A stretch of DNA of 64,000 bases, from assembly GCA_003695825.1 (NCBI GenBank), contig RFHK01000021.1, positions 642 through 64,641 on the forward strand, in the 5' to 3' direction. The notes under the pieces were generated by a model, which saw only the letters and a program-made list of their open reading frames with translations, was not told the DNA's origin and ran no database searches. The position numbers and the translations under genes were made by a program. This document shows, in pieces, positions 1 through 64,000 of this stretch (position 1 is the stretch's first letter; every line of letters begins with the position of its first letter). Origin of the DNA: Gammaproteobacteria bacterium (GTDB lineage Bacteria > Pseudomonadota > Gammaproteobacteria > Thiohalobacterales > Thiohalobacteraceae).

Positions 1-1
1 C

Positions 2-553
2 GACCTGCGTGTCGTCGCTGCGACCAACCGGGATCCTGCCCGTGCCGTCGCCGACGGCGTCTTTCGACAGGACCTGCTCTACCGCCTGGACGTGCTGCGC
101 ATCGAGGTCCCGCCGTTGCGTGAGCGGCGGGAAGACATCCCCAGCCTCGCCCGCCACTTCCTGGCACGCCAGGCGGCACGCATGGGCGTACCGGTTCCGG
201 AACTCTCCCCCGAGGTCATGGAACGGCTGCGGGCCTATCACTGGCCCGGCAACGTACGGGAACTGGAAAACGTCATGGAACGGGCCCTGGTGCTCTCGGG
301 CGGGGCCGGCATCGGGCTGCAACACCTCCCGGCCGAGCTGTCACGCCCCGACGTCACACCCACCCCGACACAGGCACCGATGCCGGAACTCGCCGCCGGC
401 CTGGACATGAAACAGGCCACGGAGGCCCTTGAGCGACGCCTGATCGCCACGGCCCTCGAACAGGCAGGTGGCAACAAGTCGCTCGCCGCCCGCCTGCTGA
501 ACATCAGCGAACGTTCCCTGTGGTACCGCCTCAAGAAGTACGACCTGCACTGA
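2..553 (+). CDS. sigma-54-dependent (NtrC/Fis-family) transcriptional activator, C-terminal part; 5' end lies outside the window
   Basis: Frame 2 is open from the window edge: DLRVVAATNRD..FRQDLLYRLDVLRIEVPPLRERREDIP..YHWPGNVRELENV (AAA+ sigma54-interaction motifs). A Fis-type HTH follows (GGNKSLAARLLNISERSLWYRLKKY). Confidence 0.85.
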   Translation, partial: DLRVVAATNRDPARAVADGVFRQDLLYRLDVLRIEVPPLRERREDIPSLARHFLARQAARMGVPVPELSPEVMERLRAYHWPGNVRELENVMERALVLSGGAGIGLQHLPAELSRPDVTPTPTQAPMPELAAGLDMKQATEALERRLIATALEQAGGNKSLAARLLNISERSLWYRLKKYDLH

Positions 554-1072
554 CGAGGCGCGGGGTTCCTCACGCGGAGCGGATCCGCCGGATTCGCTCC
601 CAGGCGTAGTTCCAGTCGATGCGCTCCTGCTCCAGCCGCACGCCCGGCCCACCCGCAAGGCATGGGCACACTTCTGAAGCGACCACCGGCGCATACCGCG
701 CAGATTTTTTTGGTTAGAGGAAACCGCGCCCCTTCGCTCCGGCGAGCCAGCGCGGCAAAAGCGTGCTCGATTTTTCCGATCCAGCAGTTCCAGCATACCG
801 AGGGCTGGAATTTTGCGGCATCGCGCTATGCTGATAGGTGGCTTGTGGTGGCTGGAGGATCCGGCTTCCGGACCGATAAACTGAAATGCACGGCGAGAGA
901 TGCCGATGCGCATCAGAGACGACCTGATCGAACGTTGTTATTTCGTTGACACCAGCATAGCCCAGCCTTCCTCCGCCGGTGCGCGCCTTCCAGAGAATAT
1001 TCCCCAAATTCTGCAGGGCGCACATGATTATCCGATCGTGCCGGTCGACCGGTACACCGGACCTCGGGTGCC

Positions 1073-1708
1073 TCAGGAGGCGTCCGGGTCTTTCCCAGTC
1101 GTGGCCTGTGAGGCTTCCTTGCCCCGCAGCAGGTCGGCGATCTCGAACCAGAGCGCCAGTAAGGCCCCACCGAGTGCACCATAGACGTGCGCCGAGGTGA
1201 CGACGGGAAAGTCGAAGAGCGCCTTGCCGGTCAGGCTGCCGTATCGCCATTCCCAGGCCAGCTTGGCGAACAGGACCACCAGCAGCACGCCGTCGAGGCG
1301 GGGATGGAACTGCAGATCGCGGGCAAGGAAGAGGATCAGCAGGCCGTGCAAGACCCCGGAGAGGCCCATGTACCAACCCACTCGTGGATCCTTCAGGTAG
1401 AGCCCGAGCGAGACCACGGGCATGAGCACCAGCAAGGCGACGATCAGCCCGGCGACGGAGGGCCGCCGGCCGCAGAACAGTCCCACGACGAACAAACCGC
1501 CCAGGTTGAGCAGCAGGTGCACGGTGTCGACGTGGACCAGGTTGCCCGTCCACAGGCGCCAGAACTCGCCCTGCTCGAGCAGGTCGCGCTGGTATGCGAG
1601 CGCATCCTGCCAGCCTGCGAGGTGCAGCAGCACGGCGATCCCTCCCAGCGCGATCAGCACCCCATGCTGGGGTCGCAACCGGAACCCGGCGACGGTGAAT
1701 TCAGGCAT
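1073..1708 (-). CDS. rhomboid-family intramembrane serine protease, rhombosortase-like
   Basis: 211-aa polytopic membrane protein with EFWRLWTGNLVHVDTVHLLLNLGGL, a GLSGVLHG serine motif and a distal His-containing TM helix. Size and motifs resemble rhombosortase. No GlyGly-CTERM substrate was seen in the window. Confidence 0.7.
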   Translation of the reverse strand: MPEFTVAGFRLRPQHGVLIALGGIAVLLHLAGWQDALAYQRDLLEQGEFWRLWTGNLVHVDTVHLLLNLGGLFVVGLFCGRRPSVAGLIVALLVLMPVVSLGLYLKDPRVGWYMGLSGVLHGLLILFLARDLQFHPRLDGVLLVVLFAKLAWEWRYGSLTGKALFDFPVVTSAHVYGALGGALLALWFEIADLLRGKEASQATTGKDPDAS

Positions 1709-1996
1709 GCGAACCTTCCCCTCGCCCCTGCCTGGTCAGGGGATACGACACCGCTGGGGTGGTTTGCGGAGGCGGGATCAGAATCGCTGCCGGCGATCCC
1801 TCGAGAAGCGGTCCGCTACCCACAGAACCAGCACGACCAGGCCGATCGCCCCCATCGCCGCCAGTCCGAACAGCAGGTAGTCGGACGAGAGAGGTTCCAT
1901 CTGTGCGTGTTACCTTCGCTCCCGAACACGCCTCTACCATATCGCAGCCGAAGCCGTTGTCAATGATGCAGGGTCCATGCCCGGCGCCGCTCACGT

Positions 1997-4030
<2,034 letters not shown>

Positions 4031-4271
4031 GACACCCCCAGCCGATCGGTCAGAAGGTACTGGAAGGGCCGGGGCAATTCAACCGCAACGGGGCTGTGCC
4101 ATCCCGCACCGAAGCCCGGTGTGTCAGATCACGCAGCCGGAATGCGGCATCTCACACACCGTTCTCCGGGAGCACAGGAATCTTAGTTCATATTCAAACT
4201 GTTACGGAATGGCACGACCTTTGATAGCGCCTCTCCGAAGAACCTTTCACAACGAACGAGGAGATCGACCC

Positions 4272-6389
4272 ATGCATGCATCCCCCGGACCACGCCTGCG
4301 GGCGCTGTCCCTGTGCCTGTGCCTCGCCCTGCCCCTCCCTGCCCTGGCCGCCCCGCCCCCCTTGCGGCTGGCCTCCCACGACATGCTCTACATCGAGATC
4401 CTCAAGCCGCTGCCGTTCACCGACGTGGAGACGAAGGTCATCCACCGCAAGGAACCCGTGGTACCCCAGCCGGCCCCAGATGCCGCCGGCGTGCTCAAGA
4501 CGGTCCCGGGCAGCGACGTCAACCGCAACGGCGCCCTGACCGGCATCGTCCAGTACCGTGGAATGTACGGCGACCGCGTCGACGTGCACGTCGACGGCAT
4601 GTACGTCGGCTCGGCCGGGCCCAATGCCATGGACCCGCCGCTGGCCCTGGTCCCCCGGGGCCAGCTGCAGGCGGTCGTGGTCCACCGCGGGATCGCACCG
4701 GTCTCTGCCGGCATCGGCACCTTCGGCGGCGCCATCGAGGCGCGCTCGCTGACCAGCCATTTCGGCGACGGCCCGGCCTTCCACAGCGACGGCCTGGTAC
4801 GCTTCGACGGCAGTTCCGCCGACCGGGGACGGGCCTTCAACCTCTTCGCCGGCTACGCCAACGACCGGCACCGCATGCACCTGGCGTTGACCCGCGAGGC
4901 CGGCAGCGACCGGGACACCCCCCTCGGCCGCCTGCACAGCACCCGCTTCGAACGCGACCAGGTGCGCGCCGGCTACGGCTTCCGGTCCGGGACCACGGAA
5001 CTCGACGTCGAGGCCCGCTACAACGACACCGGCAAGACCGGCACGCCCAGCCTGCCGATGGACATCCTCTATATCCGGGGAACCACGGGCCGCATCCGGC
5101 TCCGCACGGACCGGGGCGGCGGGCGCCTCGATGCCACGCTCTACGGCGGCTCCATGAAACACGAGATGGACAACTTCAGCCTGCGTCCCAACGGAATCCG
5201 GATGCACAAGCAGCGCCTCACGCACGCGGAAAGCGACAGCATCGGCATCCGCCTCGGTTGGCGCCCCGGGGATGGCCGGTCGAAACTGGGCGTGGACCTC
5301 TTCCGCACCACGCACGATGCGCGCATCAAGGATCCCACCCGCGCGGCCTTCTTCGTCGACAATTTCCGCGACGTGCGGGTGCGCTTCCTCAGCCTGTTCG
5401 GTGAACGCGAAGGAAAGGCCGGGCGTGGCCACTGGTCAGCCGGACTGCGCCTCACCCGGGCCGAGTCCGATGCCGGGACGGTCGACACCTCCATGGCCAT
5501 GACGATGCCGGCCGTGGCCGGCCTGCGCGACCGTTTCAACGCCGCCGACCGCTCCCGGGCCGACACCCTGGTTGACGCCGTGTTCGAGTACAGCCTGCCC
5601 CTTTCGGGGACGACCGAGCTCGTCGCTTCCCTGGGGCACAAGATGCGCAGTCCCTCCTACCAGGAACGCTACCTCTGGCTGCCGCTGGAATCCACCGGGG
5701 GTCTGGCCGACGGCAATACCTACGTGGGCAAGGTCGATCTGAAACCGGAGCGATCCTGGCAATTCGAACTGGGATTCGACACGCGCGAGGCGGACTGGAC
5801 CTTCTCCCCGCGCCTGTTCTACCGGCGCATCGACGACTACATCCAGGGCATCCCCGCCACGGACACCCAGGTCCTCATGGTCAACAACATGATGGGCGGC
5901 AGCACGCCCCCGCCCGTGCTGCAGTTCGCCAATGTCGATGCCAAGATCTACGGGTTCGACGCCCTGGCCGGCTGGGCCTTCGCCGAAGGCTGGCGACTCG
6001 AAGCCGACCTCAGCTGGACGCGCGGAGCCCGGCGCGACATCGATGACAATCTCTACCGCATCGCCCCACCCCGGCTCGACCTCGACCTGCGCCGGCGCTG
6101 GTCCGCCTGGGAGGCCCACCTGGGCCTGCAGGCCTACGCGCGGCAGAAACGGGTCTCGGCGACCAACCACGAGCAACCCACCTCCGGGTACGCCGTCTGG
6201 TCCGCCGGCCTGGCCTGGAGACCCGACAAGCGCCTGCGCGTGCGTCTCGACGTCGACAATCTCGCCGACCGTCGCTACTACGACCACGTCGGCGGCTACA
6301 ACCGGGTCGCCGGCAACATCGTACCCGTGGGCAGCCGGCTGCCGGGTACCGGCCGCAATGTCCAGCTCCGTGTGCACTGGCGCTGGTAG
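4272..6389 (+). CDS. TonB-dependent outer-membrane receptor (substrate unknown)
   Basis: Signal peptide MHASPGPRLRALSLCLCLALPLPALAAP, plug-like region (VVHRGIAPVSAGIGTFGGAIEARS), long beta-barrel repeats, C-terminal ..GRNVQLRVHWRW. Start taken at ATG 4272, not the upstream ORF-track start. Confidence 0.85.
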   Translation: MHASPGPRLRALSLCLCLALPLPALAAPPPLRLASHDMLYIEILKPLPFTDVETKVIHRKEPVVPQPAPDAAGVLKTVPGSDVNRNGALTGIVQYRGMYGDRVDVHVDGMYVGSAGPNAMDPPLALVPRGQLQAVVVHRGIAPVSAGIGTFGGAIEARSLTSHFGDGPAFHSDGLVRFDGSSADRGRAFNLFAGYANDRHRMHLALTREAGSDRDTPLGRLHSTRFERDQVRAGYGFRSGTTELDVEARYNDTGKTGTPSLPMDILYIRGTTGRIRLRTDRGGGRLDATLYGGSMKHEMDNFSLRPNGIRMHKQRLTHAESDSIGIRLGWRPGDGRSKLGVDLFRTTHDARIKDPTRAAFFVDNFRDVRVRFLSLFGEREGKAGRGHWSAGLRLTRAESDAGTVDTSMAMTMPAVAGLRDRFNAADRSRADTLVDAVFEYSLPLSGTTELVASLGHKMRSPSYQERYLWLPLESTGGLADGNTYVGKVDLKPERSWQFELGFDTREADWTFSPRLFYRRIDDYIQGIPATDTQVLMVNNMMGGSTPPPVLQFANVDAKIYGFDALAGWAFAEGWRLEADLSWTRGARRDIDDNLYRIAPPRLDLDLRRRWSAWEAHLGLQAYARQKRVSATNHEQPTSGYAVWSAGLAWRPDKRLRVRLDVDNLADRRYYDHVGGYNRVAGNIVPVGSRLPGTGRNVQLRVHWRW

Positions 6390-6482
6390 CAGGCACTACG
6401 CCAACCGTGCGCCGACGAGGCGTCGCCGGGAAATTTCAGCAAGGCTGCTCGCCTCGGCGTTGCGTACCTGACCTGCTCCACG

Positions 6483-6510
6483 CGGTCCCGCGGCCACGGC
6501 CGCGGGACCG
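6483..6510 (+). terminator. perfect 13-bp GC hairpin downstream of the TonB-dependent receptor (no clear U-tract)
   Basis: cggtcccgcggcc-ac-ggccgcgggaccg read directly from the sequence. The function as a terminator is inferred. Confidence 0.35.
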
Positions 6511-6583
6511 ACGTTCACTTGCCTGCCTGGAGGAAACTCCTTACCCTGTCGCCTGCGAGACAGCGATCCACGGGAGCTGGCAG

Positions 6584-7267
6584 ATGAGCGCAGCGCAGGC
6601 CGAACGCGATTTCGACTTCGAGCAGGCCCGTTTCAACCTGGTCGAACAGCAGATCCGTCCCTGGAACGTGATCGACGAGCGCGTGCTCGCCGTGCTCGGC
6701 GGCGTACCGCGCGAGGACTTCGTGCCGCCGCGCTACCGCAACTCGCTCGCCTTCGCCGACCTCAACCTGCCGCTGGGCCACGGTGAGGTCATGATGACCC
6801 CGAAACAGGAAGCCCGCCTGCTGCAGAGCCTCCAGGTCCGTCCCGAGGACGAGATCCTCGAGGTCGGCACCGGCAGCGGCTATGTCACCGCCTGCCTGGC
6901 ACGGCTCGGCGGCCGGGTACACAGCGTGGACATCCACGAGGACTTCCTCGAGGCCGCCGACCGCAAGCTCCTGGCACACGGCATCACCAACGTCACGCTG
7001 GAGCAACGCGACGCCGCGAGCGGCTGGCCGGAATCGGACCGTTTCGACGTCATCGCCGTGACCGGCTCGCTGCCCGAACTGCACCGGGGTTTCCACCGGG
7101 CGCTGCGCCCGGGCGGCCGCCTGTTCCTGATCGTCGGTTCGCCCCCGTTGATGGAGGCCCGACTGATCACGCGCGAGTCGGAAGACCAGTGGTTCGACGA
7201 ACCCCTGTTCGAAACGGCCATCCCGCCGCTCGTCAACGCCCCGCACCACGTACACTTCACGCTCTGA
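6584..7267 (+). CDS. protein-L-isoaspartate O-methyltransferase-family (Pcm-like) SAM methyltransferase
   Basis: 227 aa with SAM motif ILEVGTGSGYVTACLA and PRYRNSLAFADLNLPLGHGEVMMTPKQEA. Start at MSAAQAE (ATG 6584). Confidence 0.8.
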   Translation: MSAAQAERDFDFEQARFNLVEQQIRPWNVIDERVLAVLGGVPREDFVPPRYRNSLAFADLNLPLGHGEVMMTPKQEARLLQSLQVRPEDEILEVGTGSGYVTACLARLGGRVHSVDIHEDFLEAADRKLLAHGITNVTLEQRDAASGWPESDRFDVIAVTGSLPELHRGFHRALRPGGRLFLIVGSPPLMEARLITRESEDQWFDEPLFETAIPPLVNAPHHVHFTL

Positions 7268-7269
7268 AC

Positions 7270-7590
7270 GTGAGAGAATTGCGTCCACGCGAGGCTGCGG
7301 CGCTGCTCGCCGGGCCGCACCCGCCCAGGATCCTGGACGTACGCGAGCCCTGGGAGTACGCGCTTTGCCATCTCGAGGGGGCCTTGCTGATCCCGATGCG
7401 CGAGCTCCCTGGGCGCATTAGCGAGCTCGACCCGGAGGTGCCCCTGCTGGTCGTCTGCCATCACGGCATTCGCAGTCGGATGGTGTGCCGCTACCTGGAG
7501 AGGGAACACGGTTTTCGGAACCTGATGAATCTCGAGGGCGGCGTCGCCGCCTGGGCGGCCGAGGTCGATCCCGGCATGCCCACCTACTGA
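7270..7590 (+). CDS. single-domain rhodanese (sulfurtransferase)
   Basis: 106 aa. ILDVREPWEY..LIPMREL and the active-site loop VVCHHGIRS. GTG start is 3 nt after the preceding stop. The ORF-track start at 7189 overlaps the upstream gene. Confidence 0.8.
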   Translation: MRELRPREAAALLAGPHPPRILDVREPWEYALCHLEGALLIPMRELPGRISELDPEVPLLVVCHHGIRSRMVCRYLEREHGFRNLMNLEGGVAAWAAEVDPGMPTY

Positions 7591-7602
7591 AGGAGCCTTG
7601 CC

Positions 7603-8961
7603 ATGCGGAAGGAAGCGGACATCAAACCCAAGGCAACGGCAGGTACCCTGGCCGTCGTCCTGGCCCTGGCCTCTTCCCCGCTGTGGGCGATCGATCTCTA
7701 CGGCGCCTGGCAGGAAGCCCATGACCATGCCCCCGGGCTCCAGGCCGCTGCGGCGGCACGCGCGGCCGCCTCCGAGTCCCGGCCCCTGGCACGCGCCGGC
7801 CTGCTGCCGAACCTGGCCCTTTCGGCCAACGTCACACGCACCCAGTACGATCCGCGCACGAGTGGCCCCACCACCTATTCCACCAACAAGAGCTACGCGA
7901 TCTCGCTCTCGCAACCGCTCTACCGCCGGGACCGCTGGATCGCGCTCGAGCAGGCCGACAGCCAGGTGCGCCAGGCGGAGGCCGAGTATGCCGCCGCCGA
8001 GCAGCAATTGATGCTCGACGTGGCCAGCCGCTACTTCGACGTGCTCGCCGCGCAGGACAATTTGCGCTTCGCCAGGGCGGAGAAGAAGGCCATCGCCCGC
8101 CAGCTCGAACAGGCGAAACAGCGGTTCAAGGTGGGACTGTCGGCGATCACCGACGTCCACGAGGCCCAGGCGCGCTACGACCTGGCCGTGAGCGCCGTGA
8201 TCGCGGCCGAGAACCGGCTCGATTCGGCCCGCGAGGCCCTGCGGGAACTGGTGGGTCCCAAGGTGGCCCAGGATGCCCTCGCACCCCTGGTCGCCGGGGT
8301 GCCCTTGCGCAAGCCCGACCCCCCGGACATGCAGGCCTGGGTGAAGCGCGCCGTGGAAGGCAACCTGCAGTTGCGTGCACTGCGCGCGGCCGTGGAGTCC
8401 GCCCGCCGCGAGGTCGAACGTCAGCGTGCCGGTCACTACCCGACGCTCGACGCCCAGGCCAGCTTCACCTACCAGGACGCCAACTTCGGCGGTGTCTTCC
8501 CGCTCAAGCGCAACGATTCGGCCATCGGGTTGCAGCTCAGGCTGCCGCTCTATGCCGGCGGCGCCATCGTCAGCGCGACCCGCCAGGCGGCCGACCGGTA
8601 CGAGGAAGCACGCGAGAAGCTCGAGCAGCAGCGCCTGGCCACGGAACGCGCCGTGCGCGACGCCTACCGCGGCGTGATCAGCGGCATCGCCCAGGTCCGG
8701 GCCATGGAACAGGCGCTGCGGTCCACGGAAACGGCGCTGGAGGCGGCCCAGGCCGGGTTCGAGGTGGGCACGCGTACCATCGTGGACGTCCTGGACGCCC
8801 AGCGCGAGAAGTACCGGGCACGACGCGATCTCGCCCGGGCCCGCTACGACTACCTGCTCAGCACCCTGCGGCTCAAGCAGGCCGTCGGCTCGCTCGCCCC
8901 GGAGGACCTGGAACGCATCAGCCGGTGGATGCGGCAAGCCGACGATGACGATGCCTCCTGA
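7603..8961 (+). CDS. tolC: outer-membrane efflux channel TolC
   Basis: 452 aa. Signal peptide, IDLYGAWQEAHDHAPGLQAA start typical of TolC, two coiled-coil/barrel repeats. AGGAG upstream of the ATG. Confidence 0.9.
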   Translation: MRKEADIKPKATAGTLAVVLALASSPLWAIDLYGAWQEAHDHAPGLQAAAAARAAASESRPLARAGLLPNLALSANVTRTQYDPRTSGPTTYSTNKSYAISLSQPLYRRDRWIALEQADSQVRQAEAEYAAAEQQLMLDVASRYFDVLAAQDNLRFARAEKKAIARQLEQAKQRFKVGLSAITDVHEAQARYDLAVSAVIAAENRLDSAREALRELVGPKVAQDALAPLVAGVPLRKPDPPDMQAWVKRAVEGNLQLRALRAAVESARREVERQRAGHYPTLDAQASFTYQDANFGGVFPLKRNDSAIGLQLRLPLYAGGAIVSATRQAADRYEEAREKLEQQRLATERAVRDAYRGVISGIAQVRAMEQALRSTETALEAAQAGFEVGTRTIVDVLDAQREKYRARRDLARARYDYLLSTLRLKQAVGSLAPEDLERISRWMRQADDDDAS

Positions 8962-9457
8962 CGCCCTCTTCCCCACGCCCGCACCCGGCTTCGACGACCC
9001 GCTCGGTCTCCTGCGCGCCTGTCACACGAAGATGCTGCAGCATGCCGCCCTGCTGCAGCGCCTGGTAGGCCTGGATCCGAACGGGCGCGACTTCGCCACC
9101 TTGCGGGAACGTGCCTGTCGCTATTTCGACCACTCCGCCCCGCTCCACCACGAGGACGAAGAGCGTGACCTCTTCCCCGCCCTGCTCCGCAGGAACGCCT
9201 CGCTCGCAACGACCGTGCGCAGGTTGCAGGCACAGCATCCCGAGCTGGAACGCCGCTGGCAGGCGATCCGCGCGGCATTGCATGCGCTCCCGCCTCCCCA
9301 GGACCTGTCCGCGCGAATCGAGGCCTTCGTCAGGCTGCTGCGCGATCACCTCGCGCTCGAGGAAACCGACCTCCTCGCCCCGGCCGAGACCCTGCTCGAT
9401 GCCGGTGACCTCGAACGGCTGGGACGCGCCATGGCCGCACGACGCGGTGTCGATTGA
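8945..9457 (+). CDS. hemerythrin (HHE cation-binding) domain protein
   Basis: 170 aa with LLRACHTKM..., APLHHEDEERDLFP and RDHLALEETDLL motifs. Overlaps the tolC stop by 17 nt. Confidence 0.7.
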   Translation: MTMPPDALFPTPAPGFDDPLGLLRACHTKMLQHAALLQRLVGLDPNGRDFATLRERACRYFDHSAPLHHEDEERDLFPALLRRNASLATTVRRLQAQHPELERRWQAIRAALHALPPPQDLSARIEAFVRLLRDHLALEETDLLAPAETLLDAGDLERLGRAMAARRGVD

Positions 9458-9507
9458 ACTTGCCCCTTCGCCGTGGAAAGCAACGCATCGTCTGGTTGAC
9501 TTCCGAG

Positions 9508-9542
9508 CACCCAGCTCCTAGTTCCCAGCTCCCAGCTCTTTT
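9508..9542. repeat. heptanucleotide tandem array (cacccag ctcctag ttcccag ctcccag ctctttt)
   Basis: Read directly. Period 7. The TAG stop of the minus-strand tcdA gene (9518-9520) lies inside the CTCCTAG unit. Confidence 0.85.
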
Positions 9543-10333
9543 TTCCTCCGCTTCAACTCCAGCCCACGATTGATGGCACGCGAAGCGGCGATCATCCCGA
9601 AGGTGGCGGTCACGGTGGCCGTGGAACCATAGCCGAGGCGGCAGTCGAGCGAGACCCCGTGGATGCCCGGCTTCTCGTGGCCGACGCTTCCGTCCGCCCG
9701 AGGATAGCGCGGCTGCTCGGTGGAGAAGACGCATTCGATCCCGAAGCGCCGCTTCGGGTTTCGCGTGTACCCGTACCGGCTGCGCAGCCGGGCCCGTACC
9801 TTGGCGGCGAGCGGATCGTTCCAGGTGCGGGTGAGATCGGCGACCTCGATCCGCGTCGGATCCATCAGTCCGCCGGCCCCGCCCGTCATGACGACGGGAA
9901 TCTTGCGGCGGCGACAGAAATGCACCAGGGCGGCCTTGAAGCGGATGCTGTCGATGGCATCGATGACGTAGTCGAACGCCGGCGTGACGAGCTTCTCGAG
10001 GTTGCGCTCGGTCAGGTAGTCCCGCACGGGATGAAGGCGGCAGTCCGGGTGGATGCCGGCGATGCGCTCGGCCATGACTTCCACCTTGGGGCGACCGAAG
10101 GTGTCGGTGAGTGCCGGAAGCTGGCGGTTGACGTTGGTGGGACAGACGGTATCACCGTCGATGAAGGTGAGTTCGCCGATGCCGCTGCGGGCGAGGGCCT
10201 CGAGCGCCCAGGAGCCCACCCCGCCGATGCCCACGACACAGACGTGCATCTCCGCCAGCAGGGCGGGTGCATCTGCGCCGTAGAGACGGGCGAGCGCAGC
10301 GAAACGCGGCGAGTCCGAGGCAGGGCAACCCAT
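9518..10333 (-). CDS. tcdA: tRNA threonylcarbamoyladenosine dehydratase (ThiF/E1-like, TcdA/CsdL)
   Basis: RFAALARLYGADAPALLAEMHVCVVGIGGVGSWALEALARSGIGELTFIDGDTVCPTNVNRQ matches the TcdA N-terminus. Start chosen at MGCPASD (10333). The alternative upstream start is 10375. Confidence 0.85.
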   Translation of the reverse strand: MGCPASDSPRFAALARLYGADAPALLAEMHVCVVGIGGVGSWALEALARSGIGELTFIDGDTVCPTNVNRQLPALTDTFGRPKVEVMAERIAGIHPDCRLHPVRDYLTERNLEKLVTPAFDYVIDAIDSIRFKAALVHFCRRRKIPVVMTGGAGGLMDPTRIEVADLTRTWNDPLAAKVRARLRSRYGYTRNPKRRFGIECVFSTEQPRYPRADGSVGHEKPGIHGVSLDCRLGYGSTATVTATFGMIAASRAINRGLELKRRKKELGAGN

Positions 10334-10439
10334 CGCGAAGCGTCGTCTTCTTCGACCGAAAAGAGGACGCCGCATTCGTTCCCGAACGCGGCGTCCGCCT
10401 GGCCCGCAGGCCGGTGGCCTGCACCTTCAGGCATGGGGT

Positions 10440-10916
10440 TCAGTGTTCTCCCGGCTCGTGGGCATGCCCGTGGGCGATCTCTTCCGGCGTGGCATCCCGC
10501 ACGTCCGTGATCTCCACGTCGAAGGTCAGGCGCATGCCGGCGAGCGGATGATTGCCGTCGACCGTGACCGTGTCGCCTTCGACCTTGGTGACCACGACCA
10601 GCATCGGGCCGTGGGAAGAATCGGCCTGGAAACGCATGCCGGGCTCGATGTGATCGACGCCCTGGAAGGCCTCGCGAGGCACTTCCTGGATCAAGGCCTC
10701 GTCGGCGAGGCCGTAGGCCTCCTCGGGCTCGACCACGACATTGAGCCGGTCACCGGGCCTTTTGCCTTCGAGTGCCTTCTCGAGCCCCGGAATGATGTTC
10801 GAGGCGCCGTGCAGGTAGGTGAGAGGGGCTCCCCCGGCGGAGCTGTCGAGCTGGGTACCGTCGGGGCCGGTCAGGGTGTAGTGGAACGAAACCACCTTGT
10901 TCTGTGCAACTTGCAT
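10440..10916 (-). CDS. slyD: FKBP-type peptidyl-prolyl isomerase SlyD
   Basis: MQVAQNKVVSFHYTLTGPDG..LTYLHGASNIIPGLEKALEGK..HPLAGMRLTFDVEITDVRDAT plus a His-rich tail (HGHAHEPGEH). Confidence 0.9.
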   Translation of the reverse strand: MQVAQNKVVSFHYTLTGPDGTQLDSSAGGAPLTYLHGASNIIPGLEKALEGKRPGDRLNVVVEPEEAYGLADEALIQEVPREAFQGVDHIEPGMRFQADSSHGPMLVVVTKVEGDTVTVDGNHPLAGMRLTFDVEITDVRDATPEEIAHGHAHEPGEH

Positions 10917-11063
10917 GTATCTTCCTGTATCGCTGTTACCATGAAAGACAGGCCGCCGGTCCACCGCGCGGTGACGGCGACCGACGACCCGTAGGGGAGA
11001 GGATACTCCCTGCGCACGCAAAAGGGAAACCGGCATGCACCCGCCGGCGGTCCGAACCGTCTC

Positions 11064-11300
11064 TCAGCGTTCGAAGCCCGCACACGAACAGCGGGCACTC
11101 AGATAGAGCTGGTGGCGCACGCAGATCCCGTCCTCGGCACGTACCGAGGCCCGCGCCGATCCCATCACCTGCAGGCCGGGCAGAACGGCCTCCAGGTAAT
11201 CGGCATCGTTGCGGAAGTGCCGGCAGTGGCGGCAGACCGGTGCGCCGCGCCGGCGCCCGGCCTGCCGTCCTCCAGCGGTGTGCGTACCCGGTTCAGCCAT
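11064..11300 (-). CDS. small Cys-rich protein (78 aa), family not recognised
   Basis: GC3-rich codons from PVCRHCRHFRNDADYLEAVLPGLQV onward. Five Cys (CxxC..C..CxC). Its ATG overlaps the upstream YeiH-type gene's 3' end by 8 nt (11293-11300), suggesting translational coupling. Confidence 0.45.
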   Translation of the reverse strand: MAEPGTHTAGGRQAGRRRGAPVCRHCRHFRNDADYLEAVLPGLQVMGSARASVRAEDGICVRHQLYLSARCSCAGFER

Positions 11301-12729
11301 GGCTGAGATGCGACCAGTAACCGGAGAAGACCACCACCGAGAGCACGAAACCGAGCAGCACGTTCACCACCACGCCGGTCGTGAAGGCCGTGAAGGGACG
11401 GATACCGGCGGCGGCCAGCTCGCGGAAGCGGGTGGTGAGCCCGATGGAGAAGAAGCAGAAGATGAAGGCCCAGGTCCGCAGCGTCTTGACCGGACCGACC
11501 AGCTCCGGCTTCACCACCTTGTTGTACTCGGCGAAGCTGTAGCCCTTGGAGATGAGCGTGATGATGATGGAGGCGAGCACGAAGCCGATGACGAACTTCG
11601 GGAAACGCCACCAGATCTCGGCGGGGTTGGGCTCCTGGCCCGCCTTGCGCTCCCACTTGAGCGTGGAGATGAGCGCGAGCACGAAGGCCCAGATGCCGAT
11701 CCAGATGTCGCGGCCGACGACCTTCATCAGGGTGAAGGCCCAGACCGCATCGTCCTGGGTACCCTGGATCCCCGGCAGGTTCTCGGCCAGCGAACCATAG
11801 GCCTGGGCGGCGGCGAAGCCGGCGGCATCGGCGAACTCGGAAGTGCCCACCCAGGCCCCGGCGATACCCGCGTGCAGCCCGAGGGCACGCGAGACCAGCG
11901 GCAGGAAGAAGATCATCACGATGGCCCAGAGGATCACCAGCGTGATTGCGATGGGGGCATGTTCCTTGCGTGCACCCACCGCCCCGGCGATGGCGATGGC
12001 CCCCGAGACGCCGCACACGGCACCACCCGCGCCGAGCGTGGCGCCCAGGCGGCGATCGAGCCCCAGCTTCTTCGCCGTGAAGTAGATGGTCAGGAAGGTG
12101 GCGATCGAGACGATCGAGGCCTGCACGATCGCCACCGGCCCTGCCCAGACGATGAGCGTGAACGGCAGGGTGGCCCCCAGCAGCACGATACCGATCTTGA
12201 TGTAAAACTCGACCCGAAAGCCGGTGTCCATCCACCGGGGCAGGCCGATGAGGTTGGAGATCAGCATACCGAGCACCAGGGCCACCAGCGGTGGCTCGAG
12301 ATTGTAGTGATGGGCATGGGTCCAGGCCCCCACCATGAAGATGAGGATGGAGAACACGAAGACGAACACGAACGAGGGGATGAACTCCCCGAGCCGGTAG
12401 CCCATCGCTTTCACGGCCACGGAGAACACGACCAGCCACATCACGAACATGGCCAGGTACTGGGGCAGGTGGTCAATGAAATGCGACAGGGCCTGGCCCA
12501 GGTGCTCCCAGCGTGCCGGCTTGATGGCGATCCACCGGATCGAGGCATCATTGAGGAAGAAGGCCACGGCCACGAGCACGATGCCGAGCCCCACCCAGAT
12601 CGCCCACCAGTCCTCCTTGAGCCAGAGTTCCTTCCAGCCCACGTGGCCGACGCGAAGGTCGTCCGCCTCCTCGTCCCATTCCGCCTCGGTGGGTGTCAAC
12701 TCCACGTCGTCTTTCTTTTTCTCCGTCAT
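11293..12729 (-). CDS. YeiH/UPF0324-family membrane transporter (putative sulfate-exporter family) with an acidic N-terminal extension
   Basis: 478 aa, polytopic. LGATLGAGGAVCGVSGAIAIAGAVGA motif typical of YeiH-type proteins. Confidence 0.75.
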   Translation of the reverse strand: MTEKKKDDVELTPTEAEWDEEADDLRVGHVGWKELWLKEDWWAIWVGLGIVLVAVAFFLNDASIRWIAIKPARWEHLGQALSHFIDHLPQYLAMFVMWLVVFSVAVKAMGYRLGEFIPSFVFVFVFSILIFMVGAWTHAHHYNLEPPLVALVLGMLISNLIGLPRWMDTGFRVEFYIKIGIVLLGATLPFTLIVWAGPVAIVQASIVSIATFLTIYFTAKKLGLDRRLGATLGAGGAVCGVSGAIAIAGAVGARKEHAPIAITLVILWAIVMIFFLPLVSRALGLHAGIAGAWVGTSEFADAAGFAAAQAYGSLAENLPGIQGTQDDAVWAFTLMKVVGRDIWIGIWAFVLALISTLKWERKAGQEPNPAEIWWRFPKFVIGFVLASIIITLISKGYSFAEYNKVVKPELVGPVKTLRTWAFIFCFFSIGLTTRFRELAAAGIRPFTAFTTGVVVNVLLGFVLSVVVFSGYWSHLSHG

Positions 12730-12970
12730 CAGGATCCCCCTCCATCACAACGGTTCCACGGTACATCTCGATCGATGCATGTCCCTGCCCGCAGGGCAGT
12801 GCTTAGATTCCTAGCATGTACAGGGAAAAAAGCAAGCCCTGCAACTGGATCCGGGCCATGCGCCCACCGGGAGAAGCAGACGCAGGAAGCGTCCCGGGTT
12901 GCGTACGACGTCGATCGAAAGGGGCGGGTGTCGCCTAAGCCAGGGCGACTGCAGGATCCGGACTGGGGGG

Positions 12971-13046
12971 TGGTGGGCCGTGTAGGACTCGAACCTACGA
13001 CCAGCCGGTTAAAAGCCGGATGCTCTACCAACTGAGCTAACGGCCC
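12971..13046 (-). tRNA. tRNA-Lys (anticodon UUU)
   Basis: Minus strand reads GGGCCGTTAGCTCAGTTGGTAGAGCATCCGGCTTTTAACCGGCTGGTCGTAGGTTCGAGTCCTACACGGCCCACCA. Perfect 7-bp acceptor stem, D and T arms, CUUUUAA anticodon loop, encoded CCA. Confidence 0.93.
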
Positions 13047-13104
13047 GGAGGGGCGCACATGATACCCTCCCCGTCCCGGCACGCCAAGCCGTCGGCGGCC
13101 GGCG

Positions 13105-14328
13105 TCAGAGGGCCTCGAGCCGGCGCAGTCCGGAGGGCAGCAGGCGCAGGTCCACCAACCCGGTCAACAGGGCGTCGAGGAAGCTCGCGTCCTCGTAGAG
13201 CATGCGGTAGTACTCGACCTTCATGGTCAGTGCACTACCCAGAATGATGCTGCCCAGGGTCAGGAAGGAACCGAGCGCGAGCGTCGAGACGCCGGTGATG
13301 CCCTGCCCGAAGGTACAGCCCATGCCCAGCACGCCGCCGATCCCCATGAGCACGCCGCCGACGGCGTGGCGCACGAAGTCTTTGACGCTGGCGAACCACT
13401 CGATGCGGAAATTGCGCGAGAGGACGGCATAGAGGAAAGAACCCACCATGACGCCGGCACCGGCCATCATGCCGAAGCTGACCAGTACGTTGGCGAAACC
13501 GCCGTCGATCCAGTGCACCAGGTCACCGGCCGGCGAGACGAAGGTGTAGGATTGGGCGGCCACGTGCAGGGGCGGCTGGTCCATGAACTCGGCCTCCTCC
13601 ATCCAGGACTGGCCGAGCGGGCCGGCCGTCACGTACCAGGCCGCGACGATGGCCAGTCCCACCACGGCCCCGCCCAGGACGTTGTCGAACCGCCCCCGGA
13701 AATCGGGCGAACGGAAGACCCACACCAGGAGCGCGAAACCGAGCACGCCGGCGGCCGCGTAGCGCAGCTTGAGCGCGTCCACGGGGAGCACGGCGGCGAG
13801 CAGGTGGCCCAGTCCCTGGCTGCCGATCCCGTGCGCGGAGAGGTCGATGAACAGGGGCTGCATCCAGGAAAGGAAGACGGTGCTCATGAAATTGGTGTAC
13901 ATCATCAGGTAGGCGAAGAGCGCCATGAAGAGCAGCACCACCACGGATTTCAGGTTGCCGCCCCCGATGCGCAGGAACGTCTTGTTGCCGCAACCGCTGC
14001 CCAGGGTCATGCCGATGCCGAACAGGAAACCGCCCAGCAGGTAGCGTGGCCAGGCGAACATGGGCGTGCGGTAGGGCGGAAAGGCCTCGCTGCCGCTGAC
14101 GGCCAGCGACGGGCTCACCTTGCCGGACCACTGGAGCACCAGCACACCGAGGATGGCCACGGCCATGGCGAACACCCAGGCGCGAATGCGCCCGGTATCA
14201 CCCATGTTGACCAGGTCCGAGACGGCACCCATGGTGCAGAAGTTGGTCTTGTGGGCGACGGCACCCATGACCGCGGCGATGGCGAAGCCCCAGAGCAGTA
14301 CCTGTACGGTGACGGGAAGGGATTCCAT
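13105..14328 (-). CDS. YeeE/YedE-family sulfur-compound (thiosulfate-type) transporter, two-domain form
   Basis: 407 aa from MESLPVTV (ATG 14328, GGAGGA RBS). Duplicated signature Cys motifs (NFCTMGAVSD, GSGCGNKT, GMGCTFGQG). The 726-aa track ORF is a read-through artefact. Confidence 0.85.
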   Translation of the reverse strand: MESLPVTVQVLLWGFAIAAVMGAVAHKTNFCTMGAVSDLVNMGDTGRIRAWVFAMAVAILGVLVLQWSGKVSPSLAVSGSEAFPPYRTPMFAWPRYLLGGFLFGIGMTLGSGCGNKTFLRIGGGNLKSVVVLLFMALFAYLMMYTNFMSTVFLSWMQPLFIDLSAHGIGSQGLGHLLAAVLPVDALKLRYAAAGVLGFALLVWVFRSPDFRGRFDNVLGGAVVGLAIVAAWYVTAGPLGQSWMEEAEFMDQPPLHVAAQSYTFVSPAGDLVHWIDGGFANVLVSFGMMAGAGVMVGSFLYAVLSRNFRIEWFASVKDFVRHAVGGVLMGIGGVLGMGCTFGQGITGVSTLALGSFLTLGSIILGSALTMKVEYYRMLYEDASFLDALLTGLVDLRLLPSGLRRLEAL

Positions 14329-14381
14329 GATTCCTCCTCCAGAATTGCGTGTGTGCTCGATGCCGCCGATCGCGCCGGCGG

Positions 14382-15089
14382 TCATTCGGTAGCTGGCGTC
14401 TCTCGGTAACGCGTGGGGTCGGGCAGGCCCGCGCGGCGGAATCCCGCGGCCCGCAAGCGGCAACTGTCGCACCGCCCGCACGCCCGCCCGGCCTCGTCCG
14501 CCTGGTAACAGGAGACGGTCAGGCTGTAGTCTACCCCCAACGCGGTCCCGCGCCGAATGATCTCTTCCTTGCGCAGGCCGATGAGGGGGGCACGGATGCG
14601 AAACCCCTCGCCCTCCACACCTTCCCGGGTGGCCAGATTGGCAAGACGCTGGAAGGCCTCGATGTATTCCGGCCGGCAGTCGGGATACCCGGAATAGTCC
14701 ACGGCATTGACGCCCACGAAGATGTCGTGGGCGCCGAGCACCTCCGCCCAGCCGAGCGCCAAGGCCAGGAAAACGGTGTTGCGTGCCGGGACATAGGTGG
14801 GTGGGATCCCGGAGGTGGGCGTCTCGGGCACGGGGATGTCGGGATCCGTCAGGGCCGAGCCGCCGATGGCCGAGAGGTCCAGCGGGATGACCAGATGCTG
14901 CACCGCGCCCAGCCGAGCGGCCACCCGCCGTGCCGCTTCCAGTTCGGCGGCGTGGCGCTGCCCGTAGTCGATGCTCAGGGCGTGGCAGGCGAAGCCCTCC
15001 GCGCGAGCGATGGCCAGCGTGGTGGCCGAGTCCAGGCCGCCGGAGAGCAGCACCACGGCCTTGGGTTGCTGCGAGGGCGTTGTGTTCAT
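14382..15089 (-). CDS. queC: 7-cyano-7-deazaguanine synthase QueC
   Basis: [18 protein letters not shown]-loop, SIDYGQRH, and a C-terminal Zn cluster CYQ..CGRCDSC. Start at MNTTPSQ (15089). Confidence 0.93.
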
Positions 15090-15718
15090 CGTCCCGGTTC
15101 CTCCCCCCAGAGCAGCTTGTGGAGCTGGACCTGCAGGCGCGCATCCAGCCCGTCCTCGAGGATCCACTCGGCGAGCTCGCGCGGCTCGAGCCGGCCCCAG
15201 GCCGGGGAGAACAGCACCTGGCAGATCGCGGGAAGACCGAATTCCGCCATGCGTGCCTTCGCCCACTCGTAGTCGGCCCGGTCACAGACCACGAACTTGA
15301 CCTGGTCCTCCGGCCGCAGGTGCTCGAGGTTCTCGTAGCGGTTGCGGTCCACCTCGCCCGAACCCGGGGTCTTGAGATCCATCACCTTGACCACCCGCGG
15401 ATCGACCCCTGCGAGTGGCAGGGCCCCGCCGGTCTCGAGCGACACCCGGTAACCGGCATCGCACAGGGCCGTCAGCAGCGGCAGGCAGCCCTTCTGGGCG
15501 AGGGGCTCTCCACCGGTGACCGTCACGTGGCGCACCGGCCAGCGCCGCACCGCGTCGAGGATCTCCGCCACCCGCATCCGGCGCCCACCCGAGAAGGCAT
15601 AGGGCGTATCGCAATAGCGACAACGCAGGGGACAGCCGGTCAGGCGCACGAACACGGTGGGCCAGCCGACGCTGTCGGCCTCGCCTTGCAGGGACCGGAA
15701 GATCTCGGTGACGCGCAC
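15086..15718 (-). CDS. queE: 7-carboxy-7-deazaguanine synthase QueE (radical SAM)
   Basis: [38 protein letters not shown]. 4-nt ATGA overlap with queC. GTG start at 15718 is preferred. An alternative TTG at 15754 would overlap the cpoB stop. Confidence 0.88.
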
Positions 15719-15750
15719 CTCCGGGTCGGTGCGGCGCCGCGGGGTGTCGT

Positions 15751-16539
15751 TCAATGTCCCTCGCGCTTCATGCGGTCCAGGCGGCGGGCCGCCAACCGGG
15801 CGGCCGTGGTGCCCGGGTAGCGCCCGACCACGGCCTCCAGGGTGCGGCGCGCCGCATCCCACTGCTTCTTCTCGTATTGCACGAACCCGATCTTGAGCAG
15901 GGCATCCGGCACCTTGGGGCTGTCCGGGTAGTCCTGCACGACCTTGGTGAACTCGGCCAGGGCCCGGTCGTAGTCCCGGCTCACGTACCAGGTCTCGCCG
16001 AGCCAGTACTGGGCGTTGTCCGAGTAGGGGTTGCGCGGGTAGCGGGCCAGGAAGTCGGTGAACGCCTGGGCGGCCTCGGCGTAACGTCCGTCGTGGAGAA
16101 TCGCCAGGGCCTTCTCGTAGGCGGCGCGGATCGCCTCCGGCGTGGCCCCCTGGCCCCCGGTCCCACCCGGGGCCTGGGGCGCGCCGGCCGCCGGGGCCGC
16201 GGTGGAGTTCGCAGGCGTCGCGGCCGGTGCCGTGGGCAAGGTGCGGGCGGCCTCCAGGGCCTGCAGGCGCCGGTCGATGTCGAGGTAGAGGTCGTGCTGG
16301 CGCTTGCGCAGCTGCTCGAGGGCATGGCCCTGCATCTCCACCTCGCCACGCAGTTCCCGCACCTCGCGCTGCAGGGCGTCGAGCGTGTTCATCATCTCGA
16401 TGAGCGCCCCCGAGTCGAGCCGCTGCTCGAGCTTCGTGACCCGGGCCTCGAGGTCCCCCTGCCCGGCCGGCGCGGTGCCGGCCAGGCCCCAGCCCAGCCC
16501 CAGGAGGAGGACCAGGCCCGCTGCATGCTTAGGGTTCAT
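15751..16539 (-). CDS. cpoB: Tol-Pal system protein CpoB (YbgF)
   Basis: Signal peptide, N-terminal coiled coil (LEARVTKLEQRLDS..LQREVRELRGEVE), C-terminal TPR (YPDSPKVPDALLKIGFVQYEK). Located after pal. Confidence 0.88.
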   Translation of the reverse strand: MNPKHAAGLVLLLGLGWGLAGTAPAGQGDLEARVTKLEQRLDSGALIEMMNTLDALQREVRELRGEVEMQGHALEQLRKRQHDLYLDIDRRLQALEAARTLPTAPAATPANSTAAPAAGAPQAPGGTGGQGATPEAIRAAYEKALAILHDGRYAEAAQAFTDFLARYPRNPYSDNAQYWLGETWYVSRDYDRALAEFTKVVQDYPDSPKVPDALLKIGFVQYEKKQWDAARRTLEAVVGRYPGTTAARLAARRLDRMKREGH

Positions 16540-17134
16540 CGCGCTTCTGTCCTGGCATTACGTAGACGATCTCCACCCGGCGGTTCTTCGCCCAGGCGGC
16601 CTCGTTGTGCCCGGGATCGGCCGGTTTCTCCTCGCCGTAGCTCACCGTCTCGATCTGGCTCGGAGAGGCCCCCATGAACTCGAGCAACCGGGCCACCGCC
16701 TTGGCGCGCCGCTCGCCGAGACCGATATTGTATTCGCGCGAGCCCCGCTCGTCGGTATGCCCCTCCAGGATCACCCGTACCTGCGGATTGGCTGACAGGT
16801 AGCTGGCATGGGCGGCCAGGATCTCCCGGTCGGCGTCCTTGACTTCCGCGCTGTCGAAATCGAAGTAGATGGTACGGTGCGAGAGGGGGCTCGCCGGGTT
16901 GTCGATGGACATGCCCTGGAAGCGCGGCGCGCCCCCGGCCCCGGAGGTCCGGGCACCCGCCTCCGGTTGCGCCGCCCCGGCCGGGCCGCCGCCCGGTGCG
17001 GGCGCCGGGGCCGCCTCGACCACTTCTGCAGGCGCACCGCCCCCGGCCCGGGGGGTCACGCCCATGCCGGTACAGCCGGCAAGCCACACCAAGACCAGCC
17101 CGATCCCTGCCAGCACCGTCGTGCGTATACTCAT
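16529..17134 (-). CDS. pal: peptidoglycan-associated lipoprotein Pal
   Basis: Lipobox LAGC. OmpA-like domain (IYFDFDSAEVKD..ILEGHTDERGSREYNIGLGERRA..). Confidence 0.92.
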   Translation of the reverse strand: MSIRTTVLAGIGLVLVWLAGCTGMGVTPRAGGGAPAEVVEAAPAPAPGGGPAGAAQPEAGARTSGAGGAPRFQGMSIDNPASPLSHRTIYFDFDSAEVKDADREILAAHASYLSANPQVRVILEGHTDERGSREYNIGLGERRAKAVARLLEFMGASPSQIETVSYGEEKPADPGHNEAAWAKNRRVEIVYVMPGQKRDEP

Positions 17135-17182
17135 CTCCCTCTCCTGCGTTGCGATTGGACCATTCCCTTGCCGTGCCGGGCC

Positions 17183-18493
17183 TCACCGTTTCTCGAACGG
17201 CGACCAGGCCGGCTCCCGCACGTCCCCGGCCTGGAAACGCAACCGCTGGCTCACGCGCCCGTCCACCGAGACGGCGGCCAGCACGCCGCGCCCACGGTAC
17301 TCGGTCGCATAGAGCACCATGCTGCCGTTGGGCGCGAAGCTCGGCGACTCGTCGAGCACACCGTCGCTCAACATCCGCATCTCCCCGCTGCGGCGATCGA
17401 GCAACGCGATGCGGAAGTGCCCGGCGGCATCACGGTGCACGAAGACGAGGCGTCGGCCGTCGGGCGAGATGTCCGCGCTCGAATTGTAATCACCCTCGAA
17501 GGTGAGCCGGCGCGCCCGCCCGCCATCGAGCGGGATGCGATAGAGCTGGGGCCCGCCGCCGCGGTCGGACGTGAAGATGATGGCACGGCCGTCGGGCTCC
17601 CAGACCGGCTCGGTGTCGATCGCCGGATCGTGCGTGAGGCGCCGGCGCCGGCCGGTCCGCAGGTCGAGGACGTAGATCTCGGGATTGCCGTCCCGGGAGA
17701 GGGTCAGGGCCAGCCGGGTACCGTCCGGCGACCAGGCCGGGGCACCATTGATCCCCTTGTCCCGGGAGACCTCGGTACGGCGGCCGGTGGCCACCTCCTG
17801 GACGTAGACGGCGGCATGGCGACCCTCGAAGGAGACGTAGGCCAGACGCCGCCCGTCCGGTGACCAGGCCGGCGAGAGGAGCGGCTCGGTGGAGGTGACG
17901 ATGGTGCGCTGCCCGTACCCGTCGGCATCGGCCACCTGCAGGCGGTAGCGCCGCTTCTTGCCCTTGCCGGTCACGGTCACGTAGGCGATGCGGGTCTGGA
18001 AGGCCCCCCGTTCTCCGGTCAGCGCCTCGTAGACCACGTCACTGACGTAATGGGCGGCCTGGCGCAGGTGCGCGGTCGTCACGGCCAGGCTGTAGCCGGC
18101 CAGCTGGCTGCCCCGGATGGTGTCGAAGAGCTGGAACTCCAGGCGCAGGCGTCCCTTGCCCAGGGGCAGGAGACGCCCCACCAGCAGGCTGCCTACGCCC
18201 ATCAGCCGCCAGTCGCGGAAATTGACCTCGTTGCCCCGCGTGGGCCGGGAGATCAGTTCCTTTCTCGGCAGGGGCGCGAAACGGCCGCTGCGGGCGAGGT
18301 CCGCGGCCACCACGGCGGCGACGTCCACCGGGGGCGGCTGCCCCTTGCCCGTCCAACCGAAGGGAACGATGGCGATGGGGGTGGCCCCCTCCACCCCGGA
18401 GGTGATCTCGATGGTCAGGCCGGCCCCGGCCCGCAGCGGGAGCCACAGGGCCCAGCCCAGCACCAGCAAAAGCGCGAGGCGTCTCGTCATCAC
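17183..18493 (-). CDS. tolB: Tol-Pal system beta-propeller protein TolB
   Basis: 436 aa. [21 protein letters not shown]-domain and repeated PAWSPDG propeller blades. Confidence 0.95.
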
Positions 18494-18512
18494 GGCACGA
18501 CTCCCGGCACCC

Positions 18513-19549
18513 TCATCGGCGCGGCTTCGGCGCGAATCGGAAGGTCAGATTGCGGAACCGCTCGAACAGTTCCCCGTTGGGCGGCAAGGGCAGGGGCGAG
18601 GCCAGCCCCACCGCCTCGATCACCGAGCGGTCGAAGGCCCGATCGCCGCTGCTCTCCACGATCCGTACGTCCGCCACCTCCCCGCCCGGGATCAACCGCA
18701 CCTGCACCACGCAGGCGAGCCCGTCGCGGCTGGTGGGCGGCTGGCGCCAGTTGCGTTCCACCTTGTCGCGGATGAGGGCCGTGTACTTGGCGATGAGCGC
18801 CTGTTCGCGGCGGGCGCGCTCGGCGGCCTCCATGGCGGCCCGTTCCTGTTCCAGGCGGCGGCGCAGGGCCTCCTCCTCGGCCCGGCGACGGGCCTCCTCC
18901 GCCCGACGACGGGCCTCCTCCGCCTTGCGGCGCGCTTCCTCGGCACGGCGTTTCTCCTCTTCCGCCCGCCGCTTGGCCTCCTCCGCCTTGCGACGCGCCT
19001 CCTCGGCCTGGCGCCGGGCCTCCGCCTCGGCCCGGCGCCTTTCTTCTTCCGCGCGCCGCTTCGCTTCTTCCGCGGCCTGGCGCTGGCGCTCGAGCTCGGC
19101 GAGCCGGCGGGCCTCTTCCTGGCGCCGGCGTTCCAGGGCCTCGCGCTCGGCCTTCAGCCGGGCCAGGCGCGCGGCCTCTTCCTGCTTCTTGCGCTCGAGT
19201 TCCGCCCGGCGGCGGGCCTCTTCCTCCCGCTGGCGGCGCAGGCGTTCCAGGCGGCGCTTCTCTTGCAGGCGACGGCGCTCGGCCTCCTTCGCCTTGCGCT
19301 CGAGTTCCGCGAGCCGCTGCTGCTCGGCGCGACGCTTGCGTGCCTCGAGCTCCTGCAGGCGCTGCATCTCCTTCTCGACCGCCGCCTCGTCCACCGCCAC
19401 GGCCTGCACGATCTTCTTCGCCTCGGGCACGGTCCCCAGGGAAGGATGGAGATTCCAGTCGATGCCCACCGACAGCAGGGCCAGCAGGCCCGCATGGATC
19501 ACCAGCGAGGCCAGGAAGGCCAGCGGATCTTCCCACAGCAGCCGGAACA

Positions 19550-19550
<1 letters not shown>
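18513..19550 (-). CDS. tolA: TolA
   Basis: N-terminal TM anchor ([18 protein letters not shown]), long E/R/A/K-rich helical domain II, conserved C-terminal domain. The ATG overlaps the tolR stop by 1 nt. Confidence 0.85.
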
Positions 19551-19978
<428 letters not shown>

Positions 19979-19988
19979 GGGCCGCCCC

Positions 19989-20663
19989 TCAGTGATGCAC
20001 CTGGCGGTGCAGGATGCTGGAGAACTCTTCCATGAAGATCTCGTAGCGGTTCATCAGCCGGTTGACGTCGTCGGAGAAGCGATTGTAGGCGACCACCGCC
20101 GGGATCGCGGCGAACAGTCCCATGGCCGTGGCCACCAGGGCCTCGGCGATGCCCGGGGCCACCATGCCCAGGGTGGCCTGGTGCACATTGCCGAGTGCCC
20201 GGAAGGAATTCATGATGCCCCAGACGGTCCCGAACAGCCCGATGTAGGGGCTGGTGGACCCCACGGTGGCGAGAAAGGAGAGGTTGCGCTCCAGCCGGTC
20301 CTCCTCGCGCTGCAGGGCCACGCGCATGGCCCGCTGGGCCCCCTCCAGGATGGCGCCGCGGTCGGCGCCGGGCTGGCGGCGCAGGCGCGAGAACTCGCGA
20401 AAGCCGGACTCGAAGATGTCGGCCATGCCGAGGGCATCGCGGTCGGAGGCCTTGACGTCGTTGTAGAGGGTGGCGAGGTCGCCGCCGGACCAGAACTGGC
20501 GTTCGAAACGCTGCATCTCGCGGTGCGCCCGCCCCAGCACCCGCCGCTTGTGCACGATCATGGTCCAGGAGACGACCGAGAGCAGCAGCAACAGGCCCAT
20601 GACCCCCTGGACGATGGGGCTGGCCCCCAGCACCAGGTGCACCAATGAGAGGTCAGTCTTCAT
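19989..20663 (-). CDS. tolQ: TolQ (MotA/ExbB family)
   Basis: 224 aa from MKTDLSLVHLVLGASPIVQGVM. LSFLATVGSTSPYIGLFGTVWGIM motif. Confidence 0.93.
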   Translation of the reverse strand: MKTDLSLVHLVLGASPIVQGVMGLLLLLSVVSWTMIVHKRRVLGRAHREMQRFERQFWSGGDLATLYNDVKASDRDALGMADIFESGFREFSRLRRQPGADRGAILEGAQRAMRVALQREEDRLERNLSFLATVGSTSPYIGLFGTVWGIMNSFRALGNVHQATLGMVAPGIAEALVATAMGLFAAIPAVVAYNRFSDDVNRLMNRYEIFMEEFSSILHRQVHH

Positions 20664-21078
20664 GAAGTCTCCTCGTGATGAACGCCGGCAGGGGCACCGG
20701 CCGGAAACGTTCCGCGTCCACGCACACCACGCGTACCCGACCCCTGCAACAGGGGGCCTGGGGCTCGTCCTCGGGCAGGACCGACTGCGCAAGCCCCAGG
20801 GCCGTGCGCCGTACTTCCTCGATGCGCACGGTGACCCGCAGCCGGGCATCCAGGCGGGCGGGACGCAGGTAGTCGATCTCGATACGATGCACGGCGAAGA
20901 GTATGCCCGGATCACGGGCCAGCGTGCTTTGATCCAGGCCAAGCCGGCGCAACCATTCGGTACGGGCACGCTCCATGTAGCGCAGGTAGTTGGCGTAGTA
21001 CACCACGCCGCCTGCGTCCGTGTCCTCGTAGTAGACCCGCACCGGCCAGGAAAATTCCCGCACCCCGTCCATGGGCAT
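20653..21078 (-). CDS. ybgC: Tol-Pal-associated acyl-CoA thioesterase YbgC (4HBT hot-dog fold)
   Basis: FSWPVRVYYEDTDAGGVVYYANYLRYMERARTEWLR. First gene of the tol cluster. Confidence 0.85.
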   Translation of the reverse strand: MPMDGVREFSWPVRVYYEDTDAGGVVYYANYLRYMERARTEWLRRLGLDQSTLARDPGILFAVHRIEIDYLRPARLDARLRVTVRIEEVRRTALGLAQSVLPEDEPQAPCCRGRVRVVCVDAERFRPVPLPAFITRRLHED

Positions 21079-21081
21079 GCC

Positions 21082-22137
21082 TCAGGCCTCGTCCCGGGAG
21101 TCGAACAGGGGCAGGGGGGCGTCCTCCCCGGGAGGTTCCAGGCCGAAATGCAGCCAGGCCCGGCGCGTGGCGACCCGGCCGCGGGCGGTGCGCATCATGA
21201 ATCCCTGCTGGATCAGGTAGGGTTCGATGACGTCCTCGATGGTCCCCTTTTCCTCCCCGATGGCGGCCGCCAGGCTGTCCACCCCCACCGGTCCGCCGCT
21301 GAACTTCTCCAGCAGCGTCCCCAGGAGGCGCCGGTCCATGTGGTCGAAACCGTGGCTGTCGACGTTGAGCAGGTCCATGGCCTGCTTCGCGATCTCGGCG
21401 TCGATGCGGCCGTCGCCCCGAACCTCGGCGTAGTCGCGCACCCGCCGCAGGAGCCGGTTGGCGATGCGCGGTGTCCCGCGCGAGCGCCGCGCGAGTTCCT
21501 GCGCACCGCCCTCGTCCAGCGGCACCCCGAGGATGCGGGCCGAGCGGGCCAGGATGCGCGCGAGCTCCTCCACCGAGTAGAACTCCAGCCGCTGGACGAT
21601 CCCGAAACGGTCGCGCAGCGGCGAGGTCAGAAGCCCGGCACGGGTGGTGGCACCGACCAGCGTGAACGGGGGCAGGTCGAGCTTGATCGAGCGCGCCGCC
21701 GGCCCCTCGCCGATGACGATGTCGAGCTGGTAGTCCTCCATGGCGGGGTAGAGGATCTCCTCCACCACCGGGCTGAGCCGGTGGATCTCGTCCACGAACA
21801 GGACGTCGTGGGGCTCGAGGTTGGTCAGCAGGGCCGCGAGGTCGCCAGGCTTCTCCAGCACCGGTCCGGAGGTCTGGCGCAGGCCGGCCCCCATCTCGTT
21901 GGCGATGATGTGCGCGAGCGTGGTCTTGCCGAGCCCGGGCGGCCCGAACAAGAGCACGTGATCGAGGGCCTCGCCGCGGGCGCGCGCGGCCCCGATGAAG
22001 ATCTCCATCTGCTCCCGCACGCGCGGCTGGCCCACGTATTCCGCCAGCCGCCGCGGGCGTACGGCCCGGTCGATGCGCACCTCTTCGGCCGAGGCCGCCT
22101 CCGGATCGACCAGGCGTCCTTCCGTGCCCGTGGTCAT
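21082..22137 (-). CDS. ruvB: Holliday junction helicase RuvB
   Basis: 351 aa from [21 protein letters not shown] Walker [27 protein letters not shown]. Confidence 0.97.
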
Positions 22138-22739
22138 CCCTTCACCGCCTTCTGCAGGGCCTGGCGGATGATCTCCTCGGTGCCGAGCCCCTCGGTCGTG
22201 ATCCCCTGCACCATGCGCCCGGCCTCCTGGGGCTTGTAGCCCAGGGCGACGAGCGCGCTGACCGCCTCGGAGACCGGATCCCCGCCGGGACCGGCCCCTT
22301 CTGCGGCGGCGGGGCCGGCGGCCACGGCGGCCTCGCGGGTACCGAGCCGGTCCCGCAACTCCACGACCAGGCGCTCGGCCGTCTTGCGGCCGATCCCGGG
22401 GATGCGCGTGAGCGCCCGGGCCTCCCCCTCCTGGACACACCGGACGAATTCCGCCGTGGGCATCCCGGAGAGGATCGCCAGCGCCAGGCGTGGCCCCACG
22501 CCGCTCGTGCGGATGAGCGTGCGGAACAGGTCCCGGTCGCGCCGGTGGAGAAATCCGTAGAGGGTCTGGGCATCCTCGCGCACCACCAAGTGCGTATGCA
22601 GCACCAGTTCGCTCCCCTCGGCGGGCAGCTCGTAGAAGGTGGTCATCGGGGCCTCGAGCTCGTAGCCCACGCCGCCGACCTCGAGCCACAGGGTGGGCGG
22701 CCGGCGCCCGGCCAGGCGGCCCCGCAGGAAACCGATCAC
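22134..22739 (-). CDS. ruvA: Holliday junction DNA-binding protein RuvA
   Basis: [26 protein letters not shown], HhH motifs ([16 protein letters not shown]). GTG start. 4-nt overlaps with ruvC and ruvB. Confidence 0.93.
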
Positions 22740-23266
22740 GTCCGTCTCCCGGCCCGGGCGAGGCGCTGGCGGGTCTGGCGGACGTGGGCGTGGCAGAGGG
22801 CCACCGCCAGCGCGTCGGCGGCATCGGCCGGGGGGGCCTCCGGCAGCCCGAGGAGCCGGCGTACCATGTGCTGCACCTGCCGCTTGTCCGCCGCACCGGT
22901 ACCGACCACGGCCAGCTTGATCTCGCGCGGGGCATACTCGGCCACCGGGCACCCGGCCTCCGCCAGGCCGCAGAGGGCCGCGCCCCGGGCCTGGCCCAGC
23001 TTGAGCGCGGCATCGGCGTTGCGGGCCATGAATACCCGCTCGATCGCCGCCTCCGCCGGCTGGTACTCGCGGGCCAGGGCACGGATGCCCGCGAAGACGC
23101 CGCCCAGGCGTGCGGTGATGTCGGCACCGCTGACCTGGAGCACGCCGCTGGTCACGTGCCAGTGCCGGCTGCCCTGGATCTCGATGATTCCATACCCGGT
23201 GGCGCGGGAACCCGGATCGATGCCCAGGATCCGCACGCGTGCGCCGCTGCCCGCCCCGTCGCTCAC
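22736..23266 (-). CDS. ruvC: crossover junction endodeoxyribonuclease RuvC
   Basis: [18 protein letters not shown].., [35 protein letters not shown]. Confidence 0.95.
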
Positions 23267-23275
23267 GCGCCCGCC

Positions 23276-24031
23276 TCAGGAGGCCATGCGCTCGAGCACC
23301 TCGTCGGGGATGTCCGCATTGGTATAGACCTCCTGCACGTCGTCGAGGTCGTCGAGCATGTCGATCAGGCGCATCACCTTCTCGGCCGTCTCCGCGTCGA
23401 CCGGTGCCAGGGTGTCGGCCTTCATGGTCACCTCGGCGTTCTCGGGCACGAGCCCCGCGGCCTCCATCGCCTGCCGGACCGCCTGGAAGTCCTCCGGTGC
23501 CGTGATCACGTCGATGGAGCCGTCGTCGTTGGTGACCACGTCCTCGGCACCGGCCTCCAGGGCCGCCTCCATCACGGCATCCTCGTCGGTCCCCGCCGGG
23601 TAGCTCAGGATGCCCACCTTGCGGAAGAGGTAGGCGACCGACCCGTCGGTCCCGAGGTTGCCCCCCATCTTGGTGAAGGCGTGGCGCACCTCGGAGACGG
23701 TGCGGTTGCGGTTGTCGGTGAGGCAATCGACCATGATGGCCACGCCCCCCGGGCCGTAGCCCTCGTAGCGGGCCGCCTCGTAGGCGTTGCCGCCCTCGAG
23801 CTCGCCCGCACCCCGCTTGGCGGCCTTCTCGATGGTGTCCTTGGGGATGTTGGCGCCGAGCCCCTTGTCCCAGGCCAGGCGCAGGCGCGGGCAGACCGAG
23901 GGATCGGAACTCTTGCATTCACGCGCCGCGACCGTGATCTCGCGGATCAGCTTGGTCCAGATCTTGGCCCGCTTCTTGTCGTTGGCCGCCTTCTTGTGCT
24001 TGATGTTCGCCCACTTGCTGTGACCGGCCAT
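23276..24031 (-). CDS. yebC: YebC/PmpR-family transcriptional regulator
   Basis: [32 protein letters not shown].., full length (251 aa). Confidence 0.93.
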
Positions 24032-24101
24032 GCACCTCGCTCTCCGTGTAGTCCCGATGGCGCGATTCTATCACGGCACCCTGCGCGCGTGCGGCCGATG
24101 C

Positions 24102-25205
24102 TCAGGGCGAGACCTCGAGCATGCGCTGCAGCGCCCGCCGGGCCTGCTCGGCGGTCGCTTCCGGCACCCGGATGACGTTGACGGGACGTCCCTCGACGAG
24201 GTTCTCGAGGGTCCAGCAGAGGTGCTGGGGATCGATGCGGAACATGGTCGAGCACATGCACACCGTGGGCGCCATGAAGTGAATCTGCTTTCCCTCGGCC
24301 CGGTGGCGGGCATGCAGCCGGTTGACCAGGTTGAGCTCGGTGCCCACCAGCCAGCGGGTGCCCGGGGCGCTCTCGGCGATGGTGCGGATGATGTACTCGG
24401 TCGAACCCACGTAATCCGAGCGCGCGCAGACCTCGTAGGTGCATTCGGGATGCGAGATCACCTTGCCCTCCGGGTGCTTCTCGCGGAAGGCCTCGATGTG
24501 CTCGGGACGGAACATCATGTGCACCGAGCAGAACCCTTGCCAGAGGATCAGCCGGGCGCGCCGGACCTGTTCCGGCGTGAGCCCGCCCAGGGGCCGGGTG
24601 AAGTCCCAGACGACGATGTCCTCTTCGTGCATCCCCAGCTTGAGCAAGGCCGTGTTGCGGCCGAGGTGCTGGTCCGGGAAGAAGAGCACCTTCTCGCGCC
24701 GTGACCAGGCCCACTCGAGCACCTGGGCGGCGTTCGACGAGGTGCACACGATCCCGCCATGGCGGCCGCAGAAGGCCTTGAGGTCGGCCGAGGAGTTGAT
24801 GTAGGTCACCGGCGTGACCGCAGCCTCCGGGTCGAGGACCCCGCCCAGTTCCTGCCAGGCCTGCTCGACCTTGCGCAGCGTGGCCATGTCGGCCATGGAA
24901 CAGCCGGCGGCCATATCGGGCAGGATGGCCGTCTGTTCCGGCCGCGAGAGGATGTCGGCCACCTCGGCCATGAAGTGCACGCCGCAGAAGACGATGTACT
25001 CGGCCCCGGAAGCCGCCGCCTGCCGGGAGAGCTTGAGGGAGTCGCCGCTGAAGTCGGCGTGCCGGAAGACCTCGTCGCGCTGGTAGTGGTGTCCGAGGAT
25101 CACGACCCGGTCGCCCAGTCGCTCGCGAGCGGCCAGGATGCGCGCCTGTACCTCGTCCTCGGCCAGGCTGCGGTAGGCGTCGATCGCCAGGGCTGCGTCG
25201 GCCAC
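24102..25205 (-). CDS. nadA: quinolinate synthase NadA
   Basis: VVILGHHYQRDEV..FCGVHFMAEVADIL..CSMADMA..CTSSNA..FPDQHLGRN..CSVHMMF..ISHPEC..MCSTM. GTG 25205 is preferred because GGAGG lies 5 nt upstream. A TTG at 25283 would overlap nudB. Confidence 0.9.
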   Translation of the reverse strand: MADAALAIDAYRSLAEDEVQARILAARERLGDRVVILGHHYQRDEVFRHADFSGDSLKLSRQAAASGAEYIVFCGVHFMAEVADILSRPEQTAILPDMAAGCSMADMATLRKVEQAWQELGGVLDPEAAVTPVTYINSSADLKAFCGRHGGIVCTSSNAAQVLEWAWSRREKVLFFPDQHLGRNTALLKLGMHEEDIVVWDFTRPLGGLTPEQVRRARLILWQGFCSVHMMFRPEHIEAFREKHPEGKVISHPECTYEVCARSDYVGSTEYIIRTIAESAPGTRWLVGTELNLVNRLHARHRAEGKQIHFMAPTVCMCSTMFRIDPQHLCWTLENLVEGRPVNVIRVPEATAEQARRALQRMLEVSP

Positions 25206-25260
25206 GGGTACCTCCACGAAAGCTGTGCGTCCATCGACGCTTTCGAATATACCGCAGATG

Positions 25261-25698
25261 TCAAGGGCTGCCAGTATTCCCAAAGGAAGAGGCGGGCAGG
25301 CAGTCCGTGATGGCCTCGCGGTTGCTCCAGGAAGTCACCCTGCGGGCGGCCTCGGGCGCCGGCAGCCAGCAATAGGCCCGGTGCTCGCGGGGATCGAGGT
25401 GGATGGCGGCATCGGCGGGCACCTCCACCCGGAACCAGTGCTCCAGGTTCTCCCGCACCCCCGGGGCATAGCGGTCCCGCCAGGCGGGATGGATGGGATA
25501 GCGACAGCGGCGGTGGCAGTCGACGAGGGCCCCGGGAGCGACCTCCAGCCCCGTCTCCTCGCGCAGCTCGCGGCGGGCCGCCTCGAGGGGCGTCTCGTCC
25601 CACTCCAGGCTGCCGGTGACGGACTGCCACCAGCCGGGCGGGGCCACACGCTCGAGCAGCAACACCCGGCCGGTGCGATCGTGGACCAGCACCAGCAC
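25261..25698 (-). CDS. nudB: NUDIX hydrolase, dihydroneopterin-triphosphate diphosphatase (NudB)-like
   Basis: WWQSVTGSLEWDETPLEAARRELREETG Nudix box. RYAPGVRENLEHWF and SWSNREAI match E. coli NudB. The 5' end is uncertain (see findings). Confidence 0.8.
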   Translation of the reverse strand: MLVLVHDRTGRVLLLERVAPPGWWQSVTGSLEWDETPLEAARRELREETGLEVAPGALVDCHRRCRYPIHPAWRDRYAPGVRENLEHWFRVEVPADAAIHLDPREHRAYCWLPAPEAARRVTSWSNREAITDCLPASSFGNTGSP

Positions 25699-25726
25699 GG
25701 ACTCGGGGCGTTTCCAGCGTCTGGCT

Positions 25727-27526
<1,800 letters not shown>

Positions 27527-27604
27527 GACGCGGAATTCCTCGGCCAGTCACGGAAAGGCGGGAAGGATACGGCCAGCCCGCGGGGGGACGCAAGCCGCCT
27601 GGAG

Positions 27605-27647
27605 ACAGAGAAAGGTCCGGCGCCCGCCCCGGGCGGGCCACCGGACC
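27605..27647 (-). terminator. rho-independent terminator downstream of the FmdB-like gene
   Basis: Minus strand: ggtccggtggcccgcccggggcgggcgccggacc followed by tttctct. Confidence 0.55.
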
Positions 27648-27677
27648 CTGAGCGCGGGAGGGGGTCTCGAGGAGGAT

Positions 27678-27953
27678 TCAGCCTCCGCAACCGCAGGTGC
27701 CGCCGGCACAGCCCCCGGCCGCCTTCTTCTCGGAGCCGCCGCTGTCGGATTCGGCGACGTTCTTGCGGTTGCCGGACTTGAAGTCGGTTTCGTACCAGCC
27801 GCTGCCCTTGAGGCGGAACCCGGCCGCGGACACCTGTTTCTCGAGCGCCGGGCGACCGCACTCCGGGCAATCCTTGAGCGGCGCATCGGTCATCTTCTGC
27901 AATGCCTCGAGCTCGTGGCCGCACTCGGTGCATTTGTATTCGTAGATCGGCAT
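27678..27953 (-). CDS. FmdB-family zinc-ribbon putative regulatory protein
   Basis: MPIYEYKCTECGHELEALQKMTDAPLKDCPECG.., Gly/Cys-rich tail. 91 aa. Confidence 0.8.
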   Translation of the reverse strand: MPIYEYKCTECGHELEALQKMTDAPLKDCPECGRPALEKQVSAAGFRLKGSGWYETDFKSGNRKNVAESDSGGSEKKAAGGCAGGTCGCGG

Positions 27954-28190
27954 AGTCTCACCTTCTGTTGCTCGCAAACCCCATATATCAGCGATTTCCG
28001 ATATTGTAACCGAATGTGGGGACACCTGCCGAGCAGATCAACCCGGCCGGTTCCACCACCCTTTGCAGGGATATCGGCCGCTCCGCCGCCCACTCCAGCC
28101 TGCGAATGCGTACAATGGCGCCCGCCAAGCCGCCGGGCGGGGGCACCTCCGGCCCGGGCCCGGCCGCGCCTGTCGATTGCCGCGAAGAGG

Positions 28191-30005
28191 ATGCGACGTA
28201 CCGGATACACGGAGATCCCCGACACCAGCGCGCAGGACCTGCGGACGCTGCGCGCCCTGGTGCCCTTCCTGTGGGCCTACCGCGGGCGGGTCGCCGCGGC
28301 GCTGGCCTTCCTGGTGCTGGCGAAGGCCGCCAACGTGGGCGTGCCCCTGGTACTCAAGCACATCGTCGACGCCCTCGACGCCTCGCGCAATCCCCACCTC
28401 GTGCTGCCGCTGGCCCTGCTCGCCGCCTACGGCCTGATGCGGCTCGGCTCCTCGGCCTTCAACGAGCTGCGGGACTCCATCTACGCCCGGGTACGGCACG
28501 GGGCCATGCGCCGTATCTCCGTGCGCGCGCTCGAACACTTGCACCGCCTCTCGCTGCGCTATCACCTGGAGCGGCGTACCGGCGGCATCTCGCGCGACCT
28601 GGAACGCGGTACCCGCGCCGTCAGCTCGCTGCTCAACTACATGGTGTTCAATCTGCTGCCGACTCTGGTCGAGGTGCTGCTGGTCGCCGGCATCCTGCTG
28701 AAGAAATACAACCCCTGGTTCGCCATCGTCACCTTCGCCTCGGTGGTGATCTACGCCTTCTACACCTTCGCGATCACCGAGTGGCGGATGAAGTTCCGCG
28801 TGGCCATGAACCGGCTGGATTCCGAGGCCAACACGCGCGCGATCGACAGCCTCATCAACTACGAGACCGTCAAGTACTTCGGCAACGAGCCCCTGGAGGT
28901 GCGCCGCTACGACGAGACTCTGCGCCGGTGGGAGGATGCGGCCGTGCGCAGCCAGACCTCGCTGTCGGCACTCAACGTCGGCCAGGCGGGCATCATCGCG
29001 CTCGGCGTGACCCTCGTCATGGTGCTGGCCGCGCGCGGCGTGGTCGACGGGCGGCTCACGCTGGGCGACCTGGTCCTGGTCAACGCCCTGTTGCTGCAGC
29101 TCTTCATCCCCCTCAACTTCCTGGGCATCGTCTACAGCCAACTCAAGCATGCGCTTGCCGACCTGCGCAGCCTCTTCCAGGTGCTGGAAAGGGAACCGGA
29201 GATCCAGGACCGCCCGGGTGCCAGGCCGCTGGAAGTGGGCGCCGGCGAGGTGCGCTTCGAGCACGTCCACTTCGCCTACGATCCGGACCGGCCCATCCTG
29301 CACGACGTGAGCTTCGTGATCCCGCCCGGGCGGAAGGTGGCCGTCGTGGGGCCGAGCGGCGCGGGCAAGTCCACGCTGGCGCGCCTGCTGTTCCGGTTCT
29401 ACGACGTGCAGTCCGGCAGCATCCGCATCAACGGCCAGGACATCCGCGACGTCACCCAGGCCAGCCTGCGCGCGGCCATCGGCATCGTCCCCCAGGACAC
29501 GGTGCTCTTCAACGACACCCTGCTCTACAACATCCGCTACGCGCGGCCCGAGGCCCGCTTCGAGGAAGTGGTCGAGGCCGCGAAACTCGCCAACATCCAC
29601 GACTTCATCGTCTCCCTGCCCAAGGGCTACGACACCGTGGTGGGGGAGCGGGGCCTGAAACTGTCCGGCGGCGAGAAGCAGCGCGTGGCGATCGCGCGCG
29701 CCATCCTCAAGAACCCGAAGATCCTGGTCTTCGACGAGGCCACCTCCAGCCTGGACTCGGTCTCCGAGCGCCAGATCCTCGACGCCATGCGGCGGGTGGC
29801 CGCCCATCACACCACCCTGGTCATCGCCCACCGGCTTTCCACCATCGTCGATGCCGACCACATCCTGGTCATGGAACGGGGACGCATCGTGGAGCAGGGT
29901 ACGCACACGAGCCTGCTGGAGATGAACGGCATCTACGCCCGGCTGTGGGCGCTGCAACTGGAAGAGCGGCGCAAGGCGAAGGCCGCGGAGGCCGCGTCGC
30001 TCTGA
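28191..30005 (+). CDS. ABCB/ATM1-type half-transporter (fused permease and ATPase exporter)
   Basis: 604 aa from MRRTGYTEIP. Six TM helices, then GPSGAGKSTL Walker A, LSGGEKQRVAIARA, ILVFDEATSSLD. Confidence 0.88.
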   Translation: MRRTGYTEIPDTSAQDLRTLRALVPFLWAYRGRVAAALAFLVLAKAANVGVPLVLKHIVDALDASRNPHLVLPLALLAAYGLMRLGSSAFNELRDSIYARVRHGAMRRISVRALEHLHRLSLRYHLERRTGGISRDLERGTRAVSSLLNYMVFNLLPTLVEVLLVAGILLKKYNPWFAIVTFASVVIYAFYTFAITEWRMKFRVAMNRLDSEANTRAIDSLINYETVKYFGNEPLEVRRYDETLRRWEDAAVRSQTSLSALNVGQAGIIALGVTLVMVLAARGVVDGRLTLGDLVLVNALLLQLFIPLNFLGIVYSQLKHALADLRSLFQVLEREPEIQDRPGARPLEVGAGEVRFEHVHFAYDPDRPILHDVSFVIPPGRKVAVVGPSGAGKSTLARLLFRFYDVQSGSIRINGQDIRDVTQASLRAAIGIVPQDTVLFNDTLLYNIRYARPEARFEEVVEAAKLANIHDFIVSLPKGYDTVVGERGLKLSGGEKQRVAIARAILKNPKILVFDEATSSLDSVSERQILDAMRRVAAHHTTLVIAHRLSTIVDADHILVMERGRIVEQGTHTSLLEMNGIYARLWALQLEERRKAKAAEAASL

Positions 30006-30017
30006 CAGAATTCGGTA

Positions 30018-30734
30018 TCAGATGCGCACGTAGGTCCAGCCTTCCTCGAGGCGGTGGAGGATGTGATCGATCGCCGTGGTATCGGTCCGCACGTGATCGA
30101 TGAGAATGACCTTCTCGCCGCGTTCACGCACGCGGCGGATGGCGTTGGCACAGGCAATGAAGGTGATGCGCCCGTCGTAGCGCTGCATGAGCCCGGCCAC
30201 CTGCCGCACGTAGGGAGAGACGTCTGCCCGCAGCAGGTCGATGCCCCCGGCGTTGGTGAGCACCTCCACGCGCCCGCCTTCCCCGGCATAGCGCTCGAGC
30301 AGCCGCTCGGCCTCGGTCAGGGCCGTGTGGAACTTCGCCGGGTCGTCCTCGGCGAGGTGGAGGAGGACCCGGTGGCCATGCACGGCTGCCCGGTGCAGCA
30401 CCACGGCCTGGAGCGCGGGTGTCCGGGCATGCTCGCACCACCCGCCCACCAGGGCCCCGCACAGAAACACCAGCAGGCAGGCGGCCGCCAGCCCGAAACG
30501 GCGCGGCAGGCCTGCCCGGTGCGGCTGGAGGCGCGGCGGCGGGGCCACCTCTTCGAAGGCCTGCCGTACCCATTCCTTGGTCATGCGCATGCGGCAGACC
30601 TGCTCCCGCAACCGCACGTCGGCTTCCAGGGCCTCGAGCATGCGTTGCCGTTCCGCCGCCGGCAGTTCGTCGTCGATGAAGGCCTGGATGCGGATGTCCG
30701 CGTCGCAGTTCCAGTCGTCGTACCTCGTGCTCAT
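30018..30734 (-). CDS. membrane anti-sigma factor with a C-terminal (periplasmic) DsrE-like domain
   Basis: N-terminus IQAFIDDELPAAERQRMLEALEAD (anti-sigma type), one TM helix (FGLAAACLLVFLCGALVGGW), C-terminal domain alignable with the 31472-31924 product. ATGA overlap with the ECF sigma gene. Confidence 0.65.
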   Translation of the reverse strand: MSTRYDDWNCDADIRIQAFIDDELPAAERQRMLEALEADVRLREQVCRMRMTKEWVRQAFEEVAPPPRLQPHRAGLPRRFGLAAACLLVFLCGALVGGWCEHARTPALQAVVLHRAAVHGHRVLLHLAEDDPAKFHTALTEAERLLERYAGEGGRVEVLTNAGGIDLLRADVSPYVRQVAGLMQRYDGRITFIACANAIRRVRERGEKVILIDHVRTDTTAIDHILHRLEEGWTYVRI

Positions 30735-31318
30735 GGCTCGCTCCGTACCAGTCGCGCCGCGGGCCTGCCGGCCGGGCGCCGCTCCGATTCGTGCTCCGGG
30801 TCCTGCCAGGCCATCAGCCGACGGCACAGCCCCTGCCGGGCCCGGTTGAGGCGGCTCATCACGGTCCCGATCGGGATGTCGAGAATCTCGGCGACCTCCG
30901 CGTAGGAGAACCCCTCGAGGTCCACCAGGGTCACCACCTCGCGCTGCAACACCGGCAGGTCCAGGATGGCCCGGCGCATGGCATGGATGCGCTCCAGCCG
31001 CGCGACCTGGCCGATCACGTCCTGCTGGAGGTCGAGCAGGGCCTCGTCGAGCGCCACGTCCGGCCGCCGGCGCCGCAAGTGCTGGCGCCAGCAGTTGTGC
31101 AGGATGCTGTGCAGCCAGGCGTCGAGGCGCTCCGGGTCACGCAGCTCGGAGTGGTGCCGGAGCGCCCGCTCGAGGCTCTCCTGCACCAGGTCGTCGGCCA
31201 CCATGCGGTCGCCACACCAGGAATAGGCGATGCGGTACAACCGCGGGCGGCGCTCGGCCACCGCCTGTTCCAACCGCCGGCGGGCATGGGCCTGGCATAG
31301 GCGTTCCAAGACTCCCAT
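30731..31318 (-). CDS. ECF (group IV) sigma-70 factor
   Basis: 195 aa. Region 2 (DDLVQESLERALRH..LDAWLHSILHNCW) and region 4 HTH (GFSYAEVAEILDIPIGTVMSRLNRAR). Confidence 0.9.
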   Translation of the reverse strand: MGVLERLCQAHARRRLEQAVAERRPRLYRIAYSWCGDRMVADDLVQESLERALRHHSELRDPERLDAWLHSILHNCWRQHLRRRRPDVALDEALLDLQQDVIGQVARLERIHAMRRAILDLPVLQREVVTLVDLEGFSYAEVAEILDIPIGTVMSRLNRARQGLCRRLMAWQDPEHESERRPAGRPAARLVRSEP

Positions 31319-31345
31319 GCCAGGGGAGATGCGGCGAGTGCCGAT

Positions 31346-31388
31346 TTTATTCGCCCCCCGGAAATTTCCCTTCCCACCCCGAATAAAC
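31346..31388. promoter_or_regulatory. inverted repeat TTTTATTCG..(GGAAATTTCC)..CGAATAAA in the divergent ECF-sigma / DsrE-like intergenic region
   Basis: Read directly. 8-nt perfect arms (31347-31354 and 31381-31388) flank the 10-nt palindrome GGAAATTTCC (31361-31370). The function is inferred. Confidence 0.3.
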
Positions 31389-31471
31389 CCGGTACCGACC
31401 GACTCTACCTTGCGTGGCCGGCGGGTGTTTGCCCCCGGCCGAGTACAACCGCATCAAACGAGGAGATCGAC

Positions 31472-31924
31472 ATGCAACCCCATCGACGCAGCTTCCTGCT
31501 GGCATCGATCGCCGCCCTGTGGCTGGGACTGGCAGGCACGCTCTCGGCGGCGGAGGATGCCAAGCCCTTCGCGGAACAGCACATCGTCCTGCAGATCAGT
31601 GACCGGGATCCCTTCAAGCAGACCCTGGTCCTGAACGTAGCCAACAACCTGCTCCGGTACTACGGACCGGACAAGGTCGACATCGAGATCGTGGCCTTCG
31701 GTCCCGGGCTGCGCCTGCTGTTCGCGGACAACAGCAACCGGGGCCGCATCGAGTCCCTGGTGCAGAACGGGGTACGCTTCTCCGCCTGCAAGAACACCAT
31801 TCGCAACATGACCAGGAAACTGGGGCACGCGCCCGCGCTCAATCCCCATGCCGTGAAGGTCAGCGCCGGCGTGGTACGCATCATCGAGCTGATCGACAAG
31901 GGCTACAAGCTCATCAAGCCCTGA
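31472..31924 (+). CDS. exported DsrE/DsrF-like (COG1416-type) small protein with a twin-arginine-like signal
   Basis: MQPHRRSFLLASIAALWLGLAGTLSAAED signal. HIVLQISDRDP..IEIVAFGPGLRLLFAD..RFSACKNTIRN fold signature. AGGAG RBS. Confidence 0.65.
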   Translation: MQPHRRSFLLASIAALWLGLAGTLSAAEDAKPFAEQHIVLQISDRDPFKQTLVLNVANNLLRYYGPDKVDIEIVAFGPGLRLLFADNSNRGRIESLVQNGVRFSACKNTIRNMTRKLGHAPALNPHAVKVSAGVVRIIELIDKGYKLIKP

Positions 31925-31962
31925 TCCCCAAGCCACCGAGGATTCACGAGGAGAGACCGTCC

Positions 31963-33249
31963 ATGAACAGGAACGACCGCCTGTCGCGCATGCTCGCCGC
32001 CCTGCTGGGCGCCTGCACCCTTCCGGTCCAGGCCGCCAACTGGCTCCTGCTGCAAGGCACCGAACCGCCGGGCTCCGCCGGCCGTGCCAAGCTGTGGGGA
32101 TTCATCCAGGCCCAGTATCAGAAGGATTTCTCGGACCCCTTCGTCAAGTCGGACGGTACCGAAGTCTACGTGCCGCCCAAGCTGATCGGACCGGACCTGG
32201 ACGACCAGTCGATGTTCAACGTCAACCGGGCACGCATCGGTGTCCGCGGCGCCAACTTCCCGCTCGATGCCAAGACCAACTATTTCGTCCTCGTCGAGAT
32301 GGGCAACAACGCCATCACCCAGGGAACGGGCGCTTTCGCCCGCCTCACCGACGCCAGCATCACGCTCAACCACATTCCGGGAGCGCGCATTCGCGTGGGC
32401 CTGTTCAAGTACCCGGGTGCCGAGGAGGGCCTGCAGGCGATCCACGTCTTCGACTACATCAATTTCACCACGGTGTCGAACCAACTGTTGCTGGAACGCT
32501 TCCCGGAATCGACAGACAGCAACCGCAAGGCCAGCCCGCTGCCCGCCGCGATGAACCGGATCACCCGGCCCGTGGGCGCCTTTCGCGACGTCGGCGTCCA
32601 GGTCTTCGACGCCTTCCGCCGCGGGGACTGGGAACACAGCTACGCGGTGATGTTCGGCAACGGCAACGGGCTCAACCTCGGCAACGACAACGGCAAGGGC
32701 AACGTCTACCTCTACTGGTCCAGCGCCCGGATCTTCGGCGGCAAGGGACCGCGTCGCGAGGACTGGAAGACCTTCGCCTGGTGGCAGAAAGGCAGGCGCC
32801 TGGACGTCTACGACACCACCAGGTCGTTCGACCGAATCCGCTGGGGCCTGGGTACCAAGTACCTCAAGAAACCCTTCCGCGTGACGGCCGAATACATGAA
32901 GGGCAAGGGGATGATCTTCCAGGGGCCCCACCGCCCGCAGGACCTGTTCAACGACCTGAAGGCCGACGGCTGGTACCTCGAGGGTGGCTGGTACATCCCG
33001 GGCACGCGCTGGGAGCTCGATGCCCGCTACGACCGCTACGTCCGGGACGAGAACCATCCGACCTCGGCGTCCGGGGACCGCAGCCGCTTCCGGAAGTTCA
33101 CGCTCGGCGCCCAGTACCATCTCAACCGGAAGACGCGGGTCAACCTGGAATACGCCTTTCGGGACTTCTCCTCGGACACGGCCAAGGTGGACGCGCAGCT
33201 GAAGGACGTCAAGGGACGCTTCGCCGTGCAGGTCACGGCGATCTTCTGA
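31963..33249 (+). CDS. outer-membrane porin (phosphate-selective porin O/P-like beta-barrel)
   Basis: Signal peptide ..LGACTLPVQAANW, alternating beta-strand pattern, C-terminal ..RFAVQVTAIF (terminal Phe). Confidence 0.7.
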   Translation: MNRNDRLSRMLAALLGACTLPVQAANWLLLQGTEPPGSAGRAKLWGFIQAQYQKDFSDPFVKSDGTEVYVPPKLIGPDLDDQSMFNVNRARIGVRGANFPLDAKTNYFVLVEMGNNAITQGTGAFARLTDASITLNHIPGARIRVGLFKYPGAEEGLQAIHVFDYINFTTVSNQLLLERFPESTDSNRKASPLPAAMNRITRPVGAFRDVGVQVFDAFRRGDWEHSYAVMFGNGNGLNLGNDNGKGNVYLYWSSARIFGGKGPRREDWKTFAWWQKGRRLDVYDTTRSFDRIRWGLGTKYLKKPFRVTAEYMKGKGMIFQGPHRPQDLFNDLKADGWYLEGGWYIPGTRWELDARYDRYVRDENHPTSASGDRSRFRKFTLGAQYHLNRKTRVNLEYAFRDFSSDTAKVDAQLKDVKGRFAVQVTAIF

Positions 33250-33267
33250 CACCGATCCGGTCGAACA

Positions 33268-33299
33268 GGGGGCCCCGGCACGCGGGGCTCCCCCGTTTT
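33268..33299 (+). terminator. rho-independent terminator after the porin gene
   Basis: gggggccccggcacgcggggctccccc followed by gtttt. Confidence 0.6.
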
Positions 33300-33913
33300 C
33301 AATCCCCGCCGCCCTCCTCCGCCTCGCGGCGCTCGCGCCGCATCTCGGCATCCCGCTGCATGATGTGGCTGCAGATCAGGTCCCGGTCGGATTCCCGAAT
33401 GTGCTCGAATGCCACGGCCACCTGCCAGGGCCGGTTGCCGATGTCGACGTCGATACGCTTGCAGTGCACCACCCGCCCCACGGCGAGGATGCCCAGCGCC
33501 TCGGGCAGGAGGATCAGGCGGACCTCGAGTCGCTCGTCCTGCCCGTATTGCCGGGCGCTGGGAAAGACCAGCCCGCCGGCGCTGAGATTGACCCGCACTG
33601 GTTCCCGGGAATCCGGGGCCACCTGTTCGAGCACGAACAACCGGGCCAGGTGGTTCAGCTTCTGGTCGATCTGGCGCAGGCAGCGGGCGAGCTCGGGGGA
33701 ACGGTTGGAGAAACCGCCGAGCAGGTGGGCCATGGCCCGCGAACCGGACTCGAAGTTCGCCGCCACGGTGAAGCGGTCGGGGACCCGGTCGGCCAGGGTC
33801 TCGCGGATGCGGAGCACGTCCGTCTCCCCGACGGGGCGGTGCTCGAGCAGCACGAAATCGTCGATCCGGTAGAACTCCCGGCGCTCGCGCGAGGGACGGC
33901 AGGGATGCGACAT
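33299..33913 (-). CDS. PilZ-domain (c-di-GMP-binding type) protein
   Basis: 204 aa. REFYRI N-terminal element and REPVRVNLSAGGL (RxxxR..N-x-S-x-x-G PilZ signature). Starts 2 nt after the motB-like stop. Confidence 0.75.
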   Translation of the reverse strand: MSHPCRPSRERREFYRIDDFVLLEHRPVGETDVLRIRETLADRVPDRFTVAANFESGSRAMAHLLGGFSNRSPELARCLRQIDQKLNHLARLFVLEQVAPDSREPVRVNLSAGGLVFPSARQYGQDERLEVRLILLPEALGILAVGRVVHCKRIDVDIGNRPWQVAVAFEHIRESDRDLICSHIMQRDAEMRRERREAEEGGGD

Positions 33914-33915
33914 GG

Positions 33916-35295
33916 TCAGCCTCCGTGCTCCGATGCACCCTGTCGTGGTGCGGGCAACAGGTCGTCAGGCAGGGGGGCGGCCACGAAGGGATCGTCGGCC
34001 TGGGGCCGCGCTGGTGCCGGGGCCGCGGGCCGACCGGGCGCCGCCACTGCCCGAGGTGCGGCTGCACCGCCCCTGCCCTGCGGGCCCGGCGCCTTCACCC
34101 CCGGGGTGACGGCGGCCTTGCCCCTGGAGGCCGGTGCCGGAGCCGCAGGCACACCGGGCCCGCTCGGGTGCGGCGCACGGGCCCGATCAGCGCGTGCCTG
34201 GGCCGCCTTTCGTGCCTTCTCTGCCCGGGCCACCTCGGCCTCGCGGGTTTTGGCGAGCGCCCGACGGGCCGTTGCGGCCGCATCCCGGGACCTGGCCGCC
34301 ACCGGCGTGCGCACGTGCAGGTCGTCCCCCTGCTCGATGACGATCTCCACCCGGCGGTTGCGGGCGCGGTGGGCCGGGGTGTCGTTCGGCACCAGCGGCC
34401 GGGTGTCGGCCAGGCCGCGCACCGAGGCCCGCTTCGGGCTCAGCCCGGCCTCTTCGATCAGCTCCAGCAGCACGGAGACGGCCCGCGCGGCCGAGAGGTC
34501 CCAGTTGGAGCGAAAGTGGTCGTTGAAGATGGGCCGATCGTCGGTGTGGCCCACCACCGTCACCTTCCCCGGCAATTTCTTGAGGAGACGGCCGATACGC
34601 ATGAGCGTGGGACGGAAGCTGTCCTTGAGGTGGTCACTCCCCGGCGCGAAGGTGGCCCGTTCCCGGATGCGGATGACGATCTTCATCCCCTCGCGCAGGA
34701 CCTCGATGTCGCCCTTGCGGACCTGGTCGGCGAGCGCGGCGCGGATCGCCTTCACCCGCTGTTCGAGTACGCGTCTTTGCCGGGCGGCCTTGCGGGCCTG
34801 CATCAGGGCCAGCACCTCGGCCTTGGGCATGACCACCAGCTGGTCGGCCGAGTTCTCGATCTGTCCCGGTTGCTTGTGATCGCCGCCGGCCTTGAGGTCA
34901 TGGGCCGATTCCTGCCGCTTGCCACCCCCCTTGCGCCCCTGCTTGCCATCGTGGTGACGCCGCCGGTGCCGCCCCATGTCCAGGTAACGCTTCATGTCGT
35001 CCGTGGTCATCTGGCGGACGATGTTGAACGGCGTGGGATCCGGCCGTCCGGCACTGAATTCCTGGGCGATGATGTTGATGCCCTTGGGCGGTTCCTTGAC
35101 CCGGACCTCCCGCTGCACGCCGAAGGCCTCGCGCATGGAACCGGCGATCTGTTTGTACTTGGCCACGTCCATCTCGGAGAAGGACAGCAGCAGCACGAAA
35201 AAGCACATGAGCAGCGACATCAGGTCCGCGAAGGTCATGACCCACGCGGGTGCCCCGGCGTCGTCGTTCTTCTGCCCGCTGTCTTCCTCGTCCAT
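33916..35295 (-). CDS. MotB/PomB-like flagellar stator protein (OmpA-like domain) with a long Ala/Pro/Arg-rich C-terminal tail
   Basis: APAWVMTFADLMSLLMCFFVLLLSFS plug/TM with the conserved Asp. VVGHTDDRPI..SNWDLSAARA..NRRVEIVIE OmpA-like domain. About 140 aa of low-complexity tail. Confidence 0.85.
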   Translation of the reverse strand: MDEEDSGQKNDDAGAPAWVMTFADLMSLLMCFFVLLLSFSEMDVAKYKQIAGSMREAFGVQREVRVKEPPKGINIIAQEFSAGRPDPTPFNIVRQMTTDDMKRYLDMGRHRRRHHDGKQGRKGGGKRQESAHDLKAGGDHKQPGQIENSADQLVVMPKAEVLALMQARKAARQRRVLEQRVKAIRAALADQVRKGDIEVLREGMKIVIRIRERATFAPGSDHLKDSFRPTLMRIGRLLKKLPGKVTVVGHTDDRPIFNDHFRSNWDLSAARAVSVLLELIEEAGLSPKRASVRGLADTRPLVPNDTPAHRARNRRVEIVIEQGDDLHVRTPVAARSRDAAATARRALAKTREAEVARAEKARKAAQARADRARAPHPSGPGVPAAPAPASRGKAAVTPGVKAPGPQGRGGAAAPRAVAAPGRPAAPAPARPQADDPFVAAPLPDDLLPAPRQGASEHGG

Positions 35296-35357
35296 CGTCC
35301 GGCTCCGTCAGCCCGCCTCGATCCGGCCGCACCGCGCCCCCGTCACGGAAAAGCGCC

Positions 35358-36128
35358 TCAGGCGGCCTCCTTCTCGCCGGCCGCGTCCCGCTTGCTCGGC
35401 GGCAGGTAGGTCTTGAGCAGTTCCTCCATGACGCGCGGATTGATGCCTTCCTGGATGCCGTTGATGGCCTCGAGGATGAGGCTCTTGTTGAGCCGCTCCT
35501 CCATGGTACGGTGGGCCAGCTTGTCGGCGATGGGCGTGGCGAAGGCGTTGGCGATCACCGCGCCGTACAAGGTGGTGAGCAGGGCCACGGCCATGGCCGG
35601 GCCGATCTTCTTGGGATCGTCCATGTTGGAGAGCATCTGCACCAGGCCGATGAGCGTGCCGATCATGCCCATGGCCGGGGCCACGTCTGCCATGGCCTTG
35701 AAGATCGCCTGGCCGCGTTCGTGCCGCTCGATGGTGAGGTTGATGTCCTTGGTCAGCATGCTGCGCACGAACTCCGGCTCGTGGCCGTCCACGCACAGCT
35801 GGATCCCGCGCTTGAGGAACTCGTTGCCGATCTCCTGGTTCTCCAGGCCCAGCACGCCCTCCTTGCGCGCCACGTTGGCCAGCGCCACGCCCTCGCGGAT
35901 CAGGTCGTTGGGATCCTCGCTCTTGTGGAGAAAGGCCTTGAGCGCGATCTTGAAGGCCGCCAGGAAATGGCCGAGCGGGAACTTCATCAGGACCACGAAG
36001 ATGGTGCCGCCCACCACCACCATCAACGAGGGCACGTTGACGAAGATCAGGGCGCTGCCGCCCATCGCGATGGACCCGATGATGATGCCGAAGGAGCCCA
36101 GCAGCCCCAGGAGTGTCGCCAGATCCAC
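35358..36128 (-). CDS. MotA/PomA-like flagellar stator protein
   Basis: 256 aa. MDLATLLGLLGSFGIIIGSI.., APAMGMIGTLIGLVQML, AVALLTTLYGAVIANAF. GTG start. Confidence 0.9.
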   Translation of the reverse strand: MDLATLLGLLGSFGIIIGSIAMGGSALIFVNVPSLMVVVGGTIFVVLMKFPLGHFLAAFKIALKAFLHKSEDPNDLIREGVALANVARKEGVLGLENQEIGNEFLKRGIQLCVDGHEPEFVRSMLTKDINLTIERHERGQAIFKAMADVAPAMGMIGTLIGLVQMLSNMDDPKKIGPAMAVALLTTLYGAVIANAFATPIADKLAHRTMEERLNKSLILEAINGIQEGINPRVMEELLKTYLPPSKRDAAGEKEAA

Positions 36129-36307
36129 GTCTCACCTCTGTGGTTGTTCTCGACGTCGCGGGCGCATCCTGCACCCCGGACCACCCGGCCCCGATCGTGC
36201 TCCCTCACGGGGCATATCGACCGCCGCGGGGGGAGCTTGAGCCCGTCCCCGCGGGCGCCGATTCCGGTAGAATCCCGGGGCAGACGTGAACCGTCCCGAG
36301 CCCGTCC

Positions 36308-37861
36308 ATGCCGAACGACAGACGCGACCGCCGCCCCGCCCTGCGCCTGAAGGCCGTCGAGATCGACACCTACCGGGAGAACGTCGCCTACCTGCACCGC
36401 AACTGTTCCCTGTACCGCGCGGAAGGCTTCCAGGCCCTCTCCAAGGTCGAGCTGCGCCACGACGGGCGCCGCATCCTCGCCGTGCTGAACGTGGTCGACG
36501 ACGCGAGCATCGTCGGGCCCGGGGAAATCGGTCTCGCCGAGCAGGCCTTCGCGCAGTTCGGGCAGCCCGAGGGGACGGCGGTGGAAGTGGAGCACGCCAC
36601 GCCGCCGGTCTCCATGGAGGCCGTGCGCCGCAAGATGGGGGGAGACCGCCTGGACTTCGGCGACTTCCTGGCGATCGCCCGCGACATCCGCGACTACCGC
36701 TACTCCAAGGTGGAGATCGCCGCCTTCCTGGTGGCCGTCGGCCAGGTCGGGCTGGACCGGGACGAGACCCTGCACCTGACCCGGGCCATGCTCGAGACCG
36801 GCGATCGCATCGACTGGGACGAGCCCCTGGTGGCCGACAAGCACTGTATCGGGGGCATTCCCGGCAACCGGACCTCCATGCTGGTGGTGCCCATCGTGGC
36901 CGCCCACGGCATGCTCATCCCCAAGACCTCCTCGCGCGCCATCACCTCCCCGGCGGGCACGGCCGATTCCATGGAGGTCCTCGCACGGGTCACCCTCACC
37001 CCGGAGGAACTGCACGAGATCGTGCGCCACCACCGCGGTTGCCTGGCCTGGGGCGGTACCGCCCGGCTGGCGCCGGTGGACGACATCCTCATCTCCGTGG
37101 AGCGGCCCCTGGCCCTCGACGCGCCGGAACAGATGGTGGCCTCGATCCTCTCCAAGAAGCTCGCCGCGGGTTCCACGCACCTGTTGCTCGACATCCCGGT
37201 CGGCCCCACGGCCAAGGTGCGCACCCTGGACCAGGCGCTCAGGCTGCGCAAGCGCTTCGAATACGTCGGCGACCGCCTCGGCCTGCACCTGGAGGCCGTG
37301 CTCACCGACGGCCGGCAGCCCATCGGCCGCGGCATCGGCCCGGTGCTGGAGGCCCGCGACGTGATGCAGGTCCTGGAACAGGATCCGAACGCGCCGGCCG
37401 ACCTGCGGCAGAAGGCCCTCCACCTGGCCGGGCGCATCATCGAGTTCGACCCGGACGTGCGGGGAGGGCAGGGCTACAGCATCGCGCGCGACATCCTGGA
37501 ATCCGGCCGGGCGCTGGCGAAGATGAACGCCATCATCGATGCCCAGGGCCGCAACCCCGAGCCCCACTCGCCCGGACACCTGAGCTTCGAGGTGACCGCG
37601 GAACGGGCCGGTTACGTGGCCGCCATCGACAACTACCACCTGGCGCGCATCGCCCGCCTCGCCGGTGCGCCGCTCAGCAAGGGGGCCGGCGTGGACCTGC
37701 TGCGCAAGGTGGGTGACCGGGTGGAGGCCGGCGAACCGCTCTACCGTGTCCATGCCGAGGTCCCCGCGGAATACCGCTTCGCCCGTGAGTACACCCACCG
37801 GCACAACGGCTATACCCTGAGTGAGGCGCCCGTGGAACCCTTCATCCCCATGGATTTCTGA
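36308..37861 (+). CDS. thymidine phosphorylase-family protein (long AMP-phosphorylase-like form)
   Basis: 517 aa. N-terminal extension, then ..[43 protein letters not shown].. glycosyltransferase-family-3 core. Confidence 0.85.
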
Positions 37862-37863
37862 GG

Positions 37864-38772
37864 ATGGACCCGGTCCTGCTGCACTTCCCGGATCAGGCCG
37901 CCCCGGCCGCCCGCCTGGCCGAGGCCCTGGCCTTGCCGAAGGCCGAGATCCACGTGCACCGCTTTCCCGACGGGGAGGTCCTCGTGCGCCTGCCCGAGAC
38001 CGGGAGCGAGACGGTGGTGGTGATGCACGCGCTCTCCCCCGCCAACGACCGCCTGGTGGAACTCGGCCTGGCCTGCGAGACCCTGCGGGCCCAGGGCCGG
38101 CGCGTGCTGCTCGTGCTGCCCTACCTGTGCTACATGCGCCAGGACACCGCCTTCCGGCCGGGGGAGGTCGTCAGCCAACACATCGTGGGGCGCTGGCTGG
38201 CGCACTGGGGCGATGCCCTGGTCACGGTCGATCCCCACCTGCACCGCACGCACCGCCTCGAGGACGCGGTACCCGTCGCCCGGGCACGCGTCGTCAGTGC
38301 CGCGCCCCTGCTCGGCCGGTATGCCGCCGCGCGCTGGCCCGGCTGCCTGCTGCTCGGCCCGGACGAGGAGTCTGCCCAATGGGTGCGCCAGGCCGCCGAG
38401 CCGGTGGGGCTGGAATGGGCGGTGGCGCACAAGGTGCGGGAAGGCGACCGGTCCGTCCGCATCCGCCTCCCGGAGCACCCCAGGCTGCGCGGTCGCACCC
38501 TGGTGCTGATCGACGACATGGCGGTCACCGGCCGCACCCTCGCCGAGGCCGCCCGGCTGGCCCGCCGCGGCGGCGCCGCGCAGGTGCATGCCCTGGTCAC
38601 CCACGCCCTGTTCACCCCGGATGCCTTGCCCGCCCTGCAGGCCGCCGGGATCACGGAGATCGCGAGCAGCGACACCCTCCCCCACCCCAGCAACCGGATC
38701 CAGCTCTCCGGGGCCCTGGCCGCGGCCCTCCGCCCCCTGCTGGAGTCCCGCGCCGTACCGGGAGATCCCTGA
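37864..38772 (+). CDS. ribose-phosphate pyrophosphokinase (Prs)-family protein
   Basis: 302 aa. HRFPDGEVLVRL.., LVLPYLCYMRQD, VTVDPHLH, LVLIDDMAVTGRTL PRPP loop. Starts 3 nt after the previous stop. Confidence 0.8.
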   Translation: MDPVLLHFPDQAAPAARLAEALALPKAEIHVHRFPDGEVLVRLPETGSETVVVMHALSPANDRLVELGLACETLRAQGRRVLLVLPYLCYMRQDTAFRPGEVVSQHIVGRWLAHWGDALVTVDPHLHRTHRLEDAVPVARARVVSAAPLLGRYAAARWPGCLLLGPDEESAQWVRQAAEPVGLEWAVAHKVREGDRSVRIRLPEHPRLRGRTLVLIDDMAVTGRTLAEAARLARRGGAAQVHALVTHALFTPDALPALQAAGITEIASSDTLPHPSNRIQLSGALAAALRPLLESRAVPGDP

Positions 38773-39434
38773 TGCCCTTCTCGCCCTTTCAGTTCCTGCT
38801 CTTCCTGTTCCTCGTCGTCTTCCTGGTCGCCTTCGTCCAGGTCGGCCTGCTGACCCTGGCCTTCGACAAGCTGGGCATCTCGCCCATGGCCGGCCTCACG
38901 CTGCTGCTGGCCTCCCTGTTCGGCAGTGCGATCAATCTGCCCGTGGCCCGGATCCGGGCCGACGATGCCTGGTCGGGCCCGGTCCCGCCCCGGCTGCGTG
39001 GCCTGTTGCGCGGTCCCATGGCCCCGTTCACCGGGCAGACGGTCATCGCCGTGAACGTGGGGGGGTGCATCATCCCGGTCCTCTTCTCGCTGCATCTCCT
39101 CACGCACCGACCGGTGGACCCGGGAGACCTGCTGCTGGCCACGGCCTTCGTCACCTTCATCAGCTACCGCTTCAGCCAGCCGGTCCCCGGGCTGGGGATT
39201 GCCATGCCCATGATCATCCCGCCGCTGGCGGCCGCCTTCGCCGCCCTCCTGCTCGACGGCACCGGCAATGCGCCCCTGGCGTACATCAGTGGTACGCTCG
39301 GCGTGCTGCTGGGTGCGGACCTCCTGCACCTGAAGGACATCCGTCACCTGGGGACGCCCCTGGCCTCGATCGGCGGCGCCGGAACCTTCGACGGCATCTT
39401 CATGACCGGCATCATCGCCGCGCTGCTGGCGTGA
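38772..39434 (+). CDS. DUF1614-like polytopic membrane protein
   Basis: 220 aa, multi-TM. NLPVARIR..VIAVNVGGCIIPV..GIAMPMIIPPL. The ATG shares 1 nt with the upstream TGA. Family name is from memory. Confidence 0.55.
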   Translation: MPFSPFQFLLFLFLVVFLVAFVQVGLLTLAFDKLGISPMAGLTLLLASLFGSAINLPVARIRADDAWSGPVPPRLRGLLRGPMAPFTGQTVIAVNVGGCIIPVLFSLHLLTHRPVDPGDLLLATAFVTFISYRFSQPVPGLGIAMPMIIPPLAAAFAALLLDGTGNAPLAYISGTLGVLLGADLLHLKDIRHLGTPLASIGGAGTFDGIFMTGIIAALLA

Positions 39435-39490
39435 GCAGAAGCTCCCGGCTCCCAGCTCCTAGCTCCCAGCTCCTAGCTCCCAGCTCCTTC
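39435..39490. repeat. heptanucleotide tandem array (gcagaag ctcccgg ctcccag ctcctag ctcccag ctcctag ctcccag ctccttc)
   Basis: Read directly. Period 7. Fills the 38-nt gap between convergent genes and supplies the TAG stop (39473-39475) and last codons of the minus-strand gene. Confidence 0.9.
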
Positions 39491-40060
39491 TCCCCCTCTC
39501 CCTTCCTTCTTCTTCAGGATCGCCCGCCGCGACCAGATCCAGACGTAGAGCAACCCGCTGCTCAGGGTGGTGAAGACCAGGCCCCACTGCAGGGCCTGCA
39601 ACCATCCGGGATCGAGCGGCGCATACCCCCGGTCATAGAGGTGGGCGAAGACGTAGAGCAGCTGCACCAGGGTGTTGAATTTGCTGATCAGGAGGGGTTC
39701 GGCGACCAGGGGTTCGATGAGCAGGTGGTAGGCAAGGGCCCCGGTGACGATGACGAGATCCCGCCCGATCACCAGCCACACCAGCCACCCGGGGATGATC
39801 CCCGCGGCGGCGAGCGCGAGAAAGGACGAGACCATGAGCAGCTTGTCCGCCACCGGATCGAGCAGGCCGCCGAGGCGCGAGGTCCAGCGGTACCGGCGGG
39901 CGAGGAAGCCGTCCAGTCCATCCGTGAAACCGGCGAGGAGAAATAACGACAGGGCGCGCCCGTAGCGGCCGGCGAGCAAGGCCTCCACCAGCGGCCACAC
40001 GAGGAGCATCCGGAAGAGGGTTAGCAGATTGGGCAGATGGCGGGCCAGGCGATGCGCCAT
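39473..40060 (-). CDS. CDP-alcohol phosphatidyltransferase (PgsA-like)
   Basis: [42 protein letters not shown] (DG(x)2AR..G(x)3D(x)3D motif). Confidence 0.85.
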
Positions 40061-40069
40061 GGATCCCCC

Positions 40070-41155
40070 TCAGCCGGTGTTGCCCGCCGCGGGCACCCAG
40101 CGCAGCCGCAGCAAGGGCGTGGTCTCGACGATTTCCAGCCCGGCGAGGTGCCCCAGGGCCGATTCCAGCGCCGCCATGCCTCCCTCCACCACGAGCAGGA
40201 ATTCGACTTCCCCGGACGCCACCCGCACGAGCCGCACGGCCTGCACGGGTGCCAGGGAGGCCAGGCGCCGGCGCACCGCCAGGTGGGCGGCGAGGTCCTC
40301 GACCCCTTCGACGCGGACCGGGATCTGCAGGCCGGAGCCCGTGCTGCGCAGCGCCAGCCGCGCGGCCAGGCGGTCGGCCACCCCGTCGACGCCCGTGGCC
40401 AGCAGTGCCGCAGGATCCCGGGCCGTGGCCTCCCATTCCTGCTGTTCTCCCGCGAAATCCAGCAACCAGCGGCCCCGCCAGAGACCGGCGGCGTCCCGGC
40501 GCACGCGGCCGGCGAGGATCGCGGGCCGGGCGTCGTAGCGCAGCGAGGCCTGTCGCAAGGGTTCGAGGAAGCCGCCCCAGACGTCCGGGAGACGCACCGC
40601 GCGGGTATCCTCCAGGTCCAGCAGGGGCAGGACCAGGGGCAGGCCCCGGCGCTCGGCGGCCCGGTGCAGGGCCTGGACCCGGGGATCGTCGGGTGCGTCC
40701 CCGAGCAGCCCGCGCCGCCCCCCGTCCTCGAGGGCGATCCAGGCCACCACGGCGGGCCGGTCCGGATCCCAGACCGGCAAGCCCAGCCGCCGCAGGACAC
40801 GGACCACGCCCGCACGATCGAAGCGCAGGCGCAGCAACAACCCCTCGGGGGGTGCCCCGGCCTCCTGCTGCAGGCGGCGGTAACTGTATGCGACCAGGTA
40901 GCGGGACGGTTGTCGGAGCAGGGGCTCCAGGGCCGCGACGTCCTCGACCGGGTGCATGCCCGTCAGGCGGACGAGCAGGATCGTCATCCCGCGATGCAGG
41001 GCCTCCTGCCGGGCCTGGACACCCCGGTCCGGCACGGTGAGCTCGACCACCTCGACCGGGACCCGGACCGCCTGCACCGCCGAGGATGGCAGCCACAGTC
41101 CGAGCCAGAGGAGGAACAGGACGCCGGGACGGTGGCACAGGGTTCTGAGACTCAT
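40070..41155 (-). CDS. DUF2066-like exported protein (divergent from purM)
   Basis: 361 aa from [27 protein letters not shown] (signal). Only this part of the 933-aa track ORF looks coding. Family name is from memory of the conserved purM-divergent gene. Confidence 0.6.
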
Positions 41156-41251
41156 CGGGATGCGCTGCGATGCGTACCGAAACTCGGGCAACGATTTGGG
41201 TACAATAGCACAGCCGCAACCCGGGGCCACGCCCCGAGACGAGGAACCGCC

Positions 41252-42298
41252 GTGGAATCGAAGGACAGTTCGCGCCCCCTGCGCTACCGGGACGCCGGGG
41301 TCGACATCGATGCGGGCAACCGGCTGGTGGCACGCATCGGGGAAGCCGTGCGCCGCACCCACCGTCCCGGCGTGCTGGGAGAACTGGGGGGCTTCGGTGG
41401 CCTCTTCGCCTTTCCGGCGGACCGCTACCGCGAACCGGTGCTGGTCTCCGGGACCGACGGGGTCGGGACCAAGCTGCGCCTGGCGATCGAGACGGGACGC
41501 CACGAGCAGATCGGCATCGACCTGGTGGCCATGTGCGTCAACGACATCGTGGTCACCGGGGCCGAGCCCCTCTTCTTCCTCGACTACTATGCGACCGGAC
41601 GGCTGGACGTGGAACAGGCCGCGACCGTCATCCAGGGCATCGCGGAAGGCTGCCGCCAGGCGGGCTGTGCGCTGATCGGTGGGGAGACGGCCGAGATGCC
41701 GGGCCTCTACGGCGAGGGCGACTACGACCTCGCCGGCTTCGCGGTGGGCGTGGTGGAGCGCGACCGGATCATCGATGGCCAGCGCGTGCGCCCGGGCGAT
41801 GCCCTGTTGGCCCTGGCCTCGAGCGGTCCCCACTCCAACGGCTATTCCCTGATCCGCCACATCCTGCGCATGCGCCGGGTGGACCTGGACCGCCCCTTCG
41901 CCGGGCGTACCCTGGGCGAGGTGCTCCTGGAACCCACCCGCATCTACGTGCGTGCCCTGCGCGCGCTCTACGAGGCCGTGGACGTGCATGCCGTGGCCCA
42001 CATCACGGGCGGCGGGTTGACCGAGAACCTGCCCCGGGTCCTGCCAGACGGGACCCAGGCCAGCATCCACCAGCAGAGCTGGACGTGGCCGGAGATCTTC
42101 GAATGGCTGCAGGCCGAGGGCAACATCGAGACCGGCGAGATGCTGCGCACCTTCAACTGCGGCGTGGGCATGGTCGTCGCCGTCGACGAGTCCCAGGCCG
42201 AGGCGGCCCTCCAGCGCCTGGCCGAGCTCGGTGAACGGGCCTGGCGGATCGGGCGCGTCGTCGAGGCCGAGGGCCCACCGCGGGTGCGCTACGACTGA
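41252..42298 (+). CDS. purM: phosphoribosylformylglycinamidine cyclo-ligase PurM
   Basis: [64 protein letters not shown] start with GAGGA RBS. Confidence 0.95.
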
Positions 42299-42301
42299 AC
42301 C

Positions 42302-42967
42302 ATGAGCACGCCCCTTTCCCCTCTCCTCTCGCTCGTCGTGCTGATCTCCGGTCGGGGCAGCAACCTGCAGGCCATCCTCGAGGCGATCGCCCAGGGGCGG
42401 CTTGCGGCCGAGGTGCGCGCCGTGATCAGCAACCGGCCCGGGGCCGCGGGGCTCGCGCACGCCCGCCGGGCCGGCATCCCGGCGGAGGTGGTCGATCACC
42501 GGGAATACACCGACCGCGAGGCCTTCGACCGGGCGCTCGCGGACCGGATCGACCGGTACCGACCCGACCTCGTCGTCCTGGCCGGTTTCATGCGCATCCT
42601 GGGACCGGAGTTCGTGCGCCGCTACCGGGGCCGTCTGATCAACATCCACCCTTCCCTGCTGCCGAAGTTCAAGGGCCTGGAGACCCATCGCCGGGCACTC
42701 GAGGCCGGTGAGCGGGAACACGGTGCCAGCGTGCACCTGGTGACGGAGGAACTCGACGGCGGCCCGCTGCTGATGCAGGCCCGCGTGCCCATCCTGCCGG
42801 GCGATACGCCCGAGCGCCTGGCGGCCCGGGTCCTGGAGCAGGAACATCGTCTCTACCCGGCGGTCCTGCAATTGTTCGCGGAAGGGCGCCTGACCACCGA
42901 CAGTGCAGGTCGGCCCCGTCTGGATGGGCGACCGCTCGAGCGACCGCTGGCCCTGGACGCCTCATGA
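42302..42967 (+). CDS. purN: phosphoribosylglycinamide formyltransferase PurN
   Basis: VVLISGRGSNLQAI..VISNRPGAAGL..LAGFMRILGPEF..INIHPSLLPKFKGL..HGASVHLVTEELDGGP. Confidence 0.93.
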   Translation: MSTPLSPLLSLVVLISGRGSNLQAILEAIAQGRLAAEVRAVISNRPGAAGLAHARRAGIPAEVVDHREYTDREAFDRALADRIDRYRPDLVVLAGFMRILGPEFVRRYRGRLINIHPSLLPKFKGLETHRRALEAGEREHGASVHLVTEELDGGPLLMQARVPILPGDTPERLAARVLEQEHRLYPAVLQLFAEGRLTTDSAGRPRLDGRPLERPLALDAS

Positions 42968-43133
42968 AGCACGCGCCCTTGCTGCAGTCCCCCGCAGGCC
43001 CGGGCCCAACCGCCACCGGGCATCCTGCCCCGGCTGCACCCGCTCGTCCCCGGCATGGATGCCGCGGTCGAGAGGCGTGCCGGTGGCACGGCGGTGCCGT
43101 CGAACCGGCCTCCCGGCAAGGAGTACGATCCCC

Positions 43134-46100
43134 ATGAGCCGCGCACCCGCCCGGCTGCCGCTGTTGGCCTGGATCATCGCCTGGATCCTCGCCTGGCTCC
43201 TCGCGGTACCGGCTGGCGCCGCCGAGGCACCTCGCCCGGCCGATGCGTCCCTGCAGGCCCTGCTCGACGAGCTCTCCTCCATGCAGGGCCTGGAAGAGGA
43301 GCAGCGCAACCGCGCCATGGCGCGTATCGGCGAGGCCCGGCACTGGATCGAAGAGGCCCGGCGGCTGCGCGCGGCCACGGCACGGTTGCAGCGGCAGGTC
43401 CGGGAAGGGAGCGCGGGCGTGAAAAAGCTGCGTGCCGAGGCCGAGCGCCTGCGCCGGCGTGCCCCGCCCGACTCCACCCGCCTCCAGCATCGCCCGCCCG
43501 GCGAGCTCGAATCCCGGCTCGCGACCGTCCAGTTGCGGGTGCAGGAGGCCAAGCAAGCCCTGGCCGAGGCGGACAAGACGCTCTCCGAGTACCTCACGGC
43601 CGCCACCCAGGGCGGCGAAGAGATCGCCGAGGTCCGCCGGCGCCTCGACGAGACCCGCAATGCGCTCAAGCACCTGGATCAGAACGTCGCCGACCCGCGG
43701 CTGGTCCCGGTCGAAAAGGCCTGGCTCGAGGCGCGGCGCGACTGGCTCGAGGCACGCCTCGAGCAACTCACCCTGCGCCAGGGCAACCTGGCCCTGCTGA
43801 CGGACTGGGCGCAGGCACGGCGCGACCTGCTGGCTGCCCAGCTCGAGTCCCTGCAGAAGGAGAGCGCGGCCCTGCGCGAGGCCCTCCAGGCACTCCGCCA
43901 GGCAGCCGCTGCCCGCGAGACCCGCCAGGCCCAGACCGCAGTACGCGAGACCCCGCCCGAGTTGCGCGGCCTCCAGCAGGAGATCACCCGCATGCTGGAA
44001 GAGAAACAGCGGGTGGTTCGCGACGAGGCCACCACCGCCGAACGCCTGGCGGCCAAGCGTGCACTCCTCGACGAACTGCGCAGCGACCGGGAGCGGGTGC
44101 GCCACCTGGTGGCCCTCGGGGGCCGCGGCAGCACCCTCTCCACCCTGCTGCAGAAACGGCTCGCCGCCCTGCCCTCGCCCCAGCAGTTGCGCCAGGAGAG
44201 CCTGCAGCTGCAACGTCGGCTGAACGCGGCGGTGATGCGTCAACTGGAACTCGACGAGCGCCTGCGCACCACCCGGGACCTGGACGCGGCCCTCGCCGAC
44301 CTGCTGGCACACACCCAGGAGAAGGTGGGCGCGACCCCCCGGGACCAGCTGCGCCGCGCCGCCCGGCGGCTGCTGCGCGAGCGCCGGGACACCCTCGCCG
44401 AGCTGCTCAAGGCCTACACCCGGTACATCAGCCGGCTCTCGGAGCTCGACGGCGACCTGCGCCAGCTCCAGGACCTGGTCGTCTCCTACCGCCGGTACCT
44501 CAACGAGCAGCTGCTCTGGATGCCCAGCGCGCGCCTGTTCCCCTTGCCTGACCCGCTGACCCTGCTGCGCGGGGCCCGATGGCACCTGCGCCCGAGCCTG
44601 CTGGTCGCGGCCGGCCGGGACCTCGTCCAGGGCGCCCACCAGCGTCCGGACCTCGCACTCCTCCTGGCCCTGCTCGTCCTGGTGCCCCTCGGGATGCGCA
44701 GCCGCCTGCGGCGCCACCTCGAACGCCTGGGAGAACGCACCCGCAGCGTCCGGACCGACCGCTGGGTGGCCTCGCTGTTGGCCCTGGGCGATACCCTGGC
44801 CCTCGCCCTGCCCCTCCCCGCACTGCTGGCCGGCCTGGCCTGGCTGTTGCGGCAACCGGACGCTGCGACCCTCGACTCGCGCATCCTCGCCGACGGCCTG
44901 GCCGCCGCGGGCCAGGTGCTGTTCGCCCTGACGTTCCTGCGGGTGCTGTGCCGGCCCCAGGGACTGGCCCTGCGCCACCTGCGCTGGCCGGAGGCCTTCT
45001 GCCACGCCTTGCGCCAGGAACTCATCTGGTTCCTGCCGCTGGCCACGACCCTCACCTACCTCGCCGGCAGCGGCGGCAGTGGAGAGGGTCGCCCGCCCGA
45101 GGTACTGCTCCTTGGCCGGGTGGCCTTCCTCGGCCTGATGCTCGCCACCATGGTCCTGATCTGGCGGCTGGGACGCCTGCGTGCCCCCGTGCTGCGGGAA
45201 CTCGCGCGGCGCCGCCACCCCGGGCCCTGGCTGCGCTACCACGCCCTCTGGTATCCGCTCGCCCTGCTGCTGCCGGCCGCCCTGATCGCCGCTAGCCTGG
45301 TGGGGTACTACTACTCCGCACGCTTTCTGGCCGAGCGGGTCCATCTCACGCTCTGGTCGGTGCTGGCCCTCTACATCGCGCGAGACCTGCTGCTGCGCGC
45401 ACTCGCCCTCACCCAGCGCCGCCTGCGGCTCGAGGAGGCCCTGCGCAAGCGGGAGGAACGCCGCCAGGCCGAGGCGGCCGGCGAGGCCGCCCCGGCGCCC
45501 CAGAGCGACAGCCTGATCGTCGAGGAACCCGAGCCCGACATCGGCCAGCTCAGCGCCCAGGTGCGCCAGCTCGTCCAGACCGGGTACCTGATCAGCCTGT
45601 TCCTCGTCATCTGGCTGATCTGGGCGGACGTGATCCCGGCCCTGCGTTTCCTCGACACCGTGACCCTGCCCATCACCACCTCCAAGACCATCGACGGCGT
45701 CCCGCGCGATGTCCCGCTGACGCTGGGCGACCTGCTCTCCGGGTTGCTGCTGGCGGCCTTCACCCTGCTGGTGGCCCGCAACCTGCCCGCGGTGCTCGAG
45801 CTCACGCTGCTGCAGCGGCTGCCGATCCCGCGCGGCGCGGCCTATGCCATCAAGGCCGTCTCGCAGTATGCCGTGGCACTACTGGGCATCCTGCTGATCT
45901 TCGGTTCACTCGGCCTGAAATGGTCCAGCGTGCAATGGCTGGTCGCCGCGCTCGGCGTGGGCCTCGGCTTCGGCCTGCAGGAGATCGTCGCCAACTTCGT
46001 CAGCGGCCTGATCCTGCTCTTCGAACAGCCGATCCGGGTGGGGGACGTGGTCACGGTCGAGGGCATCACCGGCACGGTCACCCGCATCCGTATCCGTGCC

Positions 46101-46538
46101 ACCACCATCGTCAACTGGGACCGCCAGGAACTGGTGATCCCCAACAAGTCCTTCATCACCGGCCAGCTCATCAACTGGACGCTGTCCGACACGGTCAACC
46201 GCGTGGTCATCACCGTGGGCATCGCCTACGGCAGCGACGTGGAACGGGCACTGGCCCTGCTCGAGGAGGCCGCGCGCGAACATCCCCTGGTCCTGGACGA
46301 TCCACCGCCCCGCGTCACCTTCGAGGAGTTCGGGGACAACGCGCTCACCCTGCGCCTGCGCGCCTACCTCGACGACCTCGACTACCGGCTGGCGATCATC
46401 ACCGACCTGCACCGCGCCATCAACGAGAAATATGCCCAGGCCGGTATCGAGATCGCCTTCCCGCAGCGCGACCTGCACCTGGATACAAAACAGCCGCTCG
46501 AGATCGTGCTGCGCGAGGAGGCGCGTAGGCAGAAGTGA
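43134..46538 (+). CDS. MscK/KefA-type large mechanosensitive channel
   Basis: 1134 aa. Signal peptide, long periplasmic coiled-coil region, about 11 TM helices, C-terminal MscS core (FGLQEIVANFVSGLILLFEQPIRVGDVVTVEGITGTVTRIRIRAT). Confidence 0.88.
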   Translation: MSRAPARLPLLAWIIAWILAWLLAVPAGAAEAPRPADASLQALLDELSSMQGLEEEQRNRAMARIGEARHWIEEARRLRAATARLQRQVREGSAGVKKLRAEAERLRRRAPPDSTRLQHRPPGELESRLATVQLRVQEAKQALAEADKTLSEYLTAATQGGEEIAEVRRRLDETRNALKHLDQNVADPRLVPVEKAWLEARRDWLEARLEQLTLRQGNLALLTDWAQARRDLLAAQLESLQKESAALREALQALRQAAAARETRQAQTAVRETPPELRGLQQEITRMLEEKQRVVRDEATTAERLAAKRALLDELRSDRERVRHLVALGGRGSTLSTLLQKRLAALPSPQQLRQESLQLQRRLNAAVMRQLELDERLRTTRDLDAALADLLAHTQEKVGATPRDQLRRAARRLLRERRDTLAELLKAYTRYISRLSELDGDLRQLQDLVVSYRRYLNEQLLWMPSARLFPLPDPLTLLRGARWHLRPSLLVAAGRDLVQGAHQRPDLALLLALLVLVPLGMRSRLRRHLERLGERTRSVRTDRWVASLLALGDTLALALPLPALLAGLAWLLRQPDAATLDSRILADGLAAAGQVLFALTFLRVLCRPQGLALRHLRWPEAFCHALRQELIWFLPLATTLTYLAGSGGSGEGRPPEVLLLGRVAFLGLMLATMVLIWRLGRLRAPVLRELARRRHPGPWLRYHALWYPLALLLPAALIAASLVGYYYSARFLAERVHLTLWSVLALYIARDLLLRALALTQRRLRLEEALRKREERRQAEAAGEAAPAPQSDSLIVEEPEPDIGQLSAQVRQLVQTGYLISLFLVIWLIWADVIPALRFLDTVTLPITTSKTIDGVPRDVPLTLGDLLSGLLLAAFTLLVARNLPAVLELTLLQRLPIPRGAAYAIKAVSQYAVALLGILLIFGSLGLKWSSVQWLVAALGVGLGFGLQEIVANFVSGLILLFEQPIRVGDVVTVEGITGTVTRIRIRATTIVNWDRQELVIPNKSFITGQLINWTLSDTVNRVVITVGIAYGSDVERALALLEEAAREHPLVLDDPPPRVTFEEFGDNALTLRLRAYLDDLDYRLAIITDLHRAINEKYAQAGIEIAFPQRDLHLDTKQPLEIVLREEARRQK

Positions 46539-46768
46539 GGCGTGAGGGGTGAGGGAGCTGGGAGCCGGGGGGGCTGGAAGACAGAAGACAGAAGTCAGAA
46601 GTCAGAAGTCAGAAGTCAGAAGACAGAAGTCAGAAGTCAGAAGACAGAATTCAGAAGTCAGAAGGGCTGAAACCAAAGGCCGATGCTGAATCTTCTGACT
46701 ACTTGCTCCCAGCTCCCAGCTCCCAGCTCCCAGCTTCCAGCTCCCAGCTTCCAGCTTCTGCTCACGCC
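46535..46768. repeat. composite heptamer-array element: 3x GTGAGGN, AGCTGGG/AGCCGGG, 12x (A/T)CAGAAG, spacer, then 7x CT(C/T)CCAG, ending in inverted GGCGTGAG termini
   Basis: Read directly. Sub-arrays at 46535-46555, 46581-46664 (12 units, exact period 7) and 46706-46754. It occupies the whole mscK/dcd convergent spacer, and both stop codons lie in GTGAG units. Confidence 0.9.
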
Positions 46769-47328
46769 TTCGGCAATGTCACGCCCCGCTGGCCCTGGTA
46801 CTTGCCACCGCGGTCGGCATAGGAGGTCTCGCAGACCTCGTCCGATTCCAGGAAGACCACCTGGGCGACGCCCTCGTTGGCGTAGATCTTGGCGGGCAGC
46901 GGCGTGGTATTGGAGAACTCGAGGGTCACGTGCCCTTCCCACTCGGGCTCGAGCGGGGTGACGTTGACGATGATGCCGCAGCGGGCGTAGGTGGACTTGC
47001 CCAGGCAGATGGTGAGCACGTTGCGCGGGATGCGGAAGTACTCCACCGTGCGCGCCAGGGCAAAGGAATTGGGGGGGATGATGCAGACGTCGGACTTGAG
47101 GTCGACGAAGCTGTCCTCGGAGAAGTTCTTGGGATCGACGATCGCCGAGTTGATGTTGGTGAAGATCTTGAATTCGTCCGCGCAGCGGATGTCGTAGCCG
47201 TAGCTCGAGGTGCCGAAGGAGATGACCCGTTCGCCGTCGAGGCTGCGTACCTGCCGGGGCTCGAACGGCTCGATCATCCCGTGTTCCTCCGCCATGCGGC
47301 GGATCCACTTGTCGGACTTGATGGACAT
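46762..47328 (-). CDS. dcd: dCTP deaminase
   Basis: [70 protein letters not shown]. 188 aa. Confidence 0.96.
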
Positions 47329-47332
47329 GTCA

Positions 47333-47526
47333 GTGAGGGGTGAGGCGTGAGGGGTTAGGCGTGAGATGTGAGGGGCTGGGCGGCCACGGAAACACACTGA
47401 AGGACGTCCGGCGCACGCGCTTTGCGCGGCGCCGTGGAAGCCAGGAAATTTTCCGTGCATTTCCGTGTGATTCCGTGGCCATCGAGGCTTTACTCCTCTC
47501 CTCTCGCCTCACCCCTCACACTTCAC
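47333..47526. repeat. palindromic intergenic element: 6x GTGAGGN, nested hairpins with 3x 10-nt TTCCGTG repeats, then 3x inverted NCCTCAC
   Basis: Read directly. Arrays at 47333-47374 and 47506-47526. A 16-nt inverted repeat ggccacggaaacacac / gtgtgattccgtggcc (47382-47397 and 47465-47480) matches 15 of 16. TTCCGTG occurs at 47451, 47461 and 47471. Confidence 0.9.
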
Positions 47527-47533
47527 GCATAAA

Positions 47534-48625
47534 TCAGTTGTTCTGAATGACGATCTTGGGGAACTTGGCCGCGTAGTTCTTGGCCTGCAGCGAGAGCCGG
47601 GCCGCGGCGCGGCGGGCGATCTCGCGGTAGATCTGGGCGATGCGCGAGTCGGGCTCGGCGACCACGGTGGGCTTGCCGGAGTCCGTCTCCTCGCGGATAC
47701 GGATGTCGAGCGGCAGGGCGCCGAGGAAGTCGACGTCGTACTGCTCGGACATCCGCTGGCCGCCGCCCTCGCCGAAGATGTGCTCCTCGTGCCCGCACTT
47801 GGAGCAGATGTGGATGGACATGTTCTCCACGATGCCGAGCACGGGCACCTCGACCTTCTGGAACATCTTGAGTCCCTTGCGGGCGTCCAGCAGGGCGATG
47901 TCCTGGGGCGTGGTGACGATGATGGCGCCCGAGACCGGCACCTGCTGAGCCAGGGTGAGCTGGGTGTCGCCGGTGCCGGGCGGCAGGTCGACGACCAGGT
48001 AGTCGAGATCGCTCCAGTTGGTGTCGTTGAGGAGCTGCTGCAAGGCCTGGGTGACCATGGGACCACGCCAGATCATGGGGGTCTCCTCGTCCACCAGGAA
48101 GCCGATAGACATGGCCTCGATGTGGTAGCTGACCATGGGCTCGAGCGTCTTGCCGTCCTTCGACTCCGGCTTGCCGTGGATGCCCAGCATGCGGGGCTGG
48201 CTGGGGCCGTAGATGTCGGCGTCCAGCAGGCCGACCTTCGCGCCCTCGGCCGACAGTGCGAGCGCCAGGTTGACGGCGGTGGTGGACTTGCCGACGCCGC
48301 CCTTGCCGGAGGCGACGGCGATGATGTTCTTGATGTTCTTGATGGGTTGCACGCCCTTCTGCACGGCGTGGGCGACGATCTGGGTGCGGAGCTCGATCTC
48401 CGCCTCGTCCACGCCCTCCACCGAGGTGACCAGCTCGGTGAGCTTGCGCCGGAGCTCCTCCAGGTAGCCCTTCGCCGGGAAGCCCAGCACCACCTCGACC
48501 TTCGCCTTGCCGTCGGCGACTTCGATGTTCTTGACCGCCTTGGCGCTGACCAGATCCTTCTGCAGGTAGGGATCGATGTAGTCCTTGAGCCTGGCTTCGA
48601 CCTGTTCGCGGGTTGCCTCTGCCAT
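47534..48625 (-). CDS. apbC: Fe-S cluster carrier ATPase ApbC/Mrp
   Basis: 363 aa from [11 protein letters not shown]-terminal DUF59-like domain, [20 protein letters not shown] deviant Walker A, CSKCGHE motif. Confidence 0.93.
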
Positions 48626-48831
48626 TTCCACAAACCTCCAGTGATTCCTTGTCCGTCCGCCGGACGGCGGCTGCGCGACTGGCGCGGATTGTACACAAAT
48701 TCGCCGGGCGCCGCTCGCCTGCCGGCACGCCCCCGACCCGGCTGCTACTATGGCATAATCCCGGTTCCGGTGCGCGAACACGCAACCCCGTCAGGGTTTT
48801 GAATCCCCACGAAAAATACGGACGACCGCCG

Positions 48832-50880
48832 ATGACCGACAGAGCCCGCAAGATCCTCGTCACCAGCGCGCTGCCCTATGCCAACGGCCCCATCCACATC
48901 GGCCACCTGGTCGAATACATCCAGACCGACATCTGGGTGCGCTTCCAGAAGCTGCGCGGCCACGCCTGCTACTACGTCTGCGCCGACGACGCCCACGGCA
49001 CCCCCATCATGCTGCGCGCCCAGGCCGAGGGCATCACGCCCGAGGCGCTGATCGCGCGCGTGGGCCGCGAGCACCGGGACGACTTCGCCGACTTCCTCAT
49101 CGGTTTCGACCACTACCACAGCACCCATTCACCGGAGAACCGGGAACTGGTGGAGACCCTCTACCGGCGCAACCGGGACGGCGGCCACATCGCCACCCGC
49201 GTCATCGAACAGCTCTACGATCCCGAACGGGGCATGTTCCTGCCCGACCGCTTCATCAAGGGCGAGTGCCCGCGCTGCGGTGCCCCGGACCAGTACGGCG
49301 ATGCCTGCGAGGCCTGTGGCGCCACCTACAGCCCCACGGACCTCAAGCACCCGGTCTCCGCCGTCTCGGGCGCCACCCCGGTGCCGAAGGAATCCCTGCA
49401 CTACTTCTTCAAGCTGGGCGACTTCGAGCCCATGCTGCGGCGCTGGACCCGGGCGGGCCACCTGCAGGAGGAGGTGCAGCACAAGCTGGACGAATGGTTC
49501 GCCGAGGGGCTCAAGGAATGGGACATCTCGCGCGATCCGCCCTATTTCGGCTTCCGCATCCCGGACATCGAAGAAGAGAAATATTTCTATGTCTGGATGG
49601 ACGCGCCCGTGGGCTACATGGCCAGCTTCAAGGCCCTGTGCGCGCGCGAGGGGCTGGACTTCGACGCCTGGTGGGGGCCGGACTCCGACGCGGAGCTCTA
49701 CCACTTCATCGGCAAGGACATCATCTACTTCCATGCCCTGTTCTGGCCGGCCATGCTGGAGGGCGCCGGCTTCCGCAAGCCCACGGCCATCTTCGCCCAC
49801 GGCTTTCTCACCGTCGACGGCAAGAAGATGTCCAAGTCGCGCGGCACCTTCATCAAGGCCCGCACCTGGCTCGACCACCTCCCGCCCGAGCCGCTGCGCT
49901 ACTACTTCGCCGCCAAGCTGGGGCCGGGCATCGACGACATCGACCTGAACCTCGAGGACTTCGTGCAGCGGGTCAACAGCGACCTGGTGGGCAAGGTGGT
50001 CAACATCGCCAGCCGCTGTGCCGGCTTCATCCACAAGCGGTTCGGGGACCGGCTCGCGGAGGCCCTGCCCGCCCCCGACCTCTACGCCACCTTCCTCCAG
50101 GCCGGGGAGGAGATCGCGCGGCTCTACGAGGCCCGGGAATTCGGCCACGCCATGCGCGAGATCATGGCGCTCGCCGATGCCGCCAACCAGTATATCGACG
50201 AGCAGAAGCCCTGGGTGCGGATCAAGCAGCCCGATCAGGCCCCGGAGGTACAGGCGATCTGCACCCAGGGGCTCAACCTGTTCCGGGTGCTGATGGCCTA
50301 CCTCAAGCCCGTGCTGCCGGCCATGGCCGAGCGCGTGGAGGCCTTCCTGCGTTGCGCTCCGCTGACCTGGATCAATATCCGGGAACCGCTGCTTTCCCAT
50401 ACTATCGAGCGCTTCGAACCGCTGATGACGCGCATCGACCCGGAGCGGGTCGCGGCCGTGCTGGAGGCCTCGCGCGCGGACCTGGCCGCCGAGGCCCCCG
50501 CGCCGGCGGCCCCGTCCGCGTCGGCCGGCCCACCGGCGAAGGAACCGATCGCACCCGAAATCACGATCGACGACTTCGCGAAGGTGGACCTGCGCGTTGC
50601 GCGGATCGCGAAGGCGGAGCAGGTGGCAGGGGCCGACCGGCTGCTGCGGCTCGAGCTGGACCTGGGCGGCGAGACCCGCCAGGTTTTCGCCGGCATCCGC
50701 TCGGCCTACGCCCCCGAGGACCTGGTGGGCCGGCTGACGGTGATGGTGGCCAACCTCAAGCCGCGCAAGATGCGCTTCGGTGTATCGGAGGGCATGATGC
50801 TGGCCGCCGGTCCCGGCGGCAAGGACCTGTTCCTGCTGACCCCCGACGCCGGTGCCGAGCCCGGCATGCGCGTCCGGTGA
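48832..50880 (+). CDS. metG: methionine--tRNA ligase
   Basis: [33 protein letters not shown] zinc knuckle, KMSKSRG, C-terminal tRNA-binding domain ([14 protein letters not shown]..). 682 aa. Confidence 0.97.
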
Positions 50881-50937
50881 CGTCCTCGCCGCGCCCGCCG
50901 CTATAATGCGTAGACCGTCTGCAAGGAACCGCCGACC

Positions 50938-51519
50938 ATGAGCGAATACGCCCTCATCCTGGTCAGCACCGTGCTGGTCAACAATTTCGTCCTGGTGAAA
51001 TTCCTCGGGCTCTGCCCCTTCCTGGGCGTGTCACGCAAGCTGGAGACTGCCACCGGCATGGGCCTGGCGACGACGTTCGTGCTGACCCTCTCCGCCGTCT
51101 GCAGCTACCTGGTCGACAAGTATCTGCTCGCTCCCTTCGGCCTGGGCTACCTGCGCACCATCGCCTTCATCCTGGTCATCGCCGCCGTCGTGCAGTTCAC
51201 CGAGATGGTGGTCCACAAGACCAGCCCCCTGCTCTACCAAGTGCTGGGGATCTTCCTGCCGCTCATCACCACCAACTGCGCCGTGCTCGGCGTGGCGCTG
51301 CTCAACGTGCAGGAAGACCACGACCTCATGGAATCGGCCGTCTACGGTTTCGGCGCCGCCGTGGGCTTCTCGCTGGTCCTGGCCCTGTTCGCGGCCATCC
51401 GCGAACGCATCCAGGCCGCCGACGTTCCCCGTCCCTTCCAGGGGGCCTCGGCCGCGCTCATGACGGCCGGCATGATGTCACTCGCCTTCATGGGCTTCTC
51501 CGGGCTGATCAAGGTCTGA
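50938..51519 (+). CDS. rnfA: Rnf electron-transport complex subunit A
   Basis: 193 aa. [34 protein letters not shown]. Confidence 0.95.
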
Positions 51520-51522
51520 CCC

Positions 51523-52104
51523 ATGCTGCCGGCCATCCTCGTCCTCGCCACCCTCGCCGGCCTGCTCGGGCTGCTCCTGGGCTATGCCGCCGAGCGCTTC
51601 CGCGTGGAAGAGGACCCCATCGTCGACCAGATCAACGCCCTGCTGCCCCAGACCCAGTGCGGGCAGTGCGGCTATCCCGGCTGCCGGCCCTACGCCGAGG
51701 CCATCGCCTCGGGCGAGGCCGACATCAACCGCTGCGTGCCCGGGGGCGAATCCGTCATCCATGCCCTCGCCGACCTGCTGGGCCGTGACCCCAAGCCGCT
51801 GGCCGAGGACGTGGGCGAGGCGAAGGAAGGCAAGTACGTCGCGGTCATCGACGAGACCCAGTGCATCGGGTGCACGCTCTGCATCCAGGCCTGTCCCGTG
51901 GACGCCATCGTGGGCGCCGCCAAGCACCTGCACACGGTGATCGCCGAGGAATGCACCGGTTGCGAGCTGTGCGTGGCGCCCTGCCCGGTCGACTGCATCC
52001 ACATGGAACCGGTCAAGCCGGACCTCAATACCTGGAAGTGGCCTTCCCCGGCGGACCGCTGGATCGACATCACGCCCCCTGCCGCTGCGGAGTCGGCCGG
52101 ATGA
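51523..52104 (+). CDS. rnfB: Rnf complex subunit B (polyferredoxin)
   Basis: [21 protein letters not shown].. and 2x CxxCxxCxxxCP motifs. Confidence 0.93.
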
Positions 52105-53678
52105 GCTACGACTTCTCCCGACTGCACCGTTTCCACGGCGGCCTGGTGCTGGAGGAGCACAAGCGGGAATCCAGCGAGACGCCCATCGAGACCCTGCCGC
52201 TGCCGGATCTGCTGACCCTGCCCTTGCAACAGCACATCGGTGAGCCCGCCACCCCCATGGTGCGCGTGGGCGAGACCGTGGCCAAGGGCCAGCGCCTGGC
52301 CCGTCCCGAGGGCTACGTCAGCGTCCCCATCCACGCTCCGACCTCGGGCAAGATCGTGGCGATCGGGGACTTTCCGGTCCCCCATCCCTCCGGCCTCAAG
52401 GCCCCGTGCATCGTCCTCGAACCCGACGGCGAGGACCGCTGGTGCGAACCGGAGAACCCGATCGAGGATTACACCGCCCTGGACCCGAGCGCCCTGCGCA
52501 ACCGCATCCGGGACGCCGGGATCGTGGGGCTGGGCGGGGCGGGCTTCCCCAGCTTCATCAAGATGAACCCGGCCACCGGGCGTCCGATCGACCTGCTCGT
52601 CGTCAACGGTGCCGAGTGCGAGCCCTGGATCACCTGCGACGACCGCCTGATGCGGGAACGGGCCGAGGCGGTGGTCGGGGGGATCCATATCCTGCTCCAC
52701 GCCCTCTCGGCCGCGCAGTGCGCCATCGCCATCGAGGACAACAAGCCCGAGGCCATCGCCGCCATGCGCCGCGCGGTCGCGTCCGTCGGCGACGACCGCA
52801 TGCAGGTGGTCGAGATTCCGACGCTCTACCCGAGCGGCGGCGAGAAACAGCTCATCTACGTGCTCACCGGCCGGGAGGTGCCGTCGCAGGGCCTGCCGGC
52901 CGACATCGGCATCGTCTGTCACAATCCCGGCACCATCGCCGCCATCCACGATGCGGTCGTCCATCACCGGCCGCTGATCTCGCGCATCGTGACCGTGACC
53001 GGCGACGGCGTGAAGCGTCCGGCCAACGTGGAGGCGCTCATCGGGACCCCCATGGTGGACCTGATCGAGCACTGCGGCGGTTACACCCCCGGCGCGGACC
53101 GGCTGATCATGGGCGGTCCGATGATGGGCTATGCGCTGCCGGAGGACGACCTGCCGGTCATCAAGACCACCAACTGCCTGCTGGTGGCCACCCGCCGGAC
53201 CCTGCCGCTGCCCCCGCCCCCGCGGCCCTGCATCCGCTGCGGCGAATGCGAGCGCGTCTGCCCGGCCCGCTTGCTCCCCCAGCAGCTCTACTGGTACGCC
53301 CATGCGCGCGACTTCGATCGCATCCAGGACTACCACCTCTTCGATTGCATCGAGTGCGGCTGCTGCGCCCACGTGTGTCCGAGTCACATCCCGCTGGTGC
53401 AGTACTACCGCTACGCCAAGACCGAGATCTGGGAGATCGAACGGGAACGCCGCAAGGCCGAGCAGGCCCGCCAGCGCCACGAGGCACGCCTGGCCCGCCT
53501 CGAGCGCGAGAAGCGCGAACGCGAGGAACGCCTGAAGAAGAAACGCAAGGCCGTGCGCACGGACGGGGACCGGCGCAAGGCCGAGATCGCCGCCGCCCTG
53601 GAGCGGGCGCGCCGCAAGAAGGCCGGCGGCGAGGCGCAGGGTGCCGCAACGACACCGAAGGCACAGGGGGACGACTGA
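52101..53678 (+). CDS. rnfC: Rnf complex subunit C
   Basis: [15 protein letters not shown].., [38 protein letters not shown] / [15 protein letters not shown]-rich tail. ATGA overlap with rnfB. Confidence 0.93.
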
Positions 53679-54709
53679 TGCAGTTCCACACCTTCAGCTC
53701 CCCGCACGTGCACAACGGCAACTCGGTGCCCGCCGTGATGCGGGACGTCCTGCTGGCCGTCTCGCCCGGCGCGGCGCTGATGGTGTACTTCTTCGGCTGG
53801 GGGGTGTTCTTCAACCTCCTGATCAGCTCGGTGACGGCGGTCGCGGCCGAGGCGCTGGTGGTGAAGCTGCGCGGGCGCGAGGTCGGGCCGGTGCTCGCCG
53901 ATCACAGCGCCCTCGTCACCGCGGTCCTGCTGGCCCTCGCGCTGCCGCCCCTGGTCCCCTGGTGGGTGCCCTTCCTCGGGGCCCTGTTCGCCATCGTCCT
54001 GGCCAAGCACCTCTACGGTGGGCTGGGCTACAACCCGTTCAACCCCGCCATGGTGGGATTCGTGATGCTGCTCATCGCCTTTCCCAAACAGATGACCCTC
54101 TGGACGCCCCCGGCCGGCCTGGACCAGCAACGCCTGGACTTCACCGAAACCGCGGCCTGTATCTTCACCCACCGGCTGCCCGAGGGACTGGACTACGACG
54201 CCGTGACCCTGGCCACGCCCCTGGACAAGGTCAAGACGGATCTCGGCACCGGGCGCACCCTGCGCGAGATTCTCACCGCTCCCACCTTCGGCACCCTCGC
54301 CGGGGTGGGCTGGGAGTGGGCGAACCTCGCCTACCTGCTCGGTGGACTGTGGCTGATCCACCGCCGGCGGATCGCCTGGCAGATCCCGGCCGGCATGCTG
54401 GGCAGCCTCTTCCTGGTCTCGCTCGTCTTCTACGGGTACGACAGCGACAACTATGCCTCGCCGCTGTTCCACCTGCTGAGCGGCGCGGCCATGCTCGGTG
54501 CCTTCTTCATCGCCACCGACCCCGTGACCGCGGCGACCACCCCGCGCGGTCGGCTGTGGTATGGCGCGGGGATCGGCCTGATCGTCTACGTCATCCGCAC
54601 CTGGGGCGGCTACCCGGACGGGGTGGCCTTCGGGGTGCTGTTGATGAACATGGCCGCCCCCACCCTCGACCACTACACCCAGCCCCGGGTCTACGGAGCG
54701 CGGCGCTGA
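53678..54709 (+). CDS. rnfD: Rnf complex subunit D
   Basis: [37 protein letters not shown] (FMN-attachment region). 1-nt overlap with rnfC. Confidence 0.93.
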
Positions 54710-55368
54710 TGCGCGGGTTCGCACGACAACTCCTCATCACCGCCCTGCTGCTGCTCGGCTTCGCCGTGATCGGCGTCGGGCTGGTGGCCGCCACCCACGA
54801 GGCCACGAAGGAGCGCATCGCCGAGAACCACCGCCGCATGCTGCTGCGCTTCATGAACCAGGTCCTGCCCCCCGAGCGCTACGACAACGACATCCTCCGG
54901 GACCGCGTCCAGGTCGTGGACCCGCGCCTGGCCCCGCACGGCGAGGCGGTCACTGTCTACCGCGCCCGCCGGCAGGGGCGCCCGGTCGCCGCCGTCTTCA
55001 CGACGGTGGCCCCCGACGGCTACAATGGGCGCATCGAGCTGCTCGTCGGCGTCGACGTCTCCGGGCGCGTCACGGGGGTACGTGTCGTCGACCACCACGA
55101 GACCCCCGGCCTGGGGGACGCGATCGACATCCGCAAGTCGCACTGGGTCGAGGAGTTCCGCGGCCGGCGCCTGGGAGACCCGCCCCTCAAGCGCTGGGCG
55201 GTCAAGAAGGACGGCGGGGTGTTCGACCAGTTCACGGGCGCCACCATCACGCCCCGCGCGGTGGTCAAGGCCGTACGCCACACCCTGCTGTACTTCCAGG
55301 AACACCGAAAGACGCTCTTCACCCTGCCCGTCCCCCGTGCGGGCGGAGGAACCGGAGAAGGCCCATGA
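54709..55368 (+). CDS. rnfG: Rnf complex subunit G
   Basis: N-terminal TM helix. [37 protein letters not shown] (FMN-binding motif). Confidence 0.9.
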
Positions 55369-56057
55369 CCACCACGGTCGACTACAAGCGTATCGCCATC
55401 GATGGGTTCTGGGACAACAACCCGGCCCTGGTGCAGCTGCTCGGCATGTGCCCCATGCTTGCCGTCACCTCCACCGCTGTCAACGGACTCGGGCTCGGGT
55501 TGGCGACCACGCTCACGCTGGTCCTCTCCAACGGCCTCGTCTCGCTGATCCGCAACATCGTGCGCCCCGAGGTCCGCATCCCGACCTTCGTGCTCATCAT
55601 CGCCTCGGTGGTGACGGTCATCGAGCTGCTGATGAACGCCTATGTGCACGAGCTCTACACCATCCTGGGCATCTTCGTGCCCCTGATCGTGACCAACTGC
55701 TCCATCATCGGCCGGGCCGAGGCCTTCGCTTCCAAGCATGCCCTGCTCCCGTCGCTCGTCGATGGCCTGACCATGGGGCTGGGATTCACCGCCGTGCTCT
55801 TCACGCTCGGCATGCTGCGCGAGTTCGTCGGCCAGGGTACGGTCTTCTCCCAGTTCCACCTGCTCTTCGGCGAGGCCGTGCGCGGCTGGAGCACGACCGT
55901 GCTCACGCACTACGAAGGTTTCCTCGTGGCCGTGCTGCCGCCCGGGGCCTTCTTCGGCCTGGGACTGTTGATCGCGCTGAAGAACCTCGTCGACGCCCGA
56001 CGTGCCCGACGCGCACACCGGCGGGCCGCACGGGCCGGTGCGCCGGCCGCCGCCTGA
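55365..56057 (+). CDS. rnfE: Rnf complex subunit E
   Basis: [38 protein letters not shown]. Confidence 0.93.
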
Positions 56058-56071
56058 GGCCTTGGCCGGGC

Positions 56072-56719
56072 ATGAACGCCGGGAAACGCCGGGAACTCTT
56101 CGCCCGCCTGCAGGCCGCCAATCCCCATCCCACCACGGAGCTCGAGTACGGCAACACCTTCCAGCTCCTGGTCGCCGTCATCCTCTCGGCACAGGCCACC
56201 GACAGGAGCGTCAACAAGGCCACCCGCGCGCTGTTTCGCAAGGTGAAAACCCCGTCGGATATGCTCGCGCTCGGCGAGGAAGGGCTGAAACGGCACATCC
56301 GCACCATCGGCCTGTACAACACCAAGGCGCGCAACCTCCTCCGCACGAGCCGCATCCTCCTGGAAAGGCACGGCGGCAAGGTTCCACGGGACAGAAAGGC
56401 GCTCGAGGCCCTGCCCGGCGTGGGGCGCAAGACGGCCAACGTGATTCTCAACACGGCCTTCGGGGAGCCCGTGATCGCCGTGGATACCCACATCTTTCGC
56501 GTCGCCAACCGGACCGGCCTGGCGCCCGGGAGAAACGTACGCGAGGTGGAGGAAAGGTTGCAGCGCCGGGTCCCTCCCGAGTACCGCAAGGACGCCCACC
56601 ACTGGCTGATCCTGCTGGGACGCTACGTCTGCACCGCCCGCAAGCCCCACTGCCGGCGCTGCCCGATCCAGGATCTCTGTGAGTACCGTCACAAAAACCT
56701 GCAGGACGAGCCGGGGTAG
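56072..56719 (+). CDS. nth: endonuclease III
   Basis: FQLLVAVILSAQATD..LPGVGRKTANVIL..VDTHIFRV.. and the C-terminal CTARKPHCRRCPIQDLC 4Fe-4S loop. Conserved rnf-nth linkage. Confidence 0.95.
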   Translation: MNAGKRRELFARLQAANPHPTTELEYGNTFQLLVAVILSAQATDRSVNKATRALFRKVKTPSDMLALGEEGLKRHIRTIGLYNTKARNLLRTSRILLERHGGKVPRDRKALEALPGVGRKTANVILNTAFGEPVIAVDTHIFRVANRTGLAPGRNVREVEERLQRRVPPEYRKDAHHWLILLGRYVCTARKPHCRRCPIQDLCEYRHKNLQDEPG

Positions 56720-56827
56720 GCTTGAAAACCCGGCAGATATGACCTTTACTGCAGCGAGGCCGAAACCTGGCCGGGTCCATCACGGGCAGGTGCCCGGCCA
56801 CAGACGGGGGGCATCACGGGGAAGACC

Positions 56828-57265
56828 ATGGAAGCGATCAGCGAAAAAGAACGGGTGCGCGAGGTCTACCTGCGCACCTGGGAGAAGTACCGTCAACAGT
56901 CGCCGCTGGATGGCATCGAGGAACAGGTGCTCGACGTCATTCTCTCCCATCCCGAGTACCACGCCCTGCTTTCGGACCGGGATCTGGCCCTGGCCTTCGA
57001 GGCCGATCCTTCAGGCGGCATCGAGAACCCGTTCCTGCACATGGGACTGCACCTCGCGATCCGGGAACAGATCAGCCTGGGGCGGCCACCGGAGGTACGC
57101 CGAACCTACCGCAGGCTGCTCCTGCAGCTGGGGGACGCCCATGAGGTGGAACACCAGATGATGCTCTGCCTCGCCGAGGCGCTCTGGGAGTACACCCAGG
57201 ACCCACGGGTGCAAGGGGAGATCGAACGGAGCTACCTCGACTGCCTTGCGCGGCTCGGAGACTGA
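56828..57265 (+). CDS. DUF1841-like protein
   Basis: 145 aa. ..HPEYHALL..ENPFLHMGLHLAIREQIS.. Family name is from memory. Confidence 0.65.
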   Translation: MEAISEKERVREVYLRTWEKYRQQSPLDGIEEQVLDVILSHPEYHALLSDRDLALAFEADPSGGIENPFLHMGLHLAIREQISLGRPPEVRRTYRRLLLQLGDAHEVEHQMMLCLAEALWEYTQDPRVQGEIERSYLDCLARLGD

Positions 57266-57385
57266 GCCCGTTCGATCCCGTCTCCGGGAACCATCCGCTG
57301 CAGGCGCTGTCCCATGAGCTGTACCGACCCAATGGTATGTTCCAGGGGTCGGCGTGTACCAACCAGGCAACACAAGGAGCACACC

Positions 57386-57820
57386 ATGTCCAGCAAGAAC
57401 CCGTCCCATACGCTCAGGACCGTCAACCTGGCGCTCGGCACCGCCTTCGCCGCCACCCTCTCCAGCACGACCGTGCTCGCGACCGAGAATCCCTTCGCCA
57501 GCCAGGAACTCGAGAGCGGATACCTGCTGGCCAGCCATGCGGAAGGCAAGTGCGGCGGTGCGATGAAGAAGACCGCCGAGGGCAAGTGCGGTGGCGAGAT
57601 GAAAGAGAAGATGAAGGAGGGAAAGTGCGGTGACAGGATGAAGAAGGCCGCCGAGGGCAAGTGCGGCGACAAGATGAAGACCATGAAGGAAGGCAAGTGC
57701 GGCGCCAAGATGAAGATGAAGGAAGGGAAATGTGGCGCCAAGGCCAAGGCAAAGAAGCTGAAGGAAGGCAAGTGCGGCGAGGGCAAGTGCGGCGCCAACC
57801 GGAGGAAGCACGCCCAGTGA
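57386..57820 (+). CDS. secreted Cys-repeat RiPP precursor candidate: Sec signal peptide plus 8x EGKCG repeats (HvfA / oxazolone-thioamide metallophore-like)
   Basis: AAGGAG RBS 6 nt before ATG 57386. MSSKNPSHTLRTVNLALGTAFAATLSSTTVLA signal. Core HAEGKCGG..AEGKCGG..KEGKCGD..AEGKCGD..KEGKCGA..KEGKCGA..KEGKCGEGKCGA with Met/Lys-rich linkers. Immediately precedes the DUF692 and DUF2063 genes. Confidence 0.75.
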   Translation: MSSKNPSHTLRTVNLALGTAFAATLSSTTVLATENPFASQELESGYLLASHAEGKCGGAMKKTAEGKCGGEMKEKMKEGKCGDRMKKAAEGKCGDKMKTMKEGKCGAKMKMKEGKCGAKAKAKKLKEGKCGEGKCGANRRKHAQ

Positions 57821-57833
57821 TCCGGAGGCGATC

Positions 57834-58703
57834 ATGACGCATCCCGATTGCCCCGTGCACGGGGCCGGCCTGGGTCTGCGGCGGGTCTTCATGGACCCGC
57901 TCGCAGACCAGGTGCCCGAAAGCATCGGTTTCTTCGAGGTCGCGCCGGAGAACTGGATCGGCATCGGGGGGGCGGCGGGTCGGCTGTTCCGGCAACTCAC
58001 CGAGCGTCACCCCTTCGTGCTCCATGGTCTCTCCCTCTCGATTGGGGGGCCCGGTCCGCTCGACGAACCCTTCCTGCACCGGCTCGCCCGGTTCATGGAC
58101 GAGCACGGGATCACCTGCTACACCGAGCACCTCAGTTACTGCAGCGACGACGGACACCTCTACGACCTCCTGCCCATCCCCTTCACCGAGGCCTCCGTCC
58201 ATTATGTCGCCGCGCGCATTCGTCGCGTGCAGGACCTCCTCGGCCGGCGCATCGCGATGGAAAATGCTTCCTTCTATACCTACGCGCCCGGCAGCGAGAT
58301 GAGCGAGATCGACTTCCTCAACGCCGTGCTCGAGGAGGCCGACTGCGGATTGCTGTTCGACGTCAACAACCTCTACGTCAACAGCGTCAACCACGGGTAC
58401 GATCCGCTCGACTTCCTGGACCGGATACCGGCGGAACGCATCTTCTACCTGCATGTCGCCGGGCACTACCGCGAGGACGAGGACCTGATCGTCGACACCC
58501 ACGGCGCGGACGTGATCGACCCGGTCTGGGCGCTGCTGGAGGAGACCTACCGCCGTTTCGGCGTGTTGCCCACCTTGCTCGAGCGCGACTTCAACATCCC
58601 TCCGCTGCAGACCCTGCTCGCGGAGGTCGAGCACATCCGCGCGCTCCAGCGGCGCTGGCAGGAACGTCCGGGTATGGAGGCTCGCCGCCATGCACGGGGA
58701 TGA
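57834..58703 (+). CDS. DUF692-family multinuclear non-heme iron oxidase (MbnB/HvfB-like) RiPP-modifying enzyme
   Basis: 289 aa. GLGLRR..FFEVAPENW..LHGLSLSIGG..YTEHLSY..IAMENASFY..LFDVNNLYVNSVNHG..YLHVAGH..VDTHG TIM-barrel signature of DUF692 proteins. Confidence 0.88.
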   Translation: MTHPDCPVHGAGLGLRRVFMDPLADQVPESIGFFEVAPENWIGIGGAAGRLFRQLTERHPFVLHGLSLSIGGPGPLDEPFLHRLARFMDEHGITCYTEHLSYCSDDGHLYDLLPIPFTEASVHYVAARIRRVQDLLGRRIAMENASFYTYAPGSEMSEIDFLNAVLEEADCGLLFDVNNLYVNSVNHGYDPLDFLDRIPAERIFYLHVAGHYREDEDLIVDTHGADVIDPVWALLEETYRRFGVLPTLLERDFNIPPLQTLLAEVEHIRALQRRWQERPGMEARRHARG

Positions 58704-59472
58704 ACGCCCCGCCTTCCAGAGGCACCAGTTCGCCTTCACCGCCCACCTGCGCGACCCCGAGCGGGTCCCGGTCCCTCCCGGGGTCGAGGAAAGGCGCATG
58801 GCGGTCTACCGCGAGCTCGTCTACAACAACATCGAGAGCTTCCTCGCCTCCGCCTTTCCGGTGCTACGCTCCATCGACAGCGACGCGGCCTGGCACCGTC
58901 GCGTGCGCCGCTTCCTGATCGACCACCGTGCCCGCTCGCCCTTCTTCGCCGACATCCCCCGCGAGTTCCTGCAGTACCTCGAACGGCAATACGAACCGCA
59001 GGAGGGGGATCCTCCTTTCCTGCTGGAACTCGCGCACTACGAATGGGTGGAACTGGCCCTCTCCGTGAGCGAGGAGACCCTGCCGGATCGGGTGAACGTG
59101 GATGCAACGGACCTGCTCGAACATCCCTTGCGCCTGTCTCCCCTGGCCTGGCCGCTGGCCTACACCTGGCCGGTGCACCGCATCGGGCCGGGTTCCATCC
59201 CGGATGCACCCGCCGGGGAACCGGTGCGACTCGTCGCCTGGCGCGACCGCGAAGACAAGGTGCGCTTTCTCCAGGTCAATGCCGCGAGTGCACGTCTGCT
59301 CGCACTGCTCGATGTACTTACCGATTCAACTCCAGCGATCGATGCCGTACGCGCACTCGCAAGAGAGCTCGATTACCGGGACGAGGATCACCTGGTCTCT
59401 TTCGCTTCCGAGCTGCTCCATTCCTGGTACGAAAAAGACATCCTCCTGCTCGGTCCCACGGGCTCGTCATGA
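58690..59472 (+). CDS. DUF2063-family partner protein (MbnC/HvfC-like)
   Basis: 260 aa. FQRHQFAFTAHLRDP..MAVYRELVYNNIESFL..FLLELAHYEWVELAL. Overlaps the DUF692 gene by 14 nt. Confidence 0.75.
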   Translation: MHGDERPAFQRHQFAFTAHLRDPERVPVPPGVEERRMAVYRELVYNNIESFLASAFPVLRSIDSDAAWHRRVRRFLIDHRARSPFFADIPREFLQYLERQYEPQEGDPPFLLELAHYEWVELALSVSEETLPDRVNVDATDLLEHPLRLSPLAWPLAYTWPVHRIGPGSIPDAPAGEPVRLVAWRDREDKVRFLQVNAASARLLALLDVLTDSTPAIDAVRALARELDYRDEDHLVSFASELLHSWYEKDILLLGPTGSS

Positions 59473-59566
59473 ACTGATTCACACCGAACCCCTGCTTTTC
59501 CAAGGAACTTCTTTCATACCTCCTGGTCTGTTTGCATAGATAAACCACCGCGCAACGGAGAGAGAG

Positions 59567-60031
59567 ATGCCCGAACCGATCGCCCTCGCTTGCCGCTTGA
59601 AAGGTTGGCTGGATGGTACTGGGGCCTATTTCTCGCTGCTCGGTCTACGCCTGTTCATCGCCTGGGAGTTCTGGGAATCCGGCATGACGAAGCTGCATGG
59701 TGAAAACTGGTTCTCCGAGATCCAGGGCGACTTCCCTTTCCCCTTCAACGTGATCCCGACCGACATCAGCTGGTTCATCGCCACCTGGACGGAACTCCTC
59801 GGGGCCCTGGCCATGGTACTGGGACTGGGCACGCGCTTTGCCGCCTTCGCCATGATCGTGCTCGACGTCGTCGCCTGGGTCTCCGTGCACGCCGGCAACG
59901 GCTACAACGTGTGCGACAACGGCTGGAAACTGCCCTTGATCTACCTGCTCATGCTGCTGGCATTGTTCTTCTCCGGTCCCGGCAAGCTGAGCCTGGACCA
60001 CTGGATCGCGCACCGTTACTGCAAGACCTGA
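59567..60031 (+). CDS. DoxX-family membrane protein
   Basis: 154 aa, 4 TM helices. LGLRLFIAWEFWESGMTKL..TELLGALAMVLGLGTRFAAF..FFSGPGKLSLDHW. Confidence 0.8.
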   Translation: MPEPIALACRLKGWLDGTGAYFSLLGLRLFIAWEFWESGMTKLHGENWFSEIQGDFPFPFNVIPTDISWFIATWTELLGALAMVLGLGTRFAAFAMIVLDVVAWVSVHAGNGYNVCDNGWKLPLIYLLMLLALFFSGPGKLSLDHWIAHRYCKT

Positions 60032-60139
60032 CACTGCACCACCTGCCTGGCCGACGGGCATTTTCCGACAACCTCGCCAGGCCTTCCGGCCACCCTCCTG
60101 CCACTGCCATCTCGATGGCAGAGAAATAAAATTTGATAT

Positions 60140-60164
60140 GCGAATGATATTTGTTATCATTCGC
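60140..60164. promoter_or_regulatory. perfect 10-5-10 inverted repeat GCGAATGATA-tttgt-TATCATTCGC with Fur-like half-sites, upstream of the porin-like gene
   Basis: Read directly in an AT-rich patch (aaataaaatttgatatgcgaatgatatttgttatcattcgc), 60 nt before ATG 60224. The operator role is inferred. Confidence 0.4.
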
Positions 60165-60223
60165 TTTCCACACTGCCCCTATCCATGCGAGCTTGGGAGT
60201 CGCCTTTCCTCAAGAAAATTCAC

Positions 60224-61321
60224 ATGGATGCTGGAAACCTATGTCGGTTGCTCTGGCTCCTGTTGCTGGTGGTCTCCGGCCCTTCCCTAGCCGACGAGAG
60301 AGACCGCCGGCACGGCGCGGTCTTGGATGGCATCACCGGTTTTCATGTCGAGAGTGCCGCAACCCTCACCTTTCAGCACGCCACCAGGGCGCCCGATCGG
60401 AATGAGGCCAGTATATCATTCGATCTCGTCCAGACCCTGCCGATGGGCAGAGGCCTGTGGACCCTCTACGTCGAAGGCTCGACCACGCCTCGGGCTGCAG
60501 GGGTGACTGCCACCTTCCCGGCGGCAAATGCCGACGTCGGCACGACACCCGATCACCGGGGACGTGGACGGCTGCAGGTCTCCGAACTGCACTATGGCAT
60601 GGAAACCTCGGACTGGCAGATCGTCACCGGGCTCATCGATGTCACTGCCCATCTCGATCTAAGCGAGGTCGCCAACAACGAGACGACGCAGTTCCTGGCC
60701 ACTCCCCTGGTCAACAATCCGACCATCGCCTTCCCGGACTATGTACCGGGCCTGGCCTGGCATCGCCATGCAAGAAAACACAAGCCCGGGATCGCCCTGG
60801 TGCTCGCCGGCTCACATGGACTCGCGGACAACGCCGGACACTATGCGCGCACCTTTCACCTGAACGCGCACGGCAAGGGCTTCTTCCTCGCTGCCGAACT
60901 GTACGGAAGACGGCAAACCAATGTCTGGCGCACCGGCCTGTGGATGCGAACCGATGCCCTGGTGCGCCGGGATGGCAGCGGCAACGGCCATGCGCGGGGG
61001 ATCTATGGCGTGTTCGACGCCATGCCTGGCGAGCACCTGAGGAGCAACCTACGTCTGGGTATCACCCTGGATGACGTCAGCAAGGCACGGGACTTCGCCA
61101 GCGCCGCGATCCTGCGGGAAAGTGGAGCACTCGCCCTGGGCGCAGGGTTGGCGCTGACCCGTCTTCATGGATCGAAAGACGAACGGCTGGTCGAAATTTT
61201 CGCGCGCTATCGGGTCAACAAGGCCCTGCAACTGGGGCCGCACATCCAATGGGTCGGTCAGCCCGAATCGCAGGGTCCCGATGGCTGGATCACGGGATTG
61301 CGGGTGCGCCTGACCCTATGA
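60224..61321 (+). CDS. secreted, probably outer-membrane beta-barrel (porin-like) protein, family not recognised
   Basis: Signal peptide MDAGNLCRLLWLLLLVVSGPSLA. Alternating-strand pattern, Gly/aromatic-rich turns, ends ..WITGLRVRLTL. Start at the second ATG (60224); the track start is 60185. Confidence 0.55.
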   Translation: MDAGNLCRLLWLLLLVVSGPSLADERDRRHGAVLDGITGFHVESAATLTFQHATRAPDRNEASISFDLVQTLPMGRGLWTLYVEGSTTPRAAGVTATFPAANADVGTTPDHRGRGRLQVSELHYGMETSDWQIVTGLIDVTAHLDLSEVANNETTQFLATPLVNNPTIAFPDYVPGLAWHRHARKHKPGIALVLAGSHGLADNAGHYARTFHLNAHGKGFFLAAELYGRRQTNVWRTGLWMRTDALVRRDGSGNGHARGIYGVFDAMPGEHLRSNLRLGITLDDVSKARDFASAAILRESGALALGAGLALTRLHGSKDERLVEIFARYRVNKALQLGPHIQWVGQPESQGPDGWITGLRVRLTL

Positions 61322-61363
61322 CCAGGATTCGTAGAGTTCGTCCAACCCGGGTCCTGGAGGTTG

Positions 61364-61750
61364 TCAACCTCTCTTGCCCAGCAGCTCGATCTGGTAACCA
61401 TCCGGGTCTTCCACGAACGCGATGATGGTAGTGCCGGCGTTCATGGGACCCGGCTCGCGGATGATCTTGCCGCCCCGTGCACGGATCGCCTCGGCCGCCT
61501 GGTAGACGTCGTCCACCTCGATGGCGATGTGCCCGAACCCGGTGCCGAGATCGTAGTGGTCGACGCCCCAGTTGTAGGTCAGCTCCAGCACGCAGCCCTC
61601 CGACTCGTCCCCGTAGCCGACGAAGGCCAGGGTGAACTTGCCCTCGGGATAGTCCTTGCGGCGCAGCAACTTCATGCCCAGCACCTCGGTATAGAAGGCG
61701 ATGGAACGCTCGAGGTCACCGACCCGGATCATGGTGTGCAGAATGCGCAT
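61364..61750 (-). CDS. gloA: lactoylglutathione lyase (glyoxalase I)
   Basis: [79 protein letters not shown]. Confidence 0.95.
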
Positions 61751-61769
61751 CGCTTCACTCCTGAAAGCC

Positions 61770-61920
61770 TAAGGGAAGCTCTGATGAAATGGCTGCGGCG
61801 GTGTCTCGCTGTGTTGCGCGGTGCTCGGATGCTCGCCTATCTGCATGATAGGTCTCGCATCCTGCGCTCCGTGCGCCTTGCGCTCCAACCACCTCGCTCA
61901 TTGAATCAGAGCTTCCCTAA
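61770..61920. repeat. 22-nt imperfect inverted repeats (taagggaagctctgatgaaatg / cattgaatcagagcttccctaa) bracketing a 107-bp GC-rich palindromic core
   Basis: Read directly. Arms at 61770-61791 and 61899-61920, with about 20 of 22 complementary. The inner hairpin is ggatgc..ctat/atag..gcatcc. Lies in the argG-gloA spacer. Confidence 0.7.
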
Positions 61921-61990
61921 CTTCTGACCTCTGACTTCTGACTTCTGACTTCTAGCTTCTAGCTCCCAGCTCCCAGCTCCTAGCTTCCTT
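61921..61990. repeat. heptanucleotide tandem array (cttctga cctctga cttctga cttctga cttctag cttctag ctcccag ctcccag ctcctag cttcctt)
   Basis: Read directly. Exact period 7 over 10 units. The argG TAG stop (61980-61982) lies in the CTCCTAG unit. Confidence 0.9.
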
Positions 61991-63191
61991 TCATGGCGGC
62001 CAAGCGTAGGCGCAGGGCATTGAGCTTGATGAAACCCTCGGCGTCCTTCTGGTCGTAGGCACCTTCATCGGCCTCGAAGGTGGCGATGCGCGCGTCGAAC
62101 AGGGAATCGGTCTCGGAACGGCGGCCGGTGATCTGAACATTGCCCTTGTAGAGCCGCACCCGCACCTCGCCGTTGACGGTCTCCTGGGAGGCATCGATCA
62201 TCTCCTGCAGCAGGCGCCGTTCCGGGCTCCACCAGTAGCCGTTGTAGATGAGCTCGGCATAACGGGGCATGAGCTCGTCCTTGAGGTGCGCCACCTCGCG
62301 GTCCAGCGTCAGCGATTCCATGGCCCGGTGTGCCTTGAGCAGGATGGTGCCGCCCGGCGTCTCGTAACAACCGCGAGACTTCATGCCCACGTAGCGGTTC
62401 TCGACGAGGTCGACGCGCCCGATGCCATGCTCGCCGCCGAGCCGGTTCAGGGTCTCGAGTACCTGGGCCGGGGTCATGCGTTCGCCGTCGATCGCCACCA
62501 CGTCGCCCTGCTCGAAGGTGAGTACCAGCTCGCGGGGTGTATCCGGTGCCCTCTCGGGAGACACCGTCCGGCGCCACATATCCTCTTCCGGCGGCGTCCA
62601 GGGGTCCTCCAGGATGCCGCCCTCGTAGGAGACGTGCAGCAGGTTGGCATCCATCGAGTAGGGCGACTTCTTCCCCTTCTTGAAATCGACCGGGATACCG
62701 TGGGCCTCGGCATAGGCCATCAGCTTCTCGCGCGAGTCGAGCTCCCACTCGCGCCAAGGTGCGATGATCCGGATATCTGGCTTCAGTGCATAGGCACCCA
62801 GCTCGAAACGCACCTGGTCGTTGCCCTTGCCGGTCGCGCCATGGGCGATGGCATCCGCGCCGGTCTCCTCGGCGATCTCCACCAGGCGCTTGGCGATCAG
62901 GGGCCGGGCGATGGAGGTACCGAGCAGGTACTCGCCCTCGTAGACGGCGTTGGCACGGAACATAGGGAAGACATAGTCGCGCACGAATTCTTCGCGCAGA
63001 TCCTCGATGTAGATCTCCTTCACGCCCAGGGCCTCGGCCTTGGCGCGTGCCGGCTCCACCTCCTCGCCCTGGCCGATGTCCGCCGTGAAGGTCACCACCT
63101 CGCAGCCGTAGGTCTCCTGCAGCCACTTGAGGATGATCGACGTATCCAGCCCGCCCGAGTAGGCGAGCACCACTTTCCTGATCTCGCTCAT
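61980..63191 (-). CDS. argG: argininosuccinate synthase
   Basis: [67 protein letters not shown]. 403 aa. Confidence 0.97.
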
Positions 63192-63213
63192 GTCCGATCG
63201 CCTTTGTTCATGG

Positions 63214-63320
63214 CCACGAAACCCACCAAACCCACGAAAAAGTCTCTTCGCCGATACCACGCGCGAAGTGCGGACCCCGAAAAACAAAACTCCCTTTCGA
63301 GGGTTTCGTGGATTTCGTGG
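63214..63320. repeat. long imperfect inverted repeat built from 8-9-nt CCACGAAA / TTTCGTGG units in the argG 5' region
   Basis: Left arm ccacgaaacccaccaaacccacgaaaaa (63214-63241). Right arm tttcgagggtttcgtggatttcgtgg (63295-63320, TTTCG at 63295, 63304 and 63313). Confidence 0.8.
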
Positions 63321-63327
63321 CGATTTT

Positions 63328-64000
63328 TCATTTCCTGATCTTCGCGCTGCGCCGCAGGCGGGCGAGCAGCCGCCGGGCGAGGTCACCGAAGAGCTCGGTC
63401 TGGGTCGGGTGCGGGTGGATGGCGTCGGCGACCTGTTCCAGGGTCAAGCCGGCGCTGACCATCATGACGGCCTCGCCGATGAGGGTGTCTGCGTGGTCGG
63501 CCAGGAAATGCACGCCGACGATGCGGTGCGTGGTACGGTCGGCGACGATCTTGATCAGGCCGTGGCGTTCATCGTTGATCATGGCCTTGGCATCGATGTG
63601 GATCGGTACCTTGACCTCCACGGCGTCGATGCCTTTCGCCTTCGCCTGCTCGACGGAGAGGCCGACGAAACCGGCCTCGGGGCGCGTGAAGATGACGCCG
63701 CAGTCCTTGTTCTGGTCGTAGACCTTGTCCTCGCCGAGCAGGTTGGCGGCGGCCACCCGCCCCTGCTGGGCGGCGGTATGCGCCAGCATGTAGCCCCCGA
63801 TGACGTCGCCGATGGCGAAGATGTGCGGCACGTTGGTGCGACAACGGGCATCGGCGCGGATGAAGCCGTTCTCGGTGGCCACCCCGGCCTGCTCCAGGCC
63901 CAGGCCGTCGAGCACCGGGCGCTTGCCGGTGGCCATGAGGACATAATCGGCCTTGGTGGTATGGCCCTTGCCTTCGGCATCCTTCCAGCGCACGGTCACG
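63328..64000 (-). CDS. pyridine-nucleotide-disulfide oxidoreductase (dihydrolipoyl dehydrogenase-like), C-terminal part; 5' end lies outside the window
   Basis: ..[24 protein letters not shown].. and the dimerisation domain ..[35 protein letters not shown]. Confidence 0.8.

Follow-up and report, generated by a model that had tools for sequence, protein, structure and literature searches.

ECF sigma factors that are co-transcribed with a membrane-bound anti-sigma factor are represented by the sigmaE-RseA pair of Escherichia coli, AlgU-MucA of Pseudomonas aeruginosa and SigW-RsiW of Bacillus subtilis. In these class I systems, a two-domain sigma factor is paired with an anti-sigma factor consisting of an N-terminal cytoplasmic helical domain, one transmembrane (TM) segment and an extracytoplasmic C-terminal domain, and the operon is autoregulated from a promoter whose -35 element is of the AAC/AAT type and whose -10 element is of the CGTCT type. 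Sulfur enters ECF signalling in the ECF26 factors RpoE1 and RpoE4 of Sinorhizobium meliloti, which respond to sulfite and whose small regulon adjoins the sigma operon; they have the sulfite dehydrogenase SorT as output, and neither a DsrE-like sensor nor a secreted DsrE-like protein or a porin was reported for them (PMC3511301). As for DsrE-like proteins, the archaeal MTH1491 (PDB 1l1s) and ST0148 (2pd2) are cytoplasmic, free-standing DsrE/DsrF-like proteins with no assigned function, while DsrEFH and TusBCD (2hy5 and 2d1p) assemble in the cytoplasm as heterohexamers that include F/H (C/B) partners and carry a C-V-A-A-A-x-R-R-G motif. A periplasmic DsrE-like sulfurtransferase encoded in the sox operon of Methylovirgula thiovorans HY1 was proposed, without biochemistry, as a sulfane-sulfur carrier, and no sigma/anti-sigma link was reported for it (PMC9371685).

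Here, we analysed a 64,000-nucleotide stretch of DNA (the window) from a Thiohalobacteraceae metagenome-assembled genome (MAG). A region of this window encodes an ECF pair with a class I-like layout, including the same types of -35 and -10 elements in its predicted autoregulated promoter. Unlike RseA, MucA and RsiW, however, its anti-sigma factor carries as extracytoplasmic domain a DsrE/MTH1491 fold with an invariant cysteine. That this sigma factor and this anti-sigma factor with a DsrE-like sensor form a real architecture is almost certain. The features, numbered from the first letter of the window, are as follows.

30018-30734, minus strand: single-pass anti-sigma factor, 238 aa (ATG overlapping the sigma stop codon as ATGA; homologue family)
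30024-30374, minus strand: predicted periplasmic DsrE-like (MTH1491-type) sensor domain, residues 121-237 (phmmer and Foldseek)
30150-30152, minus strand: codon for the invariant sensor-domain cysteine, Cys195, in FIAC (alignment, AF2)
30441-30497, minus strand: transmembrane helix, residues 80-98, predicted N-in/C-out (hydropathy, charge bias, AF2)
30555-30713, minus strand: putative cytoplasmic anti-sigma domain, residues 8-60, three helices (AF2; no H-x3-C-x2-C)
30731-31318, minus strand: ECF (group 4) sigma-70 factor, 195 aa (Pfam and NCBIfam matches)
31322-31355, minus strand: predicted ECF promoter of the sigma/anti-sigma operon (GAATAAA at 31352-31346, N16, TCT at 31329-31327)
31378-31411, plus strand: predicted ECF promoter of the DsrE-like/porin operon (GAATAAA at 31381-31387, N16, TCT at 31404-31406)
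31472-31924, plus strand: secreted free-standing DsrE-like protein ("type 1"), 150 aa, with Cys106 (phmmer, AF2, Foldseek, signal peptide)
31963-33249, plus strand: 428-aa outer-membrane porin, OprO/OprP (Porin_O_P) type (Pfam, signal peptide, C-terminal Phe)
33268-33299, plus strand: GC-rich hairpin with a TTTT tail, possibly a weak terminator (folding energy -28 kcal/mol, z -1.2)

The sigma factor matched the Pfam models Sigma70_r2 (9e-15) and Sigma70_r4_2 (4e-17) as well as NCBIfam TIGR02937 (84.3 bits against a cut-off of 42.9). It contains regions 2 and 4 only and, with 195 aa, falls within the size range of group 4 (about 170-200 aa); SigE, SigH and SigW are its nearest solved structures. 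Every score against the NCBIfam equivalog models was below the respective cut-off, and DsrE goes unmentioned in the main text of the ECF Hub classification paper. The overlap with the anti-sigma gene described in the first-pass annotation was confirmed: the TGA of the sigma gene shares bases with the ATG of the anti-sigma gene (gccATGAgc), and the two genes are translationally coupled.

The AF2 model of the anti-sigma factor (pLDDT 81.8) begins with a putative anti-sigma domain, followed by a TM helix, then by a disordered linker (residues 103-118) and an alpha/beta domain. The cytoplasmic domain comprises helices 8-20, 26-38 and 40-60 (pLDDT 90-96) and contains a conserved AF(V/I)D(G/D)(Q/E)L motif. 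It scored 16.9 bits against Pfam zf-HC2, under the cut-off of 22.2, and the zinc motif H-x3-C-x2-C was found neither in the window protein nor in an alignment of 24 sequences; the protein was thus rejected as a ZAS member. The single TM segment and extracytoplasmic domain proposed earlier also held up as a prediction. There is one hydrophobic segment (residues 80-98, Kyte-Doolittle mean 2.29; AF2 helix 82-100), with four K/R in the preceding 15 residues and one following it, and this charge bias predicts an N-in/C-out orientation under the positive-inside rule. The C-terminal domain is therefore highly likely to be periplasmic.

The first-pass annotation had considered this domain, from an alignment by eye, to be a DsrE-like paralogue of the divergently encoded 150-aa protein. 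Residues 69-237 of the anti-sigma factor showed 29% identity to this protein (BLASTP E 4e-11), a sequence similarity that far exceeds chance, and both independently matched 1l1s in phmmer searches of the PDB (7e-9 for the sensor domain and 2e-8 for the free protein). Structure comparisons returned the DsrE fold for both. By Foldseek, the sensor domain aligned most closely with 1l1s, at TMt 0.88 (rmsd 1.9, E 1e-8) and also with 2pd2, 1jx7 and 3mc3, while the free protein (AF2 pLDDT 87.4) reached TMt 0.92; over the archaeal MTH1491 and ST0148 structures, TM values were 0.88-0.92 and rmsd values 1.5-1.9 A. YchN and DsrE/F-like proteins were matched as well. The window anti-sigma factor had no match at all to Pfam DsrE (PF02635), and the free protein scored 17.8 bits against a cut-off of 22.7. 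However, PF02635 was matched by 14 of 26 family members (best 1e-12; 49.7 bits for one type-2 member), and the family profile matched 1l1s with an E-value of 7e-26. Profile and fold evidence thus places the window proteins in the DsrE/DsrF-like superfamily at the family level.

The relation to DsrEFH and TusBCD appears more distant, with Foldseek E-values for the free protein of 1.8e-3 (2hy5_A, DsrE) and 7e-3 (2d1p_A, TusD) pointing to a shared superfamily fold only. Because the window proteins are exported or membrane-anchored, and a separate dsrE/tusD plus dsrF/tusC pair is located on contig C204 of the same genome, they were rejected as members of that cytoplasmic relay. The term "paralogue" was upheld in the family sense, but not as a local duplication: all sensor domains fell into one clade apart from the free proteins, with a stem of approximately 1.1 substitutions per site, and were only 25-30% identical to either free type (1 or 2). 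Judged from these sequences, the sensor/free-protein relation is ancient and the fusion arose once. Given the long stem, the sensor clade could have a different ligand.

Retention of a single cysteine in the F(I/S)AC motif, noted at first sight, proved to be a property of the whole family. The residue is Cys195 in the anti-sigma factor and Cys106 (31787-31789) in the free protein, and it was present in all 194 homologous domains examined. In the AF2 models of both proteins, it lies at a strand-helix junction, which in the sensor is between strand 190-195 and helix 196-204. The surrounding motif reads F-I-A-C-A-N-A in the sensor and F-S-A-C-K-N-T in the free protein, compared with F-C-A-C-S-N-T in the archaeal proteins, and a C-terminal G-W/Y-x-Y-I motif is common to all of them. 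The archaeal proteins remain in the cytoplasm, whereas of the two window copies the free protein is secreted and the sensor is predicted to face the periplasm as part of an anti-sigma factor. hhalign paired the family cysteine with Cys78 of the DsrE/TusD of the same genome in a weak alignment (E 0.39), so that the equivalence of the two residues is only suggested. A further cysteine in the periplasmic part of the anti-sigma factor, at position 100 on the membrane edge, is not conserved.

The divergent operon encodes the exported components. The free DsrE-like protein has an N-terminal signal peptide and, as an exported DsrE-like protein of a sulfur oxidiser, resembles by description the HY1 protein (PMC9371685); in addition, it is linked to a sigma/anti-sigma pair, which was not reported for the latter. 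The twin-arginine-like RRSFLL reported earlier is indeed present (HRRSFLL), but the orthologues have ordinary signal peptides lacking RR, which makes the Tat route doubtful. The identification of the following gene as a porin was borne out by a match to Porin_O_P (7e-11, 42.4 bits against a cut-off of 20.9) and one to Porin_4 (2.5e-9); its product begins with a signal peptide and ends in ...VTAIF with a C-terminal Phe. By family match, it is predicted to form an anion-type pore. No solved relative of the porin was found by sequence search, and its similarity to ExtI, a selenite/tellurite porin (NCBIfam, E 0.006), was far under the cut-off and not significant. The porin gene is syntenic with the type-1 gene in many loci. 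Its proposed terminator was found only in part: a GC hairpin exists at 33268-33295, but just TTTT follows it, it was missed by the consensus scan and it folds with an unremarkable energy; it is at best a weak terminator.

The intergenic region contains two back-to-back predicted ECF-type promoters of the form GGAATAAA-N17-(C)GTCTA, one per operon. The sigma-operon -10 element ends approximately 7 nt ahead of the ATG, and the sigma/anti-sigma mRNA is therefore probably leaderless. The motif matched twice in the window, compared with 0.01 matches expected, and all 10 seed loci had exactly one motif per orientation at a fixed spacing. In 71 additional loci, the motif was found toward sigma in 62, consistent with an autoregulatory promoter, toward the divergent gene in 56 and in both directions in 51, although these counts overstate independence since many loci come from Thiobacillus relatives. 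The background was 11 hits in 523 kb (0.02 per kb). A PWM scan of the genome of the window returned, among its best five hits, the two window promoters and the promoter of a second, paralogous sigma factor; the remaining two look spurious. In a complete relative, an unlinked type-2 DsrE-like gene has the same motif (score 25.4). Since the paired motif is conserved across many genera at a frequency well above this background, it is very probable that the sigma factor transcribes the DsrE-like/porin operon as well as its own, in support of the control proposed from the window sequence. Unlike class I systems, the module has a predicted regulon of two or three promoters, a probably leaderless sigma mRNA and no RseB-like partner gene.

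A search of other genomes for the same fusion, suggested from the window alone, returned 48 full-length homologue clusters of the anti-sigma factor and at least 529 clusters of the fusion family at 50% identity (representatives at E<=1e-30). An ECF sigma gene lies directly upstream of the fusion in 79 of 80 loci, which are all those with enough upstream sequence, and a secreted DsrE-like gene, often with a porin gene, lies divergently upstream in most loci. With the exception of one MAG labelled Rhizobium, all named hosts belong to sulfur-oxidiser lineages. The genome of the window has soxXYZAB and dsrE/tusD-like genes elsewhere; in the loci examined, the 4-8 kb around the fusion contain no sox gene, and no SorT-like gene is near the window module. 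The second, paralogous sigma/anti-sigma(DsrE) pair ("group B") is found at G000:C44 and in the complete relatives G005 and G006, in each case with no adjacent or recognisable target. Consistent with the initial impression that the architecture is undescribed, no account of a DsrE-like sensor on an anti-sigma factor was found in the literature searched. This sigma switch is widespread in sulfur oxidisers and new to that literature.

Taken as a whole, we favour, with a probability of roughly 55%, an autoregulated ECF switch of a Sox-type sulfur-oxidising gammaproteobacterium, with a sulfur input and a DsrE-like/porin output. At rest, the anti-sigma factor would hold the sigma factor in the cytoplasm via its zinc-free three-helix domain and, across one membrane crossing, display the DsrE-like domain with Cys195 in the periplasm. 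Once released, the sigma factor would transcribe the two divergent GGAATAAA-N17-(C)GTCTA promoters, the first driving its own, probably leaderless operon and the second the operon of the secreted DsrE-like protein and the anion-type porin. This output half is based on sequence and comparative evidence. On the input side, we infer that periplasmic reactive sulfur (polysulfide or another sulfane-sulfur or thiosulfonate donor) may modify Cys195, after which the anti-sigma factor would become a substrate of regulated proteolysis or change its oligomeric state. As an outcome, the porin would admit more anionic sulfur compounds and the secreted DsrE-like protein would serve as their periplasmic carrier. 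The idea that a sulfur species provides the signal, through Cys195, is suggested by the fold, the cysteine and the host lifestyle, and we hold it tentatively, at slightly less than an even chance. By description, such a tie to inorganic sulfur would liken the sigma factor to RpoE1/RpoE4 (PMC3511301).

Other inputs can be considered for the same output. MTH1491-type proteins are oligomeric, and ST0148, a close structural match, is an oligomeric building block of the designed cage 8uja. The sensor might accordingly bind no small molecule and form mixed oligomers with the induced secreted DsrE-like proteins, such that the amount or sulfur loading of the free carrier sets sigma activity in the manner of CpxP feedback. 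The fold and cysteine common to sensor and target, and the adjacency of their genes in many genera, would fit such an arrangement, but the old, separate clade of the sensor domains and their low identity to either free type do not. As a general rule it is also contradicted by G005 and G006, where the fusion occurs with no type-1 or type-2 gene in the genome and the promoter motif was not found at the other DsrE-like genes; we regard it as quite unlikely. The possibility that the lone invariant thiol, a generic target, serves to sense arsenite/thioarsenate, selenite/tellurite, soft metals or oxidants, with detoxification as the output, appears similarly improbable. The faint resemblance of the porin to ExtI points this way but is not significant, and the family occurs in sulfur-oxidiser lineages, save the one MAG mentioned. 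Unmapped "DsrE/F-like" genes of Thioalkalivibrio shift up to 21-fold under arsenite, but these genes are not beside a sigma gene and are only candidate family members (PMC6620896).

An envelope-stress system of the RseA/MucA type, in which a misfolded outer-membrane protein or similar cue acts via a site-1 protease and the DsrE-like domain is a ligand-free protective cap, would agree with the single-pass layout and its disordered linker, with a porin among the targets and with the DegS/AlgW-like protease gene two genes downstream in Thiobacillus. However, a passive cap needs no invariant cysteine, the predicted regulon is tiny (DsrE-like genes and one porin, with no envelope-repair genes), and the protease linkage is seen only in Thiobacillus, next to housekeeping pet genes, all of which makes this explanation very unlikely.

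A more specific form of the favoured sulfur-responsive switch, itself unlikely, is that a periplasmic persulfide relay signals through the sensor as its end point. Type 1 and type 2 carriers would take up sulfane sulfur, either admitted via the porin or produced in the periplasm by Sox or other enzymes, and, once saturated, would persulfidate Cys195, so that protein-to-protein persulfidation rather than free ligand binding releases the sigma factor. If true, ECF signalling would gain a new principle of input, and there would be a first way into the question of how chemolithotrophs keep track of zero-valent sulfur and move it across the envelope. Hosts of the fusion include the culturable Thiohalobacter, Thiobacillus and Thioalkalivibrio.

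The region contains a module of four genes, two on the minus strand and two divergent genes on the plus strand, with the following features:

30018-30734, minus strand: 238-aa ORF, anti-sigma factor, overlapping the sigma stop codon through ATGA
30731-31318, minus strand: ECF sigma factor, 195 aa (Pfam Sigma70_r2 9e-15, r4_2 4e-17; NCBIfam TIGR02937 above cut-off)
31327-31352, minus strand, and 31381-31406, plus strand: predicted ECF promoter sites (2 matches vs 0.01 expected in the window)
31472-31924, plus strand: DsrE-like free protein, 150 aa, with a signal peptide; ribosome-binding site GAGGAG
31963-33249, plus strand: porin, 428 aa (Pfam Porin_O_P, 42.4 bits vs a cut-off of 20.9)
3' of the porin gene, plus strand: GC hairpin followed by TTTT, a weak candidate terminator

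This is a real feature, namely an ECF sigma/anti-sigma system with a sensor domain of an undescribed type. The closest solved relatives of its sigma factor are SigE, SigH and SigW. The gene layout read in the first-pass annotation was largely borne out: the stop codon of the sigma gene indeed lies on the start of the anti-sigma gene, and the Porin_O_P match confirms a porin gene after the free protein. The terminator assigned to that porin gene is weak: the hairpin received no call in a consensus scan and its folding energy is ordinary. A twin-arginine-like signal had also been read on the free protein; because the RR motif is absent from its orthologues, Tat export is not claimed.

We then compared the anti-sigma factor with the free protein. 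As had been noticed by eye, the C-terminal domain of the former resembles the latter (BLASTP of the 238-aa against the 150-aa protein, E 4e-11, 29% identity), and the two proteins separately matched PDB 1l1s (MTH1491) at 7e-9 and 2e-8. The 238-aa protein was modelled with AlphaFold2 from 24 homologues (pLDDT 81.8); the model contained three N-terminal helices (residues 8-60), a transmembrane helix (82-100), a disordered linker (103-118) and a confident alpha/beta domain (121-237). In Foldseek, this sensor domain fell best on MTH1491 (TM 0.88, rmsd 1.9 A) and also matched ST0148, YchN and one DsrE/DsrF-like protein. The model of the free protein (pLDDT 87.4) likewise matched MTH1491 (TM 0.92), followed by DsrE/F-like proteins, DsrE (2hy5_A) and TusD (2d1p_A), so that both proteins are predicted to have a DsrE-like fold. 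Taken singly, the window proteins lie at or under the Pfam DsrE cut-off; a profile of 26 family sequences matched 1l1s at 7e-26, 14 of the 26 members matched PF02635, and a Thiobacillus member reached 49.7 bits against Pfam DsrE. By these comparisons, the family as a whole clearly belongs in DsrE.

The shared cysteine of the F(I/S)AC motif, pointed out in the first-pass annotation, is Cys195 (FIAC) in the sensor domain and Cys106 (FSAC) in the free protein, and the two occupy one column. This column was cysteine in all 194 domains examined, which were drawn from about 96 loci, and when sensor and free domains were aligned together no other column was invariant. In both models, the residue sits at the end of a strand and the start of a helix. 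A cytoplasmic DsrE/TusD protein encoded elsewhere in the same genome (contig C204) has the Cys78 that is classic for such proteins. The family cysteine falls on this residue in the best profile alignment, at an E value of 0.39 that makes the pairing statistically weightless.

The only hydrophobic segment of the anti-sigma factor spans residues 80-98, with four K/R residues just N-terminal to it and one C-terminal. Given the N-terminal sigma-binding domain, this single segment and the charge bias, the DsrE-like domain is expected on the periplasmic side. All free relatives of the sensor domain carry signal peptides, and the fold therefore appears to function extracytoplasmically in these organisms. 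The H-x3-C-x2-C zinc motif is absent from the anti-sigma domain, both in the window protein and in the alignment.

The same fusion was sought in other genomes and found widely. Full-length homologues formed 48 clusters at 90% identity, and a 50% library held at least 529 representatives at E<=1e-30, the best 150 of which were all 223-303 aa long. Of 21 genomes sampled from the window's family, 20 carried the fusion, often in two copies. An ECF sigma gene lay immediately 5' of the fusion in all loci with sufficient upstream sequence (79 of 80). The named hosts include Thiohalobacter (among them T. thiocyanaticus Hrh1), Thioalkalivibrio, Thiohalomonadaceae, Thiobacillus (T. denitrificans RG and T. 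thioparus DSM 505), Ectothiorhodospiraceae, Acidiferrobacteraceae and Thiotrichaceae; every named host except one MAG labelled Rhizobium is a sulfur oxidiser. The window's own genome contains soxXYZAB. No sox genes were found in the flanks of the approximately 96 loci, apart from one weak SoxB-like match (L059).

A tree was built from 61 non-redundant domains together with the two archaeal structures. Every true sensor domain fell into one clade with a long stem (SH-aLRT 97), and the free proteins formed two separate clades. Type 1, to which the free protein of the window belongs, is linked to the porin; type 2 adjoins the sigma gene in Thiobacillus and, in one genus of Thiohalobacteraceae, forms a tandem with type 1. 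As read from this single long-stemmed sensor clade, the fusion originated once and long ago. The sensor had been called a paralogue of its neighbour, which holds in the sense of a homologous family member but not of a local source: the sensor clade lies outside both free clades, and we rejected a recent origin of the sensor by copying of the adjacent gene into the anti-sigma gene.

The main new support for the regulatory link came from the interval between the sigma gene and the divergent gene. This interval was examined in ten loci, and a motif, GGAATAAA, N17, TCTA, usually with CG or GC just ahead of TCTA, was found in it exactly once per orientation. A weight matrix made from these 20 sites was run on 71 other loci, many of them kin, and the motif pointed toward the sigma gene in 62, toward the divergent gene in 56 and both ways in 51, against a background of 11 matches in 523 kb elsewhere within those loci. 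The proposal that the sigma factor controls the DsrE-like/porin module gains from this conserved promoter pair, and comparative evidence gives good support to the sigma factor both regulating its own gene and driving the divergent operon. Across the window's assembly, both sites of the window ranked among the five best matches, as did the promoter of another sigma gene, on contig C44. The leftover matches (5' of leuC on contig C46, and on contig C148) are AT-rich or lack TCTA, and neither points toward a plausible target; a larger regulon in this genome was thus rejected. In one relative with a complete genome, the motif occurs at an unlinked type-2 gene; more distant secreted DsrE-like paralogues lack it. 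In most loci, about 6 nt (7 nt in the window) separate the end of the sigma-side -10 element from the sigma start codon, and no Shine-Dalgarno sequence was found ahead of that codon, so the sigma/anti-sigma mRNA is probably leaderless. The same leaderless-looking layout (window 31316-31355, minus strand) recurs in about 50 related loci from Thiohalobacteraceae to Thiobacillus.

The second sigma/anti-sigma(DsrE-like) pair, termed group B (G000:C44:6739-8090), carries the same promoter motif with a score of 23.6; because this promoter fits the common motif, the two sigma factors of the genome may cross-recognise promoters. In the window's own genome (G000), the stretch with this pair, 6642-8090, lies at a contig end beside pilU. 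In relatives the pair is flanked by pilU and groESL; neither a DsrE-like gene nor a porin adjoins it, and no target gene is visible. Further secreted DsrE-like subtypes number at least five per complete genome (e.g. G000:C10:3033-3500, minus strand, and loci L119-L122 of genome G003); all have a signal peptide and the same cysteine, and none has the ECF promoter motif. As a group of periplasmic proteins they are sizeable and, it appears, unstudied.

Beside the architecture, fold, invariant cysteine, conserved divergent promoter motifs and restriction to sulfur oxidisers, which the computational comparison establishes, we propose a mechanism in which a periplasmic reactive sulfur species would modify Cys195 and thereby free the sigma factor, probably by regulated proteolysis via the disordered linker and the N-terminal half of the transmembrane helix, which is rich in Ala and in which A84 is invariant. 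The porin would let in anionic sulfur compounds, which the secreted DsrE-like protein would carry. Alternatively, the sensor domain could sense its partner; two complete genomes have group B only, without a type-1 or type-2 gene, which speaks against a strict need to sense the free paralogue. The signal could also be a thiol-reactive one other than sulfur, or generic envelope stress. As to expression in Thioalkalivibrio, arsenite raised an adjacent pair of hypothetical 'DsrE/F-like' genes of Tv. thiocyanoxidans (G372_RS0107725/30) 3.5- and 21-fold, and the orthologous pair went down in Tv. jannaschii (PMC6620896, supplementary tables). This transcriptome was set aside, as the responsive genes have no adjoining sigma gene and could not be assigned to the present family.

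How sulfur oxidisers sense reduced sulfur outside the cytoplasm, and how zero-valent sulfur is carried across the periplasm, are poorly understood. The module gives exported DsrE-like proteins a regulator of their own, together with a defined promoter motif and one candidate for the reactive residue, and its presence in culturable species (Thiobacillus denitrificans, T. thioparus and Thiohalobacter thiocyanaticus) makes the idea directly testable. ECF signalling would gain a new sensor-domain class, and synthetic circuits a compact, probably orthogonal sigma/promoter pair. The first-pass annotation did not recognise a DsrE-like sensor on an anti-sigma factor as a described architecture; consistent with this, a full-text literature search for anti-sigma or ECF together with DsrE returned nothing relevant, and DsrE goes unmentioned in the main text of the ECF reclassification paper. 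There are two nearest precedents. S. meliloti has ECF26 factors that respond to sulfite (PMC3511301), and exported DsrE-like proteins have figured only as hypothetical carriers of sulfur, in a brief remark on one such periplasmic protein (PMC9371685).

The flanking genes encode an ATM1-like ABC exporter, AspRS, PilZ and MotAB. The ATM1/HMT1-like exporter (28215-30005, plus strand) has fused membrane and ATPase domains and is convergent with the anti-sigma gene. Because synteny is confined to the closest genera, the flanks, exporter included, are read as local gene order and a functional tie was rejected. In T. denitrificans RG (L092, 4641-7874) and other Thiobacillus, genes for a DUF255/thioredoxin-domain (Thioredox_DsbH) protein and for a trypsin-PDZ protease of DegS/AlgW-like type lie 3' of the anti-sigma gene, ahead of petA; the latter product may be a site-1 protease, or this may be housekeeping synteny by coincidence. 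At about 68% GC, long overlapping antisense or out-of-frame ORFs occur at 27510-30103 and many other sites of the window, for example 28016-30103 (plus strand), 28038-29957 (minus) and 31903-33351 (minus); these are base-composition artefacts rather than genes.

Follow-up and report, generated by a model that had tools for sequence, protein, structure and literature searches.

A probable hvfABCX operon for an EGKCG-type RiPP metallophore in an uncultured gammaproteobacterium

What would a small secreted peptide with EGKCG repeats do beside a DUF692 protein, a DUF2063 protein and a DoxX membrane protein? The first-pass annotation of the window (the whole 64-kb stretch of DNA analyzed here) had described four tightly packed same-strand genes at positions 57386-60031. 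Our analysis confirms this layout at the same coordinates and spacing: the genes run in one direction on the plus strand, the first two 13 nt apart, the second and third overlapping by 14 nt and the last two separated by 94 nt. The first, hvfA (57386-57820), encodes a 144-aa putative precursor of the EGKCG (oxazolin/fontiphorin-like) type of RiPP metallophore and carries an AAGGAG ribosome-binding site at 57374-57379, 6 nt before its ATG. It is followed by hvfB (57834-58703, 289 aa), whose ATG is preceded by a GGAGG ribosome-binding site, hvfC (58690-59472, 260 aa) and hvfX (59567-60031, 154 aa). The close spacing and the overlap suggest that the hvf genes are co-translated.

The products of all four genes exceed the curated NCBIfam cut-offs for the HvfA-family domain, HvfB, HvfC and HvfX, respectively, and the Pfam domains of the locus are concordant with these assignments. 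HvfA scores 51.5 bits, in three stretches, against the HvfA-family domain NF050137 (cut-off 19.5). Its score against the strict HvfA equivalog NF050188 is 35.2 bits, below the cut-off of 95, making it a family member and not an orthologue-level equivalent; a Pfam search of the precursor returned no match. For the other three products, the profile searches proposed in the first-pass annotation were run and place each of them in the anticipated family. HvfB scores 423.8 bits against NF003818 (cut-off 360) and 352 bits against PF05114, the DUF692 family of TIM-barrel multi-iron oxidases now called MNIO. HvfC scores 299.2 bits against NF050145 (cut-off 142), 84.7 bits against PF09836 (DUF2063) and 83.4 bits against PF22106 (NGO1945_C), and has a C-terminal RRE-type domain as expected of a DUF2063/PME1 partner; it also matches the structure of NGO1945 (PDB 3DEE, 2.7e-12). 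HvfX combines a PF07681 DoxX match of 74 bits with hydrophobic segments. The earlier claim of a Cys-modifying MNIO/DUF2063 locus of the HvfA type is thus supported by the NCBIfam scores and by the iron-site residues of HvfB, and the locus is very probably an hvfA-hvfB-hvfC-hvfX operon for a Sec-exported, MNIO-modified RiPP metallophore of the EGKCG branch.

Absence of the iron ligands had been named beforehand as the observation that would count against this identification. All nine iron-site residues are present in HvfB: H64, H99, E143, D176, H207 and E250 for sites 1 and 2, and N179, D221 and H223 for site 3. They align with H54, H90, E133, D163, N166, H192, D208, H210 and E239 of MbnB (in sequence order), and the alignment of HvfB with its nearest solved structure (PDB 3BWW, 3.7e-79) matches H60 and H95 of the latter. 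The counterparts of site 3 in the characterized HvfB are N175, D242 and H244, which mutants show to be essential for activity. What is established for this locus is its gene content, the families of its products and the conservation of the catalytic residues. The sequence profiles of HvfB and HvfC showed no signal peptide.

The fourth gene product belongs to a short subtype of the DoxX family. HvfX scores 146 bits against NF050144 (cut-off 80), with 125 residues spread across 162 profile positions and about 40 positions missing, while long HvfX forms score 199-245 bits. None of 83 related loci (0/83) carries the short subtype downstream of hvfC. Comparison of short and long HvfX could offer a route to the role of DoxX.

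The precursor itself can be divided into three parts. Residues 1-32 (57386-57481) form a predicted Sec-type signal peptide, judged by inspection of the charge and hydropathy profile and of the family alignment: K4 and R11 lie in the n-region, the hydrophobic core spans approximately residues 12-25, and V-L-A at residues 30-32 is consistent with a signal peptidase I site, an A-x-A-like site being seen at this position in the family alignment. This region lines up with the signal peptides of 26 homologues and overlaps the sole helix (residues 10-28) that AlphaFold2 places in HvfA. Because there is no Cys before residue 56, HvfA is not a lipoprotein. The mature protein then opens with a conserved segment, NPFASQELESGYLLA (residues 35-49; 57488-57532), in which an alignment of 27 precursors shows P36, F37, G45, Y46 and A49 to be invariant and N35 and L42 to be at least 90% conserved. 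This segment is a possible docking region for HvfC.

The third part (residues 53-136; 57542-57793) is the putative core array, in which EGKCG occurs exactly eight times; the Cys residues are numbers 56, 68, 81, 93, 105, 116, 130 and 135. A six-frame scan of the 64-kb window places all eight EGKCG occurrences inside the hvfA ORF, and the array is also a tandem repeat at the DNA level (periods of 36 and 75 nt, TRF scores 142-224). Therefore, the array is far beyond chance expectation. Six units are singly spaced, with 11-14 residues from Cys to Cys and linkers rich in Lys and Met, and are followed by a terminal EGKCGEGKCG doublet, the only one in the precursor, which is invariant in the alignment. 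Published work on EGKCG precursors has put forward 17-residue double-EGKCG repeats predicted to form a β-helix. The Cys spacings in HvfA (12, 13, 12, 12, 11, 14 and 5) correspond mostly to single units with no 17-mers, a spacing common to many close homologues, and the AlphaFold2 model, whose pLDDT of 46 is too low to bear on the β-helix, shows neither a confident fold nor such a helix.

The first-pass annotation had read the precursor as a Sec-type signal peptide followed by a mature region made almost entirely of EGKCG units. The signal peptide stands by inspection; the second part does not, as the units account for 40 of the 112 mature residues, the remainder being the conserved NPF..L..GY..A segment and the Lys/Met-rich linkers. 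Nor is the peptide the very high-valency member it had been taken for: 60 related loci have a median of six Cys (range 3-12), eight Cys is a frequent value among the 120 best protein matches, placing HvfA in the upper-middle of its close relatives, and up to 58 Cys have been reported for the family (PMC12452194).

We then searched for G[GA]AAC-N15-19-GTC within 220 nt 5' of hvfA. The window contains a predicted ECF/sigma-E-type promoter-like motif, GGAAC-N17-GTC, on the plus strand at 57287-57311, 99 nt 5' of the hvfA ATG. The searched pattern occurs upstream of hvfA in 28/57 related loci versus 3% of 220-nt background windows (169/5708), and the N17 spacing is found in 25 of the 28 motif-bearing loci. 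The extended consensus of the family is GAAACTTT..caatGTCatA, i.e. GAAACTT-N16-TCATA; the window copy, GGAACCA..GTCCCA, departs from it at -10, a feature common to its closest relative. No sigma-70-like site was predicted in the hvfA upstream spacer, and the window ORFs scanned included no ECF sigma gene. Such a conserved motif provides a handle on which sigma factor or stress controls these operons in non-pathogens. As the motif lies between DUF1841 (56828-57265) and hvfA, DUF1841 was left out of the operon; it is found upstream in 23/84 related loci, within a conserved rnf-nth-DUF1841-hvf neighborhood. The 5' region and the 94-nt hvfC-hvfX spacer gave no Rfam match at E<=1, and a search for intrinsic terminators gave four weak matches, all intragenic and at chance level (4 versus 2.6 ± 1.6 expected).

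How unusual is this locus? Among 84 related loci, hvfA is found in 76, hvfB in 83 and hvfC in 82, and the order hvfA-hvfB-hvfC is kept in about 90%. The class has already been named, with oxazolin, fontiphorin and gonophorin as members (collectively "captophorins" or Buf_EGKCG); it comprises approximately 2,000-3,000 precursors, with more than 24,000 MNIO-partner loci, and about every second Pseudomonadota reference genome is reported to carry it. Given this size, and with curated HMMs available, the rarity assumed earlier does not hold: the locus is a typical copy of an already described four-gene operon class. It adds one more environmental example of a known RiPP class and little new biology.

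Comparison with oxazolin (hvfABCX) of nontypeable Haemophilus influenzae (PMC11252979; bioRxiv 10.64898/2026.07.17.739211) shows the same four gene families, a Sec signal on the precursor, the EGKCG modified motif, a C-terminal EGKCGEGKCG doublet and retention of the MNIO iron-site residues, among them the site-3 trio on which HvfB activity depends; control by an ECF-type factor is a plausible further likeness. H. influenzae HvfA has six Cys in three AEGKCGEGKCG doublets and an N-terminal disulfide region (Cys38-Cys43), whereas the window precursor has eight Cys, six of them in isolated units, and lacks the disulfide region. The window order is A-B-C-X, while in the published numbering of the H. 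influenzae and Neisseria genes doxX comes first, and the host is an uncultured environmental bacterium and not a pathogen. Similar in number of sites is fontiphorin (fonABC, Fontimonas thermophila), with seven 5-thiooxazoles; like gonophorin (Neisseria gonorrhoeae), the other captophorin, it pairs an MNIO and a PME1 (DUF2063) protein with an EGKCG-repeat precursor (PMC12668002). FonBC requires Lys-Cys-Gly and a small residue in the fifth position of the unit; all eight window units comply, with Lys third and Gly fifth. The proportion of isolated to doublet repeats differs between captophorins and the window, and relatedness to FonA and NgoA was judged through shared HMMs.

The bufferins Buf1 and Buf2 of Caulobacter vibrioides (bufABCD; PMC11626156) share the pairing of MNIO with DUF2063, a Sec-exported precursor and an optional DoxX gene. 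By analogy, the window system may also share their 5-thiooxazoles, ECF sigma control and periplasmic copper buffering. However, the window precursor is not of the DUF2282 or Buf_6/12Cys type, the window MNIO scores below the BufB cut-off (NF050167; 275.2 versus 310 bits), and bufferin precursors are small folded proteins, in contrast to the repeat peptide of the window with its mean AF2 pLDDT of 46.

Based on characterized homologues, the product of hvfA would be modified, exported and able to bind Cu(I). A stress-responsive ECF-type promoter approximately 70-100 nt 5' of hvfA would drive transcription of the operon. The signal-less HvfB-HvfC heterodimer would then bind the precursor in the cytoplasm via the RRE-type domain of HvfC, possibly at the NPF..GY segment, and the mixed-valent Fe(II)/Fe(III) center of HvfB would use O2 for a four-electron oxidation of each EGKCG Cys. 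The expected product is 5-thiooxazole, each conversion lowering the mass by 4 Da, for a maximum of 32 Da over eight sites. In the characterized systems, HvfBC installs six modifications on HvfA, which then binds Cu(I) (PMC11252979), and fontiphorin, with its seven 5-thiooxazoles, can bind as many as 4 Cu (PMC12668002). FonBC left a short one-repeat test peptide unmodified in vitro; since 6/8 of the window units are isolated, modification may fall short of all eight. The modified and still unfolded peptide would be exported through Sec and cut after Ala32, giving a basic product of about 112 residues (pI ~9.6). Whether periplasmic or extracellular, the peptide would coordinate Cu(I) through paired N/S ligands of its thiooxazoles, nominally about four Cu per molecule and possibly more via intermolecular networks, resulting in copper buffering under metal or oxidative stress. 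HvfX would act as a membrane accessory that is dispensable for modification in the systems studied; bufferins likewise have no need of DoxX and work in the periplasm after Sec export (PMC11626156).

The physiological role of characterized members is debated between copper sequestration, copper acquisition and oxidative-stress defense. We consider it unlikely, though the strongest of the competing readings, that the main role is defense of the envelope against oxidative, hypochlorite or thiol stress, with DoxX and the thiol-like thiooxazoles engaged in redox chemistry and copper binding secondary. In H. influenzae, hvf expression requires the ECF sigma factor RpoE2, through which HOCl induces it along with MsrAB; in Neisseria, sigma-E drives the cluster, and genes for sigma-E and for a ZAS anti-sigma factor that senses redox state belong to the hvf operon. 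The ECF-type motif upstream of window hvfA and the link of DoxX homologues to thiol homeostasis point the same way. Conversely, Cu(I) binding by the heterocycles has been shown biochemically for the class, and the Caulobacter DoxX is dispensable for both the copper phenotype and the modification. Copper and oxidative stress are linked, and the two roles are compatible.

Periplasmic copper buffering is also preferred over copper acquisition, in which the peptide would be secreted as a chalkophore to gather Cu for cuproenzymes and be re-imported, a role that has been raised as a possibility for oxazolin and that we judge quite improbable here. The nearest HvfB relatives are from Thiohalobacter, Thiohalophilus, Thiogranum and Ectothiorhodospiraceae, and some of these lineages depend on copper enzymes. 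A porin gene lies directly downstream of the hvf locus, but this OprB-like porin (60185-61321), considered as an export or uptake partner, was rejected: it is absent from 84/84 related loci, its only recurrence is in an almost identical contig of another sample, and a separate sigma-70-like promoter (60104-60160) precedes it. Moreover, a TonB-dependent receptor, uptake genes of the MbnT/MbnE type and a dedicated exporter are all missing from the locus, the product would be a ~12 kDa Sec-exported peptide similar in design to bufferins, which work in the periplasm under copper excess, and the characterized homologues are switched on by excess metal or by oxidants, not by starvation.

Could the lineage instead carry a functionally distinct EGKCG sub-type? 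Its marks would be the isolated units, Met/Lys-rich linkers adding Cu(I) sites, a short HvfX replacing the long form and the sigma-E-type promoter, and it might suit copper handling in sulfur- or thiocyanate-oxidizing gammaproteobacteria dependent on copper enzymes, as opposed to generic copper defense. Taken jointly, these two propositions are a long shot.

Regarding the chemistry, heterocycle/thioamide groups had been attributed to the HvfA-type and bufferin products as well as to methanobactins. The modification of HvfA, FonA and NgoA, and likewise of bufferins, has since been reassigned to 5-thiooxazole (PMC12668002; bioRxiv 10.64898/2026.06.05.730506; 10.64898/2026.07.17.739211), and methanobactin alone keeps the oxazolone/thioamide. 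Methanobactin (mbnABC) shares with the window the action of an MNIO, with aligned iron-site residues, on Cys of a ribosomal peptide to form Cu(I) ligands. It differs in having MbnC in place of a DUF2063/PME1 partner, a leader peptide in place of a Sec signal, and MbnT, MbnM and MbnN-type genes, which are missing at the window locus. By analogy with its closer relatives, the window product would carry 5-thiooxazoles, and methanobactin-type oxazolone/thioamide pairs are very improbable. The latter were the original assignment for HvfA (PMC11252979) and are isomers of 5-thiooxazole, with an equal shift of -4 Da per Cys and a similar absorbance at 302-305 nm. The reassignment for oxazolin was, however, made by the original authors and by an independent group, fontiphorin, gonophorin and the bufferins carry 5-thiooxazole as well, and the window MNIO, well above the HvfB cut-off, scores only 48.4 bits against the MbnB model TIGR04159 (cut-off 325). 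Finally, an unmodified, metallothionein-like Cys/Lys/Met-rich periplasmic HvfA, with the MNIO genes acting on another substrate, is extremely improbable: unmodified HvfA already binds ~2-3 Cu(I) and the Met-rich linkers could bind Cu(I) too, but hvfA lies only 13 nt 5' of hvfB in a widely kept A-B-C order, the operon has no further Cys-rich ORF, and the EGKCG motif exactly matches the experimentally defined FonBC/HvfBC substrate.

Two minus-strand ORFs over hvfA (57232-57798 and 57011-58000) have no database record and were discarded as artefacts of a GC-rich genome; the plus-strand hvfA ORF has 2952 homologues at E<=1e-3. The hvfA precursor is apparently absent from the protein collection in which its five neighbors are present, and gene calling in metagenome-assembled genomes probably still misses small repeat precursors of this kind too often. 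The sox, dsr and apr families were not found among the ~30 window ORFs scanned against Pfam. A putative sulfur-oxidizing host has only indirect support: the nearest HvfB relatives come from Thio- genera and Ectothiorhodospiraceae, and one ORF in the window carries a Sulf_transp domain.

The locus comprises four forward-strand genes: hvfA, encoding an EGKCG-repeat precursor (57386-57820, 144 aa), hvfB, an MNIO iron oxidase formerly classed as DUF692 (57834-58703, 289 aa), hvfC, its DUF2063/PME1 partner (58690-59472, 260 aa), and hvfX, a DoxX membrane protein (59567-60031, 154 aa). A 13-nt gap follows hvfA, hvfB and hvfC overlap by 14 nt, and 94 nt lie between hvfC and hvfX. This layout had been proposed in the first-pass annotation, and its coordinates, strand and spacing all match. 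A Shine-Dalgarno sequence, AAGGAG, lies before hvfA at 57374-57379 and another precedes hvfB. All four products score above the curated NCBIfam cut-offs, namely those of the HvfA-family repeat domain (NF050137, 51.5 bits against 19.5), the HvfB MNIO maturase (NF003818, 423.8 against 360), the HvfC maturation protein (NF050145, 299.2 against 142) and HvfX (NF050144, 146 against 80). Pfam is concordant, with PF05114 in HvfB, PF09836 and PF22106 in HvfC and DoxX in HvfX. The earlier identification of the locus was correct, including the placement of the second and third products in DUF692 and DUF2063. The locus adds one more, unremarkable example to a class that is named, has curated HMMs and has been characterised experimentally.

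The MNIO falls below the cut-offs of BufB (275 against 310), MbnB (48 against 325), ApyH and ChrH, so that, judged by profile score, it is an HvfB-type enzyme and neither a methanobactin nor a bufferin enzyme. The closest solved structures are 3BWW for HvfB (3.7e-79) and 3DEE/NGO1945 for HvfC (2.7e-12). The iron ligands, on which the identification of the oxidase had been made to depend, are all present (H64, H99, E143, D176, N179, H207, D221, H223 and E250); eight were mapped by HMMER alignment to M. trichosporium MbnB, and H64 through the alignment with 3BWW, whose H60 is equivalent to MbnB H54. The three residues of site 3 match HvfB N175, D242 and H244, replacement of any of which abolishes activity.

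The precursor begins with MSSKNPSHTLRTVNLALGTAFAATLSSTTVLA, continues with TENPF and then carries eight exact EGKCG units, as the first-pass annotation had stated. Six-frame translation of the whole 64 kb yields eight EGKCG occurrences, every one inside the hvfA ORF, and the array is a tandem repeat at the DNA level too (36- and 75-nt periods); a chance origin is excluded. The cysteines lie at positions 56, 68, 81, 93, 105, 116, 130 and 135. The description of the mature region as almost entirely EGKCG was an overstatement: of the 112 residues predicted for the mature peptide, the units supply 40, and the rest consists of a conserved NPF..L..GY..A segment and Lys/Met-rich linkers. A collection of 15 billion proteins contains neither the exact HvfA sequence nor the product of a longer alternative start or an antisense ORF, and the best match reaches only 75% identity. 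The window lies on a contig of a Gammaproteobacteria MAG, for which the flanking genes have been deposited as RMG31412 and RMG31414-RMG31418 with generic names (DUF or hypothetical), leaving a gap at RMG31413; hvfA therefore seems to have been left uncalled, or called differently, in the public record.

Precursors of this kind are abundant. Our database search returned 2952 HvfA homologues at E<=1e-3, and more than 3,000 have been reported (PMC11252979). About 2,000 proteins carry the Buf_EGKCG/oxazolin signature; they are 31-506 residues long and contain as many as 58 Cys (PMC12452194). MNIO-PME1 loci number more than 24,000 and are present in roughly half of the Pseudomonadota reference genomes (PMC12668002). 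The 120 best protein matches typically have 5-8 Cys, usually with Cys spacings of 11-14 and a last one of 5. In the 60 related genomic loci where hvfA could be delimited, the median is 6 Cys per precursor (range 3-12) and 15 loci have at least 8. Eight modification sites are therefore an ordinary valency, not the very high one first suggested.

Homology with characterised relatives suggests how the product would be made. Neither HvfB nor HvfC has a signal peptide, so they are expected to act in the cytoplasm, presumably as a heterodimer like those shown for HvfBC, FonBC and BufBC. Every Cys within Lys-Cys-Gly of HvfA would undergo a four-electron oxidation. The heterocycle/thioamide chemistry initially attributed to the HvfA type no longer holds: the product in oxazolin (from H. 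influenzae HvfA), fontiphorin (fonABC of Fontimonas thermophila), gonophorin (N. gonorrhoeae) and the bufferins (Caulobacter) is now assigned as 5-thiooxazole, whereas methanobactin has an oxazolone/thioamide pair. For FonBC the fourth residue must be Cys, the fifth must be small and the third can be Lys, a pattern found in all eight EGKCG units. Sec export and predicted cleavage after Ala32 would then give a basic peptide of ~12 kDa, whose thiooxazole N/S donors may bind Cu(I), nominally 1 Cu per two heterocycles; fontiphorin binds up to four Cu and aggregates upon loading. Modification of HvfA may nevertheless be less than eight-fold, because six of its units stand alone and FonBC failed to modify a test peptide with a single repeat in vitro.

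No sigma-70-like promoter was predicted between the DUF1841 gene and hvfA. Alignment of the upstream regions of relatives revealed a GGAAC/GAAAC-N17-GTC pattern. Of 57 loci, 28 have it in the 220 nt before hvfA, compared with 3% of background windows; this enrichment is partly post hoc, as ten of the loci counted were used to define the pattern. Conservation extends to flanking positions that the search pattern left out (GAAACTTT ... caatGTCatA), which argues against a purely post hoc effect. The motif lies 66-177 nt from the ATG, with a spacer of exactly N17 in 25 of the 28 loci. The sigma-E consensus has a 16-nt spacer, and the motif, read as GAAACTT-N16-TCATA, resembles that consensus, GGAACTT-N16-TCAAA (E. 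coli -35 and -10 elements: PMC2893595). We infer that it is an ECF/sigma-E-like promoter, a putative element new to this analysis. The window copy (57287-57311, GGAACCA...GTCCCA, GGAAC-N17-GTC) has a less canonical -10 and is near-identical to that of the closest relative, L004. Homologous operons are under ECF control, by RpoE2 in H. influenzae, sigma-E in Neisseria and SigF in Caulobacter; no ECF sigma gene was found among the window ORFs scanned. The related loci with the motif upstream of hvfA fall within L004-L073.

HvfX occurs in two forms. In 46 of 83 related loci, the long form (~198 aa, 199-245 bits; for example L008, 7662-8258) directly follows hvfC. The short form (~155 aa, ~131-146 bits; for example L047, 4031-4504) is without a loop of ~40 residues. 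It never lies downstream of hvfC in the 83 loci and is present in four of them, only 1-3.5 kb upstream. In the window (59567-60031), the slot downstream of hvfC is occupied by the short form, an arrangement that one near-identical contig from a different sample repeats. The difference amounts to a minor variation in architecture in a family that has been described before as occurring 'in various combinations'. In Caulobacter, DoxX is dispensable for both modification and the copper phenotype.

Elsewhere in the window are a TonB-dependent receptor (3804-6389), a hemerythrin-domain protein (8945-9457), a Sulf_transp (YeeE/YedE-like) ORF (13105-15285) and a 1211-aa MscK-like mechanosensitive channel (42903-46538). 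No sox, dsr or apr families were found among the window ORFs scanned against Pfam. Five long ORFs from a GC3 heuristic have no Pfam match at E<=1e-5 (6880-8976 and 36047-37804, reverse strand; 18117-19640, 20470-22239 and 33925-35409, forward strand) and could be spurious wrong-frame readings in a sequence of 68% GC or real genes of unknown identity. The remaining genes are housekeeping (tol-pal, yebC, nadA, aspS, metG, dcd and prs).

The order hvfA-hvfB-hvfC is kept in ~90% of 84 related loci, and many gammaproteobacterial relatives share the rnf-nth-(DUF1841)-hvf-...-argG neighbourhood. In 23 of the 84, the uncharacterised DUF1841 gene (56828-57265 in the window) precedes hvfA. Between hvfX and argG lie a gene for an OprB-family porin-like protein (60185-61321, 378 aa) with its own sigma-70-like promoter (60104-60160), and gloA (61364-61750, reverse strand). 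Both are missing from all 84 loci, and the porin-like gene recurs only in the near-identical contig; given this absence and the porin's own promoter-like site, neither belongs to the system. The porin-like gene sits in an AT-richer spacer. Synteny of rnfABCDGE, nth, DUF1841 and hvfABC(X) is seen in the window (50938-57265), L001, L004, L006 and other loci, and argG lies downstream on the opposite strand in seven. One related locus, L039 (CAVYIJ010000003.1), from a MAG labelled 'uncultured Halobacteria archaeon', carries a gammaproteobacterial rnfE-nth-hvfABCX with an HvfB 65-67% identical to that of the window; the archaeal label is probably a binning or labelling error.

Follow-up and report, generated by a model that had tools for sequence, protein, structure and literature searches.

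A 64,000-nucleotide stretch of gammaproteobacterial DNA (hereafter, the window) contains a small gene whose product repeats the pentapeptide EGKCG eight times. The locus raises the question of what such a peptide is made for and which of its parts, the repeats, the linkers between them or the preceding segment, are relevant to its maturation. We propose that positions 57386-57820 very probably code for a precursor that HvfB and HvfC mature into a RiPP metallophore with EGKCG repeats, which is exported and able to bind Cu(I). What can be observed directly is the anatomy of the sequence, the family membership of four consecutive genes, and the conservation and variability of the homologues, and we begin with these.

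Anatomy of the precursor gene

The features of the locus are collected in Table 1. The start codon at 57386 was preferred over an in-frame ATG at 57314 because of the spacing of the AAGGAG sequence, and the ORF has a GC3 of 0.88. The predicted signal peptide has a basic n-region (K4, R11), a hydrophobic core (VNLALGTAFAATL), and the residues V-L-A ahead of the predicted cleavage site, and the region lines up with the signal peptides of the homologues in the alignment. An AlphaFold2 model of the precursor, built with a 28-sequence alignment, contains a single helix (aa 6-26, within the predicted signal peptide) and no strands; with a pLDDT of 46 and a pTM of 0.16, it was too poor for a fold search. 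A beta-helix has been reported for family members with 17-residue repeats.

Table 1. Features of the hvfABCX locus, with positions given in the window.
Feature	Position	Strand	Basis or remark
Shine-Dalgarno AAGGAG	57374..57379	+	Read directly; 6 nt 5' of the ATG at 57386
hvfA-like precursor gene	57386..57820	+	144 aa including the signal peptide; stop codon 57818-57820
Predicted Sec signal peptide, aa 1-32	57386..57481	+	Read by eye and from the alignment with homologues
Stretch aa 33-52, TENPFASQELESGYLLASHA			Spans the proposed docking segment
Conserved post-signal segment NPFASQELESGYL, aa 35-47	57488..57526	+	NPFxxxELxxGY motif
Core, eight EGKCG units	57542..57793	+	Translation of 57386-57820
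Basic C-terminal tail ANRRKHAQ	57794..57817	+	Translation
hvfB, multinuclear non-haem iron oxidative enzyme (MNIO, formerly DUF692)	57834..58703	+	
hvfC, DUF2063/NGO1945-type partner with RRE domain	58690..59472	+	14-nt overlap with hvfB
hvfX, DoxX-family membrane protein	59567..60031	+	NF050144, PF07681

The segment that follows the signal peptide is conserved, as P36, F37, L42, G45, and Y46 are invariant across 28 aligned precursors and the NPFxxxELxxGY motif is present in 51 of the 65 locus-derived ones. This segment is probably the docking site for the RRE domain of HvfC. At the other end of the protein, the homologues have short, variable, Lys-rich tails.

The EGKCG array

The original prediction had listed eight EGKCG units with their DNA spellings, six linkers (GAMKKTA, GEMKEKMK, DRMKKAA, DKMKTMK, AKMKMK, and AKAKAKKLK), and a directly fused final pair. 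Translation returns exactly the same eight units, starting at 57542, 57578, 57617, 57653, 57689, 57722, 57764, and 57779, as well as every linker and the fused pair. The linkers measure, in order, 7, 8, 7, 7, 6, 9, and 0 residues, so the spacings other than that of the final doublet are 11 to 14 residues, and all eight Cys residues of the precursor sit within the units. The end coordinate given earlier for the array (57796) corresponds to the last unit, which ends at 57793, plus the following Ala codon.

Selection had been proposed to act on the peptide rather than on a DNA repeat, and two kinds of evidence agree with this. Within the gene, the five variable columns of the 15-nucleotide unit are 3, 6, 9, 12, and 15, all of them synonymous, while the chance of five random columns out of 15 landing exactly on the third positions is 1/3003. 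Among the homologues, the EGKCG/KCG unit is kept. As DNA, the units form no more than a degenerate tandem repeat, with periods of 36 and 75 and 73-79% matches. Elsewhere in the 64-kb window, read in all six frames, neither GKCG nor EGxCG occurs. These data support the view that the EGKCG array, with its Cys residues, is the core of a ribosomal peptide that serves as the substrate of a modifying enzyme.

The opposite strand of this region also carries long ORFs with PHLPS-type repeats, which had been read as mirror artefacts, and our results agree. None of the three minus-strand ORFs (57232-57798, 57011-58000, and 57423-58799) has a Pfam match at E ≤ 0.1, and the GC3 of the first (0.825) is explained by its third positions coinciding with those of the sense frame. 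We rejected them as real genes, as it is the sense frame that has the Shine-Dalgarno sequence, the signal peptide, and the NPF motif. Two "terminator-like" matches within the core (57585-57573 and 57660-57648, minus strand) were likewise discarded, being derived from the repeat and no more frequent than in shuffled sequences.

Family membership and homologues

The precursor matches NF050137, "HvfA family oxazolone/thioamide-modified RiPP metallophore" (KCGExKCG_twice), in three stretches (51.5 bits; cutoff, 19.5). The strict HvfA equivalog NF050188 covers only aa 74-137 and reaches 35.2 bits, below its cutoff of 95, so the precursor is a member of the family and not an orthologue of the Haemophilus HvfA. 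The family is known as HvfA/oxazolin, "Buf_EGKCG", or "captophorin". In the Buf_EGKCG/oxazolin description, it comprises about 2,000 proteins, with Sec signal peptides and core clusters formed by the RiPP, an MNIO, a DUF2063 protein, and DoxX (PMC12452194). The locus shows the same set, that is, EGKCG units and a Sec-type signal peptide (by manual reading) next to genes for an MNIO, a DUF2063 partner, and DoxX. The "type 1" architecture of Buf_EGKCG (PMC12452194) does not describe this precursor, in which one doublet is found among seven junctions and no fold was predicted by AlphaFold.

Homologues of the precursor numbered 2,952 at E ≤ 1e-3, with the EGKCG/KCG unit conserved, and the best of them in the database is 75% identical; an exact look-up in the assembly collection returned no identical precursor. 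P0001 and P0002, the two precursors nearest in sequence (74-75% identity), have five units and Met/Lys-rich linkers, and architectures of single units are common among the homologues (for example, P0003-P0006 and L034). Several sources label homologues just "uncharacterized low-complexity protein". The number of units varies from 2 to 12 while the Cys unit is kept, a variation that the original prediction had suggested looking for together with the upkeep of Met in the linkers. As to Met, it makes up 8.1% of linker residues across 62 enzyme-anchored precursors, 18 of which have none in their short linkers.

Maturation genes and operon

The precursor gene heads an hvfA-hvfB-hvfC-hvfX operon, with all four genes on the same strand and only 13 nt between the hvfA stop and the hvfB start. 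HvfB scores 423.8 bits (cutoff, 360) on NF003818, "HvfB family MNIO-type RiPP peptide maturase", compared with 275.2 bits on the BufB model (below the cutoff of 310) and 48.4 bits on the MbnB model TIGR04159 (cutoff, 325). It also matches PF05114 (MbnB_TglH_ChrH; E value, 2e-105) and PDB entry 3BWW (E value, 3.7e-79); in the alignment with the latter, it retains the motifs HGLSLS, HLS, EN, DVNN, H-AGH, DTHG, and ERDFN, which we take to hold the iron ligands. HvfC reaches 299.2 bits on NF050145 (cutoff, 142) and is composed of an N-terminal DUF2063 domain (PF09836) and an NGO1945_C domain (PF22106), with a match to PDB entry 3DEE (E value, 2.7e-12). HvfX scores 146 bits on NF050144, "HvfX family Cu-binding RiPP maturation protein" (cutoff, 80). 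Both 3BWW and 3DEE are the structures cited for such gene clusters in the fontiphorin paper (PMC13097082).

The closest HvfB (81% identical) comes from a Thiohalobacter MAG. Among the 80 loci of the closest HvfB relatives, an hvfC homologue lies downstream of hvfB in all 80, an hvfX homologue is present in 47, and a same-strand ORF with at least three KCG units was found in 65. In these 65, that ORF lies a few hundred bases upstream of hvfB wherever the locus reaches that far.

Two other neighbours were considered as cluster genes. A porin-like ORF (60185-61321) was rejected, having a promoter-like site of its own and a homologue in 0 of the 80 related loci. DUF1841 is present in 22 of the 80 and is doubtful as a dedicated cluster gene; conserved gammaproteobacterial synteny suffices to account for it, because nth, too, has been retained upstream, in 32 of the 80 loci. 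As for regulation, a promoter scan of the 120-nt region upstream of hvfA found no sigma-70-like promoter, and an Rfam scan of positions 55000-62000 (E ≤ 1) gave no match, with no riboswitch or leader RNA evident.

Proposed maturation and copper binding

For the chemistry, the export route, and copper binding, we infer the behavior of the precursor from that of its characterised homologues. HvfA binds Cu(I) and carries a modification of -4 Da at each of its EGKCG Cys residues (PMC11252979), later reassigned to 5-thiooxazole (PMC13097082; bioRxiv 10.64898/2026.06.05.730506), while in FonA seven sites are modified (PMC13097082). Taken together, in the four characterised members every EGKCG Cys becomes a Cu(I)-binding 5-thiooxazole.

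By analogy, the precursor would be synthesised with its Sec signal peptide and acted upon before export by HvfB, an iron- and O2-dependent MNIO, and by the RRE-containing HvfC, the latter probably docking on the NPFxxxELxxGY segment. Each of the eight Cys residues would undergo a four-electron oxidation that links it with the carbonyl of the Lys before it and closes a 5-thiooxazole, as in oxazolin, fontiphorin, and bulbicupramide, with a predicted loss of 4 Da per site and 32 Da in total. The modified, strongly basic peptide would then be exported via Sec and lose its signal peptide, leaving a predicted mature form of 112 aa with a pI of about 9.6. In the periplasm, the N and S donors of the thiooxazoles would chelate Cu(I) and so buffer copper stress, with approximately one Cu per two heterocycles, or about four Cu per peptide, predicted. 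These stoichiometries should be read in the light of HvfA, in which the modification is heterogeneous and the Cu stoichiometry uncertain (PMC11252979), and of the "stochastic" copper binding with aggregation described for EGKCG peptides (PMC13097082).

Linker methionines

Linker composition was analyzed in 62 enzyme-anchored precursors, which provide 1,325 linker residues. As many as 107 of these are Met (8.1%), compared with only 12 (0.9%) for L, I, V, F, W, and Y together; Met in the neighbouring genes of the window amounts to 2.0%. The Met residues peak at Cys+4 and Cys-5, with 100 Lys and 21 Met among the 139 residues at the former position. In the precursor described here, Met occupies Cys+4 in five of the six linkers and represents 18% of all linker residues. 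The mutational proximity of Lys and Met codons (AAG to ATG) does not explain this pattern, since Arg, reached from AAG by AGG, is found at only 0.3%. Judging from composition, linker Met is under evident selection throughout the family, as essentially the sole hydrophobic residue tolerated, at preferred offsets from Cys. The Lys/Met-rich linkers themselves are most likely flexible, soluble spacers.

The Met residues could provide an extra thioether ligand, scavenge oxidants, or simply serve as a long side chain like that of Lys. Met-rich Cu(I) sites are established in periplasmic copper proteins such as CusF, CopC/PcoC, and CueO. With this precedent, the original prediction saw possible Cu(I) ligands in the linker Met residues. 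If these were functional ligands, mixed thiooxazole/Met sites would be formed and more than one Cu could be bound per two Cys. We consider this unlikely. In its favour are the excess of linker Met over other hydrophobic residues across the family, its fixed offsets, and its enrichment beyond what codon proximity would give. Against it, Lys replaces Met at Cys+4 in most cases, which fits a steric need for a long flexible side chain and not a ligand, and some precursors have no Met at all in their short linkers. Furthermore, for the characterised members of the family Cu(I) binding has been ascribed to the heterocycles alone, and Met goes unmentioned in all four papers.

The repeat architecture gives a further indication. 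Linkers flanked only by single units contain Met more often (17/26) than those adjacent to doublets (47/113), and the same is seen in a second sample (133/198 versus 111/198; Fisher p of about 0.03 in each, p values that ignore sequence relatedness), but at the level of whole proteins Met shows little or no correlation with architecture (rho, -0.04 and -0.17). This is a weak hint that Met makes up for missing doublets. A narrower version, in which Met at Cys+4 and Cys-5 would act as thioether co-ligands in the single-unit subfamily, with a separate Cu(I) site of mixed N,S(thiooxazole)/S(Met) type built at every thiooxazole, seems more doubtful still. If it were true, the peptide could take up close to one Cu for every Cys, and not one for every Cys pair, and captophorin-type metallophores would have an undescribed second set of ligands.

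The linkers had also been put forward as recognition elements for the modifying enzyme, a proposal that runs counter to published data. FonBC modifies a minimal substrate with two directly adjacent repeats, including core variants of the PAKCGPGKCG type (PMC13097082), and very small fragments of HvfA are modified by HvfBC (PMC11252979). As these minimal substrates have no inter-repeat linker, the linkers are probably not recognition elements. The NPFxxxELxxGY segment upstream of the core is the better candidate for enzyme recognition.

Alternative products

The Cys residues might instead be converted into oxazolone/thioamide pairs, as in methanobactin, which was the original assignment for HvfA (PMC11252979) and survives in the "oxazolone/thioamide-modified" of the NCBIfam names. 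Both products are isomeric (-4 Da in each case). We find this very improbable, as two independent groups have reassigned oxazolin to 5-thiooxazole, with the same result for fontiphorin and gonophorin (PMC13097082; bioRxiv 10.64898/2026.06.05.730506), and HvfB fits the models for HvfB (423.8 bits) and BufB (275.2 bits) far better than the MbnB one (48.4 bits). That the gene codes for an unmodified Lys/Cys-rich periplasmic protein with unrelated neighbours, holding metal by free thiolates or disulfides in the manner of a metallothionein, or that an antisense ORF is the real gene, is hardly credible despite the low-complexity, predicted disordered core and the noncommittal labels of homologues, since unmodified HvfA fails to compete with BCA for Cu(I) (PMC11252979), the hvfB/hvfC order is conserved in related loci with all family models above cutoff, and the antisense ORFs have neither a family match nor the signals of the sense frame.

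Significance

The 5-thiooxazole metallophore reading places the locus in a family for which a curated NCBIfam model exists, with about 2,000 sequences catalogued and four members studied biochemically. The locus thus adds one environmental member, and its main value lies in the correct annotation as hvfABCX, a probable copper-stress buffer by analogy with the known systems. Beyond this, linkers in which Met is essentially the only hydrophobic residue draw no comment in the papers on the characterised members, and the pattern leads to a testable hypothesis on how much copper EGKCG metallophores bind or how they are protected from oxidants. Their mode of metal binding is still described as heterogeneous.

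Comparison with known systems

One resemblance is to CusF, CopC/PcoC, and the Met-rich insert of CueO, which are periplasmic and have clustered Met in MxM/MK-type stretches. They have no sequence homology to the precursor, in which Met alternates with Lys and which belongs to a family where many members dispense with it. Methanobactin (MbnA/MbnBC), too, is a ribosomal peptide, and an MNIO oxidises its Cys residues to N/S heterocycles that chelate Cu(I). However, it has oxazolone/thioamide groups, its leader is not a Sec signal, its single core is short, and an exporter and uptake system are dedicated to it; the precursor here combines a signal peptide with a repeat core, and its HvfB reaches 48.4 of the 325 bits of the MbnB cutoff.

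Bufferins Buf1 (DUF2282) and Buf2 (Buf_6/12Cys), from Caulobacter and others, are RiPPs with signal peptides and thiooxazoles, which are made by near relatives of the MNIO and DUF2063 proteins seen here, frequently alongside DoxX, and give protection from copper (PMC11626156, PMC12452194). Their precursors are folded small proteins with other Cys motifs and, in contrast to bufferins, no sigma/anti-sigma genes were seen beside the cluster described here. Bulbicupramide MmrA of Microbulbifer is modified by an MNIO/DUF2063 pair into a Cu(I)-binding product and has five to eight EGKCG Cys depending on the strain, but it is arranged in three two-Cys cassettes flanked by triple Lys, and no doxX is mentioned for its cluster (PMC12538549).

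Also comparable are fontiphorin FonA of Fontimonas thermophila and gonophorin of Neisseria gonorrhoeae, which form the Lys-Cys group of the "captophorin" class (PMC13097082). FonA has seven EGKCG 5-mers converted into 5-thiooxazoles by an MNIO-PME1 pair, the resulting peptides bind Cu, and DoxX is frequently encoded alongside; by its published description, it differs from our precursor in repeat number and linker composition.

Oxazolin HvfA of nontypeable Haemophilus influenzae (NTHI1441; PMC11252979) shares the Sec signal peptide and the Cys-bearing EGKCG units, and its cluster shares the MNIO, the DUF2063/RRE partner, and DoxX. HvfA has 95 aa, three AEGKCGEGKCG doublets (six sites), and two unmodified Cys in its N-terminal region that form a disulfide, whereas the precursor here has 144 aa and eight sites, with six single units separated by Met/Lys linkers and no additional Cys. 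The doxX gene adjoins hvfA in NTHi and is the last gene of our cluster. Unlike Haemophilus, the host of this locus is a high-GC environmental gammaproteobacterium.

Operon organization and family assignment

The hvfA-like precursor gene opens an hvfA-hvfB-hvfC-hvfX operon, and all four genes score above the curated NCBIfam cutoffs that we applied. The Pfam assignments are concordant (MbnB_TglH_ChrH for HvfB, DUF2063 and NGO1945_C for HvfC, and DoxX for HvfX). Among solved structures, HvfB is closest to 3BWW (E 3.7e-79) and HvfC to 3DEE (E 2.7e-12), and both entries are cited for such gene clusters in the fontiphorin paper (PMC13097082). The precursor adds a new member to the EGKCG family, which is known, curated, and characterized biochemically.

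Features of the hvf operon and its surroundings, with positions in the window
Feature	Position	Strand	Length	NCBIfam match (score; cutoff)	Remarks
DUF1841 gene	56828-57265, with 56072-56719 further upstream	+			Directly upstream of hvfA
hvfA-like precursor	57386-57820	+	144 aa	NF050137, HvfA family oxazolone/thioamide-modified RiPP metallophore (51.5 bits; 19.5)	Translation MSSKNPSHTLRTVNLALGTAFAATLSSTTVLATENPFASQELESGYLLASHAEGKCGGAMKKTAEGKCGGEMKEKMKEGKCGDRMKKAAEGKCGDKMKTMKEGKCGAKMKMKEGKCGAKAKAKKLKEGKCGEGKCGANRRKHAQ
Sec-type signal peptide (predicted)	aa 1-32				Basic n-region, hydrophobic stretch VNLALGTAFAATL, V-L-A before predicted cut
Conserved segment	57488-57526 (aa 35-47)	+			NPFASQELESGYL; between signal peptide and repeat core
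EGKCG units (starts)	57542, 57578, 57617, 57653, 57689, 57722, 57764, 57779	+			Last two fused
hvfB	57834-58703	+	289 aa	NF003818, HvfB family MNIO-type RiPP peptide maturase (423.8 bits; 360)	Begins 13 nt after hvfA stop codon
hvfC	58690-59472	+	260 aa	NF050145, HvfC family RiPP maturation protein (299.2 bits; 142)	14-nt overlap with hvfB
hvfX	59567-60031	+	154 aa	NF050144, HvfX family Cu-binding RiPP maturation protein (146 bits; 80)	94-nt gap after hvfC
Inverted repeat	60140-60164 (site region 60133-60164; core 60145-60159)				Perfect 10-nt arms GCGAATGATA/TATCATTCGC; core TGATATTTGTTATCA
Porin-like ORF	60185-61321	+	378 aa		Weak Pfam OprB match, E 2.9e-8, C-terminal third

The start at 57386 is favored over an upstream in-frame ATG at 57314 because it is preceded by AAGGAG at 6 nt. 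Judged from their sequence, residues 1 to 32 look like a Sec signal peptide, and the only element in the AlphaFold model is a helix at residues 6 to 26, with no fold predicted for the precursor (pLDDT 46). Between this region and the core lies the segment NPFxxxELxxGY(M/L), whose conservation is exceeded only by that of the KCG units. An alignment of 28 precursors shows no variation at P36, F37, L42, G45, or Y46, and the NPF motif is present in 51 of the 65 precursors recovered independently beside HvfB genes. It is probably an HvfC/RRE docking site. We found no description of this segment as a motif in the literature searched ("NPF" does not occur in PMC13097082). Neither a sigma-70-like promoter nor an Rfam element was detected in the 120 nt upstream of hvfA (57266-57385), and the gene may be transcribed from an alternative sigma factor or by read-through from the DUF1841 gene.

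The EGKCG array

The original prediction described eight EGKCG units, invariant as peptide and varied at third codon positions, and all of them are found with exactly the predicted DNA spellings. The linkers also read as described (GAMKKTA, GEMKEKMK, DRMKKAA, DKMKTMK, AKMKMK, and AKAKAKKLK). All eight Cys residues of the precursor lie inside these units, and the 64-kb window contains no further GKCG or EGxCG motif in any of its six frames. When the eight 15-nt units are aligned, only columns 3, 6, 9, 12, and 15 vary, so every difference between units is a synonymous third-position change; five columns drawn at random from the 15 would form this very set with a probability of 1 in 3003. Viewed as DNA, the array is only a degenerate tandem repeat (73 to 79% matches). 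The antisense ORFs covering it are mirror artifacts, as had been proposed: they match no family, and the high GC3 of the "PHLPS" ORF is explained by the coincidence of its third positions with those of the sense frame.

Homologs and related loci

A database search with the precursor retrieved 2,952 homologs at E<=1e-3, the best with only 75% identity, and the assembly collection contains no identical protein. To avoid composition bias, a second sample was anchored on HvfB, comprising the 80 loci with its closest relatives (64 to 81% identity), mostly from Thiohalobacter, Ectothiorhodospiraceae-like, Thioalkalispiraceae, Nitrosomonas, and Gallionellaceae MAGs. In 65 of the 80, the hvfB strand encodes an ORF with three or more KCG units, a few hundred bases 5' of hvfB wherever the locus reaches that far, and unit counts in this sample range from 2 to 12. 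hvfC follows hvfB in every locus (80/80), while an hvfX homolog was found in 47/80. The closest precursors (database homologs P0001 and P0002, and that of locus L001) have five units rather than eight, so repeat number shifts even between close relatives, while the Met/Lys flavor of the linkers persists (e.g., GMMNKTK, DRMKKGAM, and DKMKKMKKAA). Conservation of the Cys-containing unit, on which the predicted core depended, holds among the homologs, as does that of the NPF segment.

In the precursors of several related loci (L035, L037, L038, L039, L048, L053, L054, and L060), an EF-hand-like insert (DADGDGxVTKDEF...DxNxDGxID) separates EGKCG units. Their published counterparts are the Buf_EGKC|EF-hand_5 fusions (PMC12452194), from which they differ in having EGKCG units on both flanks and not solely at the C terminus. 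One of these loci, L035 (CAVYIJ010000003.1), belongs to a MAG labeled "uncultured Halobacteria archaeon" and contains an hvfB 65% identical to that of the window, an EGKCG precursor, and nth; a binning or taxonomic mistake in the public entry is the likeliest source of the archaeal label.

Methionine in the linkers

What the finding adds to the literature examined is confined to the Met-rich linkers. In the papers on characterized members we found no mention of methionine (the scope for PMC12538549) or of linkers. In 62 distinct enzyme-anchored cores (1,325 linker residues), the linkers consist of 31.8% K, 13.7% G, 12.9% A, 9.5% E, and 8.1% M, the last compared with 2.0% in the neighboring genes of the window. 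L, I, V, F, W, and Y together make up 0.9% (12 residues versus 107 Met). Met peaks at the fourth position after the motif Cys (Cys+4) and at the fifth before that of the next unit (Cys-5). The peptide of the window is at the high end: 8 of its 44 linker residues are Met, and five of its six linkers have Met at Cys+4. Arg, which like Met is a single-nucleotide neighbor of Lys, accounts for only 0.3% of linker residues (4/1,325) against 32% for Lys, so mutational proximity does not explain the enrichment. The enrichment, the preferred offsets, and the scarcity of Arg together indicate that Met is under selection in the linkers. The near-exclusion of Arg also fits the inability of FonBC to act on a substrate with Arg in place of the residue at motif position 1 (PMC13097082).

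Linker Met could be a thioether ligand, scavenge oxidants, or act much as Lys does, as a flexible side chain that the enzyme tolerates. The alternative residue at Cys+4 is Lys (100 K and 21 M of 139), and 18 of the 62 precursors have short linkers without any Met. Linkers with Met show a weak association with single-unit as opposed to doublet architecture: Fisher p is about 0.03 in each of two samples, which overlap and are not phylogenetically independent, and the per-protein correlation of Met with architecture is absent or slight (rho -0.04 and -0.17). We consider it improbable that Met co-ligates Cu(I) in single-unit members. A role of the linkers in enzyme recognition, also suggested originally, is unlikely because FonBC modifies a substrate with two directly adjacent repeats (PMC13097082) and HvfBC modifies very small HvfA fragments (PMC11252979). 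Apart from the Met-ligand and linker-recognition ideas, the original interpretation is supported.

Predicted maturation

Beyond the precursor anatomy, four-gene family membership, and homolog conservation, which we observed directly, we infer the steps of maturation from the characterized homologs. HvfC would dock the precursor, probably via the NPFxxxELxxGY segment, although an Ala scan of FonA revealed no single essential pre-core residue (PMC13097082). HvfB, with an iron cofactor and O2, would then convert each of the eight Cys residues and the preceding Lys carbonyl to a 5-thiooxazole, a predicted total shift of -32 Da. After Sec export and signal peptide cleavage, the predicted mature form would have 112 aa (11.9 kDa unmodified, pI 9.6, net charge about +14), and its heterocycles would bind Cu(I) in the periplasm, possibly one Cu per heterocycle pair, or about four per peptide.

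Flanking genes

A DUF1841 homolog occupies the same position at 22/80 related loci, and nth (endonuclease III) lies upstream in 32/80. Conserved rnf-nth-DUF1841 synteny, and not a shared function, probably accounts for this adjacency, and DUF1841 is absent from the text of the MNIO landscape paper. Downstream, the porin-like ORF has no NCBIfam match, no PDB relative, and no homolog in any of the hvfB-anchored loci (0/80), and it is a poorly characterized porin-like protein, apparently outside the hvf cluster. The core of the inverted repeat preceding it shows two mismatches to TGATAATnATTATCA, the 7-1-7 Fur-box consensus; no other such site exists in the 64-kb window, where chance alone would give 0.01. 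The repeat shares sequence with the -10 hexamer of TTGATA-16-TATCAT, which is the region's best sigma-70-like promoter, 25 nt ahead of the ORF. On sequence grounds, this suggests that a separately transcribed, Fur (iron)-regulated outer-membrane channel adjoins the copper-peptide operon.

Comparison with characterized members

The three AEGKCGEGKCG motifs of oxazolin, the HvfA of nontypeable H. influenzae, contain six Cys residues, each of which loses 4 Da through the joint action of HvfB and HvfC; modified HvfA can compete for Cu(I) with BCA, unlike the unmodified peptide (PMC11252979). The modification was initially described as oxazolone/thioamide, until two groups revised the assignment to 5-thiooxazole (PMC13097082; bioRxiv 10.64898/2026.06.05.730506), with the same chemistry in fontiphorin (FonA, seven sites) and gonophorin (PMC13097082). 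EGKCG is the commonest 5-mer among 6,906 repeat-containing "captophorin" precursors (PMC13097082), and MmrA, the precursor of bulbicupramide, has five to eight Cys in EGKCG units depending on the strain and yields a product that binds Cu(I) (PMC12538549). A survey with the "Buf_EGKCG/oxazolin" profile covers about 2,000 proteins of 31 to 506 aa with Sec signal peptides, whose core clusters contain RiPP, MNIO, DUF2063, and DoxX genes (PMC12452194). Our precursor scores below the cutoff of the strict HvfA equivalog model (35.2 versus 95 bits), and it lacks the double-motif repeat of 17 residues that defines the "type 1" architecture (PMC12452194). As single-unit architectures are frequent among the homologs, this layout is a variation inside the family and not a separate variant class.
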